Source: Spirochaetia bacterium (GTDB lineage: Bacteria; Spirochaetota; Spirochaetia; UBA9216). From it: a stretch of DNA of 64,000 bases. The stretch covers positions 2,336,001 to 2,400,000 of the forward strand of contig OY776510.1 in assembly GCA_963675665.1 (NCBI GenBank), in the 5' to 3' direction. How positions within the stretch are numbered: the first letter of the stretch is position 1; the number at the start of each line of letters is the position of its first letter. The notes under the pieces are model-generated. The model was not told the origin of the DNA. It saw nothing but the letters and a program-made list of their open reading frames with translations, and ran no database searches. Of this stretch, positions 1 to 64,000 are shown piece by piece. The position numbers were made by a program, and so were the translations under genes.

Positions 1-243
1 AACCTGGACCAGATCCTTCGTGCAGGAAGTATAGAGAAGCTGTATTTGACGGGAGTGGCTACAAACTTTGTTGTGGAAAGTACAGCCAGATATGGCGCGG
101 AACTTAACTATGAAATTCACATATTAAAGGACTGTTGTGCTTCGTGGACTGCTGAAATGCATGATTTTGCAATTATAAACACGCTTCCGCAATTCGGAAT
201 TGTGGAGAGCTTACTTGATTTTTATAACTATTTGAAATTCTGA
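1..243 (+). CDS. Isochorismatase/cysteine hydrolase family protein (5'-truncated by window edge)
   Basis: Frame open from base 1: NLDQILRAGSIEKLYLTGVATNFVVESTARYGAELNYEIHILKDCCAS matches the isochorismatase C-terminal motif (G-x-x-T-x-x-x-V-E-S-T-A-R...D-x-C-A-S). Confidence 0.8.
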   Translation, partial: NLDQILRAGSIEKLYLTGVATNFVVESTARYGAELNYEIHILKDCCASWTAEMHDFAIINTLPQFGIVESLLDFYNYLKF

Positions 244-336
244 AAGTGTTTTATGCTATACAAATTAATTACATGCAGGAGAGATGAAACTGTCAAAATA
301 TTACACAAACGATAATTTATCGGATATAATACTTCA

Positions 337-1368
337 ATGGAAATAGGATTCAGATGGTACGGCCCAAGTGATTCAATACCTTTAAAGTATATTCACCAGA
401 TTCCCGGTATTGACTGTATAGTAGGCAGTTTTTTCAGTACGCCTCCTGACGAGCTGATTCCCGAGCAGAATATACAAAACCTGAAGATGCATATAGAAGA
501 ATACGGTTTTAAATTCGACAGTGTAGAAAGCCTTCCTGTACATGAGAGTATAAAGTTAGGCCAACATGAACGAGATGAATATATTGATATCTGGTGCGAG
601 AATCTCAGGCAATTTGCTGAAGCCGGTATAGAAACAGTATGTTATAATTTTATGCTGGCGTTTGACTGGCTTCGTACTGACCTTTATTTAAGGCTTGCCG
701 ATGATTCCATATCAAATGGTTACAACCACAATGATCTTGGTAAAATTGATATCTATACAGGTCTTCCGGACTGGAGCCAGACTTATATGCCGTCTGAGAT
801 TGACGAGGTTTTTAAAGTAAGCCGTAAGGTAACGCTTGATCAGTTCTGGAAGAATTTTGAATATTTTCTGAAAGCGGTTGTTCCTGTAGCGGAGCAGCTG
901 GGAATTAAACTTGCGCTTCATCCTGATGATCCTCCATGGGATGCCATGGGAATTGTTCGCCCGCTGGGAACCAGGGAAGGTCTTGAAAGGTGTATTAATA
1001 TAATAAAAAGTCCAAGCAACGGGATAGCATTCTGCACCGGAACTCTTGCCGCCCGAGAAGATAATGATGTATATCAGATGCTTGAAGATTTCTGTAAAAA
1101 AGGCTGGGTAAACTACCTGCATTTACGGAATATTCTTGTGACTGGTGAAAAAGAATTTCATGAGACAGCCCATAACAGCGAGTATGGAGATCTTGATATG
1201 TATCTGCTGTTAAAAAGTGTTTATGACAACAGGTATGAAGGTGTCATGAGAGTCGATCATGCCCGCAGCATCTGGGATGAAGATCGAAAACCCGGTTACG
1301 GTCTTTATGATAGAGCGCTTGGTGTCAGTTATGTTGTCGGTATCCTTGAAGCTTTAACAAAAAGCTGA
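337..1368 (+). CDS. uxuA: Mannonate dehydratase
   Basis: GFRWYG start, VESLPVHESIKLG, VCYNFM, LALHPDDPP, HLRN, RVDH, PGYGLYDRALG motifs. Confidence 0.92.
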   Translation: MEIGFRWYGPSDSIPLKYIHQIPGIDCIVGSFFSTPPDELIPEQNIQNLKMHIEEYGFKFDSVESLPVHESIKLGQHERDEYIDIWCENLRQFAEAGIETVCYNFMLAFDWLRTDLYLRLADDSISNGYNHNDLGKIDIYTGLPDWSQTYMPSEIDEVFKVSRKVTLDQFWKNFEYFLKAVVPVAEQLGIKLALHPDDPPWDAMGIVRPLGTREGLERCINIIKSPSNGIAFCTGTLAAREDNDVYQMLEDFCKKGWVNYLHLRNILVTGEKEFHETAHNSEYGDLDMYLLLKSVYDNRYEGVMRVDHARSIWDEDRKPGYGLYDRALGVSYVVGILEALTKS

Positions 1369-1480
1369 TTTTTCCTGATATTCTATTCATATAAAGCAAC
1401 TCTGCAGTTTAAGCTTATCTTTTTCCGTCTACCCAATAAAAAAATATATTTCTAATCTGTGGGTAATATTAACAATAAAA

Positions 1481-1522
1481 AAGAAAATATTTTCTTGACA
1501 ATCCTTAAAATTATGCTAAGCT
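1481..1522 (+). promoter_or_regulatory. Sigma70-type promoter with an overlapping palindromic operator for the SDR/ABC operon
   Basis: TTGACA at 1495-1500; extended -10 TGcTAAGCT at 1514-1522; perfect 16-bp palindrome AAGAAAATATTTTCTT at 1481-1496 overlapping the -35. Confidence 0.55.
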
Positions 1523-1629
1523 GTTAAAAAGAAAGAAATTTTTTCCAATATCATAATATATGCTTTTAATAGCAAAATATTTTTATATTTAGGTTGATAT
1601 TAGAAGAAATTTTATTCAAATCATGAGAG

Positions 1630-2403
1630 GTGAATGTGAAGAAATTTTCCGGAAAAACTGCGGTAGTTACCGGGGGCGGCCAGGGGATTGGCGCGGAGAT
1701 CGCAATTGAGCTGGCTTCTCAGGGGGCTTCTATAGCATTGGCAAACAGAAAGCCGGAGGGGATGGCAAAAGTAAAAGAGAAAATAATCAATGCCGGAGGA
1801 TGCTGTATAGCAGTACCAACAGATATAACCGTAAAAAAGGATATCCAGAACCTGTTTCAGATAGTAATGAAAGAGTTCGGGCGGGTAGATGTTCTGGTTA
1901 ATAATGCAGGCACAATAAGACCTGCACTTTTTTCAAAAATGGATGAAGAAGATTGGGATTTTATTCAACGTGTTGATCTGAAAGGACTTGTATTCTGTAC
2001 GCAGGCTGCGGCGGCAATTATGAAAAAGCAAAAGTATGGAAAGATTGTTAATATTTCCTCAATGTCTGCAGACGGTGTGTATATGCCTGGTTTTGCAAGT
2101 TATTCAGCTGCAAAAGCTGCAGTGAATAATTTTACAAAAACTTCAGCCAGGGAGTTAGGTGAATGGAATATAAATGTAAATGCGGTAGCGCCGGGAGAGA
2201 TCCTTACAGATCTTACATACCAGGATCAAACTGAAGAAGAGGTTAAGCTGAAACTGGAAAGATCAACAAATATGACAATGTTGAAGCGACTGGGACAAAC
2301 AAAGGATGTAGCAAAGGCTGTATGCTTTTTTGCTTCTGATGAATCATCTTTTATTACCGGAACCATACTATCTGTGGACGGCGGCAGAATTGACAGGATG
2401 TAA
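1630..2403 (+). CDS. SDR family NAD(P)-dependent oxidoreductase (FabG-like)
   Basis: TGGGQGIG, VNNAG, YSAAK, NVNAVAPG motifs. Confidence 0.92.
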   Translation: MNVKKFSGKTAVVTGGGQGIGAEIAIELASQGASIALANRKPEGMAKVKEKIINAGGCCIAVPTDITVKKDIQNLFQIVMKEFGRVDVLVNNAGTIRPALFSKMDEEDWDFIQRVDLKGLVFCTQAAAAIMKKQKYGKIVNISSMSADGVYMPGFASYSAAKAAVNNFTKTSARELGEWNINVNAVAPGEILTDLTYQDQTEEEVKLKLERSTNMTMLKRLGQTKDVAKAVCFFASDESSFITGTILSVDGGRIDRM

Positions 2404-2412
2404 CAAATTGAT

Positions 2413-3921
2413 ATGAGTATGAAAGAAGATTTGATTGTTCAGACAAAATCTATTACCAAGGTTTTTCCTGGTGTTGTAGCATTAAAATCAGTAGATTTTA
2501 AATGCCGCAGGGGTGAGATTCATGCTCTGCTTGGTGAAAATGGTGCAGGAAAGTCCACGCTGATAAAAATTCTAAGCGGAGTATATGTTCAGGAGAAAGG
2601 AGAAATTCTTTTAGAGAATGAATTGATGAGTTTCAAATCACCGCATGACGCCCAGGTGAAAGGTATCGGTGTTATTCATCAGGAACTCATTCTTGTGCCT
2701 TATATGAGTGTGGCGGAAAATATTTTCCTCGGGCAGGAACAGCGTAATAAGTATCGTTTTATAAATACGGCCCGTATGAATGAAAAAGCCCGGGAAATTC
2801 TTTCTTCGATAGGTTCGAATTTAAATCCGTCCGATATTGTAGCCGGTCTTGATTCCACCAATCAGAAGCTGGTGCAGATAGCGAAATCGCTTGTTAAGGA
2901 ACCCAGGATATTAATTGTCGACGAACCGACTGCTCCGCTCGGCGCCAAAGAAGTTGCAGATTTCTTTGCGGCATTAAGAAGGCTGAAAGCCAAAGGTACC
3001 ACAATTATCTATATTTCTCATCACCTTGAGGAGATCTTCGAAATTGCCGACCGGCTTACAGTTTTGAAGGATGGACAGAATGTCACTACAGTCGATGTAG
3101 CTGATACAAACATTGATGAAGTTATCAGATTTATGATAGGTCGTGAGTTAGGTGATTTGTTTCCGGAGAAAACAGCGGAAAAACGAATTGGTACGACAAT
3201 TCTTGAAGTGAAGAAGCTTAACCGGGGAAATGTACTGTTCGATATAGATTTCAACTTAAAAAGCGGAGAGATTCTCGGAATTGCCGGACTTGAGGGAAAT
3301 GGTCAGGATACGCTTCTCAGAGCGGTTTGCGGCTGCTTTGCCAAAGACAGCGGGGAAATATATATTGAGGGAACTAAAATTGATATATCCGATCCGACGG
3401 ATGCTATTAAAGCCGGAATAGTTCTTGTTACCGACAAGCGGCACGATGAAGGGCTGTGCCTGCAGTTGAGTGTTGCGGACAACCTTGTGCTTTCAACGCT
3501 TGGAAAGCGTCAGACTGCGGGCGTTATAGACCGTAAAAAGGAAAGAGCTCTTGTAGATAAGAATATTGGTGAGTTTAGTATAAAAACTCCTTCAGGTGAT
3601 AGACAGGCTAAATTCCTTTCCGGCGGGAATCAGCAGAAGATTGTAATAGGAAAATGGCTGAATAATGATCCAAAGATTATTTTTATGATGGAACCGACGC
3701 TCGGTGTTGATGTTGGTGCAAAAGCCGAGATTTATCAGTTTGCCAGGAAACTTGCTGATTCTGAAGGAAAAGGTGTTGTTATGGTAACGAGCGATATGCT
3801 CGAACTTCTCGGTTTATGTGATCGAATTCTTGTAATGCATAAAGGCCGGCTGGTTAAAGAGCTCAGTCGTGATGAAGCAACCGAAGAAAAGATCCTGAAA
3901 GCAGCAGTAGGGGTGAACTGA
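2413..3921 (+). CDS. Sugar ABC transporter ATP-binding protein (CUT2, two NBDs)
   Basis: GENGAGKS Walker A, IVDEPT, LSGGNQQK. Confidence 0.95.
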   Translation: MSMKEDLIVQTKSITKVFPGVVALKSVDFKCRRGEIHALLGENGAGKSTLIKILSGVYVQEKGEILLENELMSFKSPHDAQVKGIGVIHQELILVPYMSVAENIFLGQEQRNKYRFINTARMNEKAREILSSIGSNLNPSDIVAGLDSTNQKLVQIAKSLVKEPRILIVDEPTAPLGAKEVADFFAALRRLKAKGTTIIYISHHLEEIFEIADRLTVLKDGQNVTTVDVADTNIDEVIRFMIGRELGDLFPEKTAEKRIGTTILEVKKLNRGNVLFDIDFNLKSGEILGIAGLEGNGQDTLLRAVCGCFAKDSGEIYIEGTKIDISDPTDAIKAGIVLVTDKRHDEGLCLQLSVADNLVLSTLGKRQTAGVIDRKKERALVDKNIGEFSIKTPSGDRQAKFLSGGNQQKIVIGKWLNNDPKIIFMMEPTLGVDVGAKAEIYQFARKLADSEGKGVVMVTSDMLELLGLCDRILVMHKGRLVKELSRDEATEEKILKAAVGVN

Positions 3922-4902
3922 ATGCAGATTACCAAGTTACTTAAAAGAAAATCCGGAAACTCAAAATCCCAATTACAAACCTATATAGGTATAACTGTTC
4001 TTATAATTTTAATATTTTTTCTTGTACCGGGCTTTAGAGGGGCCGAGAATATTTCAAACCTGATTTGCCGTTCAGTTCCGCTTCTGTCTGTTGCAATAGG
4101 GCAGACTCTGGTCTTGCTTACGGCCGGCATCGATTTATCAGTAAGTTCAATGCTGGCGCTTTCAACTGCGCTTGCCTCAACGTTTATGCAATACGGCATA
4201 GGTTTCGGAGCGGGCATTGCGGTCATAGCGGGGCTTTTGGCGGGCCTGGTTAACGGTCTTGCTGTTACCAAGCTGAAGATAAATCCGTTTCTTGTTACGC
4301 TTAGTACAAATATTATAATCGGCGGTATTTGTCTCTTTATAAGACCCTACCCGGGCGGGTATATTCCAATTGAGTGGGTGAATTTCATCACCTTCAAAGT
4401 CGGACCTGTTCCCTCAACAGCTATTATTATCTTCATGCTTATAGTCGGCGTAAGTATCATCCTTTTAAAGAAAACCGTTTTCGGCAGGCATCTCTATGCA
4501 GTAGGGGGCAATTTTGATGCTGCCAGACTTGCAGGTATAAATGCAGACAGGGTTATGATTACGGCCTATATACTGAGCGGCTTTTTTTCAGCTCTTGGCG
4601 GATTATACATGGCGGCAAGGATGAGCTGTGGAGACCCCAATGTGGGTAATCCGTTTCAAATGGAATCAATAACAGCTGCTGTCATAGGCGGAACTGCTCT
4701 TACAGGGGGGAAAGGCGGTACTGTCGGAACTGTTCTTGGGGTAATCCTTGTTGTTATGCTTGGAAATATTTTCAATTTGCTCAATTTCAATATTTACTGG
4801 CAGCAGATAATCAGGGGAATTATTCTACTGATAGTAGTCGGTTATTCAGAATACCGGTTGACGGTAAAAGAAGAATTAAAATTAAAAAAGATGATCAATT
4901 AA
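3922..4902 (+). CDS. Sugar ABC transporter permease (RbsC-like)
   Basis: GIDLSV, FGRHLYAVGGNFDAARLAGI, AAVIGGT motifs; hydrophobic. Confidence 0.93.
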   Translation: MQITKLLKRKSGNSKSQLQTYIGITVLIILIFFLVPGFRGAENISNLICRSVPLLSVAIGQTLVLLTAGIDLSVSSMLALSTALASTFMQYGIGFGAGIAVIAGLLAGLVNGLAVTKLKINPFLVTLSTNIIIGGICLFIRPYPGGYIPIEWVNFITFKVGPVPSTAIIIFMLIVGVSIILLKKTVFGRHLYAVGGNFDAARLAGINADRVMITAYILSGFFSALGGLYMAARMSCGDPNVGNPFQMESITAAVIGGTALTGGKGGTVGTVLGVILVVMLGNIFNLLNFNIYWQQIIRGIILLIVVGYSEYRLTVKEELKLKKMIN

Positions 4903-4960
4903 TCTCAACAAAGTATATAGAGAATTCTATATAACATAAATTTCTGATAAGGAGTATTGA

Positions 4961-6097
4961 ATGAAAAAGATTGGTTCAGCAATGGTTTTGTTGGTCGTAG
5001 GAATGCTGCTTGTATTCAGCAGCTGCAGTCAGAGTTCTGCCGGTAGTGAGAAATCTGCAAGTGAACCTGTTGTACAGGAGAAAGCAGTAGAAGCTGCACG
5101 TGAAGGCGCTGAGCTGGAATTCAGTGATATGGGTCGGTACAAAAAGCAGCCGGGTTACAAGATAGGTTATTCTTTTCACGGCGGCGGGATTTCGTTTGAT
5201 ATCCAGAGTATCAATGCTTTTAAGTGGGTGGCGGAAGAAAAATTCGGAAATGTAATTGATGAGTTGTATGTAACGGAAGCCCAATTCGACGTTGCAAAAC
5301 AGATCTCTGATGTTGAAGATCTGATTGCAAAAGGAATCGACGGACTCGTTATCTCGCCGACCTCACCTTCTGCGGTTATTCCGGTTATTGATAAACTCTA
5401 TGATATGGGTATACCTGTAGTTATCGTTCTGGGTGAGTATGACGGAAGCAAATATACAGCATACAGGGCAACCGATGCACAGGCTTTCGGCCGTATGGGT
5501 GCGGAATGGATTGTTGAAAAACTGAAAGAAAAGAACGGTTCGGCAAAGGGTAATGTTATTGCTCTCCGCGGTGTTGCAGGCGCAGCAGCAGATGTCGGTC
5601 GTTGGGAACGCGGGGCAAAGCCGGTACTTGATCAGTATCCTGATATTAAAATCGTAGGTGATGCTGAAGGTAAATGGGCATATGACGAAGGTCGAAGAGT
5701 TTCTGAAAGCCTTCTTACTGCAAACCCCGATGTAGATGCAATCTGGAGCTGTGGCGGACAGATGTCGCTTGCTGCAGCAGAGGTGTGTGATGAAAAAGGC
5801 CTTGAAGGCATTTTTATTACAGGTGAAGACTATAACGGTTTTTATAAATACTGGGTTAAGAATAAGAGTAAGGGCTTTTCAAGTATTTCTCCGACATATC
5901 CTTCATGGATAGCAACCGAAGGTCTTAATACTCTGGTATCTGTATTGATGGGCGAATCTGTTGTTAAAACAATTCTATATCCGCCTCCAACGGTAACCGA
6001 CGATACAGTAGAGAATTATGTGATTCCTAGTTTGCCTGACAGTATCTGGGTCTCTACATCAGTGCCTCATGAAATTCTTGAGGAATGGTATAAATAA
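4961..6097 (+). CDS. Sugar ABC transporter substrate-binding lipoprotein (PBP type 1)
   Basis: Signal peptide ending FSSC; KQISDVEDLIAKGIDGLVISP and ANPDVDAIW motifs; operon context. Confidence 0.9.
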   Translation: MKKIGSAMVLLVVGMLLVFSSCSQSSAGSEKSASEPVVQEKAVEAAREGAELEFSDMGRYKKQPGYKIGYSFHGGGISFDIQSINAFKWVAEEKFGNVIDELYVTEAQFDVAKQISDVEDLIAKGIDGLVISPTSPSAVIPVIDKLYDMGIPVVIVLGEYDGSKYTAYRATDAQAFGRMGAEWIVEKLKEKNGSAKGNVIALRGVAGAAADVGRWERGAKPVLDQYPDIKIVGDAEGKWAYDEGRRVSESLLTANPDVDAIWSCGGQMSLAAAEVCDEKGLEGIFITGEDYNGFYKYWVKNKSKGFSSISPTYPSWIATEGLNTLVSVLMGESVVKTILYPPPTVTDDTVENYVIPSLPDSIWVSTSVPHEILEEWYK

Positions 6098-6105
6098 ATA
6101 ATTTA

Positions 6106-6143
6106 TCAGCCGGAGCTGAAATACTACTTCGGTTTCGGCTGAT
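6106..6143 (+). terminator. Intercistronic stem-loop after the SBP gene (mRNA stabiliser or partial terminator)
   Basis: ATCAGCCGGAGCTGAA...TTCGGTTTCGGCTGAT inverted repeat with G-U pairs. Confidence 0.5.
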
Positions 6144-6168
6144 TATAAATTGAGTGAGAAGGACAGGT

Positions 6169-7140
6169 ATGAATACAACAGCAGTAAACACAGAAGCATC
6201 AGGAAGAATAAAAGAGTTTCTTTCGAATCGTACAACAATAGTCTTTATAGCGCTACTTGTAATAGTTTTTATAGCCGGTATATTGATGCCTGTATCTGTC
6301 AGCGGGAGTAATATTAAGAATGTTCTCAGAGAAGCCTCAATTCTCGGAATAGTTGCAATAGGGCAGGGCATTGTGATGCTTAGCGGCGGAATGGATATTT
6401 CAGTCGGCAATATAATGTTCATGGTTATTATTTACGGTGGGAAGTTTATGGAATCGTCGGGAGAACGGTTTTTACCGGTGGCCCTGTTTTGTCTTGCAGC
6501 AGGCGCAGCAATCGGTTTTATAAACGGAATTGGAGTTTCGAAATTTAAAATATCACCGATAATAATGACCCTGGGAACAAGTTCAATTCTATATGGCGCA
6601 ATCTACATTCTCGGAGGCAGCATGATGAGTCAGGCCGCTCCGGAGATTTTACAGAGAATCGGTAAAAATATTCTTTTTAATATAATACCTGTAACGGGAC
6701 TTATCTGGCTTGTTATTGCAGCTGCGGCAATTTTTCTTCTTTTTAGAACGACATTTGGGAGAAAAGTTTATGCAACTGGAAATAACTTTCAGGCTGCGTG
6801 GTTTGCCGGAATAAAGCCGGTGCGTATTCAGGTCGCATCATATATTATCTGCGATCTACTTGCTGCGCTTGCCGGTCTATTACTTCTAGGGTATCTGGGA
6901 ACTCCTACTCTCAGATTTACGGATATCTATACAATGGGATCTATATCCGCCGTAGTTATTGGCGGCATAGAATTCTTTGCCGGTATCGGAAGCATTGTTG
7001 GTACAATTGCCGGTACTTTGATTGTAAGATTTCTTTTTAATGTTTTGGTTATGATGAATGTTCCTGCTGCAGGACGAATGATTGTGGAGGGAGTAATGAT
7101 CCTGGCTATTGTTTCATTTTACAATTTCAGATCCAAATAA
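6169..7140 (+). CDS. Sugar ABC transporter permease
   Basis: GGMDISVG, FGRKVYATGNN, AVVIGG; ATG at 6169 preferred over GTG at 6154. Confidence 0.92.
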   Translation: MNTTAVNTEASGRIKEFLSNRTTIVFIALLVIVFIAGILMPVSVSGSNIKNVLREASILGIVAIGQGIVMLSGGMDISVGNIMFMVIIYGGKFMESSGERFLPVALFCLAAGAAIGFINGIGVSKFKISPIIMTLGTSSILYGAIYILGGSMMSQAAPEILQRIGKNILFNIIPVTGLIWLVIAAAAIFLLFRTTFGRKVYATGNNFQAAWFAGIKPVRIQVASYIICDLLAALAGLLLLGYLGTPTLRFTDIYTMGSISAVVIGGIEFFAGIGSIVGTIAGTLIVRFLFNVLVMMNVPAAGRMIVEGVMILAIVSFYNFRSK

Positions 7141-7150
7141 GGTACAACTG

Positions 7151-7936
7151 ATGGTGCTTAAAGATAAAACAAGTGTGATCACCGGAGGGACTTCGGGTAT
7201 TGGAAAAGCAACAGTCTTACGATTTGTTGAAGAAGGCGCTAAAGTAGTTTTTAACGGCAGACGTAAAGATAAGGGGCTTGAATTAGTAAAGGAAATTGAA
7301 GATTTAAATTATTCGGGACAAGTACGGTTTTTTCAGTGTGATGTCAGCATTGAAGAGGAGATTTGTGAATTAGCAAAATATGTAAAAAGCGAATTCGGAA
7401 ACTGTGAGGTTTTATTCAACAATGCAGGTATTCACCAGGCAGGCAGGTTGCATGAAACCAAACCCGAAGACTGGGATAAAATAATAAATATTGATGTACG
7501 TGGCGTTTATCTTTGTTCTTATTACTTTATTCCGCAGATGCTTGAAGAAAAATACGGCACAATAATTAATATGTCTTCTGTTTCCGGGTTATTGGGCGAC
7601 TCACATATGGTTGCGTATAATACTGCAAAAGGAGCAATCACCAATATGACCCGGTGTATGGCTATCGACTATGCAGCCGATGGTATCAGGGTAAACGCTG
7701 TATGCCCCGGAATTATTAGAAGTGAAATTGTTGAAAATACGTTTAAATCAATTCCGGACTCTGAAGAAAAGTTCAAAGCAGCATATCCGGTGCACTACAT
7801 TGCAGAAGCTGTAGAAGTTGCCAATACCGTGGTGTTTCTTGCCTCCAGAAAGTCCGATTTTATTAACGGTGTCAATCTGCCGATAGACGGCGGTATAACC
7901 GCACATACCGGGCAGCCATATATGGGAACTTACTAG
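7151..7936 (+). CDS. SDR family oxidoreductase
   Basis: TGGTSGIG, FNNAG, YNTAK, IRVNAVCPG; ATG at 7151 follows the permease stop. Confidence 0.92.
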   Translation: MVLKDKTSVITGGTSGIGKATVLRFVEEGAKVVFNGRRKDKGLELVKEIEDLNYSGQVRFFQCDVSIEEEICELAKYVKSEFGNCEVLFNNAGIHQAGRLHETKPEDWDKIINIDVRGVYLCSYYFIPQMLEEKYGTIINMSSVSGLLGDSHMVAYNTAKGAITNMTRCMAIDYAADGIRVNAVCPGIIRSEIVENTFKSIPDSEEKFKAAYPVHYIAEAVEVANTVVFLASRKSDFINGVNLPIDGGITAHTGQPYMGTY

Positions 7937-8082
7937 TTTCCGGTATTAAATGAGATGATTTGAATATGAATATTAGAGTGTTTTTATAATTCCCCAAATT
8001 AAAAGTATGCTTAAGAATTAAATGATTTCCTCATTCTAAAAAAATGTAAAAGTATGTTGATCCAAGTAAAACAGGAGAAAAA

Positions 8083-9612
8083 ATGAATGATGAAAGTATA
8101 AATACCTCCAAGGGTAAAACAGTATTATTGAATAATATCAGCAAACATTTTGGCGGTATTTATGCCTTAAAAGGCGTGAATTTTGATTTAACAAATGAGA
8201 TTCATTCGATTGTAGGTCACAACGGTGCCGGTAAGTCTACTTTGGTAAAGATCCTGATGGGTGCGGAACAGCCTGACGAAGGTACTATTTTCAAGAATGG
8301 AAAAGAAGTTTCATTCTCTTCTCCAAGAGAAGCGCAGGAAAGCGGAATTGCCATGGTTTGGCAAGAGCTGGCTAATTTTCCGAATTTGACTATTACCGAG
8401 AATCTTTTAATGCATCGATTCAAATACGATAAATTTAATAAAATTGACTGGAAGGCCAGTCATGAAACGGCTGAAACTTATCTGAAACGTATTAATATCA
8501 ATATTAGTCCGACCATGATTATGGGGAAACTGACTCTGGCCCAACAGCAGCTAATAGAGTTTGCAAAGGCGTTATCATATAATCCTAAAATTCTGATTCT
8601 TGATGAACCTACTTCGGCATTATCCGTTACCGAACAGCAAATTGTATATGAGAAAGTAAATATGATTAAATCGCAGAATGTTTCTGTTGTATTTATATCA
8701 CATAAACTTGATGAGATTCTTTCGCTTTCAGATCGAATTACGGTTTTACGAGACGGCAGAAAAATTTTTACAAAAAACATACGAGAGTTGGATAAACAGC
8801 AGATAATTGACGCTATAGTCGGGACTGATAAAAAATCAAACACAAATAACATTCTAAAACCTTTCCAAAAAATCAGCTTAAAGACCAGAAAAGAACCCGT
8901 TTTGAAAATAAAGAATTTGAATTTAAAACGCAGGCTTAATGATGTCTCGTTTAATCTCTATCCCGGTGAAGTATTGGGATTTTCAGGAGTCTCAGGCTCG
9001 GGAATATCTGATATCGGTAAAATCCTGTACGGTATTGAACAGGAGTATTCAGGAACAGTTATATTTAACGGAAATGAATACCTTCCCGCATCTCCCGGCA
9101 GAGCAGTTGAAGCCGGATTCGGTTATGTTCCCAAAAACAGAAAGGATGAAGGCATCATTCCCCAGATGACAGTCGGAGATAATATTGTTTTATCAGCACT
9201 CAGAAATATTTCGATTTGCGGTTTTGTCAACAGGAAAAGGCGAAATGAAATTATCAATGGTGTTATGGACATGATTGATTTAATACCAAGAGAGCCGGAA
9301 CTGCGTATTGATAAACTGAGCGGCGGCAACCAGCAGAAAGGCGTAATAGCGCGATGGATTAGCAAAGACTCCAGGGTGCTGATATTCGATGAGCCCACAA
9401 GAGGTGTTGATGTGGGAGCCATTGCAAAAATTTATTCTTTAATTCGGCAAATGGCAGAGAAGGGTTTAAGTGTAATCGTGATATCCAGTGAGTTTGAAGA
9501 AATTCATGATATTGCAGATCGTATAGTTGTGCTTAACAGGGGAAGGGTCGCCGGCGAGATTGATCCTTGCAAGCAGAGATGGGAAGACGCATTTGCACTT
9601 GCAATAAAGTAA
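8083..9612 (+). CDS. Sugar ABC transporter ATP-binding protein (CUT2)
   Basis: GHNGAGKS, ILDEPT, LSGGNQQK, IFDEPTRGVDVGA. Confidence 0.95.
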   Translation: MNDESINTSKGKTVLLNNISKHFGGIYALKGVNFDLTNEIHSIVGHNGAGKSTLVKILMGAEQPDEGTIFKNGKEVSFSSPREAQESGIAMVWQELANFPNLTITENLLMHRFKYDKFNKIDWKASHETAETYLKRININISPTMIMGKLTLAQQQLIEFAKALSYNPKILILDEPTSALSVTEQQIVYEKVNMIKSQNVSVVFISHKLDEILSLSDRITVLRDGRKIFTKNIRELDKQQIIDAIVGTDKKSNTNNILKPFQKISLKTRKEPVLKIKNLNLKRRLNDVSFNLYPGEVLGFSGVSGSGISDIGKILYGIEQEYSGTVIFNGNEYLPASPGRAVEAGFGYVPKNRKDEGIIPQMTVGDNIVLSALRNISICGFVNRKRRNEIINGVMDMIDLIPREPELRIDKLSGGNQQKGVIARWISKDSRVLIFDEPTRGVDVGAIAKIYSLIRQMAEKGLSVIVISSEFEEIHDIADRIVVLNRGRVAGEIDPCKQRWEDAFALAIK

Positions 9613-9628
9613 GACATGGAGAAAGTTT

Positions 9629-10603
9629 ATGGAAATTCATGATTCAAGGTTTAAACAAGTTACGAAAGAATTAGCCAAAAACGGTGTGGTGATCATTTTT
9701 ATCAGTATTGTAATAATTATTGCATTACTTACAAACGGCAAAAGTATAAAAATGTCGAATATCCTGAATATATTGGTTCAGACAACTACTACCGGGCTTA
9801 TCTCTATTGGCATGACCCTGGTTATTATCGACAGAGGGATAGATCTGTCCGTAGGCGGAATTGCGGCGCTTTCAAGCGCTGTAGGGGCTATCTGCATGAA
9901 ACAACTGGGGTTTTCATGGGGTATCTGTATTTTGATTATGCTGTTGATAGGATTGGTATTTGGCTTGCTGAATGGCCTTGCTGTCGCGCTTCTCCGGATG
10001 CCGGCATTTATCTGTACAATGGCTATGCTGCAAATAACCAGAGGGAGCGCACATTTCCTGCTTGGCGGTACTACTGTATACGGACTTCCTGAGGAACATT
10101 CTGTTTTCGGGCAGGGGACATTACTCCATATTCCACTATCAATATGGATACTTGTGCTGTTTACTGTTTCCGGAGCGGTATTCTTGAAATACACGCGTTT
10201 CGGCCGTGAACTCTATGCAATGGGAGGAAATCCAAAGGCAGCCTGGATCGCCGGCATTAATGTAAATAAAAACAGGATAATGATTTATGTTATCTCAGGG
10301 TTTATGAGTGCTGTTGCCGCGCTGATTATTACATCAAGAATAATGTGTGCGCAGATAACAATTGGTGAGGGTATTGAACTTGATGCCATAGCCAGCGCTG
10401 TGATTGGAGGCGTCAGTATGGCCGGTGGTGAGGGCGGAGTGATTGGAACTGTCGTAGGTGCATTAATTATAGTAATGGTAAACAACGGTCTTAATCTTCT
10501 TGCAGTTTCGCCATACATCCAGACTGCAATTAAAGGCCTTGTGATATTTTCTGCGATAACAGCAGATTTATTACGGCGAAGAAAACAGCTTAAAAATTCA
10601 TAA
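9629..10603 (+). CDS. Sugar ABC transporter permease
   Basis: GIDLSVG, FGRELYAMGGN, ELDAIASAVIGGVS. Confidence 0.93.
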   Translation: MEIHDSRFKQVTKELAKNGVVIIFISIVIIIALLTNGKSIKMSNILNILVQTTTTGLISIGMTLVIIDRGIDLSVGGIAALSSAVGAICMKQLGFSWGICILIMLLIGLVFGLLNGLAVALLRMPAFICTMAMLQITRGSAHFLLGGTTVYGLPEEHSVFGQGTLLHIPLSIWILVLFTVSGAVFLKYTRFGRELYAMGGNPKAAWIAGINVNKNRIMIYVISGFMSAVAALIITSRIMCAQITIGEGIELDAIASAVIGGVSMAGGEGGVIGTVVGALIIVMVNNGLNLLAVSPYIQTAIKGLVIFSAITADLLRRRKQLKNS

Positions 10604-10663
10604 AAAGATTAATCATAAAAAACACAGCATATGGCTGTAAAAATTTTAAAAGAGGAGAGAATT

Positions 10664-11761
10664 ATGAAAAAGGTAGTGTTATTGGTCATAATGACGGCAC
10701 TTATCGCAAGCATCGGGGGGTTTGCTTCCGGTGAACAGGAAAGTACGCAAGCGGGAACTCAGAAAGCGGTAGTATCTGAAGGCCCATTGGCCGGCAAAGC
10801 TGTTGATGAGAACGGAAAGCCGTACATACTTGGGTATGTACTGAATGAAACCGGAAGCGGGTGGATGTCCGCAAACATGAATTATGTAAAAAGTCTTTGG
10901 GAGAGAGCCGGAGGAAAATTTTATTCATTTGTTTCCGATTACGATATGTACAAGGAAATATCAATGATGGACGATCTGATGCAGATGGAGCCCGATGCTA
11001 TTCTCCTGCATCCAAGCGATAGCTATGCAATAGCGCCTGCTGTGAAAAAAGCAAAAGCTGCCGGGTATCCGGTTTTTGCCATTGATATTGGAGTTATGGG
11101 TGAAAAGGTTAATTCCTTTGTTTCAACTGATCAGGCCGATATGGGTTATGCTTGCGGCAAGTATGTTCTTGATAATTCTTCTGCAAGTAAGCCAGCTCAG
11201 ATTCTTGAAATAGCTGGCGGACTTGAACAGGTAGCTGCACAGCTAAGACAGAAAGGTTTTTATGAAGCAGTAGAAACTTCTGATTATGCAGAAGTAGTAC
11301 AGACTATTGATACCGGATGGTCCAGTGATGTAGCGTTTGACGGTATTCAGGATGCTTTTGAAAGAAATCCGGATATAAATGTTATTTTTTCTCATTCCGA
11401 TTTTATGATGCAGGGAATACTCGAAGGACTTAGAGTAAAAGGCAAACTTGTTCCCAAGGGAGAGGAAGGACATATAACGGTTGTATCAATTGATGCGGAT
11501 CCTCTTGGTCTTCAGGGAATCCGTGAAGGTCATATCGATATGTGTGCTGAAAATAATCCTCTAACGCCATCAGCTGTTGTTATAAATATTATCCTGGCTG
11601 AACTTTACGGAGTGGATTATAAGGATGAATATGTAATCGAAGTCCCTGTGGTAACAGCAGAGAATGTTGATTCAGATGCCCGCTGGGCTAATTTACCGAG
11701 CGGCAAATATGATGAATGGTCAGTTGCCGATCAGGATCTTTTCCCCACACCAGTCAGGTAG
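10664..11761 (+). CDS. Sugar ABC transporter substrate-binding protein
   Basis: GAGGAG SD before ATG 10664; MKKVVLLV...FASGEQES signal; RbsB-like motifs (NPDINVIFSHSDFM). Confidence 0.9.
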   Translation: MKKVVLLVIMTALIASIGGFASGEQESTQAGTQKAVVSEGPLAGKAVDENGKPYILGYVLNETGSGWMSANMNYVKSLWERAGGKFYSFVSDYDMYKEISMMDDLMQMEPDAILLHPSDSYAIAPAVKKAKAAGYPVFAIDIGVMGEKVNSFVSTDQADMGYACGKYVLDNSSASKPAQILEIAGGLEQVAAQLRQKGFYEAVETSDYAEVVQTIDTGWSSDVAFDGIQDAFERNPDINVIFSHSDFMMQGILEGLRVKGKLVPKGEEGHITVVSIDADPLGLQGIREGHIDMCAENNPLTPSAVVINIILAELYGVDYKDEYVIEVPVVTAENVDSDARWANLPSGKYDEWSVADQDLFPTPVR

Positions 11762-11782
11762 AAGATGATTTAAGATGAAACT

Positions 11783-11822
11783 GCAGTCGGACTTACTTGC
11801 TCTTAAAAGGAAGTTCGGCTGC
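11783..11822 (+). terminator. Stem-loop ending the sugar ABC operon
   Basis: GCAGTCGGACTT...AAGTTCGGCTGC inverted repeat with G-U pairs. Confidence 0.45.
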
Positions 11823-11956
11823 TTATTCATTTTCGGCTGATGAAAACATGTGGGCGGAGAGTAATGATCGGTATTTCATGTCTTTAATAAAAGGGTTGTT
11901 CAGGTATCGGGTTAATTCAGGAATCTATTCCTCCTTGTTTATATATCAGTTATAGG

Positions 11957-12784
11957 CTATAGCTTCTGGCAGCTGCCACAAAAGTATACGCTTCCGCCCA
12001 TGTATGCTGCTTTTTCAATAGGGGTGCCGCAGGTGACGCACTTTGTGCCTGCTGTGTTTTTGCTCATTTTTGTCCGGTAACCGCCCGGTTTTCCAAACAG
12101 GTCTTTTTCCGTGTCGCGGCCTCCCTTCTCAATGATTTCACCCATTGTGGTGCGGATTGATTCATAAAGGTTCTTTACCTCGCCTTGCGACAGACTGTCC
12201 CATCTGCGTTTCGGATGAATGCGGGCATTATACAATATGTCCTGAAGCACGCCGTTTCCGAGACCCGGAATGCGCTGTTCGGTTGCAATAACGAATTTCA
12301 CGCTTTTATTTTTTAATTCGCTTCCGCCGGTTAAAGACAAGAAATACTCCGGGCTAAAATCCGGGCCCAGCAGATCGGGTTTGCTGACGGCCCCCCGGTA
12401 GTAATCATTATCATAATCATCCGTGTCCGCGCAAATTATTCCGCCGTACATCTGTATTGAGGCGCTGAGGTATGACTTATCTGTAAACCTGACCAGCAGC
12501 TGGTGTTTTTTCGGAATATTGGAATCATCCGGGTGACTCGCAAGTTTTACGCCGTCGCTGAAAACAAGCATTTTGTCCCGGACCTGAACCTGAATCATCC
12601 CTCCGCGGCGCAGCGCTCCTTCAATTCTTTTCCCCGCAAGCTGCTGATGGTATTTCTCGGGTTTCCCGTTGTACCAGGCGAATTTATTCGGCGAGAAAGC
12701 TGCCGTAACGTTTTCAATTTTTTTACCTGTCAATACACGATTGATCTGTTCGGCAATAACTGCCGCTTCCGGAAGTTCCAGCAT
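11957..12784 (-). CDS. Fpg/Nei (endonuclease VIII-like) DNA glycosylase family protein lacking catalytic Pro2
   Basis: MLELPE N-terminus, H2TH motif IPGLGNGVLQDILYNARIHP, C-terminal zinc finger CVTC...CGSCQ. Confidence 0.85.
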   Translation of the reverse strand: MLELPEAAVIAEQINRVLTGKKIENVTAAFSPNKFAWYNGKPEKYHQQLAGKRIEGALRRGGMIQVQVRDKMLVFSDGVKLASHPDDSNIPKKHQLLVRFTDKSYLSASIQMYGGIICADTDDYDNDYYRGAVSKPDLLGPDFSPEYFLSLTGGSELKNKSVKFVIATEQRIPGLGNGVLQDILYNARIHPKRRWDSLSQGEVKNLYESIRTTMGEIIEKGGRDTEKDLFGKPGGYRTKMSKNTAGTKCVTCGTPIEKAAYMGGSVYFCGSCQKL

Positions 12785-12936
12785 ATAAATACCCCCGTTT
12801 TCATTGTTGATTATACTATGAAAAGATTCCGGGCGATATATAAATTATGCTTTGCTGACCAGCAGCAGATATCCTGAAATCAGTGCAAATCGCTGCCCTG
12901 CGCATACCCGGTATTCATCCGTAGCTGTATGCACAG

Positions 12937-12975
12937 ATAAAAAATCCCCGCCCGATGAATGTTTATCGGGCGGGG
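12937..12975 (-). terminator. Rho-independent terminator of the candidate sRNA
   Basis: CCCCGCCCGAT-aaacattc-ATCGGGCGGGG-ATTTTTT on the minus strand. Confidence 0.85.
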
Positions 12976-13029
12976 TAAAAGGAGGTTATGAAAATTCAGC
13001 ATTACAGCACTTGTCCCTGTTGTAATGCC
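12937..13029 (-). ncRNA. Candidate trans-acting sRNA (5' hairpin, anti-SD seed, intrinsic terminator)
   Basis: Extended -10 TGgTATCCT at 13044-13036; 5' stem GCATTACA/TGTAATGC (13028-12999); linker UUUUCAUAACCUCCUUUU (12994-12977); perfect 11-bp stem 12975-12946 followed by U6. Confidence 0.65.
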
Positions 13030-13035
13030 GGTAAC

Positions 13036-13100
13036 AGGATACCAAAAAACTGAGGGGCGTTGGTTAAGGGCATGTAAACTGAATGTAAACAATGTAAAAA
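13036..13100 (-). promoter_or_regulatory. Putative OmpR/CpxR-type activator site plus -10 element (copy A)
   Basis: ttggttaagggcatgtaaactgaatgtaaacaatgtaaaaa (13060-13100) has four GT(A/T)AA repeats and matches 25651-25691 at 33/41. Confidence 0.7.
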
Positions 13101-13149
13101 AGAAATGCTGTTTTATCGATTCCCCGTGGTTAATACTGTCTTAAAATTC

Positions 13150-13175
13150 AAAAAGACCGCCCTGCCGGGCGGCCT
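13150..13175 (-). terminator. Rho-independent terminator of asd
   Basis: AGGCCGCCC-ggca-GGGCGGTCT-TTTT on the minus strand, about 40 nt after the asd stop. Confidence 0.75.
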
Positions 13176-13212
13176 GAAAAAATCGATATGTTTACTTGAA
13201 ATGAACGCTGCA

Positions 13213-14328
13213 TTACCCCAGATGCTCAAGCACAATCTTTATCATTCGTCTGACCGGTTCGGCGGCTCCCCAAAGCAGCTGATCTCCGACCGAAAAGGCT
13301 GTCAGGTATTCGTTACCCAGATTCATCTTGCGCACGCGGCCGACCGGAACGGTAAGGGTTCCGGTAACTGCAGCCGGAGTCAGCTCTGCCAAAGTGGCGG
13401 ATTTTTCGTTCGGAACGAATTTTACCCAGTCGTTATGAGAAGAGATGATATTCTGTATCTCATCAAGCGGAATATCTTTTTTCAGTTTAATTGTAAAAGC
13501 CTGGCTGTGACACCTCATTGAGCCTATTCTTACGCATTGCCCGTCTATCGGAATCGGCGAGTCTTCCCGGCCGAGTATCTTGTTTGTTTCCGAAATACCT
13601 TTCCATTCTTCTTTTGTCTGTCCGTTTTCCATTGGGGCGTCAATCCAGGGGATAAGGCTTGCGGCAAGCGGCGCTCCGAAGTTCTGGATCGGAAAAGTTT
13701 CATTGCGTAAGGTAGAAGTGATTGTCCGGTCAAGATCAAGTATAGCCGACGACAGGTTGTCCAGATCCGGCGAAGCGTTTCCTGTTATCTGCATTTGTTT
13801 AACCAGCTCGCGCATATTTTTTGCGCCGGCGCCCGATGCCGCCTGGTATGTCATTGACGTTAGCCATTCTACAAGATCTTTTTCAAAAAGTCCGCCGAGC
13901 GCCATAAGCATAAGCGATACTGTGCAGTTCCCGCCGATATAGTCTTTTATACCCGAAACAAGTCCGTTATCGATTACAGATTTGTTTACAGGATCAAGCA
14001 CTATTATACTGTCCTTGTTCATTCTGAGTGTTGAGGCAGCATCAATCCAGTAGCCTTCCCAACCGGCGGCTCTGAGTTCAGGATGCACCTTTGTAGTGTA
14101 AGAACCGCCCTGACATGTCACAATTACATCCATTGTCGACAGACTTTTAATGTCGTAAGCGTCTGCCAGAGGGGGCGTTGCAACGCCGATATCCGGCCCT
14201 TTCTGTCCGGCTTGTGAAGTCGAGAAGAAAAGCGGTTCAAAGCCGTTAAAGTCCTTTTCAGAAAGCATTCTTTCCATCAGAACCGAGCCGACCATGCCTC
14301 TCCATCCGATGAACCCTACTTTAACCAT
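13213..14328 (-). CDS. asd: Aspartate-semialdehyde dehydrogenase (E. coli-like type)
   Basis: [22 protein letters not shown], catalytic [30 protein letters not shown]. Confidence 0.97.
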
Positions 14329-14475
14329 GTTTAGGTCTCCTTATAATATTAGAGGTCCCGAAAATTCTGTTTCGGAGGCACTCCTTAAGTTTTTTGCTTT
14401 TAAATTAGTATAGATAAACTATGTGATATTAAAATATAGTATATTTATCAGGTTTTAGTCTATATTTCTGAATCA

Positions 14476-15792
14476 CTATATTTTATCCTGTCTGAAGAAA
14501 TATAACGCTATCAGCAGTGTCATACTTTCTGCAAACAGGAATGTAAGCCAGATGCCTCTGTTTCCCAGCAAAAGAGGCAACACGGCAAGACCGATCAGCA
14601 GCATAACAAGGCTGCGCGACAGCGCTATAACAGCAGACTGGGCAGGTCGGTCGATTGCAGTGAAAAACATGGCGGCAGTGATATTAACTCCCAGCAGAAG
14701 CAATGAAAAACTGTAATAGAAGGTAATCTCTGATGCAAGTGCAATGACCTGCAAATCCGATACAAATACAGCTGCAGCCTGGTTGCGGAAAAGTTGCAGC
14801 AGAATAAAGGCGATCAGTCCGAATCCGAGATTTGTCAGTATTGCGAGATTTCGAAAGCCTTTTACGCGTTTTATCATGCCTGCGCCCTTATTGAAGCTGA
14901 CGCCTGCATGAATTGCCTGTGCTGTGCCGTAAAAGATAATACCGAAAATTTCACCGACGTATGCTGCTATACTATAGGCGGCAACTCCGTGCGCTCCGAT
15001 ACGGTGCATCAACACCAGATTGAAGATATATACCGATATCCCGATCGATGTTTCGTCTACAAACTCGGATACTCCGTTATAACACATTCGTAAGAATTCC
15101 TTCAATCTGAAGACCGGTTTAACAAATTTCCATTTTGTACGGAATACAAGATAAAACTGCATTGCCGAGAATGGGATAACCTGTGAAAACCCTGTAGCAA
15201 GCGCCGCCCCTTCAATACCCAGTCCGAGACGACCTACCAGCAGGTAATCACAGATAACGTTTGTTAATGATCCTGCAAGCATCATCGCAACGGGAAAAAC
15301 CGGCGAGCCGTCTCCCCTGATAAAAAGATCCTGGGTGAAGGTAAACATAAAAAGAGGCGAGAACATCAGAATTATCCGCAGGTAATTCTGAACAAGCAGC
15401 TCTACACTGTCGTCGGCTCCCAGCAGGGCGGGAATAAAACGAAGCATACCAAGTCCGAGCAACAGCACAACTATACTGAAAGCGGCAAGTGAGAGCATTG
15501 TTACTGTATAGTAGTTATCGGCGTTCCGGTTTTTCCCTGCGCCCCTGGAAATGTTTGCGAGTGTCGAGCCGCCTATGCCTATCATCAGGCTTATTCCGGA
15601 AAAGACCATTACAAGCGGCCATGCCAAGTTGATGGCGGCCAGGCCGTCCGGGCCTACAAAACGACCGATAAAGATGCCGTCAATGACCTGCGCTGTAGAC
15701 ATCGCCAGCATACCCAGAACAGAAGGCACAGCGTAACGAATAAAGATTTTTAATATCGGATCTTTTCCAAGAGCCAGTTTGGACTTTTTCAT
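14476..15792 (-). CDS. MATE family efflux transporter
   Basis: About 12 TM; IDGIFIGRFVGPDGLAAINL, RGDGSP, GIEGAALATG; start could be GTG at 15801. Confidence 0.92.
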   Translation of the reverse strand: MKKSKLALGKDPILKIFIRYAVPSVLGMLAMSTAQVIDGIFIGRFVGPDGLAAINLAWPLVMVFSGISLMIGIGGSTLANISRGAGKNRNADNYYTVTMLSLAAFSIVVLLLGLGMLRFIPALLGADDSVELLVQNYLRIILMFSPLFMFTFTQDLFIRGDGSPVFPVAMMLAGSLTNVICDYLLVGRLGLGIEGAALATGFSQVIPFSAMQFYLVFRTKWKFVKPVFRLKEFLRMCYNGVSEFVDETSIGISVYIFNLVLMHRIGAHGVAAYSIAAYVGEIFGIIFYGTAQAIHAGVSFNKGAGMIKRVKGFRNLAILTNLGFGLIAFILLQLFRNQAAAVFVSDLQVIALASEITFYYSFSLLLLGVNITAAMFFTAIDRPAQSAVIALSRSLVMLLIGLAVLPLLLGNRGIWLTFLFAESMTLLIALYFFRQDKI

Positions 15793-15860
15793 TTTAATCA
15801 CCCGGCGGCAAATTTGCCGCCGCTATGGATTATGATTATACAACTATAAATGCCGGAAGA

Positions 15861-16412
15861 TCAGTCTTTAATTTTTTCCCTTATATCTTCAAGCGACATT
15901 CCTCTTTTTTCAGCTTCCTCAAGGATTATCCTGACTGCTTCAGCTGCAGCTTTTCCTACTATGCCGGTGCATTTTTCAGTATGTGCTCCGTCAGCATTGA
16001 ACTGATCCATTTCAACCTGGCTCCACATATTATAATTTCGGCCGAAAAGTTTTTTATGAATGTCTTTGCATGTAATGGTCCCGTATTCCCTGATGAAAGA
16101 CTGTCGAAGCTTCAGCGTCATGTCGTAGGCGGTAGTTTTATCTTCAACGTCTCCGTCCATCGCCGAACGGCGTCTTCCGAATATGGATGCCATTGCAAGA
16201 CTTCCTCCAGCGTATCCGCCGCATATTCCGTCGCACATCCTTCCGCCGCCTCCTGCAAAACCGGTACAGGCTTTTATAAGGTTGGGGTTATCTATTCCAA
16301 GTGTGTCATAAATACCTATCATTGTACACTGCGCACAGCCGCCGTATTCTTTTTCGGCTTCAAAGCCCGATTCATATGCTTTTTGCATCAATTCTTTTTT
16401 GTTTTCGATCAT
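15861..16412 (-). CDS. C-GCAxxG-C-C family putative redox protein
   Basis: GGCAQC, GFAGGGG...ICGGYAGG, TCKDI, KCTGIV cysteine pattern. Confidence 0.85.
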   Translation of the reverse strand: MIENKKELMQKAYESGFEAEKEYGGCAQCTMIGIYDTLGIDNPNLIKACTGFAGGGGRMCDGICGGYAGGSLAMASIFGRRRSAMDGDVEDKTTAYDMTLKLRQSFIREYGTITCKDIHKKLFGRNYNMWSQVEMDQFNADGAHTEKCTGIVGKAAAEAVRIILEEAEKRGMSLEDIREKIKD

Positions 16413-16525
16413 ATGTTTACCTCTGATACCATATTACAGAAAAAAACTGCTTTTGACATTATTTGAAATTTTTTTTTGATCATAACCAATTTATGTTTAT
16501 AATTAATATATAAGGGGGATAGCTT

Positions 16526-16849
16526 ATGAAAATCAGATTATTAGCAGAATCTCCACTGGTTTTTGAAGACCACAACGTTCAGGGACGGGAGATGTATGAA
16601 AAAAGCGGTACAACCGTTGTTCATCTTCTGCTCGAAAAAGGCGGAATCCTTCCGTCCGTTGCACAACATCATGATGTATTCTTTTATGTTCTTGAAGGGA
16701 AAGGCCGGATATCGGTGGGTGATGAGTTATTTGATGTCGAATCCGACACACTTGTAAAATGTCCGATTGATATTCCACATGGCGCGGAGAATACCGGAAA
16801 GGACGTTTTAAAACTGTTGATGGTCAAATCTCCTACAAGTACTCCATAA
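16526..16849 (+). CDS. Cupin domain protein
   Basis: FFYVLEGKG...PIDIPHGAEN cupin motifs; AAGGGGG SD. Confidence 0.85.
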   Translation: MKIRLLAESPLVFEDHNVQGREMYEKSGTTVVHLLLEKGGILPSVAQHHDVFFYVLEGKGRISVGDELFDVESDTLVKCPIDIPHGAENTGKDVLKLLMVKSPTSTP

Positions 16850-16862
16850 ATGGAGTACTCCA

Positions 16863-16887
16863 TAAAAGACCCGGCTAGGGTCTTTTA
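16863..16887. terminator. Bidirectional terminator between convergent genes
   Basis: TAAAAGACCC-ggcta-GGGTCTTTTA. Confidence 0.6.
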
Positions 16888-17729
16888 AACTCGCAGGGAA
16901 CTCCGGTCTGGCATAAACCGCATCCGTAAATACCCTGCCATTCGTAGAGTATGCCGTACTGCGCGCTGATGCGTATCATATCGTGCTCATTACACGGAGC
17001 TTTGTCCCTTTCCCGGTTGTTTTCTCCTATTGAGCCGACCGGGCAGCGGGTTATACATGCCCCGCACGTTCCTTTGGCAGTTTTAAGGCACCATGCAAAA
17101 GGATCATCGCCGTATTCCCTTATGTCGGGTTCAAGCGCAAGAGTGGTTACTACGCTTCCAAGACGGTGTGCGATTCCGCGCTTTGTAATCAGTCCGCCCG
17201 AGATTCCGAAGGTTCCGTGTCCGGCCGCCCAGGCATAATGCCGTTCCGACCAGGGTGATGCAATTCCGACCGGTGTGTTTTCAATAAATCCGAAGTCGTC
17301 CATAATTGCCGGCGCACACGACTGGTAGCCCGCTGCAGTCAGCCATTCGGACAGCCCGGAACGCATCCTTTCGTTCATGTTCTCTCCGAATGTGCGGGTC
17401 CAGGCCCAGTTTCTGGACGGGTAGTATTTTTCTTTTCGGTTTGATTTTCTTGCAGGTTCGGATATCGGTAAACACCAGCTTATAACTGAAGCGGCGTCTG
17501 CCGCTTTCACACTTCCATAAGCTTTTTGGAGGGCTTCATCAGGGCTCCAGTGAAAGTCGCCTATTATATTTTTGAACTCATCTATAACGTGATCTTTTAC
17601 GGAAGCTATACGCACATCCGGTTCGCTGAAAACAGGCCCTCCGCCCAGCTCTTCAGGTAATATCTCAAGCTCTTTGTTATATAACTCAAGCACTTTTTGA
17701 GTTATTGTTTTGCGGTTGATATCAGGCAT
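16875..17729 (-). CDS. QueG/reductive-dehalogenase-like 4Fe-4S protein
   Basis: WSERHYAWAAGHGTFG, RLGSVVT, C-x6-CGACITRCP, CGLCQTGVPC. Confidence 0.8.
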   Translation of the reverse strand: MPDINRKTITQKVLELYNKELEILPEELGGGPVFSEPDVRIASVKDHVIDEFKNIIGDFHWSPDEALQKAYGSVKAADAASVISWCLPISEPARKSNRKEKYYPSRNWAWTRTFGENMNERMRSGLSEWLTAAGYQSCAPAIMDDFGFIENTPVGIASPWSERHYAWAAGHGTFGISGGLITKRGIAHRLGSVVTTLALEPDIREYGDDPFAWCLKTAKGTCGACITRCPVGSIGENNRERDKAPCNEHDMIRISAQYGILYEWQGIYGCGLCQTGVPCEFKRP

Positions 17730-17782
17730 AATTGAAGTTATTTTATATTGGATCGATTTGTCAATATCAGTTATTCTAAGTA

Positions 17783-18685
17783 ATGAGCATTTTTCTGCTT
17801 TGGTTCAGCATATTTTCTTTTACTGTCTTTACGCTTTCAATAATGCCGGTTGTTTTAGGATGGAAACAGCGCGGCAGAAATAAAGCCGACAGTTTTTACC
17901 TGCTGTTGATGATTAGTTATTGTATATGGCTTATCATATTCTCAATATTATATTTCAGCGATGCTTTTGTCCGGCCGTTGAGTGCTTCTGTCAGAACTGT
18001 TTTTAGTATTTTCAGGATGACTATTACAATTGCAGTCGTTCTTCTTTATTCCATATTGGCAGGAGAACTTGCCGGACGTGGTTCTTCAGGCAGATATAAA
18101 TATCTTGTTTTTATTGCGCCTGCCGTTTATTCTGTTTTACTTTTCCCTGTCCTCTTGAAGTCCTCTGTTTTCTTTGCCGGGCTTGTAACATTTTTATTTT
18201 ATTTTTATATGGGCGGAATTTCAGCCTGTATATTTTATATATTTAAAAAGCATAAGAAAACTCAAAGAAATTTTGTCTGGTTTATAAGGTTGATGCTGAT
18301 ATATAATCTGGCCGGCCTTCTTCTGGTTATTCTTCCTCTACAAAACATCAGTTTGAATTGCGCAATGGTTTTAAGTGTTCTTCCGCGGGCTGCGTTTTGT
18401 CTTGCCTGGGGGATTCTTGAACTGGTTTATTTTATTCTGCGAGAATTCAAAAAAGAGCGTGAAGGAGCAGTTCTGATCCATTCAGTTTTTGCCGACGACT
18501 TTAAAATTACAGCCCGGGAGCAGGATGTTATTTCCTGTATTTTGACCGGTCTCAGCAACAGGCAGACTGCAGCGAAACTTTTTATCTCCGAAAAAACAGT
18601 GGAAACTCATATTTACAGCGTTTACCGAAAGTGCAATGTTAAAAATAAAATTGAGCTGTTAAATCTTATCTCAAATCACTGCTAA
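17783..18685 (+). CDS. Membrane-anchored (about 7 TM) LuxR-family transcriptional regulator
   Basis: Hydrophobic N-terminal region; C-terminal ITAREQDVI...GLSNRQTAAKLFISEKTVETHIYSVYRK HTH. Confidence 0.88.
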   Translation: MSIFLLWFSIFSFTVFTLSIMPVVLGWKQRGRNKADSFYLLLMISYCIWLIIFSILYFSDAFVRPLSASVRTVFSIFRMTITIAVVLLYSILAGELAGRGSSGRYKYLVFIAPAVYSVLLFPVLLKSSVFFAGLVTFLFYFYMGGISACIFYIFKKHKKTQRNFVWFIRLMLIYNLAGLLLVILPLQNISLNCAMVLSVLPRAAFCLAWGILELVYFILREFKKEREGAVLIHSVFADDFKITAREQDVISCILTGLSNRQTAAKLFISEKTVETHIYSVYRKCNVKNKIELLNLISNHC

Positions 18686-18794
18686 GGGTTTTCCCTTATA
18701 TACATTTTTTTGAAATTTTCAGTGATCCTCCTGATACCGGTTGAATTATGAACCGGTTAAAATCTGTAAGAAAAATAATATCGGGAGAATAAAA

Positions 18795-19574
18795 ATGAAA
18801 GATTTTTTATGGAAGGTTTATTTCATTATTATTGTGATGAGCCTGACAGGTGCAGCCGGGATTGTTCCCTATTCACTCTCTCTGGCTGGGGCCGGAACCG
18901 GAGGAGTACCGCTCTCACTGTTGATGCTGGCGACTTTTCTTCAGTCGTTTCTGATTTCCGCCGTGCTTGGTTTTTTCGGATTACGTCTCAGTCTGAATAC
19001 CGGTCTTGGGCTTCCGGTGGTTGAGAATCTTCTCTATCGGGGCAGGGGCCGGGTTATCAACATCAGAAGACATATTATTATGCCCGTCGTCTCCGGAATT
19101 CTATGCGGCCTTGTAATGATTATCTTTGATTTTGTATTGATGGAACTGTTTCAGCTTAAAGCGGCTTCGGACATTGCGGCTCCGGCCTGGTGGAAAGGAA
19201 TACTTGCAGCATTGTACGGAGGAATGTCGGAAGAAATAATGCTTCGTCTTTTTGCAATGAACCTCATTATCTTCATTCTCAATAAAATCGATAGAAACAA
19301 AAAGTCCCCGAAAGGAAAGGTGGTAACGGGAATGATAATTGCATCGGTTATTTTCGGAGCAGCACATCTTGCTGCGGTCTTTGCTTCCGGTCTTGCGTCT
19401 CCGGGATTTATTATCAGGACTCTGATTCTTAATTTTGTGCCCGGAATGGTTTTCGGCTGGCTGTACTGGAAACGCAGTTTTCTTTCCGCTGTTGTTGCTC
19501 ATTTTGCAGCCGATATTGTTGTTCATGTTGCAGCCCGCTTTATAATTGACGGCCTGATGCAGGCAGCTTACTAA
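18795..19574 (+). CDS. CPBP (Abi/CAAX protease-like) intramembrane metalloprotease
   Basis: EEIMLRLF, FGAAH, GWLYWKR...AVVAHF motifs; GGGAG SD before ATG 18795. Confidence 0.88.
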   Translation: MKDFLWKVYFIIIVMSLTGAAGIVPYSLSLAGAGTGGVPLSLLMLATFLQSFLISAVLGFFGLRLSLNTGLGLPVVENLLYRGRGRVINIRRHIIMPVVSGILCGLVMIIFDFVLMELFQLKAASDIAAPAWWKGILAALYGGMSEEIMLRLFAMNLIIFILNKIDRNKKSPKGKVVTGMIIASVIFGAAHLAAVFASGLASPGFIIRTLILNFVPGMVFGWLYWKRSFLSAVVAHFAADIVVHVAARFIIDGLMQAAY

Positions 19575-20890
19575 ATGTAAGCTGCCAGTGCCCTCAGGGC
19601 AGCATAATGACTTGCCGCGGCAGAGAAGAGATTGTTCTTTATCTGTTCGTATTCCAGCCTGGTTTCTTCAAGTTCCGCGGCCGAATACTCGCCCAGTTCA
19701 TGAAGAAAATCAGCTTCATCAAGCAGCTCTTCAGCCTGTTCAAGTTCAATCACGGCTGCTTCATAGTTAATAGCCGCTGTTTCTGCGGCAGTAACAGCCT
19801 GTTTGAGACTCAGCTGTTCTGCGTTTATAGTCTGAACAGCCTGCCTGCGGCTTATTTCAAGCTCTGCTGCAAGCTCAGCGCGTTCCTCTGCATTCCAGTC
19901 GTCGAGCCCGAAGCTGACAGCTGCTGTGGCGGAGAATGTCGGCTGAAGATTGGACGGCGAGATGGAAAGGTTCCCGCTTATGCTTAGATCCGGCTCAAAA
20001 AGCCAGGTGTTCTTAAGCTGCAGCTCAAGACTTTGGGCAGCTGTTTCGGCGCTGTATACTGCGTAACTGCCGTTTATTGCAAGTTCTGCTGAATTTATTT
20101 CATTCTGCATCGTTTCAATATTATTAAACAGATCAGCCTCGGCAGGCAGTTCCAGATTTACGACCGCGGAGTCAATATTCAGTATGGAATACAGCTCTGC
20201 TTCGGCTGTCTGCAGTTTACTTAAAGCATCATTTGCTGATGTTCTTGATTCGGACCAGGCTGTAAACGCTTCCCTGACATCGTCAAGGGTTGATTCGCCT
20301 TTTTCAAAGCGTACTTTCTCATCCTCATAAAGGATCTGCTTCACATCCGCCGTATCAAGCTTGACATCGTAATCTGAAACTGCAGCAGCCCAGTCAAGAT
20401 AGCCCGCAACAGCGGCATCGGATATCTCCGTGGCCTTGTCTTCGGCGGCCGCCAGTTTTGATTCGTAAGCCAGCCTTGTCTCTTCGGTGCTGCCGGAATG
20501 AGAAAGTGGATTAAGGCTTATACTGAAAGTTCCGGTAAAATCCTCATCAACACTTGCTCCCAGGCTGAGTTGTTCGATTACCGGCAATGAAGCTGATGCC
20601 TGCCATCCGAATCCCGAATCATCTGCAGAAGCTTCTGCAGCATCGGTATTGTCGGTGTTTTTCTGTCCATATGAGCCCGACAGACTGATTGAAGAGCTGT
20701 CGAGTTTAATTATTCCCTCAAGCGCGTGTTCAGCTTTCAATACCTCCAGCACGGCGGATTTGTATTCAAGATTATTAAGCAGGGCTGTTTGTTCTGCCTG
20801 CTCTATTGTATTGATTGTTTCCGCGGATGCCGCAGCGGTAATAATTACCGCCGCGGAAATCACGGACACAAGTATTTTCCATAATTTCAT
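19571..20890 (-). CDS. TolC-family outer-membrane efflux protein
   Basis: Signal peptide, repeated helical OEP pattern (RFEKGESTLDDV, HELGEYSAAEL); last gene of the efflux operon. Confidence 0.8.
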   Translation of the reverse strand: MKLWKILVSVISAAVIITAAASAETINTIEQAEQTALLNNLEYKSAVLEVLKAEHALEGIIKLDSSSISLSGSYGQKNTDNTDAAEASADDSGFGWQASASLPVIEQLSLGASVDEDFTGTFSISLNPLSHSGSTEETRLAYESKLAAAEDKATEISDAAVAGYLDWAAAVSDYDVKLDTADVKQILYEDEKVRFEKGESTLDDVREAFTAWSESRTSANDALSKLQTAEAELYSILNIDSAVVNLELPAEADLFNNIETMQNEINSAELAINGSYAVYSAETAAQSLELQLKNTWLFEPDLSISGNLSISPSNLQPTFSATAAVSFGLDDWNAEERAELAAELEISRRQAVQTINAEQLSLKQAVTAAETAAINYEAAVIELEQAEELLDEADFLHELGEYSAAELEETRLEYEQIKNNLFSAAASHYAALRALAAYI

Positions 20891-20900
20891 TTCGACCTTC

Positions 20901-22208
20901 CTATACTTCGCGGATTGTTTCCGCTATGTTGCCTTTTACTGCTGATATTGCAGGCAGTAGTCCAAGCACTCCGCCGAAACCAAGGGCCATGGCAAGCGCA
21001 GCCGCCAGCGCCGGGATTTTTATACCGGAATCGGCCTGGAACTGGCCGGAAATCTCGCCGAGAAGCGGCGAAAGATTATTCATAACCGGTTTTGCCAGAA
21101 TCAGCGAAAGAACTACTCCGATCAATGCCCCTGCAAGGCTCAGTGTCAAAGACCAGCTCCAGAACTCCTTTACAACAAGCTGTTGTGAAGCCCCGAGGGC
21201 TCTTTCAAGAGCTATTTCACGCCTTCGGCTTAACGACTCGACCACCATAATGCTGAATATTCCGAGTGAGCTTGTAAGCAACAGGACAATGCCGAGAATA
21301 TTGACGGATACGGTAAACATGTCAACTGTATTCCTCAGCTCTTCCATATAGCTTGACTGACCGTTCAGCGAACCTTCCCAGACAAGCACGTCAATATCAT
21401 CTCCGTAATTGGCGGCAAGCGTCTGGTTCAGTGCAGCTGTAGTCTGGGCAGCTGATGCTCCTTCACTTCGAACAATAAACATCCCGGACATAAAGTCGAG
21501 CGTTCTCTGAATATTTCCCCCTGAAGGCGTAAGCGCAGTGTATGGGAAAACCATATCGCCTATCCCGTAGGCTCTGCGGGCGACTTCCGACGGGGTTTCA
21601 TAGACGCCGGCAACTGTGAAATTTGTAATCACATTCTGCTCTCTGCCGCCCGGGCCCCTGTTCATCATCTCTCCGGGAGGCTGGATATATTTCCCTACGG
21701 CGGCTTCAGCTGAACCGTAAAGCAGGACAGCGGTTTCTTCGGAGATCCAGACCTTCTTCTGTCCCATTTCAATATCGTTTTCGGACATGGGTGTGCCTTC
21801 AATAATATCAAGCCCGAAAACTTCAAAGTACTGATAATCTGATCCTACTACGGATCGAAGATCATAACTTGTTGCATCGGTGGTTATGTTCTCAAACGGA
21901 AGCCGGTAAATGATCGCCGCATTTTTTACAGATTCAATATCGCTTACAACAATATCTGTTGCATTGCTGTCCCATTCAGAAGGACGGTTTTGATCTACCA
22001 TGCCGTCGCTGTCCCATTCTCCGTTGGCAACATAAAGGACAACTCCGTTTTTATCCAGCTGTGCGGATATTTCTTCATCAAGTATTCTGCTTGCTGAAAG
22101 CGAAAGGATAAGAATTCCGGTTCCAAGTGCAACAGCAGACAGGGTCAAAATTATCTTCAACGGAGATTTTGACCAATGGCGTAAAAGCATAGTTATAAAT
22201 TTTTTCAT
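20901..22208 (-). CDS. MacB/FtsX-like ABC transporter permease
   Basis: N-terminal TM, periplasmic domain, C-terminal SRRREIALERALGAS FtsX motif. Confidence 0.9.
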   Translation of the reverse strand: MKKFITMLLRHWSKSPLKIILTLSAVALGTGILILSLSASRILDEEISAQLDKNGVVLYVANGEWDSDGMVDQNRPSEWDSNATDIVVSDIESVKNAAIIYRLPFENITTDATSYDLRSVVGSDYQYFEVFGLDIIEGTPMSENDIEMGQKKVWISEETAVLLYGSAEAAVGKYIQPPGEMMNRGPGGREQNVITNFTVAGVYETPSEVARRAYGIGDMVFPYTALTPSGGNIQRTLDFMSGMFIVRSEGASAAQTTAALNQTLAANYGDDIDVLVWEGSLNGQSSYMEELRNTVDMFTVSVNILGIVLLLTSSLGIFSIMVVESLSRRREIALERALGASQQLVVKEFWSWSLTLSLAGALIGVVLSLILAKPVMNNLSPLLGEISGQFQADSGIKIPALAAALAMALGFGGVLGLLPAISAVKGNIAETIREV

Positions 22209-23596
22209 GATGCGCTCCTCATGGCTTGTGCCGGATCAATTTTCATAAACTGCCTGGACGGTATCAGTCCGAACAAAACAGTCATCATTCCGGCCAGTAC
22301 GGCGCCCAATGCTATGTAAAGCCATGAACCTGTTTCAATTCCTGCAGCAGTTTCCATATAGCCGCTTAACGGTACGGCAAGCAGTGCGCCTGCAGCTCCG
22401 CCTGATATTGCAAGAATCAGGGCTTCAGACAGAAAAAGTTTTCTTATACTGTTTTTTGATGCTCCCAGGGCCATCAGAATGCCTACATTCTTTTTCATCC
22501 GAAGTACCCGGCTCATAAGAATGTTTGATACGTTTACAAGCGCAATAAAAAATCCGGCAGCTGAAAGAAACAGAATGAGCGCGCCTATACCGGTGTTCCT
22601 TGAAACAAGTTGCTCTGCTTCGGCGCGGGGATTGGATATTACCACCTGTTCGTCGCCGAACTGCGATGAAAACCAGTCGTTCAGCAGTGTTGCTGTTGAG
22701 TCAAGATCCTCAGGATCCGCAACCGCAAACCGAAGCTGGGTATTCATGAACATCCTTCTGAATCCTTCCATTCCGCCTGTCCGGTCCTTGTATGGAGCAA
22801 AGAACTGCATGTCATAGCTGTCTGAAACAGGGGCAAGTATTCCTATTATTGTCTGATAACCGTCTCTTGCAAGAAGCTTTTTGCCCAGCAGTTCCGAAAC
22901 GTCCATATCATCTCCGGCAATAAGTTCCGCAAGATCCGCGCCGAGGACAATCAGGTTATCGGTGCCCGACAGATCCGATTCGGAGAACAGGCTGCCGGCG
23001 GCGGCTGTTATGTCCCAGGAACTGAAGAACTGGGGTGTAACCTCGTACCCGGAAACCTCATCCAGATCAGACAGAATTATGTTTGAGTCGGCTTCAGCCG
23101 CAGCAAGATCTTCTTCTGAAATCATCTGGAAACCGGGGCCCGGGGCTCCTTCAGGCATTTCCGAATTGTCAGGGGCAGCAGCCCCGTCTTCTGCCGAAGC
23201 GTTCTCAGGCGCCTCCATTCCTTCGGGAGGTCCGAAATTATTTGAATCGGATGATATAAGATGCAGACGGCTGTGGTTCTGTACATACGCCCATTCTACT
23301 CCCGGCGCCAGTTCCGCCGCTTCAAGATCCGAAACGGTCAGAACCGCGGTTTCCTGAATAAGTTTTTCCTTTACCGGCGTCTCCATTTCACTCGATTCGC
23401 TTCTGGTGCTTACGATAAGTTCCTTGTATTCAGGTGATCTCATAATTTCATTGGAGAACTCGACAGTGTTCATTATCAGCGACAATCCTGCCGAGAATGC
23501 ACCGATACCAAGCGCCACCGCAATAATAAGCAGTCCCGACTCGAGCGTACGATTGCGGAACCTGCGCATTATGATTTTAAAGGGTTCGTTAAGCAT
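22205..23596 (-). CDS. MacB/FtsX-like ABC transporter permease
   Basis: GGAGG SD before ATG 23596; NVSNILMSRV...GILMALGAS; DPAQAMR C-terminus. Confidence 0.9.
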   Translation of the reverse strand: MLNEPFKIIMRRFRNRTLESGLLIIAVALGIGAFSAGLSLIMNTVEFSNEIMRSPEYKELIVSTRSESSEMETPVKEKLIQETAVLTVSDLEAAELAPGVEWAYVQNHSRLHLISSDSNNFGPPEGMEAPENASAEDGAAAPDNSEMPEGAPGPGFQMISEEDLAAAEADSNIILSDLDEVSGYEVTPQFFSSWDITAAAGSLFSESDLSGTDNLIVLGADLAELIAGDDMDVSELLGKKLLARDGYQTIIGILAPVSDSYDMQFFAPYKDRTGGMEGFRRMFMNTQLRFAVADPEDLDSTATLLNDWFSSQFGDEQVVISNPRAEAEQLVSRNTGIGALILFLSAAGFFIALVNVSNILMSRVLRMKKNVGILMALGASKNSIRKLFLSEALILAISGGAAGALLAVPLSGYMETAAGIETGSWLYIALGAVLAGMMTVLFGLIPSRQFMKIDPAQAMRSAS

Positions 23597-24281
23597 TCCC
23601 GGCCTCCGCATACGAAGAGCTGCTGTTAAGAATTCCATCGTGAAGTTCGATTACATAACCGGCCCGCTTTCCCTGTTCAGGGTTATGGGTTACCATAACT
23701 ACGGTAACGCCCTTGCGGTTCAACGATTCAAGTATCTCCATAATTTCTTCGCCTTTGTCAGAAGGAAGGTTTCCGGTCGGCTCGTCGGCGAGAATAAGAT
23801 CCGGATCGTTTGAAAGGGAACGGGCAATTGCAACCCTTTGCTGTTCTCCTCCGGAAAGCATGGTTGGAAGATGCGTCAACCGGTGTCCAAGTCCCACTTC
23901 ATGAAGAAGCTGTACGGCTTTTTCCTTTCTTGTTTTGAATGGAAGCCCTGCGTAACTCATCGGCAGCATTACATTTTCTACGGCGGACAGTTCCGGAAAA
24001 AGGTTGAAACTCTGGAATATAAATCCGAAATGTTTATTGCGAATTCTCGCCTGCTCCTTATCCGGCAATGCCGTGATATCATAATCTTCAAGGTAATATT
24101 TTCCGCTGGTGGCACTGTCAAGAATGCCGAGTATATGCATCATGGTTGATTTTCCGGATCCCGACGGTCCCATTATTGCAGCATAATCGCCGCGGTTGAT
24201 TTCAAGTGATATATCTTTGAGAGCGGTTACTGTGGTGCCCCCAAGATCGTATTGTTTGCTGATTTGTTCTAATCTAATCAT
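23589..24281 (-). CDS. ABC transporter ATP-binding protein (MacB/LolD-like)
   Basis: GPSGSGKS, LSGGEQQRVAIAR, LADEPTGNL. Confidence 0.95.
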   Translation of the reverse strand: MIRLEQISKQYDLGGTTVTALKDISLEINRGDYAAIMGPSGSGKSTMMHILGILDSATSGKYYLEDYDITALPDKEQARIRNKHFGFIFQSFNLFPELSAVENVMLPMSYAGLPFKTRKEKAVQLLHEVGLGHRLTHLPTMLSGGEQQRVAIARSLSNDPDLILADEPTGNLPSDKGEEIMEILESLNRKGVTVVMVTHNPEQGKRAGYVIELHDGILNSSSSYAEAGNA

Positions 24282-24293
24282 AATAATCTCCAA

Positions 24294-25589
24294 TTACTTT
24301 AAGACGACAACGTCTTCGTCTATAAAATTCTGATAACTGCTTGTTATTATTTCATCACCGGCAGTCAAACCGCTGAGAACCTCAACAGTGGTTCCTTCAA
24401 TTGATCCGAAAGTAACCTTTGTTTTATACGCTTTTCCGTCTTCAACTTTATAAACCCATTTCTGGCTGCCGGTCGTCAGGTATGAGCCGCGCGGCAGCAT
24501 AATTACGTCTTCTTCCACACCCAGGGTAATACTTGCGACAGCCGACGCCCCGGGGGTCAAAGTCTCTTCAGTAACAGGCTTTGCCCTTACAGTTATCATT
24601 GCAGAAAGTCCGTCTGAATCCATTGATGCAATTTTTCCAATCTTTACAATTTCAGCCTTCATTGTGTCAGACCCGATAGTGACTGTCATTTCACCGCCGA
24701 TTTCAAGCTGATCCACGTACTGCTCATACACATCAAAGTCGATATAGGATTCGGTACGATCGGCTACAATAAAAAGTTCGTCCGCTTTTTCTATCACGCT
24801 GCCCGGAATAGCCAGATCTTCATTTATACTGAGAACTTCGCCTGCAATCGGGCTTTTAACTTTTGTGTCCTCAATATCTTCGTTTATATTCTGAAGGTTT
24901 GTTCGAATCTGGGTTATAGCGGCCTGCTGTTTTCGCAGAGCAATATCTTTCTTTATTTCAGTTTCTTCAAGGCTGATCTGATAGTCTTCTTTCTGTTCAT
25001 AAAGTGTTTCGAGTTCATCAACTGCTGTTTCGTAATCTGTCAGGCGGGAGCTTTTCAGTTCTGAAAGTTCCTTAAGAGCCTGCACGTCTTCTTCCGCTTC
25101 GGTAATATCCTGTTCAAGACGTTTCAGCTGGATATTCAGATCTTTCAGCTGATAATCATAATCAGTATTTACAGATTCAAGCTCAATCAGCGCCTGTTCA
25201 AGACTGACCGTGAGTTCTTCCTGAGTGTCTTCAAGATCAGGCACATCAAGAGTTGCAAGAATATCTTCTGTTGTTATCAGGGTTCCTTCTTCGGTAAGCA
25301 GTTCATCTGCATACCCGTCGGCAGTACTGACGATGGTAACCTGGGCAGGGAGCACTACAGTTCCGCTTGCTTCGGTTGTTGATACAAGTTCGCCTGAATA
25401 TACTTCGGCTGTTGTATACGACTTGATGCTGACCGCTTCCGCCGATGCCTGCATTCTGAAAAAGATGAATGCGGCTGCGCCTATTGCCACAACAGCGGCA
25501 ATAGTAATTATTCTGCCGGCGCGTTTCTTTTTGGAAGCTGCCGGCCGGATGTTTTCAATGTTTATTATTCTTTCCTGTTCTGATCCCAT
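24294..25589 (-). CDS. Efflux periplasmic adaptor subunit (MacA/HlyD-like)
   Basis: N-terminal TM anchor, coiled coil, VKSPIAGEV, VEVLSGLTAGDEII; GAGG SD before ATG 25589. Confidence 0.9.
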   Translation of the reverse strand: MGSEQERIINIENIRPAASKKKRAGRIITIAAVVAIGAAAFIFFRMQASAEAVSIKSYTTAEVYSGELVSTTEASGTVVLPAQVTIVSTADGYADELLTEEGTLITTEDILATLDVPDLEDTQEELTVSLEQALIELESVNTDYDYQLKDLNIQLKRLEQDITEAEEDVQALKELSELKSSRLTDYETAVDELETLYEQKEDYQISLEETEIKKDIALRKQQAAITQIRTNLQNINEDIEDTKVKSPIAGEVLSINEDLAIPGSVIEKADELFIVADRTESYIDFDVYEQYVDQLEIGGEMTVTIGSDTMKAEIVKIGKIASMDSDGLSAMITVRAKPVTEETLTPGASAVASITLGVEEDVIMLPRGSYLTTGSQKWVYKVEDGKAYKTKVTFGSIEGTTVEVLSGLTAGDEIITSSYQNFIDEDVVVLK

Positions 25590-25626
25590 AAAAATCCTCG
25601 ATTCTTTCTTTTGCTTTACGATGACA

Positions 25627-25691
25627 AATATACTTCGACGGACAGACGGTTTGGTTAAGGGAATGTAACTGTTTTGTAAACTATGTAAAAA
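25627..25691 (-). promoter_or_regulatory. Putative OmpR/CpxR-type activator site plus -10 element of the efflux operon (copy B)
   Basis: ttggttaagggaatgtaactgttttgtaaactatgtaaaaa (25651-25691); -10 TATATT at 25632-25627, same offset as copy A. Confidence 0.7.
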
Positions 25692-25751
25692 GCGGAACCG
25701 TGAAAAAGAAGTTTTATAGCGAAAAAGTTGCAGAAAGGTTATTATAGTAGA

Positions 25752-27515
25752 ATGAAACATGAGAGAGTGCTTTCAAGAGCGTTTAACAGTCTTGTAGCGG
25801 TAATAGTTGCCTCAGTCTTGTCAATTGCAATATTTTTTGTGTATAAGACATATGAAAAAAGTGTCGAGACCGATATATTCAGGTATTCGCACAAACTTGA
25901 AGATTCGATAAGACGCATCGCAGCAGCAGAGTACCGAAGATATTTTCTGCTTGTCGATTTTGCAAAAACGGCCGGCACCAAGAACTCCGGAAATTCTATC
26001 GAGAAGATCCTTGAAGAGAAATCAACTATTCTGGGGAAGAACGGAGAGATTCCAAATCTTGTATCAAGTATAGGATATTATGACTCCTCTTCTCCTGAAT
26101 CTGCTTTGGAATATGATTTTGAATACCGTGAATGGTCGGAGCTGGATAATATTTTCAACAATGACGAACCTGATCGCAAGTCCGACTTTTTTTATGTCCG
26201 CTCCGGTTCCGCCCCGGAAAAATTGTACCTTGCGGTTGATAACGGCAGCACAGGCCGGGTGATTTTTTTCAGAGTGGATCCCCAGGGGTTTCTGGATAAT
26301 TATATCAGGGAAGTTGTGGAGAGTTCCAATGAAGAATTCAGGGTTGACTGGCTTAGAGGTTCCGATCCGGAATCACGCAGGATACTGGAAGATTATTTCG
26401 AATATGAATTGCTTCAATATCATTTCCGTCCGATGCAAATCCTTCTGAAAACCGGAAGTCAAAACCAGCCTTTGATAGTCGAAATTCCGATAATGTTCGA
26501 CATCAGACGTGTTTTTGATAACGGAAGTGCAGAACAGAAAGATGTAAATGATTTAAAACCGGGAAAGCCGATGTTTTTTGATTTCAGTTATTTCGTAAGG
26601 ATGATGCATAAAGATGGTTCCTACTATTATGAGATTGAACACGATGCGGCCGTAAGTTTTTTCGAAACAATCATAATCTTCATTACGATTGGAATACTTT
26701 TCATACTGCTGCTGTTCCAGCTTCAGAGGACCAGGCTTTTAAGAAGCAAGGAAAAGGAATTTGTTGCTTCAGTTACGCATGAGCTCAGAACTCCGTTGAC
26801 CGTCATTCGTTCTGCTGCTGATAACCTTTCAAACGGGATTGTGAACAAGGATAAATTGCCGGTTTACGGCGGGCTGATTATTGAGCAGTCGGAACGTCTG
26901 GGAAACATGATCGAAGAAATTCTGCTCTATTCAAATTTTGAGAATAAAAACAGTAATTCCGGAAAACCGGTGAAGTTCGATTTTAAGGAGGTTGTTTCAC
27001 AGTTTAAACCGGCTCTGGATGAGCTGGGTAATGCCGAAGGACTGAAACTTCACTGGGATATAAACGGACTGCCCGGAAAAGCCGAGAGTTTTCCTGATGT
27101 TATTACGCTTACTGTGAATAATCTTGTATCCAACGCTGTTAATCATGCTTATTCTGTTCCCGGCGGTGAAATCCGGATAATTATAAGATATCTGGTTCCG
27201 GGAAGATTGAGCATAACGGTTGAGGACGACGGACGGGGAATTGATCCGCGTGAGCTTAAGCATGTTTTTGAGCCTTTTTACAGAGACTATGTGAGCCGGA
27301 GCCGGCAGGAGAGGGGCAGCGGTCTGGGACTGTTTATTGCGCGGCGCAAAGCTGCTTTATGCGGAGGCAAGCTGACCGTCGAAAGCCCTTACAGAAGAAT
27401 CGACGGGAGCAAACTGTCAGGATGCAGGTTTGTATTGACGCTTCCCTGTACAGAGGCTGACGACTCCGCTAATATAAAACAAAAAACCTTAAAGGAGCCT
27501 GAAAATGGCCGCTGA
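25752..27515 (+). CDS. Sensor histidine kinase (2 TM, periplasmic sensor, HisKA and HATPase)
   Basis: FVASVTHELRTPL H-box, NLVSNA, VEDDGRGI, GSGLGL. Confidence 0.95.
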   Translation: MKHERVLSRAFNSLVAVIVASVLSIAIFFVYKTYEKSVETDIFRYSHKLEDSIRRIAAAEYRRYFLLVDFAKTAGTKNSGNSIEKILEEKSTILGKNGEIPNLVSSIGYYDSSSPESALEYDFEYREWSELDNIFNNDEPDRKSDFFYVRSGSAPEKLYLAVDNGSTGRVIFFRVDPQGFLDNYIREVVESSNEEFRVDWLRGSDPESRRILEDYFEYELLQYHFRPMQILLKTGSQNQPLIVEIPIMFDIRRVFDNGSAEQKDVNDLKPGKPMFFDFSYFVRMMHKDGSYYYEIEHDAAVSFFETIIIFITIGILFILLLFQLQRTRLLRSKEKEFVASVTHELRTPLTVIRSAADNLSNGIVNKDKLPVYGGLIIEQSERLGNMIEEILLYSNFENKNSNSGKPVKFDFKEVVSQFKPALDELGNAEGLKLHWDINGLPGKAESFPDVITLTVNNLVSNAVNHAYSVPGGEIRIIIRYLVPGRLSITVEDDGRGIDPRELKHVFEPFYRDYVSRSRQERGSGLGLFIARRKAALCGGKLTVESPYRRIDGSKLSGCRFVLTLPCTEADDSANIKQKTLKEPENGR

Positions 27516-28245
27516 AAAGAAACGAATACTGATAATTGAAGATGAACCCGGAGTTCAGATTACACTTGAGGACAGATTATCATCCGAAGGATACGAAGTT
27601 TCTGTCTGCGGCGACGGTATTGAAGGCGAAAAAGAAGCAAAAGCCGGCCGCCATGATCTGATACTGCTTGATGTGATGTTGCCGGGAAAGGACGGTTTTA
27701 CAATTTGCCAGGATCTTCGGAAGGCCGGGGAGGAAACTCCGATACTGATGCTGACCGCCCGCGATACCAGCATAGATACAATAATGGGGCTTCGTGTGGG
27801 TGCCGACGATTATCTGGCAAAACCGTTCGACATGCAGGTACTGCTGGCGCGGATTGAAGCGTTGTTGAGGAGAGCGGGCCGGCCCAATCCTGCAGCAACG
27901 CCGGAAAGCGGCTCTGTACGGGAAGGTTCTGGCGGGGACAATGATATCATCATTTTCGGCGGGTTTACTCTTGACCGCGGGAAGGGCCTTTTGGAGAACG
28001 ACGGGGCTGCTGTTGAACTGAATGCCCAGGAATATAAACTTCTTGAGTATCTTGCTGTCCACAGCGGGCGGATAATAAGCCGGAACGCCATTCTTGATGA
28101 TGTCTGGGGATATGAGAGTGAGGTAACGACCCGAACGGTAGATGTCCATGTCGCAAAACTCAGGCAGCGGTTGGGCGAATCGGAACGGCCTAAACATATT
28201 CAGACTTACAGAGGCAGGGGATATAAATTTGTTCTGAATGCGTGA
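27505..28245 (+). CDS. OmpR-family response regulator
   Basis: IIEDE, LLDVMLPGKDG, GADDYLAKPF, winged helix RTVDVHVAKLRQRL...TYRGRGYKF. Confidence 0.96.
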   Translation: MAAEKKRILIIEDEPGVQITLEDRLSSEGYEVSVCGDGIEGEKEAKAGRHDLILLDVMLPGKDGFTICQDLRKAGEETPILMLTARDTSIDTIMGLRVGADDYLAKPFDMQVLLARIEALLRRAGRPNPAATPESGSVREGSGGDNDIIIFGGFTLDRGKGLLENDGAAVELNAQEYKLLEYLAVHSGRIISRNAILDDVWGYESEVTTRTVDVHVAKLRQRLGESERPKHIQTYRGRGYKFVLNA

Positions 28246-28355
28246 GCAACCTGTAATAGAATTTGATATATTAAAAAACCCTAATGTTGATTTCCAGTTT
28301 TCATTTCGTATAATTAAAATATCCATATATTCACATTTATGGTAGGAGGATATCA

Positions 28356-30761
28356 ATGGGGTTAAAAGACGTCAAATTGAAGACGAAACTGATCGGTCTT
28401 TTCGTTGCGATAGGCTTGATTCCGCTTGCGCTAATCGGGATTTGGAGCATCATTCAGTCAAGCGGTTCTTTAATGGAAAGCTCGTACAACCAACTTTTAA
28501 GTCTCAGAGAAGTAAAAAAACATCAAATTAATACATATTTTAAAGAACGTAAAAGTGATATGGAAGTTCTGAATGAAATTGTGGCCAGTCTGAAACAGAA
28601 TGCTGAAATACAGATTCAGAGCGTAAACAACCTTAAAAAGGAGGAGGTTGAAGAATATTTAAAAAACAGGGAACGGCGAAATATTTCCTATTTTGATGAT
28701 GGGGAATTGGAAAAGACGCTGAACGGTATTGTTCAGCGTCGTGACGGGCTCGGAAAGTCCGGTGAAACCTACCTGATGTTCAGGGAAAACGGGAGCATCT
28801 TTTTCGGCAGTACATTGCTTACAATGGGAAACGGTTCATATGTATTCGGAAAGGATATGACGGAGCTGGAAACCGGATATATGCGGCTGGCGTTTGAAGG
28901 GAAAGACAATATTGAGGTTTTCACTGATTCGGCGGGAATTCTGAATCTTGTCGCATATGCTCCGCTGGAAACCCCGGAAGGCGACTGGGTAATTATAACC
29001 AAGGGGTATCTCGAGGAATTTATAACGCCTGTATTAAAGGGAAGCAATGCTGATTTTTATACCAATTATATTGAAAAATACGGATACTATGATCTTTTTC
29101 TTATCCATCCGGACGGACAGGTATTTTATACTGTGGCTAAAGAGGCTGATTATAATACGAATATGCTGAATGGAAAGTATTCCGACAGCAATTTGGGAGA
29201 TCTGGTCAGAAATATAAAAAGCAACAAAGATTTTGAATTTGAAGATTTTAAGCCTTATGAACCAAGTAACGGCGCTCCTGCCGCATTTATAGGGGAGCCG
29301 CTGATCAGCAATGGAGAGATAGTACTGATAATAGCATTGCAGCTTCCGCTTGAAGGAATCAATGAAATAATGAATGAACGCGCCGGAATGGGTAATACCG
29401 GAGAGACTTATCTTGTAGGTTCCGACAAACTCATGCGTTCCGATTCATTTCTTGATCCGATTAATCATTCTGTTGCCGCTTCATTCAAAAATCCGGATAA
29501 GGGCAGTGTTGACACCGAAGCTTCACGCTCAGTTCTTGCCGGAGACACAGATGAGAAGATTATTACAGACTATAACGGGAATCCCGTCTTATCCGCTTTT
29601 ACTCCTGTTAATGTCTATAATTCTGTCTGGGGACTTATTGCCGAAATCGATGAAGCCGAGATTCGGGAACCGATTAATGCTTTATTGTTTTCAATTATAA
29701 TTGTTGCCGCAGTGATTCTGATAATTGTAGTGATAGTGGCGCTTTTAATAGCGCTCAGTATTGCAAGGCCTGTCCTTAAAGGCGTGACATTCGCCAAATC
29801 AATTTCAGAGGGGGATCTTACAACAATTATAGAAGTAAATCAGAAGGATGAGATCGGAATGCTCGCAGATGCTCTGAAGCAGATGCAGGCGAAACTTAAA
29901 CAGGTTGTAATAGATGTGCAGGCTGCGGCTAATCAGGTTGCCGGAGGAAGCGCCCAGCTGGCTGAAGGTTCGGAACAGATGTCCCAGGGGGCAACCGAAC
30001 AGGCCGCCAATGCTGAAGAGGTTTCCTCATCACTGGAAGAGATGGGGTCGGGTATACAGCAGAACGCGGATAATTCGGCACAGACAGAAAAAATTGCAAG
30101 TAAAGCTGCCGATGATGCATCAGGAGGCGGCGCCGCAGTAGCCGAGGCAGTCGAGGCAATGAAACAGATTGCCGAGAAGATTAATGTTGTTGAAGAGATT
30201 GCACGGCAGACGAACCTGCTTAGCCTGAATGCCGCAATAGAGGCGGCGAGGGCAGGGGAACACGGCAAGGGGTTTGCCGTTGTAGCCTCCGAGGTTGGGA
30301 AGCTTGCTGCAAACAGTCAGCGGGCTGCTGCTGAAATACAGGAGCTGGCAAGTTCAAGTGTGATAAAGGCGGACCAGGCTGGTAATCAGATACAGAACAT
30401 CATCCCCGATATCCAGAAAACAGCTGAACTGGTAATGGAGATAAGCGCCTCAAGTCAGGAGCAGAATGCGGGTATTGCACAGATTAATGAAGCCATGCTG
30501 CAGCTTGATAAGGTTATTCAGCAAAATGCCGCTTCTGCGGAAGAATCCTCTTCCATGTCTGAAGAACTTACCGCTCAGGCACAACAATTGATGGAACTGA
30601 TCAGTTTTTTCAAGGTCGACACTGGAGCTGAAAGAAATATCGTCAGGGATCTGGATAAAAAGAAGGAGAAGAACATCCATCAATTCAGAATAGAGAAAAA
30701 AACGTCCGTTTCTGAAAAAATAAAACCGGATCCTCTGGATTCAGATTTTGAAAGCTTCTGA
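28356..30761 (+). CDS. Methyl-accepting chemotaxis protein (Cache sensor, HAMP, MA domain)
   Basis: [30 protein letters not shown]; HAMP DEIGMLA; YGYYDLFLI Cache motif; C-terminal DFESF pentapeptide. Confidence 0.96.
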
Positions 30762-30795
30762 TTTTGTTTTAATTGGAACTTGTTGAAATATTTGA

Positions 30796-30832
30796 TTCGG
30801 GATACCGGTTTTATACAGCCGGTTTTCCCGAA
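30796..30832. terminator. Stem-loop between the convergent MCP and HD genes
   Basis: TTCGGGATACCGG...CCGGTTTTCCCGAA imperfect inverted repeat. Confidence 0.5.
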
Positions 30833-30839
30833 TCCAGGT

Positions 30840-31409
30840 TTATATATTGCCTGAAAGCCCGATGTCGCCGGCAACTGATTTCATGCCGTCGATTGTTAGC
30901 TGAATAAGTTCGGTAAGTTCAACTCCGAGCATTTCGGCACCTTTCTCGATAATGGAACGGTCTACTCCGGCTGCAAAACGTTTATCTTTCCACTTCTTTT
31001 TAACTGATTTCGGAGTCATATCAAGAACACTTTTGGACGGCCTGACAAGAGCTGTCGTAGTTACAAGACCTGTAAGTTCATCGGTTGCGAACAGGTATTT
31101 CTCCATCAGCTCTACCGGCTCAACTTCAGAGCAGATGCCCCAACCGTGAGAGACTACGGCATGAATATAATCATCCGGCCATCCTGCTTCAAGCATTATT
31201 TTATTGCTCATACTGCAGTGCTGATCAGGGTGTTTTTCATAATCAAGGTCATGCAGCAGCCCGATTATTCCCCATTTCTCAACATCTTCTCCTTTCAGCC
31301 CTGCAATATGTCTCATTACTGCTTCTACCGAAAGCGCATGTTTATAAAGACTGTCGGATTTATTGTACTGTTTAAAAAGTTTTAATGCTTCTTCGCGTGT
31401 CGGCATCAT
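30840..31409 (-). CDS. HD-domain (HDIG) hydrolase
   Basis: KHALSVEAVMR, GLLHDLDYE, SHGW, DELTG, RPSKS. Confidence 0.9.
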   Translation of the reverse strand: MMPTREEALKLFKQYNKSDSLYKHALSVEAVMRHIAGLKGEDVEKWGIIGLLHDLDYEKHPDQHCSMSNKIMLEAGWPDDYIHAVVSHGWGICSEVEPVELMEKYLFATDELTGLVTTTALVRPSKSVLDMTPKSVKKKWKDKRFAAGVDRSIIEKGAEMLGVELTELIQLTIDGMKSVAGDIGLSGNI

Positions 31410-31867
31410 GGCTGCTCAATATATTTTACAATGGCGGTACCGTTTTCCCAGTACTCTTCAATAAGCCATTCCCCGTTATCATCCTTAAACATTTTAAATG
31501 TAACATCCACGGGAGTTTCTGTTTTGGTGTCTCCGTTGGAATCGGTATAACTGGCGGTCATTGTCGCTTCAACAGCTGTAACATCAAGCGTACTACCCAC
31601 TTCAAAATTATAATCATAGTACGGATCGAACTGTATGTCCCAGAAATCATCCTCCAGAATCTGATCAGCATATGCTGTAGTGGGCGCCGGAGCAAAATTA
31701 TCAGCTATAAGTTCGGCGCTGCGCACGGGGGAATTCAGGGTTGCCTGAAAGGTTTCTATTCTCAGTATTATATCCGGTGAAGCCATCAACCCTTCAAGCA
31801 TACTGCAGCCTGTAACGGCTGTCATTATAAGTAGTACGGAAATTAAAAGAAAAATTGTTCTTTTCAT
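31406..31867 (-). CDS. Hypothetical lipoprotein
   Basis: Signal peptide ending VTGC; AGGAG SD; acidic mature part. Confidence 0.75.
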   Translation of the reverse strand: MKRTIFLLISVLLIMTAVTGCSMLEGLMASPDIILRIETFQATLNSPVRSAELIADNFAPAPTTAYADQILEDDFWDIQFDPYYDYNFEVGSTLDVTAVEATMTASYTDSNGDTKTETPVDVTFKMFKDDNGEWLIEEYWENGTAIVKYIEQP

Positions 31868-31891
31868 TTTTTATTTCTCCTGTTTGCAATT

Positions 31892-32917
31892 TTAATAGTC
31901 AGCCTGAACAAGGTACGGCTGAACCTTATCTTCATACTGCTTCAGCAGTTCGGAATAATCATTTAAAAAGCCGGTGTACACAGGATTTTCCGGTTCATTG
32001 ATATATGCAGTTTTCATTCTTGTATAAAAACCGGAAAATACATGCTGTCGAAGAGAAAGCGCGGAAAGGGCATAATACCGGTAGTTCAGAATAAGTCTTG
32101 AGGTGGTATATTCAAAAGGTTTAACCACTTCAGCTTTCATCTTGTTTCCTTCCTCTTCCTTTCCTTCCTCAAGCAGGGCTTTTTGCTGTTTTCTGAGTTC
32201 GGTCAGTTCCGCTTTGTTGGTTTCATATAATGCCGCCCAGTATTCAATCTGTTTCACAAGATCATCCAGCTGGATTGAAAGACTCTGTATTGCTGCGGAA
32301 GGTTCACCCATCATTTTATTAATTTTTTCGGAATTCCATGCATCAAACTCAAGTTTGCCTTCCATAACCGGGAATTTTTCTCCGGGGGGCATTCCCGCCG
32401 CGACCTCAACACCTTCATTTTTCTCAAGTATCACCGATTCGCCCTGTCCGCTTACTTCCACAGCTCCGGTCTCAACCGTAACCAGTGATGAGCCGTCAGC
32501 CCCGGCGTAAACGGTAAACTCGGTGCCCCGTACGCCCATAACAGTCGACGGTGTTGAGATAAGCGGCTCATTAGTCATTCGGTTGAACTTAAACGAAACC
32601 TGCCCCAGGGTTGTTGAAACAACAGACTGTTTTTTTCCGTTGACATCCATCTCCTTGATTGAAAAAACAGTTCCGGGTTTTACTATTATGCGGCTTCCGT
32701 TCTGGGGTTCAAGTTCGGCAACACCGTCGTCGCCTGTAATAACGGTATCGCCGTTATAAACCCTGTCGCCTATAAACAGTTCGAATATTTCGCCGGAGCT
32801 GTCTTTAATATCTACCCAGCCGTCTATGAAAACGACATCGGATTCCTGTGCATAAAGTCCTGCGGCACAAAAGAGTACAATTGCGGCTGTTATAAACGGT
32901 AAAATATTTCTTTTCAT
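31892..32917 (-). CDS. FecR-domain protein
   Basis: Signal peptide; GDTVITGDDG and TPSTVMGVRGTEF FecR motif; C-terminal coiled coil. Confidence 0.85.
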   Translation of the reverse strand: MKRNILPFITAAIVLFCAAGLYAQESDVVFIDGWVDIKDSSGEIFELFIGDRVYNGDTVITGDDGVAELEPQNGSRIIVKPGTVFSIKEMDVNGKKQSVVSTTLGQVSFKFNRMTNEPLISTPSTVMGVRGTEFTVYAGADGSSLVTVETGAVEVSGQGESVILEKNEGVEVAAGMPPGEKFPVMEGKLEFDAWNSEKINKMMGEPSAAIQSLSIQLDDLVKQIEYWAALYETNKAELTELRKQQKALLEEGKEEEGNKMKAEVVKPFEYTTSRLILNYRYYALSALSLRQHVFSGFYTRMKTAYINEPENPVYTGFLNDYSELLKQYEDKVQPYLVQADY

Positions 32918-33372
32918 CAGAAAGGACCTCCGAATGCAATAATTCTGTTTGTGCCGTTTCCGACGGGGCCGAGTATAATCGCATAATCGGCCGAATCAGT
33001 ACCTATCCTGAAAAACATTGACTGGGCCGGGATGTACCTGCTGAAGAATGCTTCTGTTTCGGGGCTGTTGCCGAAAAGAGTCTTGTCGGAACCCTGCGGT
33101 GGCCGGCTTTCAAGAATTACCGGATTGTCCATTTTAAAACCTGAATCAGAAAGCCCAAACCAAAGGCTGTCTATTATTGCAGGACTGTGGAGTATCTCTG
33201 CATCAAGCAGGAACGAATCGGAGCTGAGTTCTGTAAGCTCAGCGTGATTTCCGCTGTTAATCAGCCCGATGATTTCCAGGATGTCCTCGTCCCCAGCAGG
33301 TTTTATGCTTGCGCACCCTGCAGCAAGAATTACCGTCAATAAAACTAACCCAAAGAATTTTATTAATTTCAT
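32917..33372 (-). CDS. Hypothetical lipoprotein
   Basis: LAAGC lipobox; stop overlaps the FecR start. Confidence 0.75.
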   Translation of the reverse strand: MKLIKFFGLVLLTVILAAGCASIKPAGDEDILEIIGLINSGNHAELTELSSDSFLLDAEILHSPAIIDSLWFGLSDSGFKMDNPVILESRPPQGSDKTLFGNSPETEAFFSRYIPAQSMFFRIGTDSADYAIILGPVGNGTNRIIAFGGPF

Positions 33373-33402
33373 ATAATAATTATACCGTTAATTCATTTAT
33401 TC

Positions 33403-33888
33403 TCATAGTCTGAAACCGTAAGTAAGGGTAAGGTCGGGGATAAAATCAAGATCATATCCTGTTTTATCCGTAGAAATCATAAAAGGAATACCGCCGCCGC
33501 CTTTCAGCCCAAGCCGGTGTTTCTCGTTAAACTCATAATAAACGCCCAGTCCGGCCCCTGTGCTGAGCATTGTATCAGGAAATGACGGAGTAAAAACTGT
33601 GTATCCGTCCATTAGACCTGCAAAAAGTTCAATTCCGAAACCCTCCGTATCCGGCATGAAATCCCAGACACCGGTCAGGTCGTACAGAAGCGCAAAGTCG
33701 CCTTCAAGTGAAAATAACGACGAGCCGATTCCCGTTCTGAGTGAGAAATTGTCTGTGAAGTAGAACTGTGCTCCGATTTCAAGCCGAAGGTCCCATCCTG
33801 TACTGACCTGAAGTTCGGTTTTTTCATATGCGTACAATGATGCTGATACCAGCAGAAGAATGAAAAATATGCAAATAATTTTTTTCAT
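33403..33888 (-). CDS. Hypothetical exported protein, probable small outer-membrane beta-barrel
   Basis: Signal peptide; alternating aromatic/Gly strands; C-terminal LTLTYGFRL. Confidence 0.65.
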   Translation of the reverse strand: MKKIICIFFILLLVSASLYAYEKTELQVSTGWDLRLEIGAQFYFTDNFSLRTGIGSSLFSLEGDFALLYDLTGVWDFMPDTEGFGIELFAGLMDGYTVFTPSFPDTMLSTGAGLGVYYEFNEKHRLGLKGGGGIPFMISTDKTGYDLDFIPDLTLTYGFRL

Positions 33889-33946
33889 ATCTGATTCCTT
33901 CGTTCCCCGCATAGAGTGTAACGCAGAAGTTTAAGGAAAACAAGAT

Positions 33947-34347
33947 TTAATAACAGACCCTGTTTCTGCCTTCCTTTTTGGCTTTATACAGATTCTTATC
34001 GGCTACTTCTATTAAATTTTCAATGCTGGCCGGTTCAATAAAGGATTCGGCTATTCCCATACTTACTGTAACGGTTCCGGATTCTCAGCCATAATGCCTT
34101 CAGCAAAGGTGCTTTTTATATCCTTTGTATTTATAAGTGTTTCAAATATTAAATCAGCAGTTTCGGAATAAGCGCTGACCGTGATTTCGTATTCATCGCG
34201 GATCATATCCATATAACCGTCGAGGGTTTCCTTTTTCATTTGTGCGAAATACTGAAACATCATGAAGTAAATGGCTGCGAATAAAACAAATATGAGAGAT
34301 ATTATGATTAGAAGTAACGGGTGCTCATTTTTTTTCTTCATAACCAT
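33947..34347 (-). pseudogene. Diguanylate cyclase remnant: TM/sensor N-terminus joined out of frame to the GGDEF C-terminus
   Basis: ORF 34347-34063 (TM helix plus start of a periplasmic domain) overlaps a second frame reading GTVTVSMGIAESFIEPASIENLIEVADKNLYKAKKEGRNRVCY* ending at 33947. Confidence 0.85.
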
Positions 34348-34446
34348 TAATATTTTAATAGAAACAAATCCAAAACGCTACAAATTAAAAAAATATTACA
34401 GGGTTGGTTATGGATATTTATACGGTTGTAAAGTAAACTCGTCTTT

Positions 34447-35874
34447 ATGGCTTTTTTAAGTAAAAATACAACATTAAAAAAACTTCTTGTAATAGCAGTG
34501 CCTATGGTTATTTCCCAGGCATCGGATACCATAATGCTGTTTGTTGACAGGCTTTTTTTGTCCCGTCTCGGTGAGGAATATCTTGCAGCTTCAATGAGCG
34601 GCGGTTTGACACAATTTATGGTTAGTTCATTCTTCATAGGTACTATCGGTTATGTGACTGCTGTTGTCGCCCAGTATTTTGGCGCCGGCAAAAAGGAAAA
34701 GTGTGCCGAAGCTGTGTTTCAGGCCGGACTGCTTTCATGTTTGTGTTACCCGGTGATTCTTGCCATGGCGCCTCTTGTAAGGTTGTTTTTTTCAGCAACT
34801 GGACAATCCGTTATGCAGGTGGAGCTTGCCTATACTTATTTTCAAACCCTGATTTTCGGTGTCATATTTCTGATTCTGAGAAATGCCCTGGCCGGTTTTT
34901 TCATCGGGATAGGCAGGACTACCATGGTTATGATAGCCAATACCGCCGGAATGCTGGTTAACATACCGGCAAATTACCTGCTTATCTATGGGAAAATGGG
35001 CTTCCCGGCTTTTGGACTGCGGGGCGCAGCAATAGGTACAATATGCGGAAACGCTGTTATCTTTATAATTCTGATTTCATTTTACTTCAGGAAGAAAAAC
35101 AGGGATGAATTTTTCACCCATAAAGCAGCGGGCTTCCGCCCTGCAATTCTGCGGACTCTTCTGAAATTCGGTGTTCCCGCGGGTGTAGAGATGTTTCTTA
35201 ATGTAGCAGCCTTTAATCTGTTTGTTCAGACAATGCATACCTACGGAACAAAGGTGGCAGCCGCTGTAACAGTTGCATTTAACTGGGACGTCGTATCCTT
35301 TCTTCCCATGCTGGGGATGGGGCATGCCGTAACGTCTCTTGTGGGGCAGAATGTAGGTTCCTGCAATATCGATGAGGCTGAGAGATCGACATATACCGGG
35401 CTTCACACCGCCTGGGTGTATTCAGCGACCATGGTTTTTGTTTTTGTTATTTTTGCCAAAACGCTCGCTTCTCTTTTTTACCCTGAAGACTCAGGCGGTC
35501 CGGACGAACTTGCAGTACTCATGCTTCGCCTTGCGTCTATTTATATACTTGCCGATTCGGCGCAGATTGTATTTGTCGGAGCTCTAAGGGGGGCAGGAGA
35601 TACCCGCTGGGTAATGACCGCATCAGTTGCCCTCCACTGGGGTTTTTCAGTTATAGTTATTTTCCTTATCAGGGTTATACATGTAGATCCTGTAACAGCA
35701 TGGCTTGTATTTATCGGTTTTGTTGTGGTTTTGGGAATAACCATGTTTCTGCGCTTCCGGGGTGGAAAGTGGACTGATAAAAGCATTATTGCGGCCGGCG
35801 ATCATTCTGATTACCGTTACAGTTCCGGGGCCTGTCCCGAGATTGTTACTGATGAGCCTGTAAACGATGCCTGA
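34447..35874 (+). CDS. MATE family efflux transporter (NorM-like)
   Basis: DRLFLSRLG, NYLLIYGKMGFPAFGLRGAAIGT, GALRGAGDT. Confidence 0.92.
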   Translation: MAFLSKNTTLKKLLVIAVPMVISQASDTIMLFVDRLFLSRLGEEYLAASMSGGLTQFMVSSFFIGTIGYVTAVVAQYFGAGKKEKCAEAVFQAGLLSCLCYPVILAMAPLVRLFFSATGQSVMQVELAYTYFQTLIFGVIFLILRNALAGFFIGIGRTTMVMIANTAGMLVNIPANYLLIYGKMGFPAFGLRGAAIGTICGNAVIFIILISFYFRKKNRDEFFTHKAAGFRPAILRTLLKFGVPAGVEMFLNVAAFNLFVQTMHTYGTKVAAAVTVAFNWDVVSFLPMLGMGHAVTSLVGQNVGSCNIDEAERSTYTGLHTAWVYSATMVFVFVIFAKTLASLFYPEDSGGPDELAVLMLRLASIYILADSAQIVFVGALRGAGDTRWVMTASVALHWGFSVIVIFLIRVIHVDPVTAWLVFIGFVVVLGITMFLRFRGGKWTDKSIIAAGDHSDYRYSSGACPEIVTDEPVNDA

Positions 35875-35963
35875 ATATTTTGTTCCTTAATAGGAACCTG
35901 CCGGAACAATAACCGAAAAACACCGGCGGATGTATTGGGGATTTTTATCTGCCTGTTTGTTCT

Positions 35964-35998
35964 GCCCGGCAAAGAGTTGCCTGCCGGGCTTTTATTTT
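35964..35998 (+). terminator. Rho-independent terminator after MATE
   Basis: GCCCGGCA...TGCCGGGC followed by TTTTATTTT. Confidence 0.6.
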
Positions 35999-36714
35999 CA
36001 GACCAGCATTGTCCGGTAATTGTCGTTCAGTTTTTTTTTGCGTGATTTCCAGTCAGGGCAAACTCTGGTTACCAGTTTATAAAAGCGCGGGCTGTGGTTC
36101 TGTTCAATTAAATGGCACAGTTCGTGCAGCATTACATAGTCGATACATTCTGCGGGTGCTGAAACAAGCTCGAGATTAAGATTTATTCTGCCTTTTGCCG
36201 AGCAGCTGCCCCAGCTGCGTTTAAGCACCCGGCTTTTCAGCTCAGGAGTATTTTTTATTCCTATTGCCTGGACAGCTTTCATACAGAGCGCCAAACGCCT
36301 TGGGAAGATTATTTCAGACTGCTTTCTGTACCACTTCTGCAGCAGTTTTTTCTTTTGGTCGGTATCATATGATTCCGGTGCGGTTATTACCAGCGAATCA
36401 TTTGCGATATGGACTGACGGTTTGCCTGAAACAAAATGAAGTATAAACAGTTTGCCGAGATAACTGACGTTTTCTCCTTCTGTAAAACCCTGTCCGGGAT
36501 TTGCCGACGGCAATTTGGAGAATTCAAGCTGCTTTTTGATGATCCATTCGGCACGTTCGGATACCTGCTTCAGAAGTACCCTCCCGGATGTAAATTTGGG
36601 AGCAAGAACCCGTACCGTCCGGTCGCGATGAACCTGTATGGAAGTTGTTTTCCTGTTTCGAAGTTCAACTGTAAAGTTTATTTCATGTTGTCCGTGTTTT
36701 ATTTTATATTCCAT
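35998..36714 (-). CDS. YgjP-like (DUF45) zinc metallo-hydrolase
   Basis: KRSWGSCS, DYVMLHELCHL, NHSPRFY, CPDWK. Confidence 0.9.
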   Translation of the reverse strand: MEYKIKHGQHEINFTVELRNRKTTSIQVHRDRTVRVLAPKFTSGRVLLKQVSERAEWIIKKQLEFSKLPSANPGQGFTEGENVSYLGKLFILHFVSGKPSVHIANDSLVITAPESYDTDQKKKLLQKWYRKQSEIIFPRRLALCMKAVQAIGIKNTPELKSRVLKRSWGSCSAKGRINLNLELVSAPAECIDYVMLHELCHLIEQNHSPRFYKLVTRVCPDWKSRKKKLNDNYRTMLV

Positions 36715-36784
36715 ATATCCGTTCGCCAGAACTATACTACAGAGACTGATTTTATGTAACTATGATGTTTTAAAAGAAGCTCTA

Positions 36785-36814
36785 TTGACTTATCAATAAA
36801 AAGAAATGTATTCT
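36785..36814 (+). promoter_or_regulatory. Sigma70-type promoter of the B12 locus
   Basis: TTGACT-18 bp-TATTCT directly upstream of the riboswitch. Confidence 0.5.
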
Positions 36815-36828
36815 TAATTACTAATTAA

Positions 36829-36970
36829 CAGTATGTTTCAATGGAATGAAGGTGAGATTCCTTCGCGATCCCGTCACTGTGATAGGGAAGGTTACGCATA
36901 AGCCACTGGCGAAAAGCCGGGAAGGCGCAGAACCTGTAAAACCCTTAAGTCAGGAAACTTTGGCATACTG
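36829..36970 (+). ncRNA. Cobalamin riboswitch
   Basis: GGAA...GGTGAGATTCC...GCGATCCC...CACTGT...AGCCACTG...GGGAAGG...B12 box AAGTCAGGAAAC; closing stem CAGTATG/CATACTG; upstream of a TonB-receptor operon. Confidence 0.9.
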
Positions 36971-37084
36971 CAATATATTCAGACTTCGCGGACTGAGTCG
37001 GAATGTGCCTTATGCTGATAAAGAAACATTAAGGTTTATCCCCCGAACAGTTCCTCGAATGAAAGTTTTTTCATGGAGGAAATG

Positions 37085-37837
37085 ATGAAAAAAACACTAT
37101 CTATCTTGAGCGCCCTGGCAATCGCAGCGGTGCTTCTGGCGTCCCTGGCAGGATGCGGTCAGGTTCCGACACTTACCCTAAGTGATACGGAAATAACTAT
37201 CACAGAAAAAGAAGGGGCTTACCTTGCTGTCTCGGCAACCGCAGCAACAGGCCGGGACGATACTGTTACCGTAGCTTCTTCTGATGAGACTGTGGCTACT
37301 GCAACAGTCAATACTTCAGGCACCCAGGTTAATATTACGGCGGTAGAAGTCGGCACTGCAACAATTACAGTAACAAGCGCTTCCGGTGAAACTTCTTCCT
37401 GTGCTGTAACCGTTGAAGAAGGTATTGAGGTCTACGGAACATGGATAGATTCTTATGACGGAAAGAGAGTTATTACCAATAAGTACCTCATCTCATACAA
37501 CACGTCCTCGGATACAGAGTCCGCATATGTTTTTTCGATTGAGGAGTTTAATAACAGCGCGTGGAACGGCGGGGAGACAGGAGCCAATGATTGCGGGTAC
37601 GCGGTTTGCTTATGCATAGACCCTCCGTCATGGAATACTGACCAGAAAGGAACATATACGGTTTTCAGATGGCAGAACCTGGATACAAGCGGGAGCGCTA
37701 CAGTTTATGAATTTTCAGAGGGATCCCCTCCGGCATGGCCGAACGGTTACGAGGATTCTGCTGATGATGCCAAAGCAAATGCAACGGATGCGAACGGATG
37801 GTTCGGCTTTGGATATTCAGCCGGAACCCTGCAGTAA
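37085..37837 (+). CDS. Ig-like (Big_2) domain lipoprotein
   Basis: LAGC lipobox; SSDETVATATV...ITAVEVGTATITVT Ig-like motif; unassigned Trp/Gly-rich C-terminal domain. Confidence 0.8.
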   Translation: MKKTLSILSALAIAAVLLASLAGCGQVPTLTLSDTEITITEKEGAYLAVSATAATGRDDTVTVASSDETVATATVNTSGTQVNITAVEVGTATITVTSASGETSSCAVTVEEGIEVYGTWIDSYDGKRVITNKYLISYNTSSDTESAYVFSIEEFNNSAWNGGETGANDCGYAVCLCIDPPSWNTDQKGTYTVFRWQNLDTSGSATVYEFSEGSPPAWPNGYEDSADDAKANATDANGWFGFGYSAGTLQ

Positions 37838-37881
37838 ATAAAAACGGCGGGCTCCTGTTTTCAGGGGCTCGTTGCAATCTT

Positions 37882-38997
37882 ATGAAAATGAGTTTCAGCC
37901 GGCAAAATATTACGATTTTTACAAGTATACTCTCGGCAATACTGATATCCTGTTCAGGAATGAATCCCGACCCGCAGACGCAGGATACTCTTGTGTCAGG
38001 CGGCGGCACGCAGGATACAACATCCGATGCTCTTCCTGCTGGATATATTCCGTCAGGCTGGGTTGAACCTGTGCTTTTTTATAATCCGGATGAATATTTT
38101 CCCGCTGAGGTAACAGCTTATGTTCAGGCTCCCGGACAGTTTGCAAACGATTCGACTTACGGAATCAGCGGCAATACAGCCAAGCTTCTCGGGGTTCCTT
38201 CCGGAGGAGGTACGACGGCTCCCGACAACAGTTCCTTAATATCTCCGGGTATGGCAGGCGGTTCGGTGACGGTGAAATTTGAGCCGCCGATCGAGAATCA
38301 TGCCGACAATATCGGCGGTTATGATTTTATCGTTTTCGGAAATGCATACTGGTACGGCGGTAGCCCCTCAAACGGCTGCTGGCAGGAGCCGGGTGTTATC
38401 TGGGTAATGAAGGATCAGAACGGCAATTCGGATCCGGATGATACCTGGTACCTGATTCCGGGGTCACACCTGTCGGTTGCTGATTCGCCGCAGGATGTGA
38501 TTTACGATGATACTGATTCCGCTTATCCGCCGCCTGAAGACAAAAAATCCGCATGGTGGCCGGACGAAGTCTCTTCTCCTCTGACAATCAACGGCCAGAT
38601 GCTTCTGCCTGATGAGCTTTTCAGTTCAACCGGCGGCGGGGAAGCATGCTGGGGTTACGCCGACGTCACCCCGACATTGAAGCTGGGCGATATGTCGGGC
38701 GCTTCAGTTAGCAGCAGTACCGATAATTTGCTTAATGATGCTGAAGACTATCCCGAAATAGAGCCTGTTTATTTCTATACAACACCTGATACTCATGGCG
38801 ACGATAAAATTGATACGGGAACAGGCGGCGGCGACGCAATCGACATCAGCTGGGCCGTTGATCCTGATACCTTTATTTCAGCAGATCTGGATGAAATCAG
38901 CTGGATCAGGATTGCCGGGGCAACAACACTAACAGGCACTGTGGGTGAATTCTCTCCCGAGATTGACGGCGTTGCCAGGGTCAGGAGGACCGACTGA
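37882..38997 (+). CDS. Cell-surface lipoprotein resembling Bacteroidetes BtuH-type B12-binding proteins
   Basis: ILISC lipobox; YVQAPGQFAN, SPGMAGG, DFIVFGNA, EPGVIWVMKDQNGNSDPDDTWY, WGYAD, GGGDAIDISWAVD motifs of the Bacteroides cell-surface protein family. Confidence 0.7.
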   Translation: MKMSFSRQNITIFTSILSAILISCSGMNPDPQTQDTLVSGGGTQDTTSDALPAGYIPSGWVEPVLFYNPDEYFPAEVTAYVQAPGQFANDSTYGISGNTAKLLGVPSGGGTTAPDNSSLISPGMAGGSVTVKFEPPIENHADNIGGYDFIVFGNAYWYGGSPSNGCWQEPGVIWVMKDQNGNSDPDDTWYLIPGSHLSVADSPQDVIYDDTDSAYPPPEDKKSAWWPDEVSSPLTINGQMLLPDELFSSTGGGEACWGYADVTPTLKLGDMSGASVSSSTDNLLNDAEDYPEIEPVYFYTTPDTHGDDKIDTGTGGGDAIDISWAVDPDTFISADLDEISWIRIAGATTLTGTVGEFSPEIDGVARVRRTD

Positions 38998-41015
38998 TGA
39001 AAAAAATTACTTTCGTATTACTTTTGATACTATTTTCAGTTTTTATTACTTTTCTTCTGCCGGCGCAGGATCCCCGGGAACCGTCTGAAGCCGAAAAAAT
39101 CACCATAATTGCAGACTATGAACCTATGGATCCCGAAAATATATCGGCCCAGGTAACCGTAATAACATCCGATGAAATCAGGGCTGCAGCGCCCAGGACA
39201 GCTGCCGACATAATTGTGCCGGTGCTTGGGGTGCAGCTGAGCAGGTACGGCGGGGTTACGGCCCCTTCCGTTGTCTCAATACGGGGGTCTTCACCTGAGC
39301 AGGTGCTTGTTCTGGTGAACGGAAAGCGGTTGAACTCCGCCCAGGGCGGGGGCGTGGATTTCAACACAATAAACCCTGGTGATATTGAGCGCATCGAGAT
39401 TGTCCGGGGCGGCGGAAGCGCGCTGTTCGGAGAAAGCGCATTCGGCGGGGTAATAAACATAGTCACCAAAGACGGGTACGGAAAGGATCTGGACGGCTCA
39501 ATAGAATATGAGTTCGGTTCTTTTAATACCCATTCGGTGAGTGCTCAGGTTCTGGGAGGATTGGGAGAAACCAAAGCTTTTGATTATTTTCTGTCGGCGA
39601 AAGGAACATTTTCAGAGGGGACATATTCATATGAAGATGAACACGCCGAGGACGGAGAGAATCTCCGCGGGAATGCAGGAGGAATGTTAGGTGATTTATC
39701 CTTCAAGGCGGGCTGGGATATTGATAAAGAATCCGGTCTGAGGCTGTCTGTTTCCGGTCAGGGCCATGCTGATGAGAAGGGTGTTCCGGGCCTGACCGAA
39801 TTCCCGACTGAAACTGCTGAAATGAGCGATCAACGCTACCTTGGGCTGGTTACTTTTAATTATCTGGATAATCCGTTTGCCGGTATAACGCTTGATGTTT
39901 ACGGAGGCAGGCAGTACAGGCACTACACGGATCCCGCTTTTTACCTTGGCGCCGTGGATGATACCCATGACAATATTTCAGCAGGAGCAGATCTTTCACT
40001 TTCCAGGCAGGATGATTTATCGGCAGTTTTAACGGATACCTCGGCCGGGTACTCATACCGCCGTGATTACCTTGAATCTACCGGGCTTATTAAAACCGGG
40101 GGCGATGAAAGCGAGGGCAATGTTCAACGGCAGAGTCACAGCGCATTTTTCAGAAGCGAGTTCAATATTCTGCCTTTTAAAGATACAAAGACGGGACGGC
40201 TGATTTTATCCCCGTCAATCCGTTTTGACAGTCACAGGGTTGTTTACGCAGATGATGGTATTGATAAATTTGAATATGCCTTCAGCTGGAATGCCGGAGC
40301 GATGGTCCCCTTCTCCAGTGGAAAAGAGGTTATCCTGAAGGCAAATATCGGCACTGCATACCGGCTGCCGTCATTTGATGATCTGTTCTGGCCGGCTACG
40401 GCCTTCGCAGCCGGTAACCCGGGACTGCTGCCTGAAGAGGCTTTTATCTATGATATCGGGATTCTGATTCAGCCCTATGATTTCTTTTCTCTGGAACTTG
40501 TGCATTTCAGCCAGGACGTTACAAACCTTATTCAGTGGAACCCCGGGGCAAACGGACAATGGCAGCCGGAAAATATAGGAAAGGCCCTTCTTAACGGTTT
40601 TGAAGGGGAGGCAAAATTCCTGTTTCCGCTTTTTTGGGCTTCAGGCTACCTTGAAATGAAAGGAAACTATTCATATCTTTTTGCCAGGGATATGGTTGAA
40701 GGAAGTTCAACATACGGAAAACAGCTTCCGAGAAGGCCCTTCGAAAAAGGAAATGTGACAGGTACATTCAGCCATTTTGACGGACACAGCCTGCGGGTTG
40801 AAGGACGCTTTGTCGGTTTCAGGTATATCACGGCGCAGAATACAAAGTATCTGCCTTCCTGCTTCATTATAGACGCCGCAGGCCGTTTTCAATTTACTGA
40901 TTATCTTTCACTGACAGCATCATTGAAGAACCTTCTGAATGAATCCTATGTTGATATGAGAGAATATCCGGTGCCCGGACGGGAGTTCAGCATTGCCTGT
41001 TTGGTGAGTTTTTAG
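38997..41015 (+). CDS. btuB: TonB-dependent receptor, probable cobalamin transporter
   Basis: Plug SIRGSSPEQVLVLVNG, IERIEIVRGGGSALFG, GGVINIVT; NPGLLPE; C-terminal Phe; downstream of a cobalamin riboswitch. Confidence 0.88.
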   Translation: MKKITFVLLLILFSVFITFLLPAQDPREPSEAEKITIIADYEPMDPENISAQVTVITSDEIRAAAPRTAADIIVPVLGVQLSRYGGVTAPSVVSIRGSSPEQVLVLVNGKRLNSAQGGGVDFNTINPGDIERIEIVRGGGSALFGESAFGGVINIVTKDGYGKDLDGSIEYEFGSFNTHSVSAQVLGGLGETKAFDYFLSAKGTFSEGTYSYEDEHAEDGENLRGNAGGMLGDLSFKAGWDIDKESGLRLSVSGQGHADEKGVPGLTEFPTETAEMSDQRYLGLVTFNYLDNPFAGITLDVYGGRQYRHYTDPAFYLGAVDDTHDNISAGADLSLSRQDDLSAVLTDTSAGYSYRRDYLESTGLIKTGGDESEGNVQRQSHSAFFRSEFNILPFKDTKTGRLILSPSIRFDSHRVVYADDGIDKFEYAFSWNAGAMVPFSSGKEVILKANIGTAYRLPSFDDLFWPATAFAAGNPGLLPEEAFIYDIGILIQPYDFFSLELVHFSQDVTNLIQWNPGANGQWQPENIGKALLNGFEGEAKFLFPLFWASGYLEMKGNYSYLFARDMVEGSSTYGKQLPRRPFEKGNVTGTFSHFDGHSLRVEGRFVGFRYITAQNTKYLPSCFIIDAAGRFQFTDYLSLTASLKNLLNESYVDMREYPVPGREFSIACLVSF

Positions 41016-41021
41016 GTGGAA

Positions 41022-42098
41022 ATGATGAAGAAAAAAGTGGTTAAGTCCGCTGTTCTGCTGTCGGCTGTTTTTGTTGTATTTTCCTGTATGCGCGACCCGT
41101 ATGTTACGCCGTCCAGGCGTACTTTTCAGGACTTCGATAAAGAACTTTTTGTTATCAATACTCTTGCAGAAACTGTTTCGGTTATAAACGGTGATGACAC
41201 CAACGAGGTTTATTCTGATGTATTCACAACAGGAATGTGGCCGAACCATTGCCTTTTTCACAGGGGAAATATCTACTTCGTCAATTCGGGTGACAATAAT
41301 ATAACCGTTTACAACGAATCAACCTTTGAGTATTTGGGCGAGATTTATCTGGGCCCCGGTTCTAACCCCTGGATGGTAATTCAGAAAACCGGAACCGATA
41401 CAGCCTGGGTACCATGCTTTGCTTCAGGAGATATGGTCGTTGTCGATCTTGAATCACTTACTGCAGGGGACAGGATCCAGCTGGGAAACGGCCCCGAAGG
41501 CGGTACATATCAGGATGGAAAAGTCTATGTAGGCAATACCGCCTGGGACTACCAGTCTTTTGATTTCGGCGAGGGCACAGTCAGCGTTGTAGACGGCGGA
41601 ACAGGCGAACCGGTGAAAACCATAACCGTCGGAATAAATCCCCAGTCAGTTATACCGTTTCCTGATCTGCATGAAGTTCATGTTATATGCACCGGAAAAA
41701 ACGGCGGAGCAGGTTCGGACGACGGCAAAGTTATTGTCATAGATACATTGACTGATACGGTAACCGCTAATATTGAAATCGGCGGGTCTCCGGTGGGCGG
41801 CATCGGCGGAATAGACAGCATTGCAAACAGGGTTTATCTTTCAGGCGTCGGCGGCATCCTCTGCTATAACTATATAACAAAAGCCGTCATAAACGGTTCC
41901 GGAAATTATCTTCTTGAAGGACAGGACACGGACGGGGATTTTTTCTCCGGTCTGGTTGTAGATGAAGATTACCGGCGTCTTTATGTATGTTTCTTTTCGA
42001 ACGATTCGATTATTGAGATTGATCTTGAAAGTTTATCCCTTGTAAAGGAGATTGAAGGTTCAGATGGGCCGCAGTCTGTATATTTATACGAAGAATAA
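41022..42098 (+). CDS. YncE/BtuG-like beta-propeller lipoprotein
   Basis: VFSC lipobox; repeated blades (GSNPW, GNGPEG, GINPQS, GGSP, SDGPQS); adjacent to btuB. Confidence 0.8.
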   Translation: MMKKKVVKSAVLLSAVFVVFSCMRDPYVTPSRRTFQDFDKELFVINTLAETVSVINGDDTNEVYSDVFTTGMWPNHCLFHRGNIYFVNSGDNNITVYNESTFEYLGEIYLGPGSNPWMVIQKTGTDTAWVPCFASGDMVVVDLESLTAGDRIQLGNGPEGGTYQDGKVYVGNTAWDYQSFDFGEGTVSVVDGGTGEPVKTITVGINPQSVIPFPDLHEVHVICTGKNGGAGSDDGKVIVIDTLTDTVTANIEIGGSPVGGIGGIDSIANRVYLSGVGGILCYNYITKAVINGSGNYLLEGQDTDGDFFSGLVVDEDYRRLYVCFFSNDSIIEIDLESLSLVKEIEGSDGPQSVYLYEE

Positions 42099-42759
42099 AC
42101 TTCTTCTCTTTATAACGGCGTCTATTCTTATACACATAGGGATTTTCTCCGTCATAAAAATCAATCCCGGTTCGCAGGTTGAGGCGGAACCGATCCGTTA
42201 TACGGTAAATATGCGATCGATTAAAACTGAACCAATTGCCGTGAAATCTGAGCCTGAAGCGCCGCCGGATACACCTCGGCCGGAATCCCCCCCTGCCGAT
42301 CCTGTTATACAGGAAGCGGAAGTTCCGCCTGTAGAGGCTCCAGCGGAGGTTTCGGCACAGGCTCCTGCGCAGATTCAGACACCGTCCGTGAAATCCGTTT
42401 CTGAGGAAAGTCAGGCTGAAGCGGAAGCGGTGCCTGTTGTTGCGGAACAGGAAACTGTTGTGTCCCGGAACGACTCCGGTGTTATAAATTTTGAAGAACT
42501 TGATATTACAGGGGCAAAAATACCGAAACCCTCATACCCTGATATAGCGCGCCGCTGGGGACATGAGGGTACTGTGCTGATGGAGATAACCATTTCGGAA
42601 AACGGCGCTGTTTCCGATGCCGTAATCATTGAATCCAGCGGATACGCCGAGCTTGATAAAGCAGCACTGAAGGCTGTATTGAAAAAATGGAAATTTCCCG
42701 GGCAGGGAAGAGAAATTGTTACCCGGAAGGAGTTTGAGTTCAGGCTCAACAGGGATTAA
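42064..42759 (+). CDS. tonB: Energy transducer TonB
   Basis: TM with SILIH, Pro/Glu-rich linker, YPDIARRWGHEGTV...SSGYAELDKAA; start uncertain (42052 or 42064). Confidence 0.9.
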   Translation: MGRSLYIYTKNKLLLFITASILIHIGIFSVIKINPGSQVEAEPIRYTVNMRSIKTEPIAVKSEPEAPPDTPRPESPPADPVIQEAEVPPVEAPAEVSAQAPAQIQTPSVKSVSEESQAEAEAVPVVAEQETVVSRNDSGVINFEELDITGAKIPKPSYPDIARRWGHEGTVLMEITISENGAVSDAVIIESSGYAELDKAALKAVLKKWKFPGQGREIVTRKEFEFRLNRD

Positions 42760-42764
42760 TTTTT

Positions 42765-43733
42765 ATGAACGGGATCAAGCTGCAGGGAGTCTTTTTAATT
42801 TTGATATTTTTCTTTCACGGGTGCAGCGGGTATCAGAACCCTTCTACGGAAAGCGGCTTAACTCTTAATGCAACAGGGGCAGCCGATACGGATAATTCCG
42901 GGGATGATGACTGCAGCTGTGCAGAACTGACCCCGAAGTATGATCCGGAGCAGGACCCCAATAATGTTTATCTTGACATGTGCGTAGAAAGCGAATGGTT
43001 TCCGGGGATGGTGGGAGCTGAAAGGGCCGGCTGGCATGACGGCGGGGTAGCTGACGCCGATTGTGTTCCTGTTCAGAACAACGGGGCATTGGGTCCTCCC
43101 GGAGGGCTCGGAGCATATTCAAGCAGCGGAACATATACCTGTGTTGGAATAAACGGAAGTGCTGTCTGGCGTTTTAATGAAGATTATTATATCCATGACG
43201 GAGAAGGGGCTGATTTTGTCACATTCAGTTCCGTCTTTGCCTGGGGTTCTGTCTGTGACGGTCTCTGCTGCGAACTCTCCCATATCGAAGTATCCGAAGA
43301 TCTGGTTGAGTGGTATTACAACAGCGAAGAAGAATACGATGTTAACCCTGAACCTGATACCGACAACAGCGGGTACAGTTATTTCAATGTTAAAAATATG
43401 CATGGAAACAATCCTGTCTGGGCCAACAGTGAACTTAATGTTCAGGCCCAGGATATCGAAGAAATCAACGGGGTAAAAAAATGGGTGGACATTCCGGACG
43501 TATGTGTTTCCAGGTATTTCAAGCCCGGAGATCCGTATCTTGGAGGCGTCGAATTTGATCTTTCCGTGTTCAGATCAAAAGATGATGATTCACCCTGGCC
43601 TGCAGAAGGCCGGATGCGGTATTTAAGAATTATTGATGATTCGGAAATACTGGACGGACAGGATTATCTTAAAGACTGGTGCCTCGGGGCTAACATGATG
43701 TCGGCTATGGCCCTGAACTTTGCTCCACGATAA
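42765..43733 (+). CDS. Second cell-surface lipoprotein, distant relative of 37882-38997
   Basis: FHGC lipobox; ALGPPGG, VGINGS, DGEGADFVTF, IEVSED, GGVEFDLS, RYLRIID; Cys-rich. Confidence 0.65.
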   Translation: MNGIKLQGVFLILIFFFHGCSGYQNPSTESGLTLNATGAADTDNSGDDDCSCAELTPKYDPEQDPNNVYLDMCVESEWFPGMVGAERAGWHDGGVADADCVPVQNNGALGPPGGLGAYSSSGTYTCVGINGSAVWRFNEDYYIHDGEGADFVTFSSVFAWGSVCDGLCCELSHIEVSEDLVEWYYNSEEEYDVNPEPDTDNSGYSYFNVKNMHGNNPVWANSELNVQAQDIEEINGVKKWVDIPDVCVSRYFKPGDPYLGGVEFDLSVFRSKDDDSPWPAEGRMRYLRIIDDSEILDGQDYLKDWCLGANMMSAMALNFAPR

Positions 43734-44121
43734 AAGAAATGGTTGTGATGCCGGTCTTTCTGACAAGATCGGTTATTTCAATAACTGTTCCGAAGGACAG
43801 GTTTTTATCGCTCTGGATAAAAACCTCTTTAACTGCCTGCTGTTCCTTTATGCTGTTCAGTTCGGCGATTATTTCATCCTTCCTTAAAACCTTGTCGTTT
43901 AAAAGGATGGTTCCGTCCTTTTTAAGTGTAACTGTAAGTTCAACTTCAGGCTTATTGTCGCCGGTTTCAGCTTCAGGAAGATTAACTGTAATCGCGGGAA
44001 GCATCACTACCGAGGTCAGCAGGAAAAAGACCAGAAGGATAAAAACCATATCTATCATCGGGGTAAGATCAACGCTGTTCCGGCTGCCGGTGAGATCCTC
44101 TTCCTGGGAAAACCTGATCAT
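43705..44121 (-). CDS. exbD: Biopolymer transport protein ExbD
   Basis: DLTPMIDMVFILLVFF, VNLPEA, IQSDK. Confidence 0.93.
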   Translation of the reverse strand: MIRFSQEEDLTGSRNSVDLTPMIDMVFILLVFFLLTSVVMLPAITVNLPEAETGDNKPEVELTVTLKKDGTILLNDKVLRKDEIIAELNSIKEQQAVKEVFIQSDKNLSFGTVIEITDLVRKTGITTISFIVEQSSGP

Positions 44122-44723
44122 TTTTTCTCCTTCAGAATTGAAATGATTGACTCTGCATGGTCTTTCATTTCAAACGAAATCGATTTGATTTTGTTCTCGT
44201 ACAGGTGAAAAAAGATTATTGCCGGAATAGCTATGAAGAGTCCCGTAACGGTTGTAATCAGGGCTTCCCATATTCCGCCCGCAAGTTGCGACGGGTCCGC
44301 GGCGGTTTTTAATGAAGCTACTGTCTGAAAGGTTCCGGCAAGACCCAGAACTGTGCCCGAAAGCCCGACCATCGGGGATATTTTGCCTATTAGTTCCAGA
44401 AGGTGAAGATTTCCGGTAAGCATCTTCAGTTCCCTGGACCCGGCATGAGAAACAAGGGCTTCCAGTTCTTCTCTTGCCAGGTCCTGGTTTTTCAGGATTG
44501 TTTTTGCGATTTCAGGTACGGGCCCTTTCTGCATCCGGTATTCTTTCAGGGCGGAATCCGAACCGCTGCTTTTAAGAACGTTAAGAAGACTATCAAGTCT
44601 GGTTTCCGTAACCGATGATCTTCCGAGATAAACGCCGCGCTCAATTATTACTGCGATTGACAATACCGAGAAGAACAGCAGGGGGAACATCAGCGGTCCC
44701 CCTTTTAAAAACATTTCAACCAT
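44118..44723 (-). CDS. exbB: MotA/TolQ/ExbB proton channel protein
   Basis: GGPLMFPL, SPMVGLSGTVLG, AGGIWEALITTVTGL. Confidence 0.93.
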   Translation of the reverse strand: MVEMFLKGGPLMFPLLFFSVLSIAVIIERGVYLGRSSVTETRLDSLLNVLKSSGSDSALKEYRMQKGPVPEIAKTILKNQDLAREELEALVSHAGSRELKMLTGNLHLLELIGKISPMVGLSGTVLGLAGTFQTVASLKTAADPSQLAGGIWEALITTVTGLFIAIPAIIFFHLYENKIKSISFEMKDHAESIISILKEKK

Positions 44724-44766
44724 ATAATTTTATAATATCATACCGAAAATCAGTCAACCGCCGGGT

Positions 44767-45747
44767 CTATTTCTTTACGATTTCAACTCTCCGGTTTTTA
44801 GCCGCGCCTTCGGCAGTATCATTTGAAGCAAGTGGACAGAGCGCTCCGACTCCGTGGGCTTCAAGCTGATCAGCGTCCACGCCGTATGAGTCGACAAGTC
44901 GCTTAATAACTGCTTGCGCTCTCTGTTTCGAAAGCTCAAGCCCCTCTTCAAAATCGCCAATTCCGGCAGCGTGCCCGACAATGAAGTATTTTTTATCGGG
45001 ATTATCATTGAAGAAATCGGCGATATTGGCAATGGCTGCTTCAGATTCGGTTTTTATGGTTGCTTTGTCCCCGTCAAAACGTATGTCGTATATAGCAATA
45101 TGGCCCGAGGCCGAAATATCGTCGGCAATACTTGCCGCGGAAACCAGCCCCGTTTCTACTGCCTCAACTTCAATAATATCCTGCGTAATAAGAGTATAGT
45201 TTTCTGTTTCAATCGCGTAGATTACTGCGTAGATATCTTTTCCGCTGTCATGACCTCTGGCGGCGATAAAACAGTGATTGTTCTGCCATGTGGGAAAACC
45301 GATTCCAAGGCCGAATTTCGAATTATTAAGCCCGTTATAGTATCCGCCTGCGTCATAATACTTTGCATGCCATGTATGAGGTCTGTCGGCAAAACCCAGC
45401 TCTTCGTCAGCCAGGGCAATCAATACCTCAAATCCGGCATTTTTAAATGCTGATTTATAATTATGAAGAACAAATGCTGAATTGTTGTCGGGAGAGGCCG
45501 TATACTGTGTTCGGATAACCCGGCCCTCAAGCGACATCGGGTTGTTCCAGTCTATGGTGCCGTTTTTTCCTACGGGCAGCAGGTACTTGTTCCATTTGGT
45601 TTCCTTGTAGAACTCGATAACAGATCCTTCAAATCTTGAGAGCAGCGGATAATCCTTTCCGCCCTCGATATCTTCAGTGCGTTGAGCATAAATCGGGGTC
45701 AGGAGTATAATTGCCACTGAAATTGATAATAAAACGATTTTTTTCAT
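44767..45747 (-). CDS. OmpA-family protein with DUF4892-like N-terminal domain
   Basis: DIEGGKDYPLLSRFEGS N-terminus; LSKQRAQAV...GVGALCP...KNRRVEIV OmpA_C. Confidence 0.88.
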   Translation of the reverse strand: MKKIVLLSISVAIILLTPIYAQRTEDIEGGKDYPLLSRFEGSVIEFYKETKWNKYLLPVGKNGTIDWNNPMSLEGRVIRTQYTASPDNNSAFVLHNYKSAFKNAGFEVLIALADEELGFADRPHTWHAKYYDAGGYYNGLNNSKFGLGIGFPTWQNNHCFIAARGHDSGKDIYAVIYAIETENYTLITQDIIEVEAVETGLVSAASIADDISASGHIAIYDIRFDGDKATIKTESEAAIANIADFFNDNPDKKYFIVGHAAGIGDFEEGLELSKQRAQAVIKRLVDSYGVDADQLEAHGVGALCPLASNDTAEGAAKNRRVEIVKK

Positions 45748-45909
45748 AATAATTTCTCCTATAAAATTGCTCTTCTCTGATTATACCAGAGTTTGTCAGG
45801 TTTTTCATGTTTATGCGGGACGGTAAAATATTGTGTTTATCCGAATTAACTCTTGACTTGTGAAATGATTTTAAATATATTAAAAACGATATATAGGAGA
45901 AATCTCTTT

Positions 45910-46992
45910 ATGAAAAATGAAAAGCAGAAAGGGTTCAGTCTGGAATCATTTGTTCCGTCCTGGCCTTCTTTGGTTATGGGAACAGGAATAATTCCCGTAG
46001 CCCTATCTTTGGGAAGCATAAAAATATTATTTTTCATACCGCTGGCCGCGGCTTTCTCATTACTTAGTGCAGTGTTCCTGATTGTAATTACGGTTTTATG
46101 GCTGATGCGGCTTACAAGATATAGAAAGAAATTCATTCAGGAGCTGCATCATCCTGTTTCCGGGAGCTTCATTCCGACGATGCCCATCTCGTTCATGATA
46201 ATCGGAATCAATTTTACCGTTATTGCTCCGCGTTATATCGGACTTCAGGCATCATTAATAACGGCTCAGGTGCTTTTCCTGGCAGGAACAGCAGGGATAT
46301 ACCTGTTAAGCTGGCTCATTATGCCTGCTCTTTTCCGGAACAGTAATGTCCAGGAGATACACGGTACATTCGGATGGTATATCCCTCCGGTTTCACACCT
46401 GATTGTACCGGTTTTGGGTCTGGAACTGATAAGCAAGCTTAACGGCGGGGGGCTAAGCGATTTCTACATGACAATATCACTGGTCAGCTCCGGAATTGGG
46501 TTCTTTCTTTTTCTGTTCATCGGCTCAAATGTCTTTTACAGATATCTTTATAAATCTTCACCCGTCGGGAAAATGGCGCCGACGCTTTTTATCGGTCTGG
46601 CACCGACCAGTATTTTGCTTATTATTCTCGTAAAACTAAATGCAGCACTTAAAGTCCTTCCTGATTTTAGCGGCTCCGCAGAGTTGAGCGGATTAATCAG
46701 AATCGCAGGTTTATCATTATGGGGTTTTTCCTTATGGTGGATTGTTCTTTCGGTGATCAAGATCATTGGAGCGCTGAAAAGAAAAGAGCTCGGGTTTGTT
46801 CTCAGCTGGTGGGCCTTTACATTTCCTGCAGGCGCTTTCGCGGTTGCCACCGGCGCATTGAATCACTTCATGCACAGGGACTGGCTTGCTTATTTCCAGA
46901 TCGGGGTGACGGTATTTCTGATTTTAATCTGGATATACGTGATTGTGAAGACTATTTCAGGTATTTCGGACAGAACTATATTTGACGAATAA
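45910..46992 (+). CDS. TDT/SLAC1-family (tellurite resistance/C4-dicarboxylate) transporter
   Basis: PSWPSLVMGTG, GWYIPPVS, LSWWAFTFPAG motifs; about 10 TM. Confidence 0.88.
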   Translation: MKNEKQKGFSLESFVPSWPSLVMGTGIIPVALSLGSIKILFFIPLAAAFSLLSAVFLIVITVLWLMRLTRYRKKFIQELHHPVSGSFIPTMPISFMIIGINFTVIAPRYIGLQASLITAQVLFLAGTAGIYLLSWLIMPALFRNSNVQEIHGTFGWYIPPVSHLIVPVLGLELISKLNGGGLSDFYMTISLVSSGIGFFLFLFIGSNVFYRYLYKSSPVGKMAPTLFIGLAPTSILLIILVKLNAALKVLPDFSGSAELSGLIRIAGLSLWGFSLWWIVLSVIKIIGALKRKELGFVLSWWAFTFPAGAFAVATGALNHFMHRDWLAYFQIGVTVFLILIWIYVIVKTISGISDRTIFDE

Positions 46993-46998
46993 ACATGA

Positions 46999-47751
46999 TT
47001 AAAGAATTAACGGTATTATCGCTTTCCTTTTAACGGGATAGTCGGGAAAGGTTTGCCGGTACCATTTCAGATTGGAGTAAGCGCGGGGTATCAGGTTTGC
47101 CGCGGTAAAACACATAAATGCAGCCCCGGCGGGTGACCATGTCATGACAGCCCATCCTGTCCATTCAAGGAGTTCTCCCAGGTAATGCGGGCTGCATACA
47201 TACCTGAAAAGTCCCTGTTCCGGTATTTTATAACCGGATTCTCCGGGAACTCTCAGATTTCTGAGAATGTGATCTGATCGCATGTTAATAAAGAAGCCGC
47301 CAGTGAAAATTGCAGCCCCCGATATAAACCGTAACGAGATAATTGCCGGCGTGCCGTAATCATGAAGACTGAATATTCCGAATCCGTTGATAAAACCGTT
47401 TAACAGGTTGAAGACGGTCGAAAACAGAATAATCAGAATCGGCATTTTATGTGAGCCCCTGTTCATCAGGGCGGGGTAGATGAATGTCCGCTGGATATAG
47501 TGAACTTCCCAGATTATGATGAATATGATACTCAGCATATTCGTCGGCTGTCCGGAGAATATGAAAAATGCCGCCGGCAGGGCTACCGCGGGCAGCTCCA
47601 TGAAAAACCAGGCTAACGGAGCTCTGACGGCAGGGCCCCAGCCTGATTTCGCAAATTTACCGTACGGAGCCCGTACGAAAAACAGGAGAATGAAAACAGG
47701 CGCGGCAATAAGGAGCTCAACAGAAAGAAAGATTCTGTAAAAAGTATTCAT
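46999..47751 (-). CDS. 3-oxo-5-alpha-steroid 4-dehydrogenase (steroid 5-alpha-reductase) family protein
   Basis: APYGK, AWFFMELP, HYIQRTFIYP, YKIPEQGLFRYVCSPHYLGELLEWTGWA, ANLIPRA, RKAIIP. Confidence 0.9.
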   Translation of the reverse strand: MNTFYRIFLSVELLIAAPVFILLFFVRAPYGKFAKSGWGPAVRAPLAWFFMELPAVALPAAFFIFSGQPTNMLSIIFIIIWEVHYIQRTFIYPALMNRGSHKMPILIILFSTVFNLLNGFINGFGIFSLHDYGTPAIISLRFISGAAIFTGGFFINMRSDHILRNLRVPGESGYKIPEQGLFRYVCSPHYLGELLEWTGWAVMTWSPAGAAFMCFTAANLIPRAYSNLKWYRQTFPDYPVKRKAIIPLIL

Positions 47752-47754
47752 CGG

Positions 47755-49224
47755 TTATTCTACCCTGCATAACGTGAATGTGAAATCCCTGCCGTCGGCG
47801 GAGATAATAATCTCACTCTGACTGCAGCCGGCACCGGATGCATCTTTCAGCTTTTTGACTGCCTCCGGTATAAGGCCGACGGGTATTTCCTCTTTTGAGA
47901 CAGCAGGCACTATAACTGTTCGGAGAAGTCCCCGCTGAAGTTCCTGTTCAGTAGAATTTACTTCAACTGTCGTGCTTACCCGCTGACTGTAACCTCCCGA
48001 CGGCGAAGCTGTGCGCCTGAAATATTCCTCTCCCCGCCGGCAGCCGTATTCGCCTTCGCGAAGCAGGCAGCCTTTCGGGCAGACAATGCATACCAGGTAA
48101 TTCTCAGCTTCAATCCGTTTAAAAAAATCAGAGTTCAGATCTTTCTTCGGCTGAGGTTCAGCATAGGGTAGCTTACCGGCGGCATTTTCAGCTTTCCGGC
48201 GGAAATCTTCATTTTTTCTGATATATTCAAGCACGAAGTCAGCGGTTCTGATTCCTTCGGCCGCAGCGGAGTCGGCAAGGTCATTAATATGCAGGCAATT
48301 GCCTGCCGCGAAAAGTCCCGGAATATTTGTTTCGTATAGACTGTTTACTTTCGGATGAAAGTTATCCGGAAGTCTGACGCCGGCAGGTTTAACCGATTCA
48401 AGTTCAGGTATTAACCCCACGGCAAAAAGAACAGTGTCGCATTCAAATTCAATTTCGCTTCCGGGGAGTAACTCTCCCCCGGTTCCGACAGCCCGGCTTA
48501 TGACGGAACTGACTCTTCCCCGGCCGCAGATCTCCGTTATCTGCCTTCCAAGGTGAAGTTTTATCCCGAAATGATCCAGGCACTGGACCTTGTTTCTGAT
48601 TAGGCCGCTCAGCCATGGAAGCCTCTCAAGGACCGCAACCACATTAAACCCTTCAATGGTCAGTCTGCGGGCCATGATAAGCCCTATGTCGCCGGAGCCC
48701 TGGATTATTACTCTTTTGCCGGGTGCATAATGTTTCCGGTTGATTAAATTCTGCGCCTGGCCAGCGGTATAGATTCCTGCAGGTCGGCTGCCGGCCACTT
48801 CAATGTTTTCCCGGGTCCTTTCACGGCACCCTGTAGCGGTTATTATAACGCCGGTTTTTATGCTGAGCAGACCTGATTCTTTTGAGCTGATTCTGACGAT
48901 AAAACGGTCGTCCGGCAGTTTTTCGACTTTTCTTACCATTGACGCTCTTAGTACAACCGGAGGCGTCTGTGTTCTGTCGGCCGACTCGGCGATCAGGATT
49001 TCAAGTTCGTTTTTCAGCCGGCAGGCGAATTCCGGACCTGTAAGATCTTCCTTGTACAGCTCAAGCCCGAACCCGGTATGAATACACTGGTTAAGGATTC
49101 CCCCCGTTTCCCGTTCCCGTTCAATCAGAATAAAATCAGTCATTCCTTCCCGGGCAAGCTTGACTGCAGCGGCCAGCCCTGCCGGCCCGGAGCCGATAAT
49201 TACGCACCGGTATTCAGATCTCAT
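47755..49224 (-). CDS. FAD/NAD(P)-dependent oxidoreductase fused to a C-terminal DUF1667-like Cys domain
   Basis: GSGPAG, GGILNQCIHTGFG, ATGCRER, GSGDIGLIMARR; C-terminal CIVCPKGC...CRRG...RVSTTV. Confidence 0.85.
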   Translation of the reverse strand: MRSEYRCVIIGSGPAGLAAAVKLAREGMTDFILIERERETGGILNQCIHTGFGLELYKEDLTGPEFACRLKNELEILIAESADRTQTPPVVLRASMVRKVEKLPDDRFIVRISSKESGLLSIKTGVIITATGCRERTRENIEVAGSRPAGIYTAGQAQNLINRKHYAPGKRVIIQGSGDIGLIMARRLTIEGFNVVAVLERLPWLSGLIRNKVQCLDHFGIKLHLGRQITEICGRGRVSSVISRAVGTGGELLPGSEIEFECDTVLFAVGLIPELESVKPAGVRLPDNFHPKVNSLYETNIPGLFAAGNCLHINDLADSAAAEGIRTADFVLEYIRKNEDFRRKAENAAGKLPYAEPQPKKDLNSDFFKRIEAENYLVCIVCPKGCLLREGEYGCRRGEEYFRRTASPSGGYSQRVSTTVEVNSTEQELQRGLLRTVIVPAVSKEEIPVGLIPEAVKKLKDASGAGCSQSEIIISADGRDFTFTLCRVE

Positions 49225-50681
49225 TTTATCCTCCCGGAAAGCACCGGAGAGCCGGCAGAGCTTTTAACAATCTCTTCTACGCTGACGCCGGTTTCTTCGC
49301 TGATTATGTCTATTATGCGCGGCAGGCAGAAACCGCTCTGGCAGCGTCCCATCATAGCATATGTCCGTTTTTTTATTGCGCCGAGGTTGTGTGCGCCCAG
49401 GGGATTATGAACAGCCTGCAGGATCTCGGCCCTGCTTACCTGTTCACATCGGCAGATTATTTCAAAATAGTCCGGGTTTGTGGCTGCAAGTTTTATAAAG
49501 GCTGCTTCAGAAAGTTTTGCCGTGCGTATGATTCCTTTCCTCTGAGGGTTAAACGAAGGATTTAAATGCAGATCTGTTCGTGAACCTATCAGTTCTTCAA
49601 GAACATATTTGGCAATGGCCGGGGCGCTTGTAAGGCCCGGAGATTCTATGCCCAAAAGGTTTATCATACCGGGAAAAGTATCAGATTCTTCCATTATAAA
49701 GTCGGCAAAACTGAGGCCGCTGTTTTTTGCAAAAAGTTTGGGCCGCATGCCTGAATAATTTTTTATGAAAATATGGTCCCTGAGTTCCGGCATCAGTTCA
49801 ACAGCTTCTTTCTTCAAAAGGGCCATGATCTCGGCTGTATTTGATAGATCACTTCCGTCGTCAATATAATCCGCGGACGGACCGATCAGAATGTTCCCGT
49901 TGCAGGTAGGGGTAAGGTGTACACCCAGGCCGCTTCCGTCCGCAGGGGGAACAGGATATATCGGCATTTTTAGAAAGCTTCCATCTTCCTTGTCAGTGAT
50001 ATAGTACTCTCCGCGGCAGGGATAAATCGTTATTGAATGCGGTTCTATCAGAGATTTAATACCAGCCGCCTGCATTCCGGCGCTGTTAACAAGGAATCTG
50101 CAGCTGAAAATTCTGCCCTCCGACGCGGTCACTCTGAAGCCACCGGAAGGAAGGGGTTCAATCCGACTGACATCAGTATTCAGAAAGAATTCAACCCCGT
50201 TTTCCGCCGCGTTTTCTGCCAGAGCGATATTGAATTGAAAAGGGGTAATTATGCCGGTAGATTCGGACAGCAGCGCCCACTCGGCTTCAACTCCCGGTTC
50301 GTATTCGCGGATTTTTTCCTTTCCGATAATGGACAGACCGCTGCAGCCGTTCTTCTGCCCCTGTTCAAGAAGGCGTTTAAGGTAGGGGAGATCTTTATCA
50401 GATTTGCCGACTACGAGTTTTCCGCATATTTCATAATCGACATCAAGTTCTTCGGCAATACCGGGACACATTTTAAGACCCTGAACGTTAAACCGGGCCT
50501 TAAGCGAGCCCGGACGGACGTTGAAACCGGCATGAAGCACCCCGCTGTTGGCCTTGCTGATGCCTTCGGCTACGTCGGGTTCTTTTTCAAGAAGCGCGAT
50601 TTTAAGTTTATACTTCGAGGCTTCACGTGCAATTGCGCACCCGACAACGCCTCCGCCGATTATTAACAGATCATATTTCAT
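49221..50681 (-). CDS. GlpA/LhgO-like FAD oxidoreductase with BFD-like [2Fe-2S] domain
   Basis: IIGGGVVG, SKANSGVLHAG, GIESPGLTSAPA, CRCE...MGRCQSGFC. Confidence 0.9.
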   Translation of the reverse strand: MKYDLLIIGGGVVGCAIAREASKYKLKIALLEKEPDVAEGISKANSGVLHAGFNVRPGSLKARFNVQGLKMCPGIAEELDVDYEICGKLVVGKSDKDLPYLKRLLEQGQKNGCSGLSIIGKEKIREYEPGVEAEWALLSESTGIITPFQFNIALAENAAENGVEFFLNTDVSRIEPLPSGGFRVTASEGRIFSCRFLVNSAGMQAAGIKSLIEPHSITIYPCRGEYYITDKEDGSFLKMPIYPVPPADGSGLGVHLTPTCNGNILIGPSADYIDDGSDLSNTAEIMALLKKEAVELMPELRDHIFIKNYSGMRPKLFAKNSGLSFADFIMEESDTFPGMINLLGIESPGLTSAPAIAKYVLEELIGSRTDLHLNPSFNPQRKGIIRTAKLSEAAFIKLAATNPDYFEIICRCEQVSRAEILQAVHNPLGAHNLGAIKKRTYAMMGRCQSGFCLPRIIDIISEETGVSVEEIVKSSAGSPVLSGRIK

Positions 50682-50790
50682 GGCTTTGTGAACAATAATA
50701 TCGAATAAGGCGTCTGCTGTAAATAATAGTCTTTCGGCTTGTTTTCAAGTCAGCGCATGTACTAAAATAAAGAAAAGAGAGGAGGTCAGG

Positions 50791-51924
50791 ATGAGCAGTC
50801 CCGAAACAGCCTTTTTTAAACCCCGCAGGTCCTTTAACCGTATTTGGATAATAATGGCCGGTTTCGGTATTTTTATTCCAATAGGTATTATTATCTATTT
50901 CCTTTCCGGTGATCCTCAGGCTTTTATCATGTCGGCATTCGGAATTGTTCCGGTAATATATCTTCTTTACAGGATTTTGTCGCCCGGTTCGGTTTATTCG
51001 GTAGGCAGGGACGGTGTATTTCTGCGAAACGGCAGCTATAAAAGACTTATTCCGCTGGATGAAATCAGGGGGGGCGCGGTCCTGTCTGAAGACCAGGCAA
51101 GGAGTATCCTGTCAAAATATATGTTCCCGTCTGTTGAGAGCGAAAGAGAACGGGATATAAAACAGTGGTATAAATCAAACAAAGCCTACGGTTATTTTAC
51201 CGGATTCTGTACTGTGCCCATTGTTCAGGAACATGTTTCGGCCGGGAATGAAATCAATATTGTAAAATTCGGAACAAAGGTGACCGGGCAGTTTGTAATT
51301 ATAAAACTCGTTTCAGGAGAAGAATTCCTTATCAGTCCCGAAGACTGCAGCGGGTTTTATGAAGCCCTTTCCGCCGGGACAAACCTTGAAGATACAAGCC
51401 CCACCACCTCCTATAACTATTCAATGGACATAAACCGTAAACAGAAACTCAGGAAATTCTTCAGATGGTACCGGATAATCGGCGCTGTCGTAATACTGGC
51501 GATCGCGGCTGTTCTTCTGATAAACAACCTGGAACAGGTCCCTGCAGAAGACGCTGACGGGTGGATTGATACCGATACCTACCGGTTTTCCGTAACCGCG
51601 GGCCTCAGTTCGGGAAGTGAAAATCCCGATGAACGGGAACAGGAACTTTATCAGGCGGTATCAGAGAATTATGTTTACAGTTTTATCAGCACGATTATTG
51701 CATGGTATTGCCGCGAAGAGGGTTTTGAGCCCGATGAAGCGCAGTACGATGCTCTCCATGGTGCTTTATTAAAGCTGATTAATAAAATCGCCCCGGCGCC
51801 TTTATCCAAATCAATTAATGATGATGTTACTGAAATAGTAGTGGTAATTGAACTGTCGGAAGAAAATTTTCAGGCAACGGTTCGATCCGTTCTTAAGCAG
51901 GCTATAGGGGATCTTCAGCAGTAA
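50791..51924 (+). CDS. Hypothetical membrane protein (possible bacterial PH domain)
   Basis: GGAGG SD; 2+1 TM segments; RLIPLDEI and FLISPED resemble bacterial PH-domain motifs. Confidence 0.6.
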   Translation: MSSPETAFFKPRRSFNRIWIIMAGFGIFIPIGIIIYFLSGDPQAFIMSAFGIVPVIYLLYRILSPGSVYSVGRDGVFLRNGSYKRLIPLDEIRGGAVLSEDQARSILSKYMFPSVESERERDIKQWYKSNKAYGYFTGFCTVPIVQEHVSAGNEINIVKFGTKVTGQFVIIKLVSGEEFLISPEDCSGFYEALSAGTNLEDTSPTTSYNYSMDINRKQKLRKFFRWYRIIGAVVILAIAAVLLINNLEQVPAEDADGWIDTDTYRFSVTAGLSSGSENPDEREQELYQAVSENYVYSFISTIIAWYCREEGFEPDEAQYDALHGALLKLINKIAPAPLSKSINDDVTEIVVVIELSEENFQATVRSVLKQAIGDLQQ

Positions 51925-52170
51925 TACCGATGCATAAAAAGAAGAAACTATTGACAAAGCCTGTTAAAAGTTTTATCAGAGAATATAAGTCCGGCAGACA
52001 ACGGACCCTTTATGCTAACAATGTCTGCTTATATCTGTATTAAGGTATAAGCGGTTGAATTGGAAGGCATGCCTCCTCTGTGTATATATCCTGCCTTTTT
52101 TTTCAGCCGTTCCTGATGGAGGGATACATTAATTGAATTCGTTTATGCAATTTGAAAGCGGTGTTTTATT

Positions 52171-53232
52171 ATGAGGATAACCGATAATGCTTCAGGTCAG
52201 CTCCCGCTGGTATCAGAAGAGATTTTTGAGTTAACGAGAACCGCCTCGGATCCTGATGTAGACATAGGTTACCGGCTGGAAGCTTTTGAGGATATTATTG
52301 CCTCGGAAGTAGGCGATACCCTGCTGGCCCGTGCTCGCAATATTGAACGTGAAAACGGACTAAGACAGATTTATCTGAAATTTGAAGGCGGAAACCCTTC
52401 CGGTACACAGAAAGACAGGATAGCATTTGCCCAGGTCCAGGATGCCATGCGCAGGGGATACGGAACCATTTGCGTTGCTACATGCGGAAACTACGGCGTT
52501 GCTGTTGCCTTTGCCGCCCATCTGGCGGGAATAAAATGCTGCATTTTTGTCCCGGTCGGATATCATACAAAGCGTGAAGAGGAGATGAGAAAATGGGGAG
52601 CGGATATTATCCGCGAAGGTGTTGATTATGAAGATTCGGTTGTTATTTCCAGTCGAAAAGCAGCGGAACAGGATTATTACGATGCAAACCCCGGCGCGCA
52701 GAACACAGCGCTCCAGCTGAAAGCTTACGGTGAAATAGCCTATGAAATTTATGATGAATTGAGAGATGCGCCTGCAGCAATTGCCGTACCGGTTTCCAAC
52801 GGCACAACGCTTTTTGGTATTTACAGGGGGTTTCAACAGCTCTACAGAAGGGGCAAGACCTCACGAATACCGAAAATAATTGCCGGTTCCAGTTCAAAAA
52901 TGAACCCTATTATTTCCTCATATAAAAAAGGGTTGTCATACTGTGAAGATCTTGATCCGAAAAAGATTCGCGAATCCGTCATTAATGAACCGTTGATTAA
53001 CTGGCATTCGATTGACGGAAATGCTGCAATAGAAGCGATAAATGATTCAGACGGCTGGGCCTGGGAGGCCGGCGACCGGAAGATGCTTCATTATGCAAAT
53101 TATATCAAGAAAAACGAAGGACTTTCAGTATTACCGGCTTCGACAGCCGGATTGCTGGCATTGCTTGAAATGAATAACAGAAATGCGCTGCCGGGCGACC
53201 GATATGTTGTCCTGCTGACGGGAAGGGGGTAG
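52171..53232 (+). CDS. PLP-dependent enzyme, threonine synthase-like (fold type II)
   Basis: LKFEGGNPSGTQKDR (PLP lysine), ATCGNYG, VPVSNGT. Confidence 0.85.
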   Translation: MRITDNASGQLPLVSEEIFELTRTASDPDVDIGYRLEAFEDIIASEVGDTLLARARNIERENGLRQIYLKFEGGNPSGTQKDRIAFAQVQDAMRRGYGTICVATCGNYGVAVAFAAHLAGIKCCIFVPVGYHTKREEEMRKWGADIIREGVDYEDSVVISSRKAAEQDYYDANPGAQNTALQLKAYGEIAYEIYDELRDAPAAIAVPVSNGTTLFGIYRGFQQLYRRGKTSRIPKIIAGSSSKMNPIISSYKKGLSYCEDLDPKKIRESVINEPLINWHSIDGNAAIEAINDSDGWAWEAGDRKMLHYANYIKKNEGLSVLPASTAGLLALLEMNNRNALPGDRYVVLLTGRG

Positions 53233-53235
53233 TTA

Positions 53236-54288
53236 ATGGACGGTACAGCTGTAGTATACTGTGAGGGTGCATTCGACAGCACATATGGAAAGACCGCGCA
53301 CGGCCTTGTACGCTTTACTGAAAGATACAAAATCGCCGGGGTTATAGACAGTTCGCTGGCCGGGCAGGATGCCGGCATGGTTCTTGATAAAAAGACTTCG
53401 GGCATTCCTGTTGTCAGAAACCTGACAGAGGCTTTTGAAAAGGCTGAAGCCGCAGGATTAAAACTTACTCATTTTGTTGTCGGTATTGCAACCGACGGCG
53501 GATACCTTGAGCAGCCGGTCATTGATGCTGCGTTCGAAGCGGTCGATGCCGGCCTGAACCTCGATTCGGGCCTGCATGAGTTCCTGTCGGATATTAGAGA
53601 TCTCAGAATAAAAGCAGAATCTGCCGGTCTTGTTATCAGGGACATCCGTCGCCAGGATCTTCGGAGGCCGCATTCTTTTACCGGTAAAATTGAAAAAACA
53701 GGCTCGAAACGAATTGCAGTACTCGGAACAGATTCTGCAATTGGCAAGCGCACGACGGCCTGGATTCTGGTTCATGCACTGCGTGCCGCCGGGCGAACTG
53801 CGGAGATGATCGGTACCGGCCAGACCGCCTGGATGCAGGGGGCTGCATACGGAATAATTCTTGATTCACTTCTGAACGATTACATCAGCGGAGAACTGGA
53901 GCATGCAGTCTGGTCTGCCTGGAATGACAAAGGCATGGATTTCGCAGTAATAGAGGGGCAGGGAAGCCTTATGAACCCGGCATATCCCGGCGGGTTTGAA
54001 ATTATTGCCGCCGGCCGGCCGCATGGAATTATCATGCAGCATGCTCCGGCGCGTCTGGAATATGACGGGTTTCCCGGATATCCGCTTGATTCGCTTGAAG
54101 ACCAGATCCATATTGCCGAGTTTTTGTCAAAAAAGCCGGTTGTTGCCGTAACCGTAAATCATGAAAATATTCAACCCGAAAAACTGGATGAGGTCTGTGC
54201 TGAAATCAGCAGGCTTACCGGTCTTCCGGCTGTTGATCCGCTGATTCACGGAATGGATTCACTGGTTCCTGTAATCGAAGCCCTGTAA
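53236..54288 (+). CDS. DUF1611 protein (DgcN-like)
   Basis: GKTAHGL, SGLHEFL, GTDSAIGKRTT, GTGQT, IEGQGSL motifs. Confidence 0.88.
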   Translation: MDGTAVVYCEGAFDSTYGKTAHGLVRFTERYKIAGVIDSSLAGQDAGMVLDKKTSGIPVVRNLTEAFEKAEAAGLKLTHFVVGIATDGGYLEQPVIDAAFEAVDAGLNLDSGLHEFLSDIRDLRIKAESAGLVIRDIRRQDLRRPHSFTGKIEKTGSKRIAVLGTDSAIGKRTTAWILVHALRAAGRTAEMIGTGQTAWMQGAAYGIILDSLLNDYISGELEHAVWSAWNDKGMDFAVIEGQGSLMNPAYPGGFEIIAAGRPHGIIMQHAPARLEYDGFPGYPLDSLEDQIHIAEFLSKKPVVAVTVNHENIQPEKLDEVCAEISRLTGLPAVDPLIHGMDSLVPVIEAL

Positions 54289-54290
54289 AA

Positions 54291-55349
54291 ATGGTAATAG
54301 ACTCTGTCGAGGCTGTAAAACTTGATCTGCCGATGAAATACCCGTATTCGGTGGCGTATGAGTCTTTTGACAGGGCCGAGAATGTTCTGATAAGGCTGAG
54401 TGCTGGAGGGTTGACCGGCTGGGGATGCGCCGCGCCGGATCCTCATGTGACCGGCGAATACCCTGAGACAATTCACAAGCTGGCGTTAGATCTTCTGCCG
54501 GCTCTTATCGGTAAGGATCCGTTCCGGAAAGCAAGTATAATGAATCAGCTTAAGAAAGATGCGGCAAAGGCATTCAGCCTCTGGGCTGCGGTCGACATGG
54601 CGCTGTGGGATCTGCTTGGTAAAAAAGCTGATTTGCCGGTCTGGAAGATTCTCGGAGGGTACAGGGAAAGAATCAGAACAAGCGTTACGATAGGGATATG
54701 CGGTATTGACGAGACAATGAGATCCTCGCGAGAGCTGGTTGATGAGGGGTTTTCCGTGATAAAACTCAAGGGAGGTCATGATGTTTTTGAGGATCTTGAG
54801 CGTCTGAGGGCCATGCGTACGGAGTTCGGAGATTCGCTGCATGTAAGGTTTGATGCAAACCAGGGGTATTCTCTTGATGAAGCGCTTTATTTTCTTGCAA
54901 AATCGGAGGATCTGGCCATTGAACTGTTCGAGCAGCCAACAGCAAAAGCCGAACCTGAGCTACTCGGAGTAGTCACGAAAAAATCGGAAACCCCGATAAT
55001 GGCTGACGAGAGCCTGGTTTCGCTGCTTGATGCTTTTCACCTGGTGAAAAAAGGCTTAATTGATTTAATGAATATAAAGATCATGAAGGTTGGAGGAATC
55101 ACCGAAGCAATACAGGTTGATGCCGTCGCCAGGTCGGCAGCAGTGGAGGTGATGGTCGGGTGTATGGACGAATCGGCTCTCGGTATTGCCGCAGGACTGC
55201 ATTTTGCGCTCAGCAGAAAAAATATCCGTTATGCCGATCTTGACGGTCACTTCGGGTTGAAAAACGATCCTGCTGCAGGGGCCGTAATCCTGAAAAAAGG
55301 TTATCTCTACCCGGCAAAAGGCCCCGGGCTCGGCTGGGGCGGGCTGTAG
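54291..55349 (+). CDS. Dipeptide epimerase (L-Ala-D/L-Glu epimerase family, enolase superfamily)
   Basis: KLK, DANQG, EQP, ADES, NIKIMKVGG, GCMDES, DLDG. Confidence 0.9.
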   Translation: MVIDSVEAVKLDLPMKYPYSVAYESFDRAENVLIRLSAGGLTGWGCAAPDPHVTGEYPETIHKLALDLLPALIGKDPFRKASIMNQLKKDAAKAFSLWAAVDMALWDLLGKKADLPVWKILGGYRERIRTSVTIGICGIDETMRSSRELVDEGFSVIKLKGGHDVFEDLERLRAMRTEFGDSLHVRFDANQGYSLDEALYFLAKSEDLAIELFEQPTAKAEPELLGVVTKKSETPIMADESLVSLLDAFHLVKKGLIDLMNIKIMKVGGITEAIQVDAVARSAAVEVMVGCMDESALGIAAGLHFALSRKNIRYADLDGHFGLKNDPAAGAVILKKGYLYPAKGPGLGWGGL

Positions 55350-55365
55350 GCTGTTAAGCCCGTAA

Positions 55366-56298
55366 TTAGAGATATCTTTTTATCAGCGGCAGCAGTTGAT
55401 TAATATCTTCTTCGGCCTGGTTGTATTCATTAATAATTATCTTCTGCCAGTTATCAATTTTTCGAAGCTCGCGTGGCGTCATTGAGAATATTTTTTTGAA
55501 ATACCTGTTAAAGTACCGGATATCGGAAAAACCTGTTTCCAGGGCAATATCTATCAGTTTATTTGATGAATTCATCATAAGTTTAATTGCATGTTGTGTT
55601 CTTATCAGTCCCAGGTTTTCCTGAAAAGAGTATCCGGTATATTTTTTTATAAGATGTGAAACATAAAATGTACTCAATTCAAGAGTCTCAGCCAGATCCT
55701 GCAGAGAGATATTTTCCTGATGATTCGTATTAATGAAATCAAGCATCTTTTTCAGTCTGTTGTTCCTGTTATCGGTTTCAGTGAATGCTTCATGTTCTTC
55801 AGGTCCTTCTGAGTAATTTCTGGATATCAGCCCGATAATTGTATAAACCTCGCCGATACAGATGAAATCGAACCCCTTTTTCTTTTCCAGAACCTCAATC
55901 ATTATCGTTGCCAATGAGCTGCAGATTTTTCTGTATTCCGTACTGGACTTATTAAAATAAGTTGGAAGTTTGAAGCGGACGGTCCGCAGATTGCGATGAT
56001 ATTCGCTTGATATATCGGGATCAATCTGAAGTGCTAAAAGCAAGTTTCCTTTTTCTCCCTGAATCAAGCCGTGAAAGTCGTTTGGATTCGTCAGGAAGAT
56101 ATCTCCTTCCGAAAGACGTTTATTTCCTTCATGAGTCATAAAATTCACTTCACCTTTAAGAACAAGGATCAGCTCTATGTCCTTGTGCCAGTGAAATCCG
56201 CGAAATCCTATTGATATGAAAAATATCTTAAACGGTAAAGATGATTCGTGGTGCACATATTCATAGGTTATCTGAGAGAAGTCGAATTCCCTTTTCAT
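55366..56298 (-). CDS. AraC-family transcriptional regulator
   Basis: HWHKDIEL cupin; DIALETGFSDIRYFNRYFKKIFSMTPRELR; ATG at 56298. Confidence 0.93.
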   Translation of the reverse strand: MKREFDFSQITYEYVHHESSLPFKIFFISIGFRGFHWHKDIELILVLKGEVNFMTHEGNKRLSEGDIFLTNPNDFHGLIQGEKGNLLLALQIDPDISSEYHRNLRTVRFKLPTYFNKSSTEYRKICSSLATIMIEVLEKKKGFDFICIGEVYTIIGLISRNYSEGPEEHEAFTETDNRNNRLKKMLDFINTNHQENISLQDLAETLELSTFYVSHLIKKYTGYSFQENLGLIRTQHAIKLMMNSSNKLIDIALETGFSDIRYFNRYFKKIFSMTPRELRKIDNWQKIIINEYNQAEEDINQLLPLIKRYL

Positions 56299-56412
56299 AC
56301 TTGTATTTTTACAGAATATAGCAAGATTGTCTACTAAATTGAGCAAGAGCAGTATGGAACGAATCGAAAAATCTGCATTATAGTATAAAAAACAAATAAT
56401 CAGGAGAAAATA

Positions 56413-57444
56413 ATGGCTGAATTCAAGTTTTCTGTCGGACCCTGGAATGTTCATGAAGGAGCGGATGCTTTTGGTCCGGAAGTTAGAGAGAGCATTGATT
56501 TTGAAAAAAAAGTTCTGAAATTCAAGGAAATAGGTTTATCGGCAGTTCAGTTTCATGATGACGACGCTGTTCCGGAGATGAACAGCATGACTGAAGAGCA
56601 GATCAAAAAGGCCGCAGGGGACGTTAAGGCCCTGCTGGACAGTCAGGGCCTTGCCGCTGAATTTGTTGCTCCCCGGTTGTGGATGGATCCGCATACGACG
56701 GACGGCGGTTTTACATCCAACAGCAAGGAAGACAGGGATTTTGCGATGTGGAGGGCGTTTCGGTCGATTGATATAGCAAGAGCACTCGGAACTGACAAGA
56801 TTGTCTTGTGGCTGGCACGCGAAGGCACTCTGTGCGCTGAGAGCAAAGAAACCGTTGAAGGGGTAAACAGGCTTATCGCCTCAATAAACGCGATGCTTGA
56901 TTATGATTCCTCCATAAAAGTCATAGTTGAACCAAAACCCAATGAGCCTATTGACCGGAGCTTCTGCCCGACAATGGGACATGTTATGGCTGTCTCGGCG
57001 GCAAGCAAGGACCCTTCCAGGGTCGGCGGACTTCTTGAATCGGCCCACGCGATTTTGGCCGGGCTTGATCCTGCAAACGAGATTGCTTTTGCGCTTGCAA
57101 TGGGCAAGCTGTTCGGTGTTCATCTGAACGACCAGAACGGAATGAAATATGATCAGGATAAGTCTTTCGGAGTTGAAAATCTTCGCCAGGCGTTTAACCA
57201 GGTTAAGGTCCTTAAAGAAAATAATTACGGCTCAAAAGGTGAGTATGTAGGCCTTGATGTGAAAGTTATGAGAACTCAAAAGATTGACGACTGTTACCGC
57301 CACATTGAAAACAGCATAAAGATTTTCAGAATGCTCGAAGCCAAGGTTGCAAAGTTTGATTATGATCTTCAGAAAAAACTTGTTGCAGAACGAAATTATG
57401 AAGCCCTAGAAATGTATGTAATGGAACTTTTACTGAAGGGCTGA
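56413..57444 (+). CDS. xylA: Xylose isomerase-like sugar isomerase (short type)
   Basis: FHDDD, LWLAREG, EPKPNEP, E-x-x-H, HLNDQNGMKYDQD metal-binding motifs; substrate not established. Confidence 0.75.
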   Translation: MAEFKFSVGPWNVHEGADAFGPEVRESIDFEKKVLKFKEIGLSAVQFHDDDAVPEMNSMTEEQIKKAAGDVKALLDSQGLAAEFVAPRLWMDPHTTDGGFTSNSKEDRDFAMWRAFRSIDIARALGTDKIVLWLAREGTLCAESKETVEGVNRLIASINAMLDYDSSIKVIVEPKPNEPIDRSFCPTMGHVMAVSAASKDPSRVGGLLESAHAILAGLDPANEIAFALAMGKLFGVHLNDQNGMKYDQDKSFGVENLRQAFNQVKVLKENNYGSKGEYVGLDVKVMRTQKIDDCYRHIENSIKIFRMLEAKVAKFDYDLQKKLVAERNYEALEMYVMELLLKG

Positions 57445-57523
57445 ATAGTATAAACTCGGTTTATTCCGCCCAAAGGACATGCTCCTGCGGACGGAATGAA
57501 AAATCGGATGAAGCAGGGCTGTG

Positions 57524-58393
57524 ATGAAAAACCACATTGAAGACTATAGGCATTTCGGGAAATGTATTTGCCTCACCAACGAGTTTATTGAGTTGAAAAT
57601 TCCGTTGTCGTTCGGAATAAGGATAATATATTGTTCTTTGAAAGGGGAAAGAAATATCTTTTATGAGCAGCCGGTTGATGCGGATTATCTTAAGAATGAA
57701 AACGGGTGGAGAATCTACGGCGGCCATCGTCTTTGGCTGGCTCCTGAATCAGACAAAACCTATTATCCTGATAATGAAGAGATTTCGTATCATACAGGGA
57801 GTAATTCAGTCAGGTTTGAGCAACCTGCCGACAGCTATCTTGATGTGATAAAATCTCTGGAAATCAGGTTCCCGGATACTGATCCTTCGTTAATAGAACT
57901 GGAACATACGGTAAGAAACATCGGAGATAAAGATCTGTATACCGGATTATGGACTATCAGCGCTATGGCTCCAGGCTCCGTTGCCGAAATCCCGTTTTCC
58001 GGATTCGAGAGCGGTTATTCTCCCGGAAGATATATTTCATTGTGGGGCGAAACGGATTTAAGCGACCCCCGTTTTGATATTAATCCGGAGTATATAAAAT
58101 TTAAACATCTTCCTCTTGATAATTATTCCAAGATTGGTTTATGGAACCGGGACGGAACGGCTTCATGCATCACAAACGGGCAAAAACTGGATAAACGTAT
58201 TCAGGTTTTTAACGACAGGAAATATCCGGACAATAACGTCAATTTCGAGTTCTATCAGTGTCGGCATATGCTGGAGTTTGAAATTTTAAGTCCGCTGATG
58301 AATATAAAACCCGGGGAAGTCGCAACGTTTAAAGAACAATGGCAAGTCAGTCTTGCTCGTGAAAATATCCATACAGACGGAGTAAAGAAATGA
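57524..58393 (+). CDS. Hypothetical protein, DUF4380/galactose-mutarotase-like
   Basis: FGIRII, WRIYGGHRLWLAPE, YYPDN, LEFEILSP motifs. Confidence 0.65.
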   Translation: MKNHIEDYRHFGKCICLTNEFIELKIPLSFGIRIIYCSLKGERNIFYEQPVDADYLKNENGWRIYGGHRLWLAPESDKTYYPDNEEISYHTGSNSVRFEQPADSYLDVIKSLEIRFPDTDPSLIELEHTVRNIGDKDLYTGLWTISAMAPGSVAEIPFSGFESGYSPGRYISLWGETDLSDPRFDINPEYIKFKHLPLDNYSKIGLWNRDGTASCITNGQKLDKRIQVFNDRKYPDNNVNFEFYQCRHMLEFEILSPLMNIKPGEVATFKEQWQVSLARENIHTDGVKK

Positions 58394-59580
58394 AAATACA
58401 CGGAACGGGATGTTCTCTTGTAGATAATCTGTATACGCCAATTGATTTTTATTCCGATCATTACATGAAATGGCTGGCCCGTAAAGAGTTTGATGCCGGT
58501 ATTATTACCGGCGGGCTTGTGTTCGGAGATAATCTGGAAAAAGAGGCTGGTGTAAAGTACGCGGATATTATTGCAGAAATTACCGGCGACATGCAACCGC
58601 AACGCAATGTAGGCGGTCCGTCCGTTGTTGCATTGCTCCACATGTCGCAGATAACTGATATGAAGGAAGTTGAAATCTCCTATTACGGCGCCCGATCGGA
58701 TGATGAAACGGGCAAATATCTGAAAGAAAAACTGTCCCGGTTCAACATAAACATAGATAATTATATTGTTACTGATGGGAATACGCCGTTTACGGATGTC
58801 CTTTCCGATCCTTCATATAACAATAATAACGGTGAGCGTACTTTTATAAACTACATTGGTGCCGCAGGAAGAATTGCCGGCAGGGATTTGCCGGCCTCCT
58901 TTTTTGAAGCCGATATTCTGGTCTTCGGCGGTACAGCTTTGACGCCCGGGATCCATGATGATCTGAGTCAGGTTCTGAAACGCGGCCGGGATAGCGGTTG
59001 TATCAACTTTGTCAATACGGTCTATGACTTCAGAAACCAGAGAAGAAATCCCGAAAAACCCTGGCCCCTGGTGAGCAGGGAAGAAGATTTTAGACTGATC
59101 GATCTGCTGATTGCGGATAATGAGGAAGCAGTCAGAATAAGCGGAAAGCCCGATAAAAGAGAAGCCGCGCGTTTTTTTCTTTCAAAAGGGGTCCGGTCAG
59201 GAATAATAACACACGGTTCTGAAGATATTACCTGTTTCTCAAACGGGAATTTCTTCAGTGAAGAAGGCATCTTTACTATGCCGGTTTCCAGGGAAGCCGG
59301 GGCTCGAATGAAGGCGATGCCTTCCGGCAAGGCGGATACCACCGGCTGCGGGGATAATTTTGCAGGCGGCGTGTATGCGTCAGTTGTCAGGCAGCTCTCT
59401 GAATCTCCCGGGAACGTTCCTTCCCTCAGAAAAGCGGCTCTAATGGGTATTGTTTCAGGCGGCTTTGCCGGGTTGTATCTCGGAGGCGTATATTATGAGC
59501 AATACCGGAATGAAAAAGCTGAAAAACTTAAACCCCTCATTGAATCATATGGCCGGCAGACCGGAGTAAAGTATGAGTGA
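58390..59580 (+). CDS. PfkB-family carbohydrate kinase
   Basis: GERTF, DNEEA, DTTGCGDNFAGG. Confidence 0.85.
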   Translation: MKIHGTGCSLVDNLYTPIDFYSDHYMKWLARKEFDAGIITGGLVFGDNLEKEAGVKYADIIAEITGDMQPQRNVGGPSVVALLHMSQITDMKEVEISYYGARSDDETGKYLKEKLSRFNINIDNYIVTDGNTPFTDVLSDPSYNNNNGERTFINYIGAAGRIAGRDLPASFFEADILVFGGTALTPGIHDDLSQVLKRGRDSGCINFVNTVYDFRNQRRNPEKPWPLVSREEDFRLIDLLIADNEEAVRISGKPDKREAARFFLSKGVRSGIITHGSEDITCFSNGNFFSEEGIFTMPVSREAGARMKAMPSGKADTTGCGDNFAGGVYASVVRQLSESPGNVPSLRKAALMGIVSGGFAGLYLGGVYYEQYRNEKAEKLKPLIESYGRQTGVKYE

Positions 59581-60742
59581 GGCTGTTATCTTCGGTGCCG
59601 GAAATATCGGCCGTTCGTTTATAGGTAATATTTTTACCCGGGGAGGCTGGAAGGTCACTTTTATTGATGCTGATAAAAAGCTCGTGGATCTTCTGAACAA
59701 CAGAGGTTGTTATACAATAAAAGTGAAACAGAGCGGCAGAAAAGATGAAATTATTGAAGTGGCTGGAATCTCGGCTGTTCATAGCGACGACATGGAGGCG
59801 GTAATGAAGTTGCTGATCTCATGCCGAATCTGTTCAACATCTGTAGGCAAGGGCGCGCTTAAATATGTAATCCCGGTCCTGGCTGACGCAGTCAAACGGC
59901 GTCTTGAAGCCGGAGCGTTGCCGCTTGATATAATAATTGCGGAGAATATACGTGAAGGTTCGGAGTATTTCCGTAATATTTTCAAGAGTCAGGGATTGAG
60001 TGTTTTTGAGGCAGGTTTGGTAGAAACAAGTATAGGAAAGATGGTTCCCATTATGAAAACCGAAGACCTTGCTGTAGATCCGCTGGTTCTTCATGCCGAG
60101 AAATATAACACTCTGATTGTTGACAGAAACGGGTTTCTGAATGGCGTTCCGGCTTTGCCGGATATAAAAGCCGTGGACAATATCGGAGCCTGGGTGGACC
60201 GAAAGCTGTTTATTCACAATCTCGGTCATGCAGCCGCGGCATATTTCGGTTACGAAACCTGTCCCTCCAGGACCCTGATTGCAGATGTTTTGCGTGAAAA
60301 GTCTGTTTACTCAAAGGTTCGCCGGGTTATGGAAGAGGCTGCTGTTGCCCTGTTTGTTGAGTACCCGGATGATTTCACACAGGACGGGTTGAATGCTCAT
60401 ATTGAAGATTTACTGCATCGTTTTGAAAACAGGGCGCTCGGAGATACTGTGTACAGGGTAGGCCGTGATCTCGGCCGAAAGTTAAATAGAACGGACCGGG
60501 TTCTGGGGGCAGCAGCTCTCTGTATAAAGCACGGGCTACAATGCAGTAATATTCTTGATGTGTTTCACGCTGCCCTGTCTTTTGGGGCCGTAGGCCCTGA
60601 CGGTTTGATGTTCGAAGCAGACCGGGTTTTTACGTCAGCCTTGAAGAAGCATGGAGTAGAATGGGTGATTAAAAATAAATTGGGGATTGGCTCTGAAGAC
60701 GGACAGTTATTAAAACTGTTGCTTGATGTGTGCGGTGTGTGA
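59573..60742 (+). CDS. mtlD: Mannitol-1-phosphate 5-dehydrogenase-like protein
   Basis: IFGAGNIGRSFIG, IAEN, GKMVP, RKLFIHNLGHA, RFENRALGDTVYRVGRD. Confidence 0.8.
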   Translation: MSEAVIFGAGNIGRSFIGNIFTRGGWKVTFIDADKKLVDLLNNRGCYTIKVKQSGRKDEIIEVAGISAVHSDDMEAVMKLLISCRICSTSVGKGALKYVIPVLADAVKRRLEAGALPLDIIIAENIREGSEYFRNIFKSQGLSVFEAGLVETSIGKMVPIMKTEDLAVDPLVLHAEKYNTLIVDRNGFLNGVPALPDIKAVDNIGAWVDRKLFIHNLGHAAAAYFGYETCPSRTLIADVLREKSVYSKVRRVMEEAAVALFVEYPDDFTQDGLNAHIEDLLHRFENRALGDTVYRVGRDLGRKLNRTDRVLGAAALCIKHGLQCSNILDVFHAALSFGAVGPDGLMFEADRVFTSALKKHGVEWVIKNKLGIGSEDGQLLKLLLDVCGV

Positions 60743-60753
60743 GTACAGGGTTA

Positions 60754-61758
60754 TTATTTTCGCGGAGGAGCTGTGCTTTCCCTGATAATTAATTCACAAT
60801 GAGGTATTGTCACCGAATCACATTCTTCTCCGTTTAGAATCCGTTTTAACAGCTCAATTCCCATTTTCCCGATTGTCTGTATGTTGACTCTTACTGTAGT
60901 AAGGGCCGGAATAAGGAATCTGGAAACATTAATATCATCGATACCTATTACCGATATATCATTCGGGACATTGATTCCTTTTGAATGCAAATATTTAATT
61001 GCATGTATCGCATATGAATCGGTTGTACAAAACAAAGCCGTAGGATATTTCTCACCGGATAATGCGTGATCAATACATTTATAGAGTGAGTCCTCATTAT
61101 GAACGCTGATCTGAATCCGGTTCATACTCAATGTTAGCCCGAATTCAGTAGTGGCATTCTGGAAGCCGGAAAATGTAAGCACATCGAATTCATTTTGCTG
61201 TTCATTTCCGATATAGGCGATATCGCTATGGCCGATATCTATAAGATATTTTGTTGCAGTATATGCCGCCTCCGTATAATCAACATGCACGGCATTCTTT
61301 GTTACTTCCTTGCGGCTGCAGTCGAGAACAAGCATGGGGACTTCAAGCTTTTTCAACTCCGGGAGAATCTCCTTGTCGACATCTCCGTAAGTTATTATTA
61401 CGTCCAAATCCGGGGAGCGCAAGATGTCTGAAAAGATTAATTTATCGTCTTTATAATGTGTGGATGCAATAATGAAATTATACGGAAGCTGTTCGCATTC
61501 CTGAATAATATTAGTATTGAGTTCGGTGTAGAACTGACGGTCCAGCGCCGAGATATTATTTCTGAAGAGTATGGCAATGTTGGAACGGGTATTATTTGCC
61601 TTTGACAAAGGATACAGGTATCCGGTATCTTCAATCACTTTCAATATCCTTTTTCGGGTTTCTTCACTAATTCCCGGGCGATTATTGATAGCAAATGATA
61701 CTGCCGCTTTTGAGACATTGGCCAGTTTTGCTATATCGTTAATTGTTACATTAGCCAT
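60754..61758 (-). CDS. LacI-family transcriptional regulator
   Basis: TINDIAKLANVSKAAVSFAIN, VPNDISVIGIDD, PALTTV, LIIRES. Confidence 0.95.
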   Translation of the reverse strand: MANVTINDIAKLANVSKAAVSFAINNRPGISEETRKRILKVIEDTGYLYPLSKANNTRSNIAILFRNNISALDRQFYTELNTNIIQECEQLPYNFIIASTHYKDDKLIFSDILRSPDLDVIITYGDVDKEILPELKKLEVPMLVLDCSRKEVTKNAVHVDYTEAAYTATKYLIDIGHSDIAYIGNEQQNEFDVLTFSGFQNATTEFGLTLSMNRIQISVHNEDSLYKCIDHALSGEKYPTALFCTTDSYAIHAIKYLHSKGINVPNDISVIGIDDINVSRFLIPALTTVRVNIQTIGKMGIELLKRILNGEECDSVTIPHCELIIRESTAPPRK

Positions 61759-61808
61759 TCTTTTAACATCCTTTAATTCAAAACTGATATAATCATACTA
61801 CATAAAAC

Positions 61809-61997
61809 TAAACTTGTTAAGTAGATAATGTATTATTTAGTATATTCTTTAATATTAAATCTGTTATTTTGCTTATATCTCCTATAAAGTGTTTATGATA
61901 TAAGGAAATATTAATAATTATTTTTTTTCTTTACAAAAATCAATTATAATCATATACTAAACCATACATTAAACAACTTAACAGATAAGTTTGTTAA
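61809..61997. promoter_or_regulatory. Divergent promoter region with candidate operators
   Basis: TTTACA-17-TATACT (61930-61958) towards the SBP gene; repeated TAAACTTGTTAA (61809) and TAAGTTTGTTAA (61986). Confidence 0.45.
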
Positions 61998-62034
61998 TGT
62001 AAAACAATATTTTTTACTGTAAAGGAGTCAAAAG

Positions 62035-63105
62035 ATGAAAAGAGGTTTGAGTTTCATAATGTTGCTGGCGTTGGTGTGTAGTCTTGCTTTCAGCGGAGGA
62101 CAGCAGGAACAGGCTGATGCGGTTACGGTCGCTATAATGATGCCCACAAAAGAACAGCCGATATGGTCTGCTCAGGGAGAACTTATTAAAGAGCAGATGG
62201 AAGCGAAGGGTTATAAAACAATTCTTGAATTTGCTGAAGATATTGCTGAACTTCAGTTGTCGCAGGTGGAAAATGCAATAACAAGGGGCGCTGATTATCT
62301 GATTATGGGTTCGGTGGATTCGTATGCTGTAACAGATACGGTTCAGAAGGCCCGCGAGGCAGGTGTTGCTGTAATTGCCTCCGACCGGCTTATTATGAAT
62401 ACTGAGGCTGTTGATTATTATGTTACTTTCGATCTCTTCAGGCTGGGTGAACTACAGGGCGAATATATTGTAAGCGCTCTCGGTCTGGATAAGGGCGAAA
62501 AAGGGCCCTTCAATCTGGAAATCTTTTCCGGCAGCCCGGATGATCCGAACAGTATTCCTTTTTATGAAGGAGCAATGAGCAAACTTCAGCCTTTCCTTGA
62601 TAAGGGATCTCTGATTGTAAAAAGCGGCCAGACAGGTCTGGATGTTACCGGAACCTTGAAATGGGACGGCTCCAAGGCTCAGTCCCGGCTGGATAATATA
62701 ATAGGTGCATACTACACGGATTCAAAGATCGATGCTGTGCTGGCGGCTGCTGATTGTCTTGCTATGGGTGTCATTTCTTCGTTATCATCATTTGGTTACG
62801 GTAAAAGTGACGATTTGCCGTTTCCGGTTGTTGTAGGGCAGGATTGTGAAATACCGGCTATCAAATCCATAATCGCAGGAGAGCAGTCGATGTCTGTTTT
62901 TCTGGACCAGTTTGTTCTTTCAGAGAAGATGGCAAACCTGGTTGCAGCTCTCGAAGCCGGCGAACCGGTTGTTCCTGATACAAAATATAACAATAATGTT
63001 TTTGATGTTCCGACTCTCCTCTATGAACCAGTGCTTGTAGATATTAATAATTACGATCTTCTGATAGAGAGAGGATTCTATACAAGAGAAGATCTGGGAC
63101 TTTAA
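62035..63105 (+). CDS. Multiple-monosaccharide ABC transporter substrate-binding protein (ChvE/SbpA-like)
   Basis: MPTK, QLSQVENAI, SDRLIMNTEAVDYYVTFD, PFNLEIFSGSPDD, GQDCE. Confidence 0.9.
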   Translation: MKRGLSFIMLLALVCSLAFSGGQQEQADAVTVAIMMPTKEQPIWSAQGELIKEQMEAKGYKTILEFAEDIAELQLSQVENAITRGADYLIMGSVDSYAVTDTVQKAREAGVAVIASDRLIMNTEAVDYYVTFDLFRLGELQGEYIVSALGLDKGEKGPFNLEIFSGSPDDPNSIPFYEGAMSKLQPFLDKGSLIVKSGQTGLDVTGTLKWDGSKAQSRLDNIIGAYYTDSKIDAVLAAADCLAMGVISSLSSFGYGKSDDLPFPVVVGQDCEIPAIKSIIAGEQSMSVFLDQFVLSEKMANLVAALEAGEPVVPDTKYNNNVFDVPTLLYEPVLVDINNYDLLIERGFYTREDLGL

Positions 63106-63118
63106 TATTTACGGCGGG

Positions 63119-63156
63119 TCAGCCTGACCCTCGTCCTGATGATGAGGGTCGGCTGA
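63119..63156 (+). terminator. Intercistronic stem-loop after the SBP gene
   Basis: TCAGCCTGACCCTCGTC...GATGAGGGTCGGCTGA. Confidence 0.55.
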
Positions 63157-63177
63157 ATCGTGATTAAGGAGAGCGCT

Positions 63178-64000
63178 GTGAGCGAAGATATTATTCTTGA
63201 GATGCGAGAAATAACAAAAACATTTTCCGGAGTAAAAGCTCTTGAAGAAGTATTCCTGTCGGTATGTAATGGCGAGATCCATGCCCTGGTTGGTGAGAAC
63301 GGAGCCGGGAAATCAACTTTAATGAATGTTCTAAGCGGTGTTTTTGCCTATGGAAACTATACAGGAGAGATTTTTTTCAACGGAGAGCTGTGTAAGTTTA
63401 AATCAATAAAACAGAGTGAAGCCAAAGGTATAGCTATTATCCACCAGGAGTTGGCTCTGTCTCCATATTTGTCTATTGCGGAGAATATTTTTTTAGGAAA
63501 TGAGAATTCCAGATACGGCATAATGAACTGGAACACAACAACAAGAAAGACGGCGCATTTATTGCAGGAAGTTGGACTTGATGAGAACCCGGAAACAATA
63601 ATTACAAACATCGGGATAGGGAAACAGCAGCTTGTAGAAATTGCAAAGGCCTTATCCAAGGATGTTAAACTTTTAATCCTTGACGAGCCGACAGCCGCCC
63701 TGAATGAAACGGAGAGTGAAAATCTTCTGAATCTTCTTCTTAAGCTTAAAAATCGCGGTATTACAAGCATTTTAATATCTCACAAGCTTAATGAGGTTGT
63801 TAAGGTCGCTGATGCGATAACAGTTCTGAGAGATGGGAAAACAATAGAGACGCTTAGGGCCGGGGTTCATTCTATTGATGAAGACAGGATTATCAGGGGA
63901 ATGGTCGGTCGGGAATTAACAGATCGTTTTCCCGAAAGAATTTCGGAAGTCGGCTCTACCGTTTTTCAGGTAAGGAACTGGACCGCATATCATCCTCAGC
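63178..64000 (+). CDS. Multiple-monosaccharide ABC transporter ATP-binding protein (MmsA/GguA-like), 3'-truncated by window edge
   Basis: AAGGAG SD and GTG start; [32 protein letters not shown]; absent from the ORF track because it has no stop in the window. Confidence 0.92.

Follow-up and report, generated by a model that had tools for sequence, protein, structure and literature searches.

A candidate two-component-controlled small RNA with predicted complementarity to an Msp-like porin mRNA in a Spirochaetia bacterium

The window considered here, that is, the whole stretch of 64,000 nucleotides analysed from the genome of a marine Spirochaetia bacterium (G000 in the following), carries between the asd gene and an Fpg-like gene a predicted small RNA (sRNA) gene, with the Fpg-like gene lying on the same strand, 150 nt downstream of the sRNA. 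The features of the locus, together with a second copy of its promoter module, are the following.

12938..13029, minus strand: predicted sRNA transcript, about 92 nt (based on promoter geometry, terminator, fold and the covariance models R2 and R3)
12939..12975, minus strand: intrinsic terminator, stem 12975-12946, then A, then U6 at 12944-12939
12976..12997, minus strand: linker GAAUUUUCAUAACCUCCUUUUA, single-stranded in the fold and containing UUUUCAU (12994-12988) and CCUCC (12985-12981)
12998..13029, minus strand: 5' stem-loop, 9-bp helix plus 2-bp extension, 8-nt apical loop
13005..13016, minus strand: invariant block (loop and start of the 3' arm) GGACAAGUGCUG, identical in 3/3 homologues
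12988..13053, plus strand: 21-codon open reading frame (ORF) (MKIQHYSTCPCCNAGNRIPKN), judged a by-product of the seed and not a gene
13036..13044, minus strand: -10 element TATCCT preceded by TGg, hexamer 13041-13036, located 30 nt downstream of box 3 and 20 nt downstream of box 4
13062..13098, minus strand: four direct-repeat boxes, TTTACA at 13098-13093, 13089-13084 and 13078-13073, TTAACC at 13067-13062
13154..13175, minus strand: asd terminator, between asd (13213-14328) and the sRNA promoter
25619..25698, minus strand: second copy of the promoter module, ahead of a MacAB-like efflux operon (25589-20901)

An earlier note on this DNA had proposed a minus-strand RNA of about 90 nt starting near 13029, with an extended -10 (TGgTATCCT), an 8-bp 5' stem, a linker complementary to a Shine-Dalgarno (SD) sequence and a start codon, and an 11-bp terminator stem followed by U6. 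All these elements are present on the minus strand at the positions it gave. The predicted transcript runs from 13029 (± 2) to about 12938, its 3' end being placed inside the U-tract, and is about 92 nt long. The terminator stem has 11 pairs, 9 of which are G-C, and a loop of 8, while the 5' stem is longer than described, namely a 9-bp helix with one G-U to which a 2-bp extension is added. The minimum-energy fold (-40.2 kcal/mol, z -4.54; none of 200 shuffles was as stable) leaves the linker core UUUUCAUAACCUCCUUUU single-stranded between the two hairpins. Nine nucleotides of the linker, ACCUCCUUU, are also present in the 3' tail of the 16S rRNA encoded by this genome, which ends in GGAUCACCUCCUUUCU. 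Searching the 5.15 Mb of the genome for AAAAGGAGGTTATGAAAA, the 18-nt complement of the linker, gives a single occurrence, that at the sRNA locus itself. This complement does hold the SD and AUG motifs, but with an atypical gap of just 2 nt between GGAGG and ATG, seen in 12 of 799 GGAGG-bearing starts (mode 5-6 nt; an approximate figure, with crude gene calls and a start-picking rule biased against spacers shorter than 3 nt).

Two contigs, X1 and X3, match the window without any difference. In a close relative (contigs X4/X6), similarity ends at 12795 and 13222, which are the ends of both flanking genes, and no contig spans the gap between them. The earlier note had not recognised a described RNA family, and a search of positions 12600-13400 on both strands against Rfam 15 (cmscan, E <= 10) agrees with it, as it returned eight matches, all far under the gathering threshold; in particular, the locus does not reach the threshold of the MicF, MicC, MicA, OmrA/B or LhrC families. 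The best sub-threshold match is anti-hemB (RF02837, 20.5 bits versus a gathering score of 49.5), with which the RNA shares the layout of two hairpins plus terminator. Membership in this family was rejected, as it is the G+C-rich terminator and the U-tail that sustain the alignment.

Upstream of the -10 element lies a module of four direct-repeat boxes, a feature absent from the earlier note. In the promoter alignment the boxes begin at columns 10, 19, 30 and 41, a period of 9-11 bp. A scan of positions 12500-13500 returned no sigma-70-like site, and no TTGACA-like -35 was found at the sRNA promoter; in its place stand tandem direct repeats at helical periodicity, as at promoters of the OmpR/PhoB type. 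We infer that the four boxes are a putative binding site for a response regulator of this type. When the intergenic region was used as a BLAST query, two short motifs were all that matched elsewhere, one of them being a triple TGTAAA repeat. Plain regular-expression scans for the repeat were too noisy, and an nhmmer profile was used instead. Built from five instances, the profile recovers six sites in G000; scored by a profile built without it, the sRNA site has E = 1.5e-7 and is one of only six genome-wide matches at E <= 1. Eight promoters can be aligned gaplessly along 80 columns, with TTAC invariant in three boxes and T.A in the fourth, and with a -10 TAT..T in the same columns in 8/8; the hexamer TATCCT itself recurs in a promoter of another genome (L004 of G001). 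The extended -10 therefore sits at a fixed position of a recurring architecture, and the sRNA is predicted to have a promoter of its own, made of four boxes and a -10, common to the eight promoters and to all three homologues described below.

The module has 35 matches across 9 of the 11 genomes of the family. The genes behind it encode an OmpR-type regulator, HlyD/ABC/MacB-FtsX proteins, OEP and HlyD, and Fer4/FMN_bind proteins, and the same gapless layout is found ahead of both the OmpR-type regulator gene and MacAB/TolC-type efflux operons. At three sites (1254865, 4192703 and 109768) the opposite direction is occupied by the end of a convergent gene, so that only the strand that carries the sRNA here can be served. 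The second module copy in the window precedes an operon for HlyD, an ABC ATPase and two permeases of the MacB/FtsX kind; a histidine kinase gene (25752-27515) and an OmpR-type regulator gene (27505-28245) diverge from it. Two genes with Response_reg and Trans_reg_C domains lie near modules, one directly behind (L012:2647-3351, at G000 1690146-1690850) and the other, in the window, beside (27505-28245). Since the module is common to a regulator gene and to MacAB/TolC-type efflux operons, the sRNA would belong to an efflux/envelope-stress regulon, with the assignment of the regulator resting on box architecture and gene adjacency.

The promoter also led to relatives of the RNA. Among 27 promoter matches inspected in 30 loci, one (L034) is followed by a homologous RNA in the congener G003, and covariance model R2 revealed a second copy in the same genome, likewise behind a four-box promoter. 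Copy 1 immediately follows the asd ortholog, an arrangement shared with G000, and has a convergent gene behind it, while copy 2 lies 36 nt upstream of a same-strand ORF of 175 aa and has a weaker U-tract. The hairpin, the loop GGACAAGUGCUG, UUUUCAU, CUCC and the terminator are kept in all three copies, with a distance of 2-6 nt from CAU to CUCC/CCUCC, and the most conserved part is the hairpin loop, not the linker. In the alignment, 94.8% of the pair cells are paired, as against at most 44.6% with slid partners, and six pairs have changed on both sides; these statistics are weak, coming from three sequences in an alignment fitted to the model itself. Specifically, the 10 pairs of the 5' stem are 90% paired and show one compensatory change (U-A to A-U), while the 11 terminator pairs are 100% paired, five of them with changes on both sides. 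Conservation of stems and seed, which the earlier note had wished to see in relatives, is thus found in the two G003 homologues.

The known copies are three, in 2 of the 11 family genomes. The sRNA was not found in four other congeners, two of which are 96% complete, and a class-level search of 151 genomes gave convincing matches in G000 and G003 alone. Pattern scans for loop plus seed hit 22 genome and 21 metagenome loci, of which only L074 and L080 pass both R3 and the promoter model R1; as both have exactly the bit scores of the G003 copies, neither counts as a further independent genome. Eight weak R2/R3 matches were discarded, six of them (L048, L049, L050, L053, L054 and L056) lacking promoter and seed on inspection and two more (L057 and L058) having E about 0.005-0.007. 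When 40 relatives were searched by BLASTN with the intergenic region, the sRNA part stayed unmatched and the G003 homologues were missed too, and a search for paralogues in G000 (blastn-short, and tblastn with the plus-strand peptide) found none.

These copies bear on two other ways of reading the locus. The first takes the RNA for a cis-acting leader or attenuator, with a stress promoter driving the Fpg-like gene and a terminator that serves as a regulated stop. The orientation and closeness of the Fpg-like gene would suit it, as would the position of G003 copy 2, with its weaker U-tract, just ahead of a same-strand ORF. However, the gene that follows copy 1 is convergent, the genes downstream of the three copies are mutually unrelated, and in G001 asd is followed by the Fpg-like gene with only about 125 bp between them and no sRNA element. 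Moreover, a TATAAT can be recognised by eye about 30 nt ahead of the Fpg-like start, and the folds offer no antiterminator alternative. On this evidence we hold a leader function to be very unlikely.

The second makes the plus-strand ORF the functional product, either a type I toxin or a short peptide rich in Cys, and the minus-strand RNA its antisense. An AAGGAGG does precede the ATG of an open frame, and an ATGAAAA start is found opposite all three homologues. The encoded peptides, however, measure 21, 15 and 20 aa and have only MK in common, and the invariant block CAGCACTTGTCC starts 17, 21 and 22 nt past the ATG; being read in all three frames, it indicates that the ORF is not coding. A length of 21 codons is about what random sequence would give, the SD spacer is of 2 nt, and the scan shows no plus-strand promoter or terminator. 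The peptide of the window is polar and Cys-rich, not hydrophobic, has no paralogue in G000 and no match in Pfam; as for a type I toxin-antitoxin system, no conserved small hydrophobic toxin ORF was found and the frame shifts between copies. The earlier note had named a functional ORF as one of the findings that would speak against an sRNA, and such a product now appears highly improbable.

If the locus encodes an sRNA, the question becomes which mRNAs it could reach. The earlier note had pointed to the linker and had proposed a repressor of many exported proteins, which, in its extreme form, would act as a global repressor titrating exported-protein mRNAs through the anti-SD and anti-AUG linker alone, with no privileged target. 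The linker is in fact unpaired and similar to the 16S tail, and UUUUCAU and CUCC are kept in 3/3 homologues. Furthermore, the 200 start regions best predicted for it include 62 signal-peptide-like proteins, versus a background of 19% and 37-43 in three CCUC-keeping controls. The excess is moderate; it follows from the UUUUCAU motif itself and so is no independent evidence. In terms of energy, 569 of 4426 start regions reach -14 kcal/mol or lower with the linker alone, compared with 389-554 for three CCUC-keeping shuffles, so the linker by itself behaves like any CCUC-containing sequence. The six targets that had been proposed in the window rank 166, 834, 878, 1225, 1756 and 3127 of 4426, contiguous 11-mer matches to the linker single out no gene start, and the genes of the regulon rank no higher than 244 (Fer4), 502 (HlyD), 1111 (regulator) and 1199 (OEP). 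Finally, it is the loop, and not the linker, that stays invariant, and the CAU-CUCC gap varies among copies over 2-6 nt, as opposed to a mode of 5-6 nt in genes. Global repression by the linker alone is thus an unlikely account of the locus.

A different picture emerges when the whole RNA is considered. Its best-supported target appears to be the mRNA of an Msp-like porin, encoded outside the window at G000 859447, since the 5' half of the sRNA matches the SD, the AUG and codons 3-9 of this gene, and the complementarity involves the hairpin loop and the 5' arm as well as the linker. For the G000 RNA the porin start region ranks second of 4426 (-42.2 kcal/mol, z -4.4; 0/500 shuffles reach this value), after an unrelated start region that is marginally better (-42.4 kcal/mol), whereas for both G003 RNAs it ranks first (z -6.2 and -4.8); the start regions are crude ORF calls, and the RNAduplex energies leave out intramolecular structure, the seed being partly sequestered in the 5' stem. 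Against the start region of the G003 ortholog, the two G003 RNAs reach -58.3 and -56.4 kcal/mol with helices of 20-21 bp. Complementarity to the porin start, as computed, thus stands out genome-wide and is kept across two species. We propose GGACAAGUGCUG, complementary to porin codons 4-7, as the primary seed, and a 16-bp helix is predicted. The 11-nt complement of GGACAAGUGCUG occurs three times in G000, namely at the porin start, antisense to the sRNA and in a second sRNA-like unit, and four times in G003, where each sRNA gene has one occurrence, the porin start a third and a coding region the fourth. The second sRNA-like unit corresponds to G000 1693110-1693205 and to G003 locus L137.

In the ESM Atlas the target protein has a structural TM of 0.72 to an Msp cluster, all members of which (100%) carry MOSP_N and MOSP_C, while its feature scores against clusters of Msp and porin proteins are 0.96-0.97. 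The NCBIfam model msp_porin matches weakly (E = 3.4e-8, 32.9 bits versus a cut-off of 200), and Pfam assigns no family to the G000 porin. A protein search with the latter in five congeners matched only G005, and BLASTP between the G000 and G003 porins gives E = 0.49, so that the case for their orthology is made by the conserved 5' DNA together with the fold lead; an AlphaFold2 model of the G003 porin (6-row alignment) had a mean pLDDT of 29.2 and was unusable. The porin 5' region is unusually conserved across genera compared with the hypervariable mature proteins, and conservation of the start region extends to at least 6 of the 11 genomes of the family. As the sRNA is found in 2 of the 11, the circuit is not needed wherever the porin gene exists.

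The same resemblance raises the possibility of a functionless relic, i.e. the inverted and decayed 5' end of an msp-like gene left beside terminators. In this respect, the plus strand reads GGAGG..ATGAAAA..AGCACTTGTCC, much like the start of the porin gene, the plus-strand ORFs of the G003 copies resemble signal peptides, and the element is patchy within the genus. A relic, however, would not account for a four-box promoter at exact spacing and a terminator, both on the opposite strand in 3/3 copies, one of which is at an unrelated locus, nor for a hairpin kept by compensatory change. In addition, the spacing between the blocks differs from that of the porin gene (2 versus 13 nt and 18 versus 12 nt), hence the sRNA locus is not a simple copy. 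We therefore regard a mere relic as quite unlikely, while an inverted duplication is likely to be the origin of the locus and not a rival to its function.

Taken together, the computed anatomy of the RNA, its promoter architecture, the covarying homologues, the ORF that is not conserved and the top-ranking complementarity point to an independent gene for a trans-acting base-pairing sRNA of about 92 nt, probably driven by a two-component system and blocking porin translation, a reading that we consider reasonably probable. According to this model, transcription would start about 7 nt past TATCCT, with the four boxes replacing the -35 region and an OmpR/PhoB-family response regulator acting on them, with the footprint typical of that family. 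The strong intrinsic terminator would end the RNA, whose 5' half would be antisense, though imperfectly, to the region where translation of an Msp-like major outer-sheath porin begins. The CCUCC would pair with the SD GGAGG of the porin mRNA, the UUUUCAU with the AUGAAAA start (the RNAduplex run for G000 pairs it instead with a nearby GUGAA), and the apical loop and the 5' arm of the hairpin with codons 3-9, the pairing probably nucleating at the exposed loop. The resulting duplex would fill the 30S binding window and block initiation, so that less porin would be made when the sensor is activated by its signal. Besides, the 16S-tail-like ACCUCCUUU may weakly repress other mRNAs with a strong SD and a Met-Lys start.

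Systems of this kind are known in other bacteria, and the present RNA may represent a new family of a known, MicF/LhrC-like type. MicF, together with MicC and MicA, belongs to the antisense sRNAs by which enterobacteria such as E. coli repress porins, and the micF gene is controlled by OmpR. Like MicF, the candidate is a trans-encoded RNA of about 90 nt with an intrinsic terminator, its predicted complementarity to a major porin mRNA is long, imperfect and extends over SD, AUG and early codons, and its direct-repeat promoter is of the OmpR family, in a regulon with efflux functions. According to PMC1489923, micF, micC and micA regulate the ompF, ompC and ompA transcripts. The candidate resembles these three RNAs neither in sequence nor in structure, with no Rfam match to their families even at E <= 10; and in contrast to MicF, its host is a spirochaete, in whose genome a search for Hfq (PF17209) found none, the pairing falls into three separate blocks including the apical loop, and the porin is Msp-like and not of the OmpF type. 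The LhrC RNAs use UCCC motifs to pair with the SD region of surface-protein mRNAs. In PMC4132741, they are presented as siblings among the sRNAs of Listeria, controlled by the two-component system LisRK. Similarities include control by an OmpR-family envelope-stress two-component system (putative here), multicopy siblings (two copies in G003) and C-rich motifs, in loops or single strands, against the SD of surface-protein mRNAs; the sequences are unrelated, though, and the present RNA has an additional long helix into the coding region and is found in only two species. A further parallel is NfeR1 with NtrBC, an anti-SD-motif sRNA tied to a two-component system (PMC10746234); circuits of two-component systems and sRNAs are reviewed in PMC9262595. 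The logic of a two-component system acting on an sRNA with an anti-SD stretch is shared, while phylum, fold, regulator and target class differ.

A bolder version of the preferred model, which we put forward as doubtful, is that of an independently arisen MicF-like circuit in free-living spirochaetes, in which a small family of sibling sRNAs, derived from an inverted duplication of the porin 5' end and fired by an OmpR-type efflux or envelope sensor, would, without Hfq, shut off the porin through a kissing loop and a mimic of the 16S tail, and dampen other exported proteins. If this were true, the conserved porin 5' region would be a shared landing pad for several RNAs, including the second sRNA-like unit, which bears a CCUCC and lies near a regulator gene.

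Apart from Borrelia and Leptospira, spirochaetes have been little studied for post-transcriptional control, and a literature search combining major outer sheath protein, sRNA and Treponema returned nothing relevant. From a practical point of view, the promoter model R1 and the RNA model R3 can be used for annotating related genomes, and a promoter-guided search can recover an sRNA that BLAST misses. If confirmed, the locus would provide a complete and testable circuit, leading from a sensor to promoter boxes, to an sRNA and to a porin mRNA. Efflux induction would thereby be coupled to lower porin synthesis in the spirochaete phylum, and the MicF/OmpF logic would have evolved convergently in a lineage with no detected Hfq.

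The 428-bp spacer that separates asd from the Fpg-like gene, in a 5.15-Mb genome contained on a single contig, harbours on its minus strand all the elements described in an earlier note, namely a hexamer, a hairpin, a linker and a terminator, which together delimit a predicted sRNA of about 92 nt:

13213-14328, minus strand: asd (Semialdhyde_dh domains)
13175-13154: asd's own terminator
13044-13036, minus strand: TGgTATCCT, from sequence inspection
13029-12998, minus strand: 5' hairpin of 9 bp with a 2-bp extension, from the fold
Between 5' hairpin and terminator, minus strand: linker GAAUUUUCAUAACCUCCUUUUA, unpaired in the fold
12975-12946, minus strand: terminator stem of 11 bp (9 G-C), followed by A and U6
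11957-12784, minus strand: Fpg-like gene (H2TH and Fapy domains)

The computed fold of this RNA reaches -40.2 kcal/mol (z -4.54), a stability equalled by none of 200 shuffles. In contigs from four DNA runs, the spacer sequence is unchanged in another sample of this organism, and in a close relative similarity ends at both flanking gene ends (12795 and 13222). The earlier note recognised no described family and, in agreement with this, an Rfam search returned nothing near threshold, the top match (anti-hemB, 20.5 versus 49.5 bits) being carried by the terminator. A second conserved motif of the spacer, ATCNGTGCAAATC.CTGCCCTGCGCATACC...ATCCGT, lies at 12878-12925, past the sRNA terminator and before the Fpg-like gene; its window copy has no Rfam match. 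It is also found in the related genomes G008 (two copies, L002 and L005) and G010 (L003), each time with a strong TTGACA/TATAAT promoter 20-55 nt downstream; two of these promoters are followed by a 29-codon ORF and a terminator, and one by a gene with an N-terminus that is ArsR-like by eye.

A BLAST search of the spacer against 40 relatives matched only two short motifs and not the sRNA itself. One of these motifs, at 13060-13100, is a triple TGTAAA repeat that recurs at 25651-25691 of the window and in the related genomes G001 and G010. A profile built from five repeat instances found six sites in the genome. At three of them, one side of the repeat offers nothing but the end of a convergent gene; regulation must therefore concern the opposite strand, the minus strand in the window. 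Eight promoters on the regulated strand align over 80 columns with zero gaps, in the order TTTACA, TTTACA, TTTACA, TTAACC and TAT..T, the latter exactly 30 nt past the third box; the TATCCT of the earlier note coincides with this hexamer and is also present in the G001 example. When the window site is excluded from the profile it is still found (E = 1.5e-7), among six genome-wide matches at E <= 1, and a sequence-only model of the four-box promoter gives 35 matches across nine of the 11 family genomes. In the same genome, this module also serves:

the gene of an OmpR/PhoB-type response regulator, with a histidine kinase transcribed divergently
a MacAB-like operon (window 25589-20901) of HlyD, an ABC ATPase and two MacB/FtsX (MacB_PCD/FtsX) permeases, with a second kinase/OmpR-type pair (window 25752-28245; HisKA kinase) transcribed divergently
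a TolC-like OEP and HlyD pair
Fer4/FMN-binding membrane proteins

Regulators of the OmpR/PhoB family use four direct repeats at helical spacing that replace the -35 element, and we infer that a member of this family acts at the sRNA promoter. The MacAB-like efflux locus (20901-28245) lies 12.6 kb from the sRNA, with a similar spacing (9.8 kb) in the congener G003. Elsewhere in the genome that contains the window (G000), the four-box promoter at G000:C1:109737-109810 (L014/L043) is followed by about 400 nt with no obvious gene, the next same-strand ORF being an ECF sigma factor. At L022 and L027 of G009, it precedes a leader hairpin and U-run, which may be attenuators, before a gene with the N-terminus MSSLPNEKGS...; one of the two hairpins contains CCCCUCC.

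The regions 3' of 27 promoter matches re-found by nhmmer were examined in 30 loci. One, in G003, precedes an RNA clearly homologous to the window sRNA, which keeps the hairpin, the identical block GGACAAGUGCUG, UUUUCAU, CUCC, the terminator and the predicted fold, directly downstream of the asd ortholog. A covariance model made from the window sequence alone retrieves this copy (E = 5e-6) together with another in G003 (E = 5e-5), which lies on a different contig and again 3' of a four-box promoter. When the three sequences are aligned, 94.8% of pair cells are paired, versus at most 44.6% with partners slid, and both-sided changes occur in six pairs, of which five belong to the terminator and one to the 5' stem. 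The stems expected by the earlier note to be conserved and to covary appear to be so, and with three sequences in an alignment fitted to the model this covariation is supportive rather than strong. A three-sequence model found nothing further convincing in 11 family/order genomes or among 151 class-level genomes; when two large public collections were scanned for an exact pattern, 43 loci matched, of which only two pass both models, with scores equal to those of the G003 copies. The element lies 3' of asd in two of six genus genomes, and in G001 the asd to Fpg-like order is kept around a spacer of only 125 bp that carries no such RNA. So far, the putative sRNA is known from three sequences, found in two species that belong to a single genus of marine spirochaetes.

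Opposite the sRNA, the plus strand reads AAGGAGG, TT, ATG and an ORF of 21 codons, considered in the earlier note as the possible functional product. In the three copies the ORFs encode 21, 15 and 20 aa with only Met-Lys in common, and the invariant block CAGCACTTGTCC begins 17, 21 and 22 nt past the ATG, that is, in all three frames. The GGAGG-ATG gap is 2 nt in the window, a spacing found at 12 of 799 GGAGG-bearing starts (mode 5-6 nt) in a crude gene set whose start-picking rule disfavoured spacers below 3 nt. Neither a promoter-like nor a terminator-like site for the plus strand was found at the locus, and the length of the frame is about that expected by chance. On these grounds a coding function was rejected, and we take the ORF for a by-product of the sRNA seed. 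A cis-acting leader was likewise rejected, because the genes 3' of the three copies differ: the window copy is followed at 150 nt by the Fpg-like gene, and the G003 copies by a convergent gene in one case and, in the other, by an unrelated ORF of 175 aa that matches no Pfam family.

As for targets, the earlier note had assigned the seed to the linker. The 16S rRNA of this genome ends in GGAUCACCUCCUUUCU and has ACCUCCUUU in common with the linker. Among 4426 crude translation start regions, 569 pair with the linker at or below -14 kcal/mol, compared with 60-554 for 20 shuffles and 389-554 for the three that keep CCUC; the linker therefore behaves like any anti-SD sequence. The six targets proposed in the window rank 166, 834, 878, 1225, 1756 and 3127 of 4426 and are not favoured. 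The predicted enrichment in signal-peptide-like proteins does emerge as a modest excess (62 in the top 200, with a background of 19% and controls of 37-43), which is built in because UUUUCAU is anti-AUGAAAA and hence provides no independent evidence.

As the hairpin loop is invariant and the linker is not, the complement of the loop was sought near gene starts. The 11-mer AGCACTTGTCC has three occurrences in the genome. One is antisense to the sRNA, another falls in a second sRNA-like unit, and the third lies in codons 4-7 of the gene at 859447, which encodes a 607-aa secreted protein. G003 has four occurrences: one in each of the two sRNA genes, one inside a coding region and one in codons 4-7 of a gene for a 426-aa secreted protein. 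The two candidate target genes are nearly identical in the 5' UTR and first 12 or so codons. This 5' region (promoter, 5'-UTR hairpin, SD and signal-peptide codons) is conserved at 83-93% DNA identity, with local pieces up to 95%, in six of 11 family genomes from two genera (L108 and L115-L119, in G000, G003, G001, G004, G008 and G010), including species where the sRNA was not found. The mature proteins are 23-28% identical or unalignable (G000 versus G003, BLASTP E = 0.49), a combination that is the pattern of a presumably highly expressed, fast-evolving surface protein.

Duplexes were computed between the 5' 54-60 nt of each sRNA and start regions from -35 to +45, ignoring intramolecular structure. 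For the window sRNA, the 859447 start region ranks second of 4426 (-42.2 kcal/mol, z -4.4, reached by none of 500 shuffles), and it ranks first of 4426 for both G003 sRNAs (-53.3 kcal/mol with z -6.2, and -49.9 kcal/mol with z -4.8), which reach -58.3 and -56.4 kcal/mol on the G003 start region. In the predicted pairing CCUCC meets GGAGG, a U-rich/CAU stretch covers the AUG region, and the hairpin 5' arm plus loop forms a 16-21-bp helix with codons 3-9; all three blocks lie within the ribosome footprint on the mRNA.

The candidate target protein has no Pfam family and a sub-threshold N-terminal match to NCBIfam msp_porin (E = 3.4e-8; 32.9 versus 200 bits). For the G003 protein, the AlphaFold2 model (pLDDT 29) is too low to use, and the ESM Atlas model has as closest structural neighbour (TM 0.72) a 'major outer sheath protein Msp' cluster with MOSP_N and MOSP_C in 100% of members, further neighbours being porins; feature scores to Spirochaetota Msp and porin clusters are 0.96-0.97. 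From this one source and the weak profile match, an Msp-like outer-membrane porin is suggested as a lead.

Two further loci resemble the sRNA. The second sRNA-like unit, at G000:C1:1693110-1693205 (plus strand; L136/L131) and in G003 at L137:1460-1550, lies in both species about 3 kb downstream of the OmpR-type regulator promoter and comprises a hairpin, an unpaired UUUCCUCC stretch and a U6-tailed terminator (fold z -5.2); inspection showed no TTTACA boxes there. Its terminator loop holds ACAGGACAAGUGCUG, identical to the seed of the window sRNA, in G000 and differs at two positions in G003. L055 (G000:C1:5124305-5124405, minus strand), a weak match to the three-sequence model (E = 0.02), has no four-box promoter and is just preceded by a 34-codon ORF; its hairpin loop, AAGGACAAGUGC, matches the porin mRNA in perfect complementarity over 12 nt, and the hairpin that comes next carries CCCCUCC in the loop.

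Taken together, a two-component system would, in response to its signal, switch on both MacAB/TolC-type efflux and transcription of the sRNA from the four-box promoter. The exposed loop would make the first contact with the porin mRNA, and the duplex would spread across SD and AUG, so that initiation would be blocked. The cell would thus raise efflux and lower influx. An Hfq gene was not found in G000, so the sRNA may act unaided or with another protein. The proposed action is like that of MicF on OmpF and of the LisRK-controlled LhrC siblings. The sRNA is a candidate new family, outside every Rfam family, of a kind already known.

Follow-up and report, generated by a model that had tools for sequence, protein, structure and literature searches.

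We propose that a 41-bp element found twice in the 64,000-nucleotide stretch of spirochaete DNA analysed here (the window) is the operator of RR-B, an OmpR/PhoB-family response regulator, and that it drives six promoters, including that of a small RNA (sRNA) that pairs with a porin-like mRNA; we put the probability of this reading at roughly 0.6. Phosphorylated RR-B, partnered by the neighbouring kinase, would bind the repeats as head-to-tail dimers and recruit RNA polymerase, the four direct half-sites at a fixed 18 nt ahead of the -10 standing in for a -35. This would turn on the promoters of the pump, of an outer-membrane efflux protein (OEP) with an adaptor, of a redox operon, of a second regulator (RR-E), perhaps of an ECF sigma factor, and of the sRNA, which would act by base pairing and whose likely effect is to silence a pore protein of the outer membrane. 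Since RR-B would drive the efflux promoters together with this sRNA, induction should give more efflux and less pore-protein synthesis. What the sequence shows is the motif, its fixed geometry, its distribution, the synteny, the RNA folds and the complementarity; we infer that RR-B binds and activates, where the transcripts begin and end, that the porin-like gene is repressed, and what the stimulus might be. The initial annotation, which read the two copies as marking a putative envelope-stress regulon, is supported overall.

To our knowledge, spirochaete gene regulation is almost unmapped beyond Borrelia and, less so, Leptospira and Treponema. A search for literature linking a spirochaete OmpR-family regulator with a direct-repeat regulon found none, and one on Treponema sRNAs, outer membrane proteins, response regulators and base-pairing returned only a review of oral bacteria. 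What can be read from the sequence here is a full circuit: a kinase, a regulator and a 63-nt promoter grammar that predicts a regulon in at least nine genomes, comprising two efflux systems, a redox-defence operon, a second-regulator cascade and a new family of sRNAs for which one specific target is predicted. This appears to be a familiar bacterial defence logic in a new lineage. If true, the combination of pump induction with sRNA-mediated pore loss would have an independent origin in a diderm phylum far from the known cases, and would seem to work there with no canonical Hfq, and the operator and regulator would be usable as an inducible expression handle for such organisms.

Features of the proposed circuit within the window (positions counted from its first nucleotide)
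Feature	Position	Strand	Basis or remark
sRNA, predicted, ~91 nt	12939..13029	-	ends inferred; 5' hairpin, linker, intrinsic terminator
sRNA terminator stem-loop	12946..12975	-	11 pairs, 9 G-C, then T-run
sRNA 5' hairpin	13029-12998	-	apical loop GGGACAAG
-10 hexamer TATCCT, sRNA promoter	13036..13041	-	18 nt past operator A
Operator A	13060..13100	-	TTTACA x3 (minus-strand positions 3-8, 12-17, 23-28) and TTAAC (34-38)
Outer-membrane efflux protein (OEP/TolC family), final operon gene	19571..20890	-	Pfam
Permease 2 (MacB_PCD + FtsX)	20901..22208	-	Pfam
Permease 1 (MacB_PCD + FtsX)	22205..23638	-	Pfam
ABC ATPase, 234 aa	23589..24293	-	nearest MacB ATPase part, then LolD, DarD (Pfam, NCBIfam)
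Periplasmic adaptor (HlyD / RND_mfp), first operon gene	24294..25589	-	Pfam; NCBIfam TIGR01730 117.1 vs cut-off 94.9
-10 hexamer TATATT, efflux promoter	25627..25632	-	start codon 37 nt downstream
Operator B	25651..25691	-	divergent region between efflux operon and kinase gene; points to efflux operon
TATTAT, conserved	25740..25745	+	exactly 6 nt ahead of kinase ATG
Sensor histidine kinase (HisKA + HATPase_c)	25752..27515	+	Pfam; NCBIfam
RR-B, OmpR/PhoB-family response regulator, proposed operator binder	27505..28245	+	Pfam

The paired element itself is real. The gapless 33/41 match between the copies was reproduced with the sequences as first quoted, and so were the four repeats claimed for each copy (GTTAA / GTAA(A/C) / GTAAA / GTAAA, spaced 11, 11 and 9 bp) and the minus-strand -10 hexamers, whose first base is the 19th beyond the edge of the motif, leaving an 18-nt spacer. 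Both promoters had been said to want a good -35, and a consensus scan finds no sigma-70 -35/-10 pair at A, while its sole minus-strand match at B sits inside the repeats. Copy B does lie, as described, with the minus-strand efflux operon on one side and the plus-strand histidine kinase/OmpR-family regulator pair on the other (Pfam). The half-sites stand at N6 and N4, which departs from the CpxR spacing quoted in the initial annotation, GTAAA-N5-GTAAA. Read as GTAAA-N6-GTAAA-N4-GTAAA, the sites fall within the N4-8 form described in PMC5063474 and outside strict N5, and the half-site is common to WalR-type boxes. OmpR-family dimers do not usually occupy repeats 9 bp apart, as the distal pair is here, and this counts against the RR-B reading. 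An 18-mer of the common end, allowing up to 3 mismatches, matched only A and B in the window (shuffle expectation 0.20; 2 matches reached in 1 of 100 shuffles).

In the direction of transcription the promoter architecture runs over 63 nt as TTTACA, TTTACA, TTTACA and TTAAC, at spacings of 9, 11 and 11 bp, followed by 18 nt and a -10 hexamer, without a -35. Operator A has 0 mismatches to it. With up to 3 mismatches allowed, the full architecture occurs at 6 sites in this genome (G000) and at 33 sites across the family, where 9 of the 11 genomes have it; the reversed-pattern control gave 0 matches in all 11. The six sites of this genome align without gaps, with TATNNT at the identical offset and the 18-nt spacer in 6/6, and at sites B, D, E and F the start codon follows 16-37 nt past the -10. 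Bases that the pattern leaves free are also kept across the family's 33 sites: the T ahead of repeat 1 (28/33), the TA behind it (26/33 and 24/33), the C behind TTAAC (23/33) and the inner -10 bases T/A/T (24, 22 and 23 of 33). The fixed operator to -10 distance and the missing -35 are those of a class II-like activator-dependent promoter, and we take the sites to be putative members of that class. A shorter repeat pattern was present in 10 of the 41 genomes searched (8/10 within the family and 1/30 in other families of the class), and reversed controls gave 0.

The genome-wide scan called for in the initial annotation thus revealed six intergenic sites, each facing a downstream unit at a constant -10 offset, and no dispersed repeat. 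That the 41-mer is such a repeat, or a chance likeness unrelated to promoters, is scarcely credible: only its repetition speaks for this, and it is contradicted by the site alignment, the family scan and the orthologous positions. The sites resemble one another at the half-sites and the -10 only, their spacers and flanks being different, all sites of this genome are intergenic and aimed at a downstream unit, and orthologous site positions are retained across genera, with reversed controls at 0.

The regulon had been drawn as two promoters, those of the pump and the sRNA. Both carry the architecture, but with six sites the regulon is larger. The targets predicted from the sites include the neighbouring tripartite pump of MacB type, a further operon with OEP and adaptor genes, and the ~91-nt sRNA, together with an operon for a membrane Fe-S component, an FMN-binding protein and a selenocysteine-containing peroxiredoxin (selenoperoxiredoxin), and the operon of RR-E, a second OmpR-family regulator, which would give a cascade. 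An ECF sigma operon is possibly a further target; its site (C) has 2 mismatches and lies 385 nt from the gene, and a search of relatives turned up no ECF-sigma site. Sites orthologous to operator B precede the gene for the adaptor in G001, G003, G004, G005, G008, G010, G009 (twice) and L007. Synteny of two-component system, operator and efflux operon, proposed earlier as a check, extends over four genera and a distant metagenome-assembled genome (MAG); the sRNA was found in just 2 of the 9 motif-bearing genomes.

The regulator is of the OmpR family, as first called, with an N-terminal receiver (PF00072, 1.2e-27) and a C-terminal winged-helix Trans_reg_C domain (PF00486, 3.8e-26); this genome holds 13 PF00486 matches above the cut-off. 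The N-terminal ~330 residues of the kinase match no family. The label 'Cpx-like circuit' stands as an analogy but not as an assignment of the regulator, which reaches none of the cut-offs that NCBIfam sets for CpxR, BaeR, OmpR and PhoB. A CpxR orthologue is ruled out (141.1 bits against the NF008199 cut-off of 341), and the BaeR (149.3 vs 380), OmpR (177.5 bits vs 331), PhoB (191.8 vs 296.2) and YycF/WalR (175.7 vs 340) equivalogs of NCBIfam were likewise rejected. Among 51 solved structures listed, those nearest to RR-B are RegX3, RpaA, DrrD, PhoP (Mtb) and MtrA; CpxR comes 40th of the 51, matching the receiver domain of RR-B only.

All eight RR-B orthologues (61-76% identity), from seven family genomes, lie on the contig of the site, 1.7-1.9 kb away, and a kinase orthologue stands between site and regulator in all 8 loci. 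The distant spirochaete MAG has a corresponding locus (kinase 40% and regulator 60% identical, again 1.7-1.9 kb from the site), in which the site, with 2 mismatches, is 5' of an adaptor gene. No RR-B orthologue was found in G006 or G007 (best 40% and 36%), and these also have no site. Because the orthologues are always site-linked and the genomes without one are siteless, RR-B is the best candidate binder of the operator. The recognition helix, TTRTVDVH, is identical across 10 aligned RR-B sequences.

We consider it quite unlikely that the operator is real but is read by another protein, either an autoregulated RR-E or an unlinked factor, with RR-B acting elsewhere. Positive autoregulation is common in the OmpR family. 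Site E lies directly 5' of the RR-E gene (genome 1690146-1690847), with TATAAT at the standard offset, and is kept by the G003 and G010 orthologues; RR-E may also have a role at the same sites in G000, G003 and G010. However, of the 10 remaining genomes of the family, 8 have sites but just 2 have RR-E orthologues of at least 62% identity (62-78%), each 3' of a site. RR-E and RR-B share 32% identity and differ in the recognition helix, and the site linkage of every RR-B orthologue also argues against RR-E. As its orthologues are few and always downstream of a site, RR-E is better read as a target than as the binder.

The candidate sRNA downstream of operator A folds at -36 kcal/mol (z -6.6) and has a single-stranded linker containing UUUUCAU and CCUCC. 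Two further homologues, both from G003, agree with the G000 unit in architecture and promoter; all three retain the operator, fold into two hairpins and contain an invariant block of 12 nt. Covariation among three homologues is thin (1 compensatory pair counted and one more in the 5' stem by eye). An own promoter, an intrinsic terminator, a conserved structure and no conserved ORF together point to a gene for a trans-acting base-pairing sRNA. None of the listed sequencing runs that contain the stretch is recorded as RNA. Rfam 15 gave nothing for it at the gathering threshold, the best entry being anti-hemB at 20.5 bits against 49.5. An sRNA model (R1) matches just the three homologues from which it was built (2 genomes), with nothing in 149 other class genomes at E <= 0.01 and weak matches only (E 0.055-0.92) in 5 family genomes at E <= 1. 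Being found in two genomes only, the sRNA arm is not a family-wide part of the regulon.

It is very unlikely that this unit is instead the terminated leader of an Fpg-like gene (12784-11957), which is co-directional and follows ~155 nt past the terminator, or an antisense transcript to a plus-strand ORF (ATG 12989, 21 aa), which has a strong AGGAGG-N4-ATG ahead of it. The downstream contexts differ in all three homologues; the G003b copy lies downstream of asd, as in the window, yet faces a convergent gene, and the unit is therefore not a leader. The opposite-strand ORFs cross the 12-nt block in three different frames (2, 0 and 1) and encode unrelated peptides (21, 15 and 20 aa), and no conserved sense-strand ORF is seen in the printed sequences of the homologues.

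As a pairing sRNA, the transcript has a specific predicted partner. This is a porin-like gene with a strong promoter at genome position 859447: nt +10 to +30 (codons 4-10) of its mRNA are complementary to the conserved 5' hairpin of the sRNA (UACA.CAGGGACAAGUGCUG), and its start-codon region to the sRNA linker UUUUCAUA. The uninterrupted helix in G000 is 16 bp, or 20 bp allowing one mismatch, and the two G003 copies form helices of 21 and 20 bp with the orthologous target site. When 8955 candidate start regions are ordered by duplex energy the site comes second, and it is among the 5 of 8955 with a helix of at least 16 bp; the regulon genes' own start regions gave no good partner (ranks 6098-7678 of 8955). 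The predicted complementarity to the target start region is thus conserved in two species. The G000 duplex contains an internal C.A mismatch and its start region is not top-ranked, and the pairing region is buried in the stable 5' hairpin, which would have to open.

The target core is also conserved where the sRNA was not found: in 4 such genomes the core and the whole porin-like 5' region are 84-95% identical, so that the sRNA alone is insufficient to explain the conservation. This lends something to the view that the sRNA is regulator-dependent but has another function, the complementarity being a relic of the sRNA gene's descent from an inverted copy of the 5' end of a secreted-protein gene, and the RNA acting on numerous mRNAs through its CCUCC anti-Shine-Dalgarno linker or by binding a protein, for instance CsrA. 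The reverse complement of the sRNA does resemble a generic start region (AGGAGG-N4-ATGAAAA) with signal-peptide-like codons, CsrA is encoded in the genome, in which a search for an Hfq family match found none, and anti-SD motifs are in use by alpha-r14 sRNAs (PMC10746234). We nevertheless hold this view to be unlikely, as the 20-21 bp (G003) and 16 (+4) bp (G000) helices hit one orthologous site, variation in the sRNA flanks preserves pairing as G.U or better, and the target extension UGCUGUAC is confined to the two sRNA-bearing genomes. Each sRNA has just one loop with GGA, and a related 3' element in G003 is without GGA, which also counts against this view.

How a functional pairing of this kind might have arisen is suggested by the same reverse complement, which reads SD-ATGAAAA...AGCACTTGTCC.TG.TGTA. 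Tentatively, and with more doubt than confidence, the sRNA may be an inverted copy of its target's 5' end, captured behind the operator to give an Hfq-independent 'efflux up / pore down' switch in spirochaetes. A sibling element with the identical 12-nt seed and CCUCC lies within the terminator that closes the RR-E operon at its 3' end.

The predicted target protein begins with MKKIALVLAVLLCALPMMAFA, carries a signal peptide and ends in ...SVSF, its last residue being Phe. A Pfam search of it gave no family. Its AF2 model has ~20 beta strands (pLDDT 71.8, pTM 0.49), and in Foldseek the first six places go to porin entries from Rhodopseudomonas blastica (best E 1.7e-6, TM 0.44 by target), with AlgE, LptD, OmpG, MOMP and OmpU next. 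Signal peptide, modelled barrel and C-terminal aromatic residue are consistent with a porin-like outer-membrane beta-barrel. Its atlas neighbours include 'putative MSP porin' clusters, which we treat as a lead only.

The 'efflux up, pore down' logic is shared with E. coli, where EnvZ-OmpR and MarA-SoxS-Rob act on MicF, which represses ompF. MarA, SoxS and Rob also raise acrAB-tolC. MicF is described as being activated by transcription factors including OmpR, as pairing with the ribosome-binding/start region of the porin mRNA, and as controlled also by MarA, SoxS and Rob, regulators tied to the multidrug resistance phenotype (PMC3617542). The two circuits differ in that RR-B is no OmpR equivalog and the sRNA has no similarity to MicF; MicF pairs mainly in the 5' UTR, whereas pairing here is predicted at codons 4-10, and the pump is of ABC type VII here and of RND type there. 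No Hfq family match was found here. Anti-SD motifs of the CCUCC type, unpaired, and a two-component link are shared with the rhizobial alpha-r14 / NfeR1 sRNAs (PMC10746234), but these carry the anti-SD in three hairpin loops, whereas here there is one CCUCC, in the linker, and sequence and structure are unrelated.

GTAAA direct repeats are common to CpxAR and the present system, which differs in having four repeats and a fixed -10 distance. CpxR of P. aeruginosa activates mexAB-oprM via GTAAA-N(4-8)-GTAAA (PMC5063474), and CpxQ, which derives from the 3' UTR of cpxP, serves as the sRNA arm of the Cpx response (PMC4817254). No CpxP-like gene was noted here. The place of CpxQ in a 3' UTR recalls that of the sibling element. 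B. subtilis PhoP-activated promoters have four TT(A/T/C)ACA-like repeats with ~11-bp periodicity in place of a -35. The WalR/VicR box TGTWAH-N5-TGTWAH (consensus from PMC4168254) fits the central repeat pair at 5 of 6 sites by eye. RR-B nevertheless lies below the YycF/WalR and PhoB cut-offs, the gene set differs, and the distal pair here is at 9 bp. As in BaeSR, which regulates mdtA (PMC3799227), the two-component system is associated with a pump, here adjoining its presumed target; the BaeR and BaeS cut-offs were unreached.

The pump was called MacAB-TolC-like and is of that type, with an HlyD/RND_mfp adaptor, MacB_PCD and FtsX domains in two permeases, an ATPase nearest to MacB and an OEP. 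E. coli MacB is one fused chain, whereas here a separate ATPase is combined with two different permeases in a LolCDE-like layout, and the MacB equivalog cut-off of 966 is unreached. The adaptor most likely starts at ATG 25589 rather than at 25760 as in the ORF list, its N-terminus MGSEQERIINI then resembling the MEQERIINI of the orthologues. On the opposite side of operator B, the distance from TATTAT to the kinase ATG is the same in 6 genomes (read by eye from printed regions), and this spacing suggests that the kinase-regulator mRNA is leaderless.

The two 41-mers of the window, sites A and B, which the initial annotation had read as one shared activator promoter, were recovered at their reported positions with an ungapped identity of 33/41, and exactly 18 nt past each lies a minus-strand -10-like hexamer (TATCCT and TATATT, respectively). 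The reported lack of a good -35 also held: in a consensus scan, A had no sigma-70 -35/-10 pair, and the sole minus-strand match at B lies inside the repeats. An 18-mer from the shared end, allowing up to three mismatches, occurs at two places in the window, both being the 41-mers (shuffle expectation 0.20, with 1 of 100 shuffles reaching two). A single contig of 5.15 Mb (43% G+C) contains the window, and the genome-wide scan that had been suggested as a check, here a mismatch-tolerant search, gave four additional copies and thus six in total. When aligned without gaps towards the -10, the six share TTTACA at positions 3-8, 12-17 and 23-28, TTAAC at 34-38, a further 18 nt and TATNNT; all are intergenic and each is oriented towards a downstream unit.

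Operator sites with their downstream units, and other features of the genome and its relatives
Feature	Position	Description
Site A	window 13060-13100 (-); -10 at 13041-13036	terminator-bounded ~91-nt unit, the predicted sRNA (13029-12939, minus strand)
Site B	window 25651-25691 (-); -10 at 25632-25627	adaptor-led pump operon; ATG 37 nt past -10
Site C		ECF sigma operon, 385 nt distant; weakest of the six sites
Site D		membrane 4Fe-4S protein, FMN_bind protein, peroxiredoxin; ATG 27 nt past -10
Site E		RR-E (second OmpR-family regulator), then two proteins without known family; ATG 28 nt past -10
Site F		OEP and HlyD adaptor; start 16 nt past -10
Kinase gene	window 25752-27515 (+)	divergent from pump operon
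RR-B gene	window 27505-28245 (+)	OmpR-family regulator
TATTAT before kinase	window 25740-25754 (+)	exactly 6 nt before ATG; TAATAT in G003
Site-D operon, third and fourth ORFs	L002:2964-3746 (-), genome ~1252826-1253608	one AhpC/TSA peroxiredoxin
TGTAAA arrays (triple/quadruple)	genome 1117749 (+) (L005) and 4864527 (+) (L006)	spacings 9/9/11 and irregular
Pump operons with leader	L142, L151 (G009 sites a, b), L102 (G002 site b)	operator-driven; leader of 100-190 nt
Truncated RR-E orthologue	L150 (G008 site b)	apparently stopped after ~48 codons
Second GGACAAGUGCUG copy	L003:8060-8135 (+), genome ~1693118-1693193	past last RR-E operon gene
GGACAAGUGCUG version in G003	L180 ~3225-3270	equivalent place, 10/12 matches
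Reverse complement of sRNA	window 12989-13054 (+) and G003 counterparts	gene-start-like SD, then ATGAAAA
Porin-like gene	genome 859447	607-aa protein, predicted sRNA target
Porin-like 5' region	L203 / L182:880-1045	counterparts in G001, G003, G004, G008 and G010: L204-L208
Cobalamin riboswitch	window 36816-36982 (+)	RF00174

Because a position weight matrix built from six sequences was overfitted and recovered just its own six sites, degenerate patterns were used instead. The repeat core matched 10 of the 41 genomes searched (8 of 10 from the same family, 1 of 30 from other families of the class), while the reversed core pattern gave 0 in every one of the 41. The full 63-nt architecture, at up to three mismatches, was found at 33 sites in 9 of the 11 family genomes, against 0 sites for a control in the same 11. 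Positions that the search pattern did not force are conserved too, giving the consensus tTTTTACATAgTTTACA-N5-TTTACA-N5-TTAACc-N20-TATatT over the 33 sites. The regulon signal is real and conserved. Assigned through shared N-termini wherever no Pfam scan was available, the downstream units comprise adaptor-led pump operons (10/33), OEP-led operons (4), RR-E genes (4, one apparently truncated), Fe-S proteins (3), sRNA homologues (3) and nine others, namely the ECF sigma operon of site C, DUF4405 and SLH proteins, proteins without a family, and sites with nothing called. Three of the pump operons have a leader, which in G009 contains a terminator-like hairpin and a common AAAGCUUUUAAA stretch; these leaders may serve in attenuation or represent another small RNA.

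Pfam assignments bear out the gene order proposed around site B, with an HlyD-family adaptor, an ABC ATPase, two MacB_PCD+FtsX permeases and an OEP on the minus strand, and a HisKA/HATPase kinase followed by RR-B (Response_reg+Trans_reg_C) on the plus strand. The pump has MacB-like domains, but unlike MacB its ATPase is separate and there are two permeases. The 6-nt distance between TATTAT and the kinase ATG is kept in G000 (the genome of the window), G001, G002, G003, G005 and G010, which suggests that the kinase-regulator mRNA is leaderless, and a conserved GCTATAAAA box lies between this TATTAT and operator B. The sole interruption of the peroxiredoxin frame in the site-D operon is an in-frame TGA at the position of the peroxidatic residue (with TGA read as U, ...GDFTFVUSTEI...), and the protein is therefore probably a selenocysteine peroxiredoxin. 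Two TGTAAA arrays elsewhere in the genome, the one at 4864527 immediately upstream of a gene for a 452-aa protein with a response-regulator-like N-terminus, were excluded as regulon sites because their spacing differs and the full architecture has no match there.

Which regulator acts on these sites was assessed among the 13 Trans_reg_C matches above cut-off in G000. Two of them adjoin sites, RR-B and RR-E, and their mutual identity is just 32%. RR-B has matches of 61-76% identity in G001, G002, G003, G004, G008, G010 and, twice, G009, and for all eight a site lies on the same contig, 1.7-1.9 kb off, with the kinase orthologue between regulator and site in the same divergent layout as in the window; the synteny expected of the pair and the efflux operon is thus upheld. 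G005 was left out since the contig with its site stops within the kinase gene. Both an RR-B orthologue (best 40% and 36%) and a site are absent from G006 and G007, which are 81% and 86% complete. In the species-level genome collection the sole full-length relative of the kinase belongs to a Spirochaetales MAG (kinase 40%, regulator 60% identical), where an operator with two mismatches precedes an adaptor gene. All 10 aligned RR-B sequences have the same recognition helix, TTRTVDVH(V/I)A.LR; that of RR-E reads YDRIVDSHIKNIR. This co-occurrence indicates that RR-B is the likely binder of the operator sites. Orthologues of RR-E (62-78% identity) were found in G003 and G010 only, each directly behind a site, and RR-E is on these grounds best read as a target, which would make a cascade; the best G008 match to it is a 46% paralogue.

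The half-sites resemble the WalR/VicR box, given as TGTWAH-N5-TGTWAH in PMC4168254, and the central pair fits it at five of the six G000 sites. RR-B itself missed the CpxR, BaeR, OmpR, PhoB and YycF cut-offs, and its closest solved structures among the matches listed are RegX3, RpaA, DrrD, PhoP (Mtb) and MtrA. The label of a Cpx-like circuit therefore stands for the logic, which agrees with that of CpxR with CpxQ and pump activation (PMC5063474, PMC4817254), but not for the regulator, which lies below the CpxR cut-off. The logic likewise agrees with the OmpR/MarA/SoxS/Rob-MicF-OmpF circuit (PMC3617542). A circuit of known type, its functional steps predicted, would occur in a lineage for which our literature searches gave nothing comparable, including no report of an OmpR-family direct-repeat regulon in spirochaetes; a separate search returned nothing on the TTAACA repeats of Bacillus subtilis PhoP.

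In the predicted fold of the unit behind operator A (-36 kcal/mol, z -6.6), a 22-nt open linker (UGAAUUUUCAUAACCUCCUUUUA) separates a 5' hairpin from a terminator. Two homologues occur in G003, both preceded by the same operator and -10, and the three copies share a common fold with an 8-nt apical loop and the invariant 12-mer GGACAAGUGCUG. A covariance model built from them recovered just those three in 151 class genomes at E <= 0.01, the best E in five further family genomes was 0.055, and Rfam gave no match. Of the sequencing runs listed for the stretch, none is registered as RNA. A role as a leader was rejected, as one G003 copy follows asd, as in the window, and faces a convergent UDP-glucose dehydrogenase gene, and the other precedes an unrelated gene. 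An antisense of a peptide gene was likewise rejected, the opposite-strand ORFs (21, 15 and 20 aa) being unrelated and the invariant block being read in frames 2, 0 and 1. Titration of CsrA was considered because the hairpin loop holds GGA and CsrA is encoded in G000, and is disfavoured because each RNA has a single GGA loop and a related 3' element in G003 has none. A search of the 96%-complete genome gave no match to an Hfq family.

The only other exact G000 copy of GGACAAGUGCUG lies at the end of the RR-E operon, in the loop of a terminator hairpin with CCUCC just before it and a promoter-like site (TTGCCG-17-TATTAT) immediately upstream. G003 has its version at the equivalent place and the G010 RR-E locus has none at up to two mismatches. 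This element may represent a sibling sRNA or one derived from a 3' end.

With one change, the complement of the invariant block corresponds to codons 4-7 of the porin-like gene. Its start region ranks second of 8955 candidates by duplex energy and, since these energies are inflated by the long interior loops allowed, ungapped helices were also counted: five of the 8955 start regions, this one included, form a helix of at least 16 bp with the sRNA. G003 retains the orthologous site, where its two RNAs are predicted to form helices of 21 and 20 bp; the predicted G000 helix measures 16 bp, or 20 bp if one mismatch is tolerated. Read from the sequences, there is further complementarity between the linker UUUUCAUA and UAUGAAAA at the target start codon. 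Against the start regions of the regulon genes themselves the sRNA does not stand out. These data make a specific sRNA arm of the regulon plausible.

A consensus TTGACA-17-TATAAT promoter and a ~80-nt 5' UTR precede the coding sequence of the porin-like gene. Across three genera, promoter, UTR and the first ~9 codons are 84-95% identical in five relatives, although the mature proteins, of 360 to 607 aa, can hardly be aligned. The orthologous genes were located via this conserved 5' DNA and not by protein search, in which the 607-aa protein had no relative in five family genomes at E <= 1e-20. The target core UAGCACUUGUCCU is invariant in 6 of 6 genomes, and the extension UGCUGUAC is common only to the two sRNA-bearing ones. 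The constraint on the 5' region is unusually strong, and the sRNA alone does not explain it. The protein has a signal peptide, a C-terminal Phe and no Pfam family match; none of its 14 relatives has a name other than 'hypothetical', and those with a named source come from spirochaetes. An AF2 model (pLDDT 71.8, pTM 0.49) has ~20 beta strands and a helical insertion, and Foldseek gave 109 matches at E <= 0.001, led by the Rhodopseudomonas blastica porin (E 1.7e-6) and then AlgE, LptD, OmpG, MOMP and OmpU. As modelled, the target resembles a beta-barrel of the outer membrane; 'putative MSP porin' clusters are among its Atlas neighbours, a finding that we treat as a lead only.

In the mechanism we propose, the kinase, which has no family match over its first 330 residues, would respond to a signal by phosphorylating RR-B. 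Dimers of RR-B on the four half-sites would substitute for the -35, and transcription would start at the six promoters. The two efflux systems and the redox-defence operon would then rise, RR-E would widen the response, and the sRNA would pair with the early coding region of the abundant porin-like mRNA and lower its translation.

After ATGAAAA, the reverse complement of every sRNA copy runs on into signal-peptide-like codons such as MKKVLSISALVPAV. Its likeness to the start of the porin-like gene hints at an origin of the sRNA gene in the inverted duplication of a target-like gene start. Separately, the cobalamin riboswitch (70.3 bits, E 2.7e-15) is the window's sole Rfam match at gathering threshold.

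Follow-up and report, generated by a model that had tools for sequence, protein, structure and literature searches.

The locus described here, which lies in a window of 64,000 nucleotides (64 kb) of genomic DNA, most probably encodes a B12-repressed outer-membrane system for corrinoid capture and import, of the BtuB–BtuG–BtuH type of Bacteroides, in a corrinoid-dependent spirochaete that lives by salvage. An earlier note, made from the DNA letters alone, had proposed such a Bacteroides-style B12 capture locus outside Bacteroidota, and the riboswitch, the gene order, the BtuH and BtuB homologies, the predicted folds and the way in which the module recurs in other bacteria all speak for it. Every element listed in that note was recovered, either in place or a few bases off, including the cobalamin riboswitch at the operon head, the Ig-like and beta-propeller lipoproteins, the TonB-dependent receptor, TonB and the convergent exbBD pair. 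The features of the locus are as follows.

36785 to 36814, plus strand: promoter-like site (TTGACT, 18 nt, TATTCT; 9 of 12 consensus matches), ending 2 nt 5' of the riboswitch
36816 to 36982, plus strand: cobalamin riboswitch (RF00174)
37073 to 37837, plus strand: P1, lipoprotein of 254 aa combining an Ig-like Big_2 domain with a predicted C-terminal calycin-like beta-barrel (P1C)
37882 to 38997, plus strand: P2, BtuH-type lipoprotein (open reading frame 37798 to 38997, the ATG at 37882 being the likely start)
38997 to 41015, plus strand: P3, BtuB-like TonB-dependent receptor
41016 to 42098, plus strand: P4, BtuG-like lipoprotein with a YVTN/YncE beta-propeller of the seven-blade type, candidate lid of P3
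42052 to 42759, plus strand: P5, TonB
42765 to 43733, plus strand: P6, member of an undescribed lipoprotein family, predicted to adopt the fold of the BtuH B12-binding domain
43705 to 44121, minus strand: ExbD (PF02472, 8.4e-27)
44118 to 44723, minus strand: ExbB (PF01618, 3.7e-28)

The riboswitch matched the full RF00174 model (1–189) at 70.3 bits (E 2.7e-15; gathering score 31.5) and was recovered again in a genome-wide search; Rfam gave no other match in the whole window, the minus strand with exbBD included. Promoter-like sites do not exceed their frequency in shuffled sequences, and position alone favours the one at 36785 to 36814. No terminator-like site was found between 36982 and 37073, the fold of 36975–37095 gave a z of −1.9, and the GGAGG at 37076–37080 is likely the ribosome-binding site for an ATG at 37082 or 37085. 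Behind the riboswitch, P1 to P6 follow in that order, tightly packed on the plus strand, and because they are spaced by at most 45 nt or overlap, the simplest reading is a single transcription unit under one riboswitch. The convergent exbD–exbB pair runs 29 nt into the 3' end of P6, and exbD was observed again in this position after P6 in four other loci (L008, L009, L010 and L042). Homology together with the lipoboxes (LAGC in P1, as read from the sequence, LISC in P2, VFSC in P4 and FHGC in P6) predicts four surface lipoproteins.

The APGQF-bearing lipoprotein P2 had been assigned to BtuH in the earlier note, and sequence searches bear this out. P2 alone (phmmer against PDB) retrieved the H-domain of BtuG1 (8BLW_B, 393–517, E 2.3e-15) and BtuH2 (7BIZ_A, 224–354, E 6.9e-13), and the profile of its family (127 homologues, mostly from MAGs of Spirochaetota and Planctomycetota; Pfam has no model of the domain) spanned the whole B12-binding domain, reaching 1.2e-53 with the BtuG1 H-domain and 4e-45 with the C-terminal domain of BtuH2 (BT1956). 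In the profile alignment, the Gln of APGQF corresponds to Gln333 of BtuH2 and the Asn of GNAF/Y to Asn399, two B12 contacts in the phosphate/ribose region that belong to a conserved surface patch, as described in the accessible part of Putnam et al. 2022 (PMC8941943). P2 does not conserve the other four of the six contact side chains (His476, Tyr510, Trp511 and Trp577), which touch the corrin ring. By its sequence, then, P2 is a true BtuH-domain protein that carries the domain without N-terminal Ig domains; the PKD/Ig domains of BtuH2 are missing from it, and the Ig-like domain of the window is found on P1 instead.

P6, the second surface lipoprotein of the earlier note, produced no sequence match in Pfam, NCBIfam or PDB, and none of its 51 homologues carried a Pfam domain. 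Its AF2 model (pLDDT 89, pTM 0.83) matched BtuH in structure comparison: Foldseek at E ≤ 1e-3 returned only 8BLW_B and 7BIZ_B, to which VIA aligned the model with Z 13.0 (rmsd 4.0, 184 aligned, chain 393–660) and Z 12.6 (rmsd 3.7, 182 aligned, chain 318–593), respectively, the next Z in the VIA list being only 9.1. The P6 and P2 families were also related in hhalign (97.6%, E 3.5e-12, 107 columns), and their profiles cross-matched reciprocally at 1e-10 to 1e-6. As modelled, P6 has the fold of a domain proven to bind B12 and is remotely homologous to it, with about 10–15% identity in the structural alignments, but it keeps none of the six B12-contact residues of BtuH2, Gln333 and Asn399 included.

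P1 couples its Big_2 domain (E 1.8e-6) to P1C (residues about 112–254), which the AF2 model (pLDDT 96.5) presents as an undescribed calycin-like barrel of eight strands. P1C homologues comprised 63 cluster representatives at E ≤ 1e-3, and none of 44 members had a meaningful Pfam match. Its best fold match was Tp0751 (pallilysin of Treponema pallidum, 5JK2_A; Z 9.8, rmsd 3.1, 99 aligned), followed by lipocalin-like folds, such as the Bacteroides protein 4GZV (Z 8.1), and avidin folds, at 6–9% identity to Tp0751 and the lipocalin-like protein and a best Foldseek E of about 0.1. Tp0751 and the lipocalin-like protein are small lipoproteins, of spirochaetal and Bacteroides origin, respectively, that share an eight-stranded barrel with P1C; we know of no link between them and B12, and the likeness may only reflect a common barrel arrangement.

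The neighborhoods of both families were examined in 22 genome loci obtained through P6 and in 15 metagenome loci. A P3-like receptor adjoins P6 in 15 of the 22 genome loci. Of the 17 genome loci that were assessable, extending 700 nt or more upstream of P6, 13 carry a cobalamin/AdoCbl riboswitch there in the same orientation, the four without one being L012, L013, L017 and L022. Among the 10 metagenome loci that reach this minimum, 6 had no riboswitch upstream of P6. Of 14 assessable P1C-homologue ORFs elsewhere, 13 directly follow a B12 riboswitch, and the order riboswitch, P1C, P6, receptor recurred in metagenome loci L034, L035, L037 and L038. We regard the P6 and P1C families as two undescribed lipoprotein families that trail B12 riboswitches in many other bacteria and as new candidate components of the system.

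It is unlikely that the BtuB-like receptor and TonB–ExbBD import corrinoids while some accessory lipoproteins (P1, P6 and possibly P4) bind none and are co-regulated envelope proteins that serve another purpose, be it structural, vesicle-related as for BtuL, or non-binding as for BtuK2 of B. thetaiotaomicron. According to the accessible part of a 2026 review (PMC13616437), BtuL and BtuK2 fail to bind cobamides although riboswitches co-regulate them, and binding is therefore not proven by co-regulation. The loss of both conserved BtuH contacts from P6 and the generic calycin fold of P1C point the same way. Against them stand the riboswitch-proximal position of P1C, followed by P6, the kinship of P6 to a proven B12-binding domain, and the small-ligand binding that is typical of calycin barrels. 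Functionally, P1C and P6 may be likened to BtuJ (DUF4465), which comprises exported accessory B12 binders in riboswitch loci of several phyla including Spirochaetota; the fold given for BtuJ in the accessible part of that report (PMC13398666) is an augmented jelly-roll, whereas P1C is modelled as a calycin-type barrel, and none of P1, P2, P4 and P6 matched DUF4465 at E ≤ 10.

The P4 gene begins 1 nt past the receptor stop codon and encodes a TIGR02276 beta-propeller repeat (4e-15). Comparison of P4 with BtuG, as suggested in the earlier note, held in part: its family profile matched all solved BtuG structures (5e-19 to 1e-7 overall; BtuG1 5.4e-19 and 3.8e-18, BtuG3 1.3e-11, BtuG2 2.9e-11 to 3e-9), but the generic archaeal S-layer YVTN propeller 1L0Q scored higher (4.2e-37), and Lp49 (9e-14) and YncE (1.5e-9) were matched as well. 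PF21783 was detected in 19 of 31 family members and DUF5074, which we take to be the Pfam family of BtuG, in 9, while P4 of the window matched no Pfam family; the BtuG1 contacts Arg141, Arg244 and Glu249 are not kept, the aligned P4-family residues being W, T and D. On sequence, P4 is just as much a generic YVTN propeller, and its membership of BtuG is likely. That it is an ordinary YVTN/YncE propeller beside the receptor (e.g., a periplasmic or a DNA/ligand-binding YncE-like protein) with no BtuG-type lid function would agree with the 1L0Q score, the YncE and Lp49 matches, the lack of a Pfam match for the window protein and the altered contacts, yet we consider this quite improbable in view of the BtuG matches, the DUF5074 members, the lipobox, and the presence of a P4-family propeller after the receptor gene in 10 other loci (L008, L009, L015, L016, L018, L019, L021, L024, L025 and L029).

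P3 contains Plug and TonB-dependent barrel domains (1.3e-23 and 5e-35, respectively). Its best NCBIfam model was TIGR01779 (TonB-B12) with 158.6 bits, far under the cut-off of 599.7, and the haem (136.5 bits) and siderophore (136.1 bits) receptor models were likewise below their cut-offs. Its family profile matched BtuB1 (3.6e-62), BtuB2 (3.2e-57), Cir (4e-57) and E. coli BtuB (about 1e-56), which places P3 closest to BtuB1 among PDB structures. P5 bears TonB_C (1.9e-17) and tonB_Cterm (2.3e-16), and a tblastn search of the genome at E<1e-4 returned only P5 itself, though with so short a query domain others could be missed.

The host had been judged a probable spirochaete, and three FlaA matches in its genome, against none in 14 control genomes, identify it as one. 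This genome, a single contig that is 96.4% complete, gave no match to CbiC or CbiD, contains CobS and CbiB as well as cobT behind its own (third) riboswitch, and holds 13 matches to the B12-binding domain PF02310. The absence of btuFCD from the window was correctly noted, and the genome search located btuF-btuC-btuD-cbiZ 90 kb upstream of the operon under a second riboswitch. This gene content suggests that the spirochaete depends on corrinoids and salvages the corrin ring instead of making it. Import of another substrate captured by the lipoproteins (for example a lower-ligand precursor, a cobalt/nickel chelate, or haem or another tetrapyrrole) would fit the nearness of the three sub-cut-off model scores, the parity of Cir with BtuB and the lack of conservation of most BtuH2 corrin-ring contacts in P2, but it is highly improbable, as P3 finds its top two PDB matches in BtuB1 and BtuB2 of Bacteroides, P2 and P6 are related only to a B12-binding domain, a sister riboswitch governs the inner-membrane partner btuFCD-cbiZ, and an organism without CbiC and CbiD would have little use for cobalt imported to feed de novo synthesis.

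For the corrinoid capture system that we favor, we infer corrinoid binding by each lipoprotein, their surface exposure, a P3–P4 complex and the direction of hand-over. When coenzyme B12 is low in the cell, the riboswitch would permit expression of the six genes; P2 would bind corrinoid at the cell surface, and binding is likewise predicted for P6, with its divergent BtuH fold, and for P1, with its Ig stalk and calycin barrel. P4 would cap P3 and pass the ligand on, P3 would act as the TonB-dependent gate, and P5 with the adjacent ExbB–ExbD would energise transport. Periplasmic cargo would then reach BtuF–BtuCD, encoded with CbiZ, and CobT, CbiB and CobS could allow remodelling.

The E. coli BtuB/TonB–ExbBD/BtuFCD pathway resembles this arrangement in its Plug and barrel receptor, riboswitch control and BtuF–BtuCD at the inner membrane, but it lacks surface lipoproteins, and its scattered genes share no transcript with tonB. 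Locus 1 of B. thetaiotaomicron (BtuB1–BtuG1(BtuGH)–BtuH1, cryo-EM 8BLW), whose chains are the best or near-best characterised PDB matches for P2, P3 and P4, shares the riboswitch operon, a BtuB followed by a propeller lipoprotein, and the BtuH domain, as far as the accessible part of Abellon-Ruiz et al. 2023 (PMC10404256) describes it. Compared with that description, the spirochaete operon includes tonB, with exbBD adjoining and btuFCD elsewhere, carries the two extra families P6 and P1C and no BtuJ or BtuK types, and encodes as separate genes the propeller and BtuH domain that are fused in BtuG1. The route of lipoprotein surface export in spirochaetes also differs from that of Bacteroidota. 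A further domain arrangement was observed in the relative L008, whose BtuH domain carries a fused Ig-like region.

A full cobalamin riboswitch aptamer opens the locus: RF00174 was matched at 70.3 bits against a gathering threshold of 31.5 (E 2.7e-15, model positions 1-189), and this was the only Rfam match in the 64-kb window. The six plus-strand ORFs that follow overlap or are separated by gaps of at most 45 nt, and exbBD, for which the Rfam scan of the window revealed no riboswitch of their own, converge on them. P1, P2, P4 and P6 all have a hydrophobic N-terminal leader that runs up to the cysteine of a lipobox. Every element that the earlier note had listed (the riboswitch, the six-gene order and the convergent exbBD) was recovered by the Rfam, Pfam, NCBIfam and ORF analyses, as follows:

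36816-36982, + strand, cobalamin riboswitch (RF00174)
37073-37837, + strand, P1, lipoprotein with a Big_2 Ig-like domain (Pfam/NCBIfam), lipobox LAGC
37798 (ORF; likely start 37882) to 38997, + strand, P2, lipoprotein with a BtuH domain, lipobox LISC
38997-41015, + strand, P3, receptor with Plug and TonB-dependent barrel
41016-42098, + strand, P4, YVTN beta-propeller repeat protein, lipobox VFSC
42052-42759, + strand, P5, TonB
42765-43733, + strand, P6, lipoprotein with a BtuH fold, lipobox FHGC
43705-44121, - strand, ExbD (Pfam/NCBIfam), converging on the operon
44118-44723, - strand, ExbB (Pfam/NCBIfam), converging on the operon

No terminator-like site was found downstream of the aptamer as far as the start codon; the fold of 36975-37095 was not distinctive (z -1.9), and neither this fold nor the interval from 36982 to the start codon displayed a clear terminator or sequestering hairpin that could serve as the expression platform.

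No usable Pfam or NCBIfam match was obtained for P2, for P6 or for the C-terminal half of P1, save a weak one of P2 to the NCBIfam 'LIC_13355 family lipoprotein' (E 0.02), a family which may be a distant relative with the BtuH fold. When P2 was used as a single phmmer query against the PDB, only two chains were retrieved, 8BLW_B (E 2.3e-15) and 7BIZ_A (E 6.9e-13), the former being BtuG1, which carries an added 'H-domain' according to its description (Nature Communications 2023, PMC10404256), and the latter BtuH2 of B. thetaiotaomicron. A large protein database yielded 127 homologues of P2, for the most part from Spirochaetota and Planctomycetota MAGs and some of them with PKD, dockerin or T9SS tails; no Pfam model for the BtuH-type domain itself was found among them. 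A profile built from 43 of these homologues (A2) matched residues 388-660 of 8BLW_B, the H-domain of BtuG1, at E 1.2e-53, and residues 213-492 of 7BIZ_A at 4e-45, spanning the whole B12-binding domain in two stretches. This confirmed the assignment to BtuH, which the earlier note had drawn from the APGQF motif. Six B12-contact side chains of BtuH2 are named in PMC8941943 (Gln333, Asn399, His476, Tyr510, Trp511 and Trp577), two of which are kept by P2 in the A2 alignment, namely Gln333 as the Q of APGQF and Asn399 as the N of GNAY, part of a GNA(F/Y) motif that is invariant in the family; the other four (His476, Tyr510, Trp511 and Trp577) have no like residue in P2 and sit in variable loops. 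Given the whole-domain profile match together with only two of six contacts kept, P2, as judged from its sequence, truly belongs to the BtuH domain family, and its pocket probably differs in part. Cobalamin binding is predicted for this protein, which bears a lipobox (LISC) and is encoded in the riboswitch operon together with the btuB-like P3. In the phylum sample, about 20 genomes (~4.4 Mb) of genus g37 in family f20 also encode ORFs of ~280-330 aa whose weak matches (1e-6 to 1e-8) fall on positions 107-161, the core stretch of the BtuH profile.

The comparison of P6, the lipoprotein gene at 42765, with BtuH structures, which the earlier note had proposed, brought out a shared fold. The AF2 model, computed on 35 sequences, reached a pLDDT of 89 with a core above 95, and a Foldseek search of the PDB returned only two matches at E<=1e-3, 8BLW_B and 7BIZ_B. 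In VIA-align, model residues 67-318 superposed exactly on the H-domain of BtuG1 (393-660) with Z 13.0 (rmsd 4.0, 184 aligned) and on the B12 domain of BtuH2 (318-593) with Z 12.6 (rmsd 3.7, 182 aligned), ahead of PAPP-A (Z 9.1) and discoidin/CBM32 jelly-rolls (7-8). The P6 and P2 families were aligned by hhalign with 97.6% probability (E 3.5e-12, 107 columns), and over 731 ORFs of the fetched loci their HMMs weakly cross-detected each other's members (1e-10 to 1e-6). A recent origin of the two genes as paralogues was rejected, as BLASTP found nothing (E 0.47) and only profile and fold comparisons connect them. The conserved contact motifs APGQF and GNAF are absent from P6, where these positions read NPGxxG or FPGMVG and F(A/S)W; because of these replacements P6 is filed as a separate family, and the alignments and model together characterize it as a very divergent BtuH-fold protein rather than a BtuH. 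Its 51 homologues (clusters; 39-66% identity) derive from Spirochaetales, Myxococcota and Desulfobacteraceae MAGs, and none of them has an annotation or a Pfam domain. Ten of the 35 aligned family members (P0011, P0013, P0015, P0020, P0021, P0024, P0025, P0027, P0031 and P0034) lack a lipobox and end in VPxPG, a hydrophobic stretch and RR, a tail which we take to resemble a PEP-CTERM sorting signal or anchor; the P6 domain thus seems to be anchored differently in different phyla.

The C-terminal part of P1 (residues 112-254, hereafter P1C) comprises another undescribed family, a barrel for which a search at E<=1e-3 gave 63 cluster representatives, the majority being lipoproteins of 160-180 aa made up of this domain alone; a Pfam scan of 44 members gave no meaningful match. 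In the model (pLDDT 96.5) eight strands form a barrel, and its best structural neighbor was Tp0751 of T. pallidum (Z 9.8, rmsd 3.1, 99 aligned), followed by Bacteroides lipocalin-like proteins (Z 8.1) and avidins. Foldseek found no PDB match at E<=1e-3 (best E ~0.1), and the best score in the ESM Atlas search, 0.81, lay under the noise level. As modeled, the fold is of a generic small-ligand-binding type and carries nothing specific on B12, and none of the known B12-contact residues is kept in either P1C or P6. DUF4465 (BtuJ), presumably Pfam PF14717, was not detected among the lipoproteins: P2, P4 and P6 matched no Pfam family at E<=10, and P1 none of this kind.

P3 carries the Pfam Plug and barrel domains, and its best NCBIfam match was a B12 receptor model, well under the cut-off (TIGR01779, 158.6 bits against 599.7; NF007926, 119 against 836). 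The A5 profile, which combines 15 receptors of the window and of related loci, had BtuB1 of B. thetaiotaomicron as its best PDB match (3.6e-62), followed by BtuB2 (3.2e-57), Cir (4e-57) and E. coli BtuB (~1e-56). P3 is designated BtuB-like because of its context and its closest match; it does not reach the curated equivalog threshold. A second P3-like gene was not found when the genome was searched with P3 by tblastn. P3 as the sole TonB-dependent receptor of the genome was nonetheless discarded, since the Plug model also gives a weak match to another ORF (G000:C1:4262287-4265156, 837 aa, 25.5 bits), which lies beside an ExbB/ExbD paralogue pair and may represent a second, very divergent TonB-dependent system.

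The profile of the P4 family (A3, 31 sequences) matched every solved BtuG, that is BtuG1 (5.4e-19), BtuG3 (1.3e-11) and BtuG2 (2.9e-11 to 3e-9), but its top PDB match, ahead of all BtuGs, was the repetitive YVTN S-layer propeller 1L0Q (4.2e-37), and Lp49, YncE and hydrazine synthase beta were also matched. In Pfam, 19 of the 31 members match PF21783 (YNCE-like) and nine DUF5074; P4 of the window matches neither. The residues of BtuG1 that contact B12 according to a preprint (Arg141, Arg244 and Glu249; bioRxiv 10.1101/2024.02.16.580637) are not conserved in the P4 family, where they are replaced by W, T and D. All three fall within loops that hardly vary across the family, the W belonging to a nearly invariant NPW; H219 and a CTG loop are invariant too. 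The preprint states that BtuG1 and BtuG2 themselves have only ~60% of their contacts in common (bioRxiv 10.1101/2024.02.16.580637). P4 starts at 41016, directly after the receptor stop at 41015, and the order of receptor and P4-type propeller is repeated in 10 other loci. Hence, as A3 matches all BtuGs, the gene follows the receptor and the product has a lipobox, P4 is BtuG-like in position and lipoprotein nature and probably in family, and a function as lid is predicted. In the comparison with BtuG structures that the earlier note had proposed for this gene (at 41022 there), all solved BtuGs were thus matched, but 1L0Q outscored them and the BtuG1 contacts were not kept.

Using the P6 alignment, we fetched 37 loci, 22 from species-representative genomes and 15 from metagenomes. 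A P3-like receptor adjoins P6 in 15 of the 22 genome loci. Among the 17 of these with at least 700 nt upstream, 13 carry a cobalamin/AdoCbl riboswitch upstream of P6 and in its orientation, with no opposite-strand gene in between (L008, L009, L010, L014, L015, L016, L018, L021 and L023-L027), and no riboswitch was found upstream of P6 in the remaining four (L012, L013, L017 and L022); in the metagenome set the riboswitch is present in four of the 10 loci with as much upstream sequence (L034, L035, L037 and L038). The P1C HMM detected 15 ORFs, distributed in 14 loci (E 1e-28 to 1e-57). Upstream sequence is available for 14 of these ORFs (L036 is truncated by the end of its contig), and 13 of them start 8-142 nt after the end of a riboswitch; only the first copy of the L009 pair does not. 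The module recurring in spirochaetes reads riboswitch, P1C, P6, receptor and propeller, to which a BtuH-type gene and tonB are added within the operon in the window and in L008. In the BtuH-type protein of L008 (485 aa), as in BtuH2, the BtuH domain carries a fused Ig-like region. L009 and L010 follow the order P1C, BtuH-type gene, P6, exbDB and receptor, and in L025 exbBD come after the propeller. Among 401 genomes sampled evenly across the phylum, two (the present genome, G000, and G183) gave a full-length P6 and six gave BtuH-type proteins at E<=1e-20; judged by this sample of spirochaetes, the system is uncommon.

Further variation was seen in individual loci. A Spirochaetes MAG (L014:2526-10774) bears, in this order, a riboswitch, three large repeat-rich lipoproteins (551, 435 and 476 aa) and two tandem P6 copies, an accessory set larger than that of the window. 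On a metagenome contig (L042:1-1950), TonB, ExbD and ExbB are 76-83% identical, and of P6 just the final ~54 residues were found in the interval that separates tonB from exbD, which may reflect a deletion or a masked stretch. In certain P6 loci from Desulfobacteraceae and other MAGs (L017:2914-9684 and L029:4895-5090), two further riboswitches each precede another TonB-dependent receptor, and these look like multi-receptor B12 loci of the type found in Bacteroides.

The genome, 96.4% complete and assembled into one contig of 5.15 Mb, has three matches to FlaA, the spirochaete flagellar sheath protein, against none in 14 control genomes, which is one ground for reading the organism as a spirochaete. 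Four cobalamin riboswitch matches were detected, including that of the window. One of 45 bits precedes btuF (Peripla_BP_2), btuC (FecCD), btuD (ABC) and cbiZ at G000:C1:2282850-2286481 (L006), outside the window and 90 kb upstream of the locus under study; the genome search for btuFCD proposed in the earlier note thereby located these genes, with a riboswitch of their own and beside cbiZ. This cluster is the predicted inner-membrane partner system of the window's locus. The strongest riboswitch (114.7 bits) lies before cobT (DBI_PRT; G000:C1:1102044-1103388, L005), and a sub-threshold match (26.1 bits) before genes for a corrinoid protein, a URO-D-type methyltransferase, CobW and RACo (G000:C1:2067921-2073188, L007). 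CbiC and CbiD, which mark the ability to build the ring de novo, had no match in this 96.4% complete genome, and CbiB and CobS were found. MetH was set aside as a B12 consumer, its activation domain being only weakly matched (E 8.6e-4, below the cut-off); the dependence on B12 is indicated instead by 13 matches of the B12-binding domain PF02310, 11 of them above the cut-off. The organism is best read, on these gene inventories, as a heavy corrinoid user which imports and remodels corrinoids.

By analogy, the locus would most likely work by the 'pedal-bin' relay of Bacteroides as summarized in PMC13616437, and in this working model all that goes beyond the homologies is inferred. Corrinoids would be captured by the exported lipoproteins, the propeller lid on the receptor would take the ligand and then release it into BtuB, the passage would be energized by TonB-ExbBD, and import would be completed by BtuFCD. 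The same source describes BtuL and BtuK2 as co-regulated without binding cobamides (PMC13616437), which, in combination with the lack of known contacts in P6 and P1C, of a riboswitch for exbBD and of a clear expression platform, cautions against over-reading. P6 and P1C are regarded as two new candidate component families of a system of the known BtuB-BtuG-BtuH kind. A bolder proposal, to which we give somewhat less than an even chance, is that both are new corrinoid-binding families, P6 being a BtuH fold re-tooled to bind through another surface and P1C the first calycin/lipocalin-type bacterial binder of B12 or cobinamide, which together with P2 and P4 form a four-step extracellular relay into a single BtuB in spirochaetes and, as PEP-CTERM-anchored variants, in Myxococcota and Desulfobacterota. 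If so, lipoprotein-assisted B12 piracy would be an ancient, widely exchanged module, not an invention of Bacteroidota.

BtuG was called exclusive to Bacteroidetes by its founding paper (PMC6143338), BtuH homologues outside the phylum of Bacteroides were recorded in just three Firmicutes (PMC8941943), and the relay is treated as a Bacteroides speciality in a 2026 review (PMC13616437). A description of BtuG/BtuH systems in spirochaetes was not found in the open-access literature searched. The complete operon of the riboswitch-BtuH-BtuB-BtuG-TonB type in a free-living spirochaete, recurring in Spirochaetales MAGs and in parts in Myxococcota and Desulfobacterota, indicates that the strategy is broader than Bacteroides, and the unannotated families P6 (51 clusters) and P1C (63 representatives) gain a concrete and cheaply testable ligand hypothesis. 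Here tonB and exbBD lie beside btuB, whereas in B. thetaiotaomicron any of eleven TonB homologues may be the one that energizes BtuB; the present locus therefore offers a simple system for studying how the BtuB-lid complex is energized. Next to exbB, immediately upstream and in the same orientation, lies a gene for an OmpA-family protein of 326 aa (44767-45747, - strand) with a signal peptide and a C-terminal OmpA domain (6.4e-16), which may be co-transcribed with exbBD.
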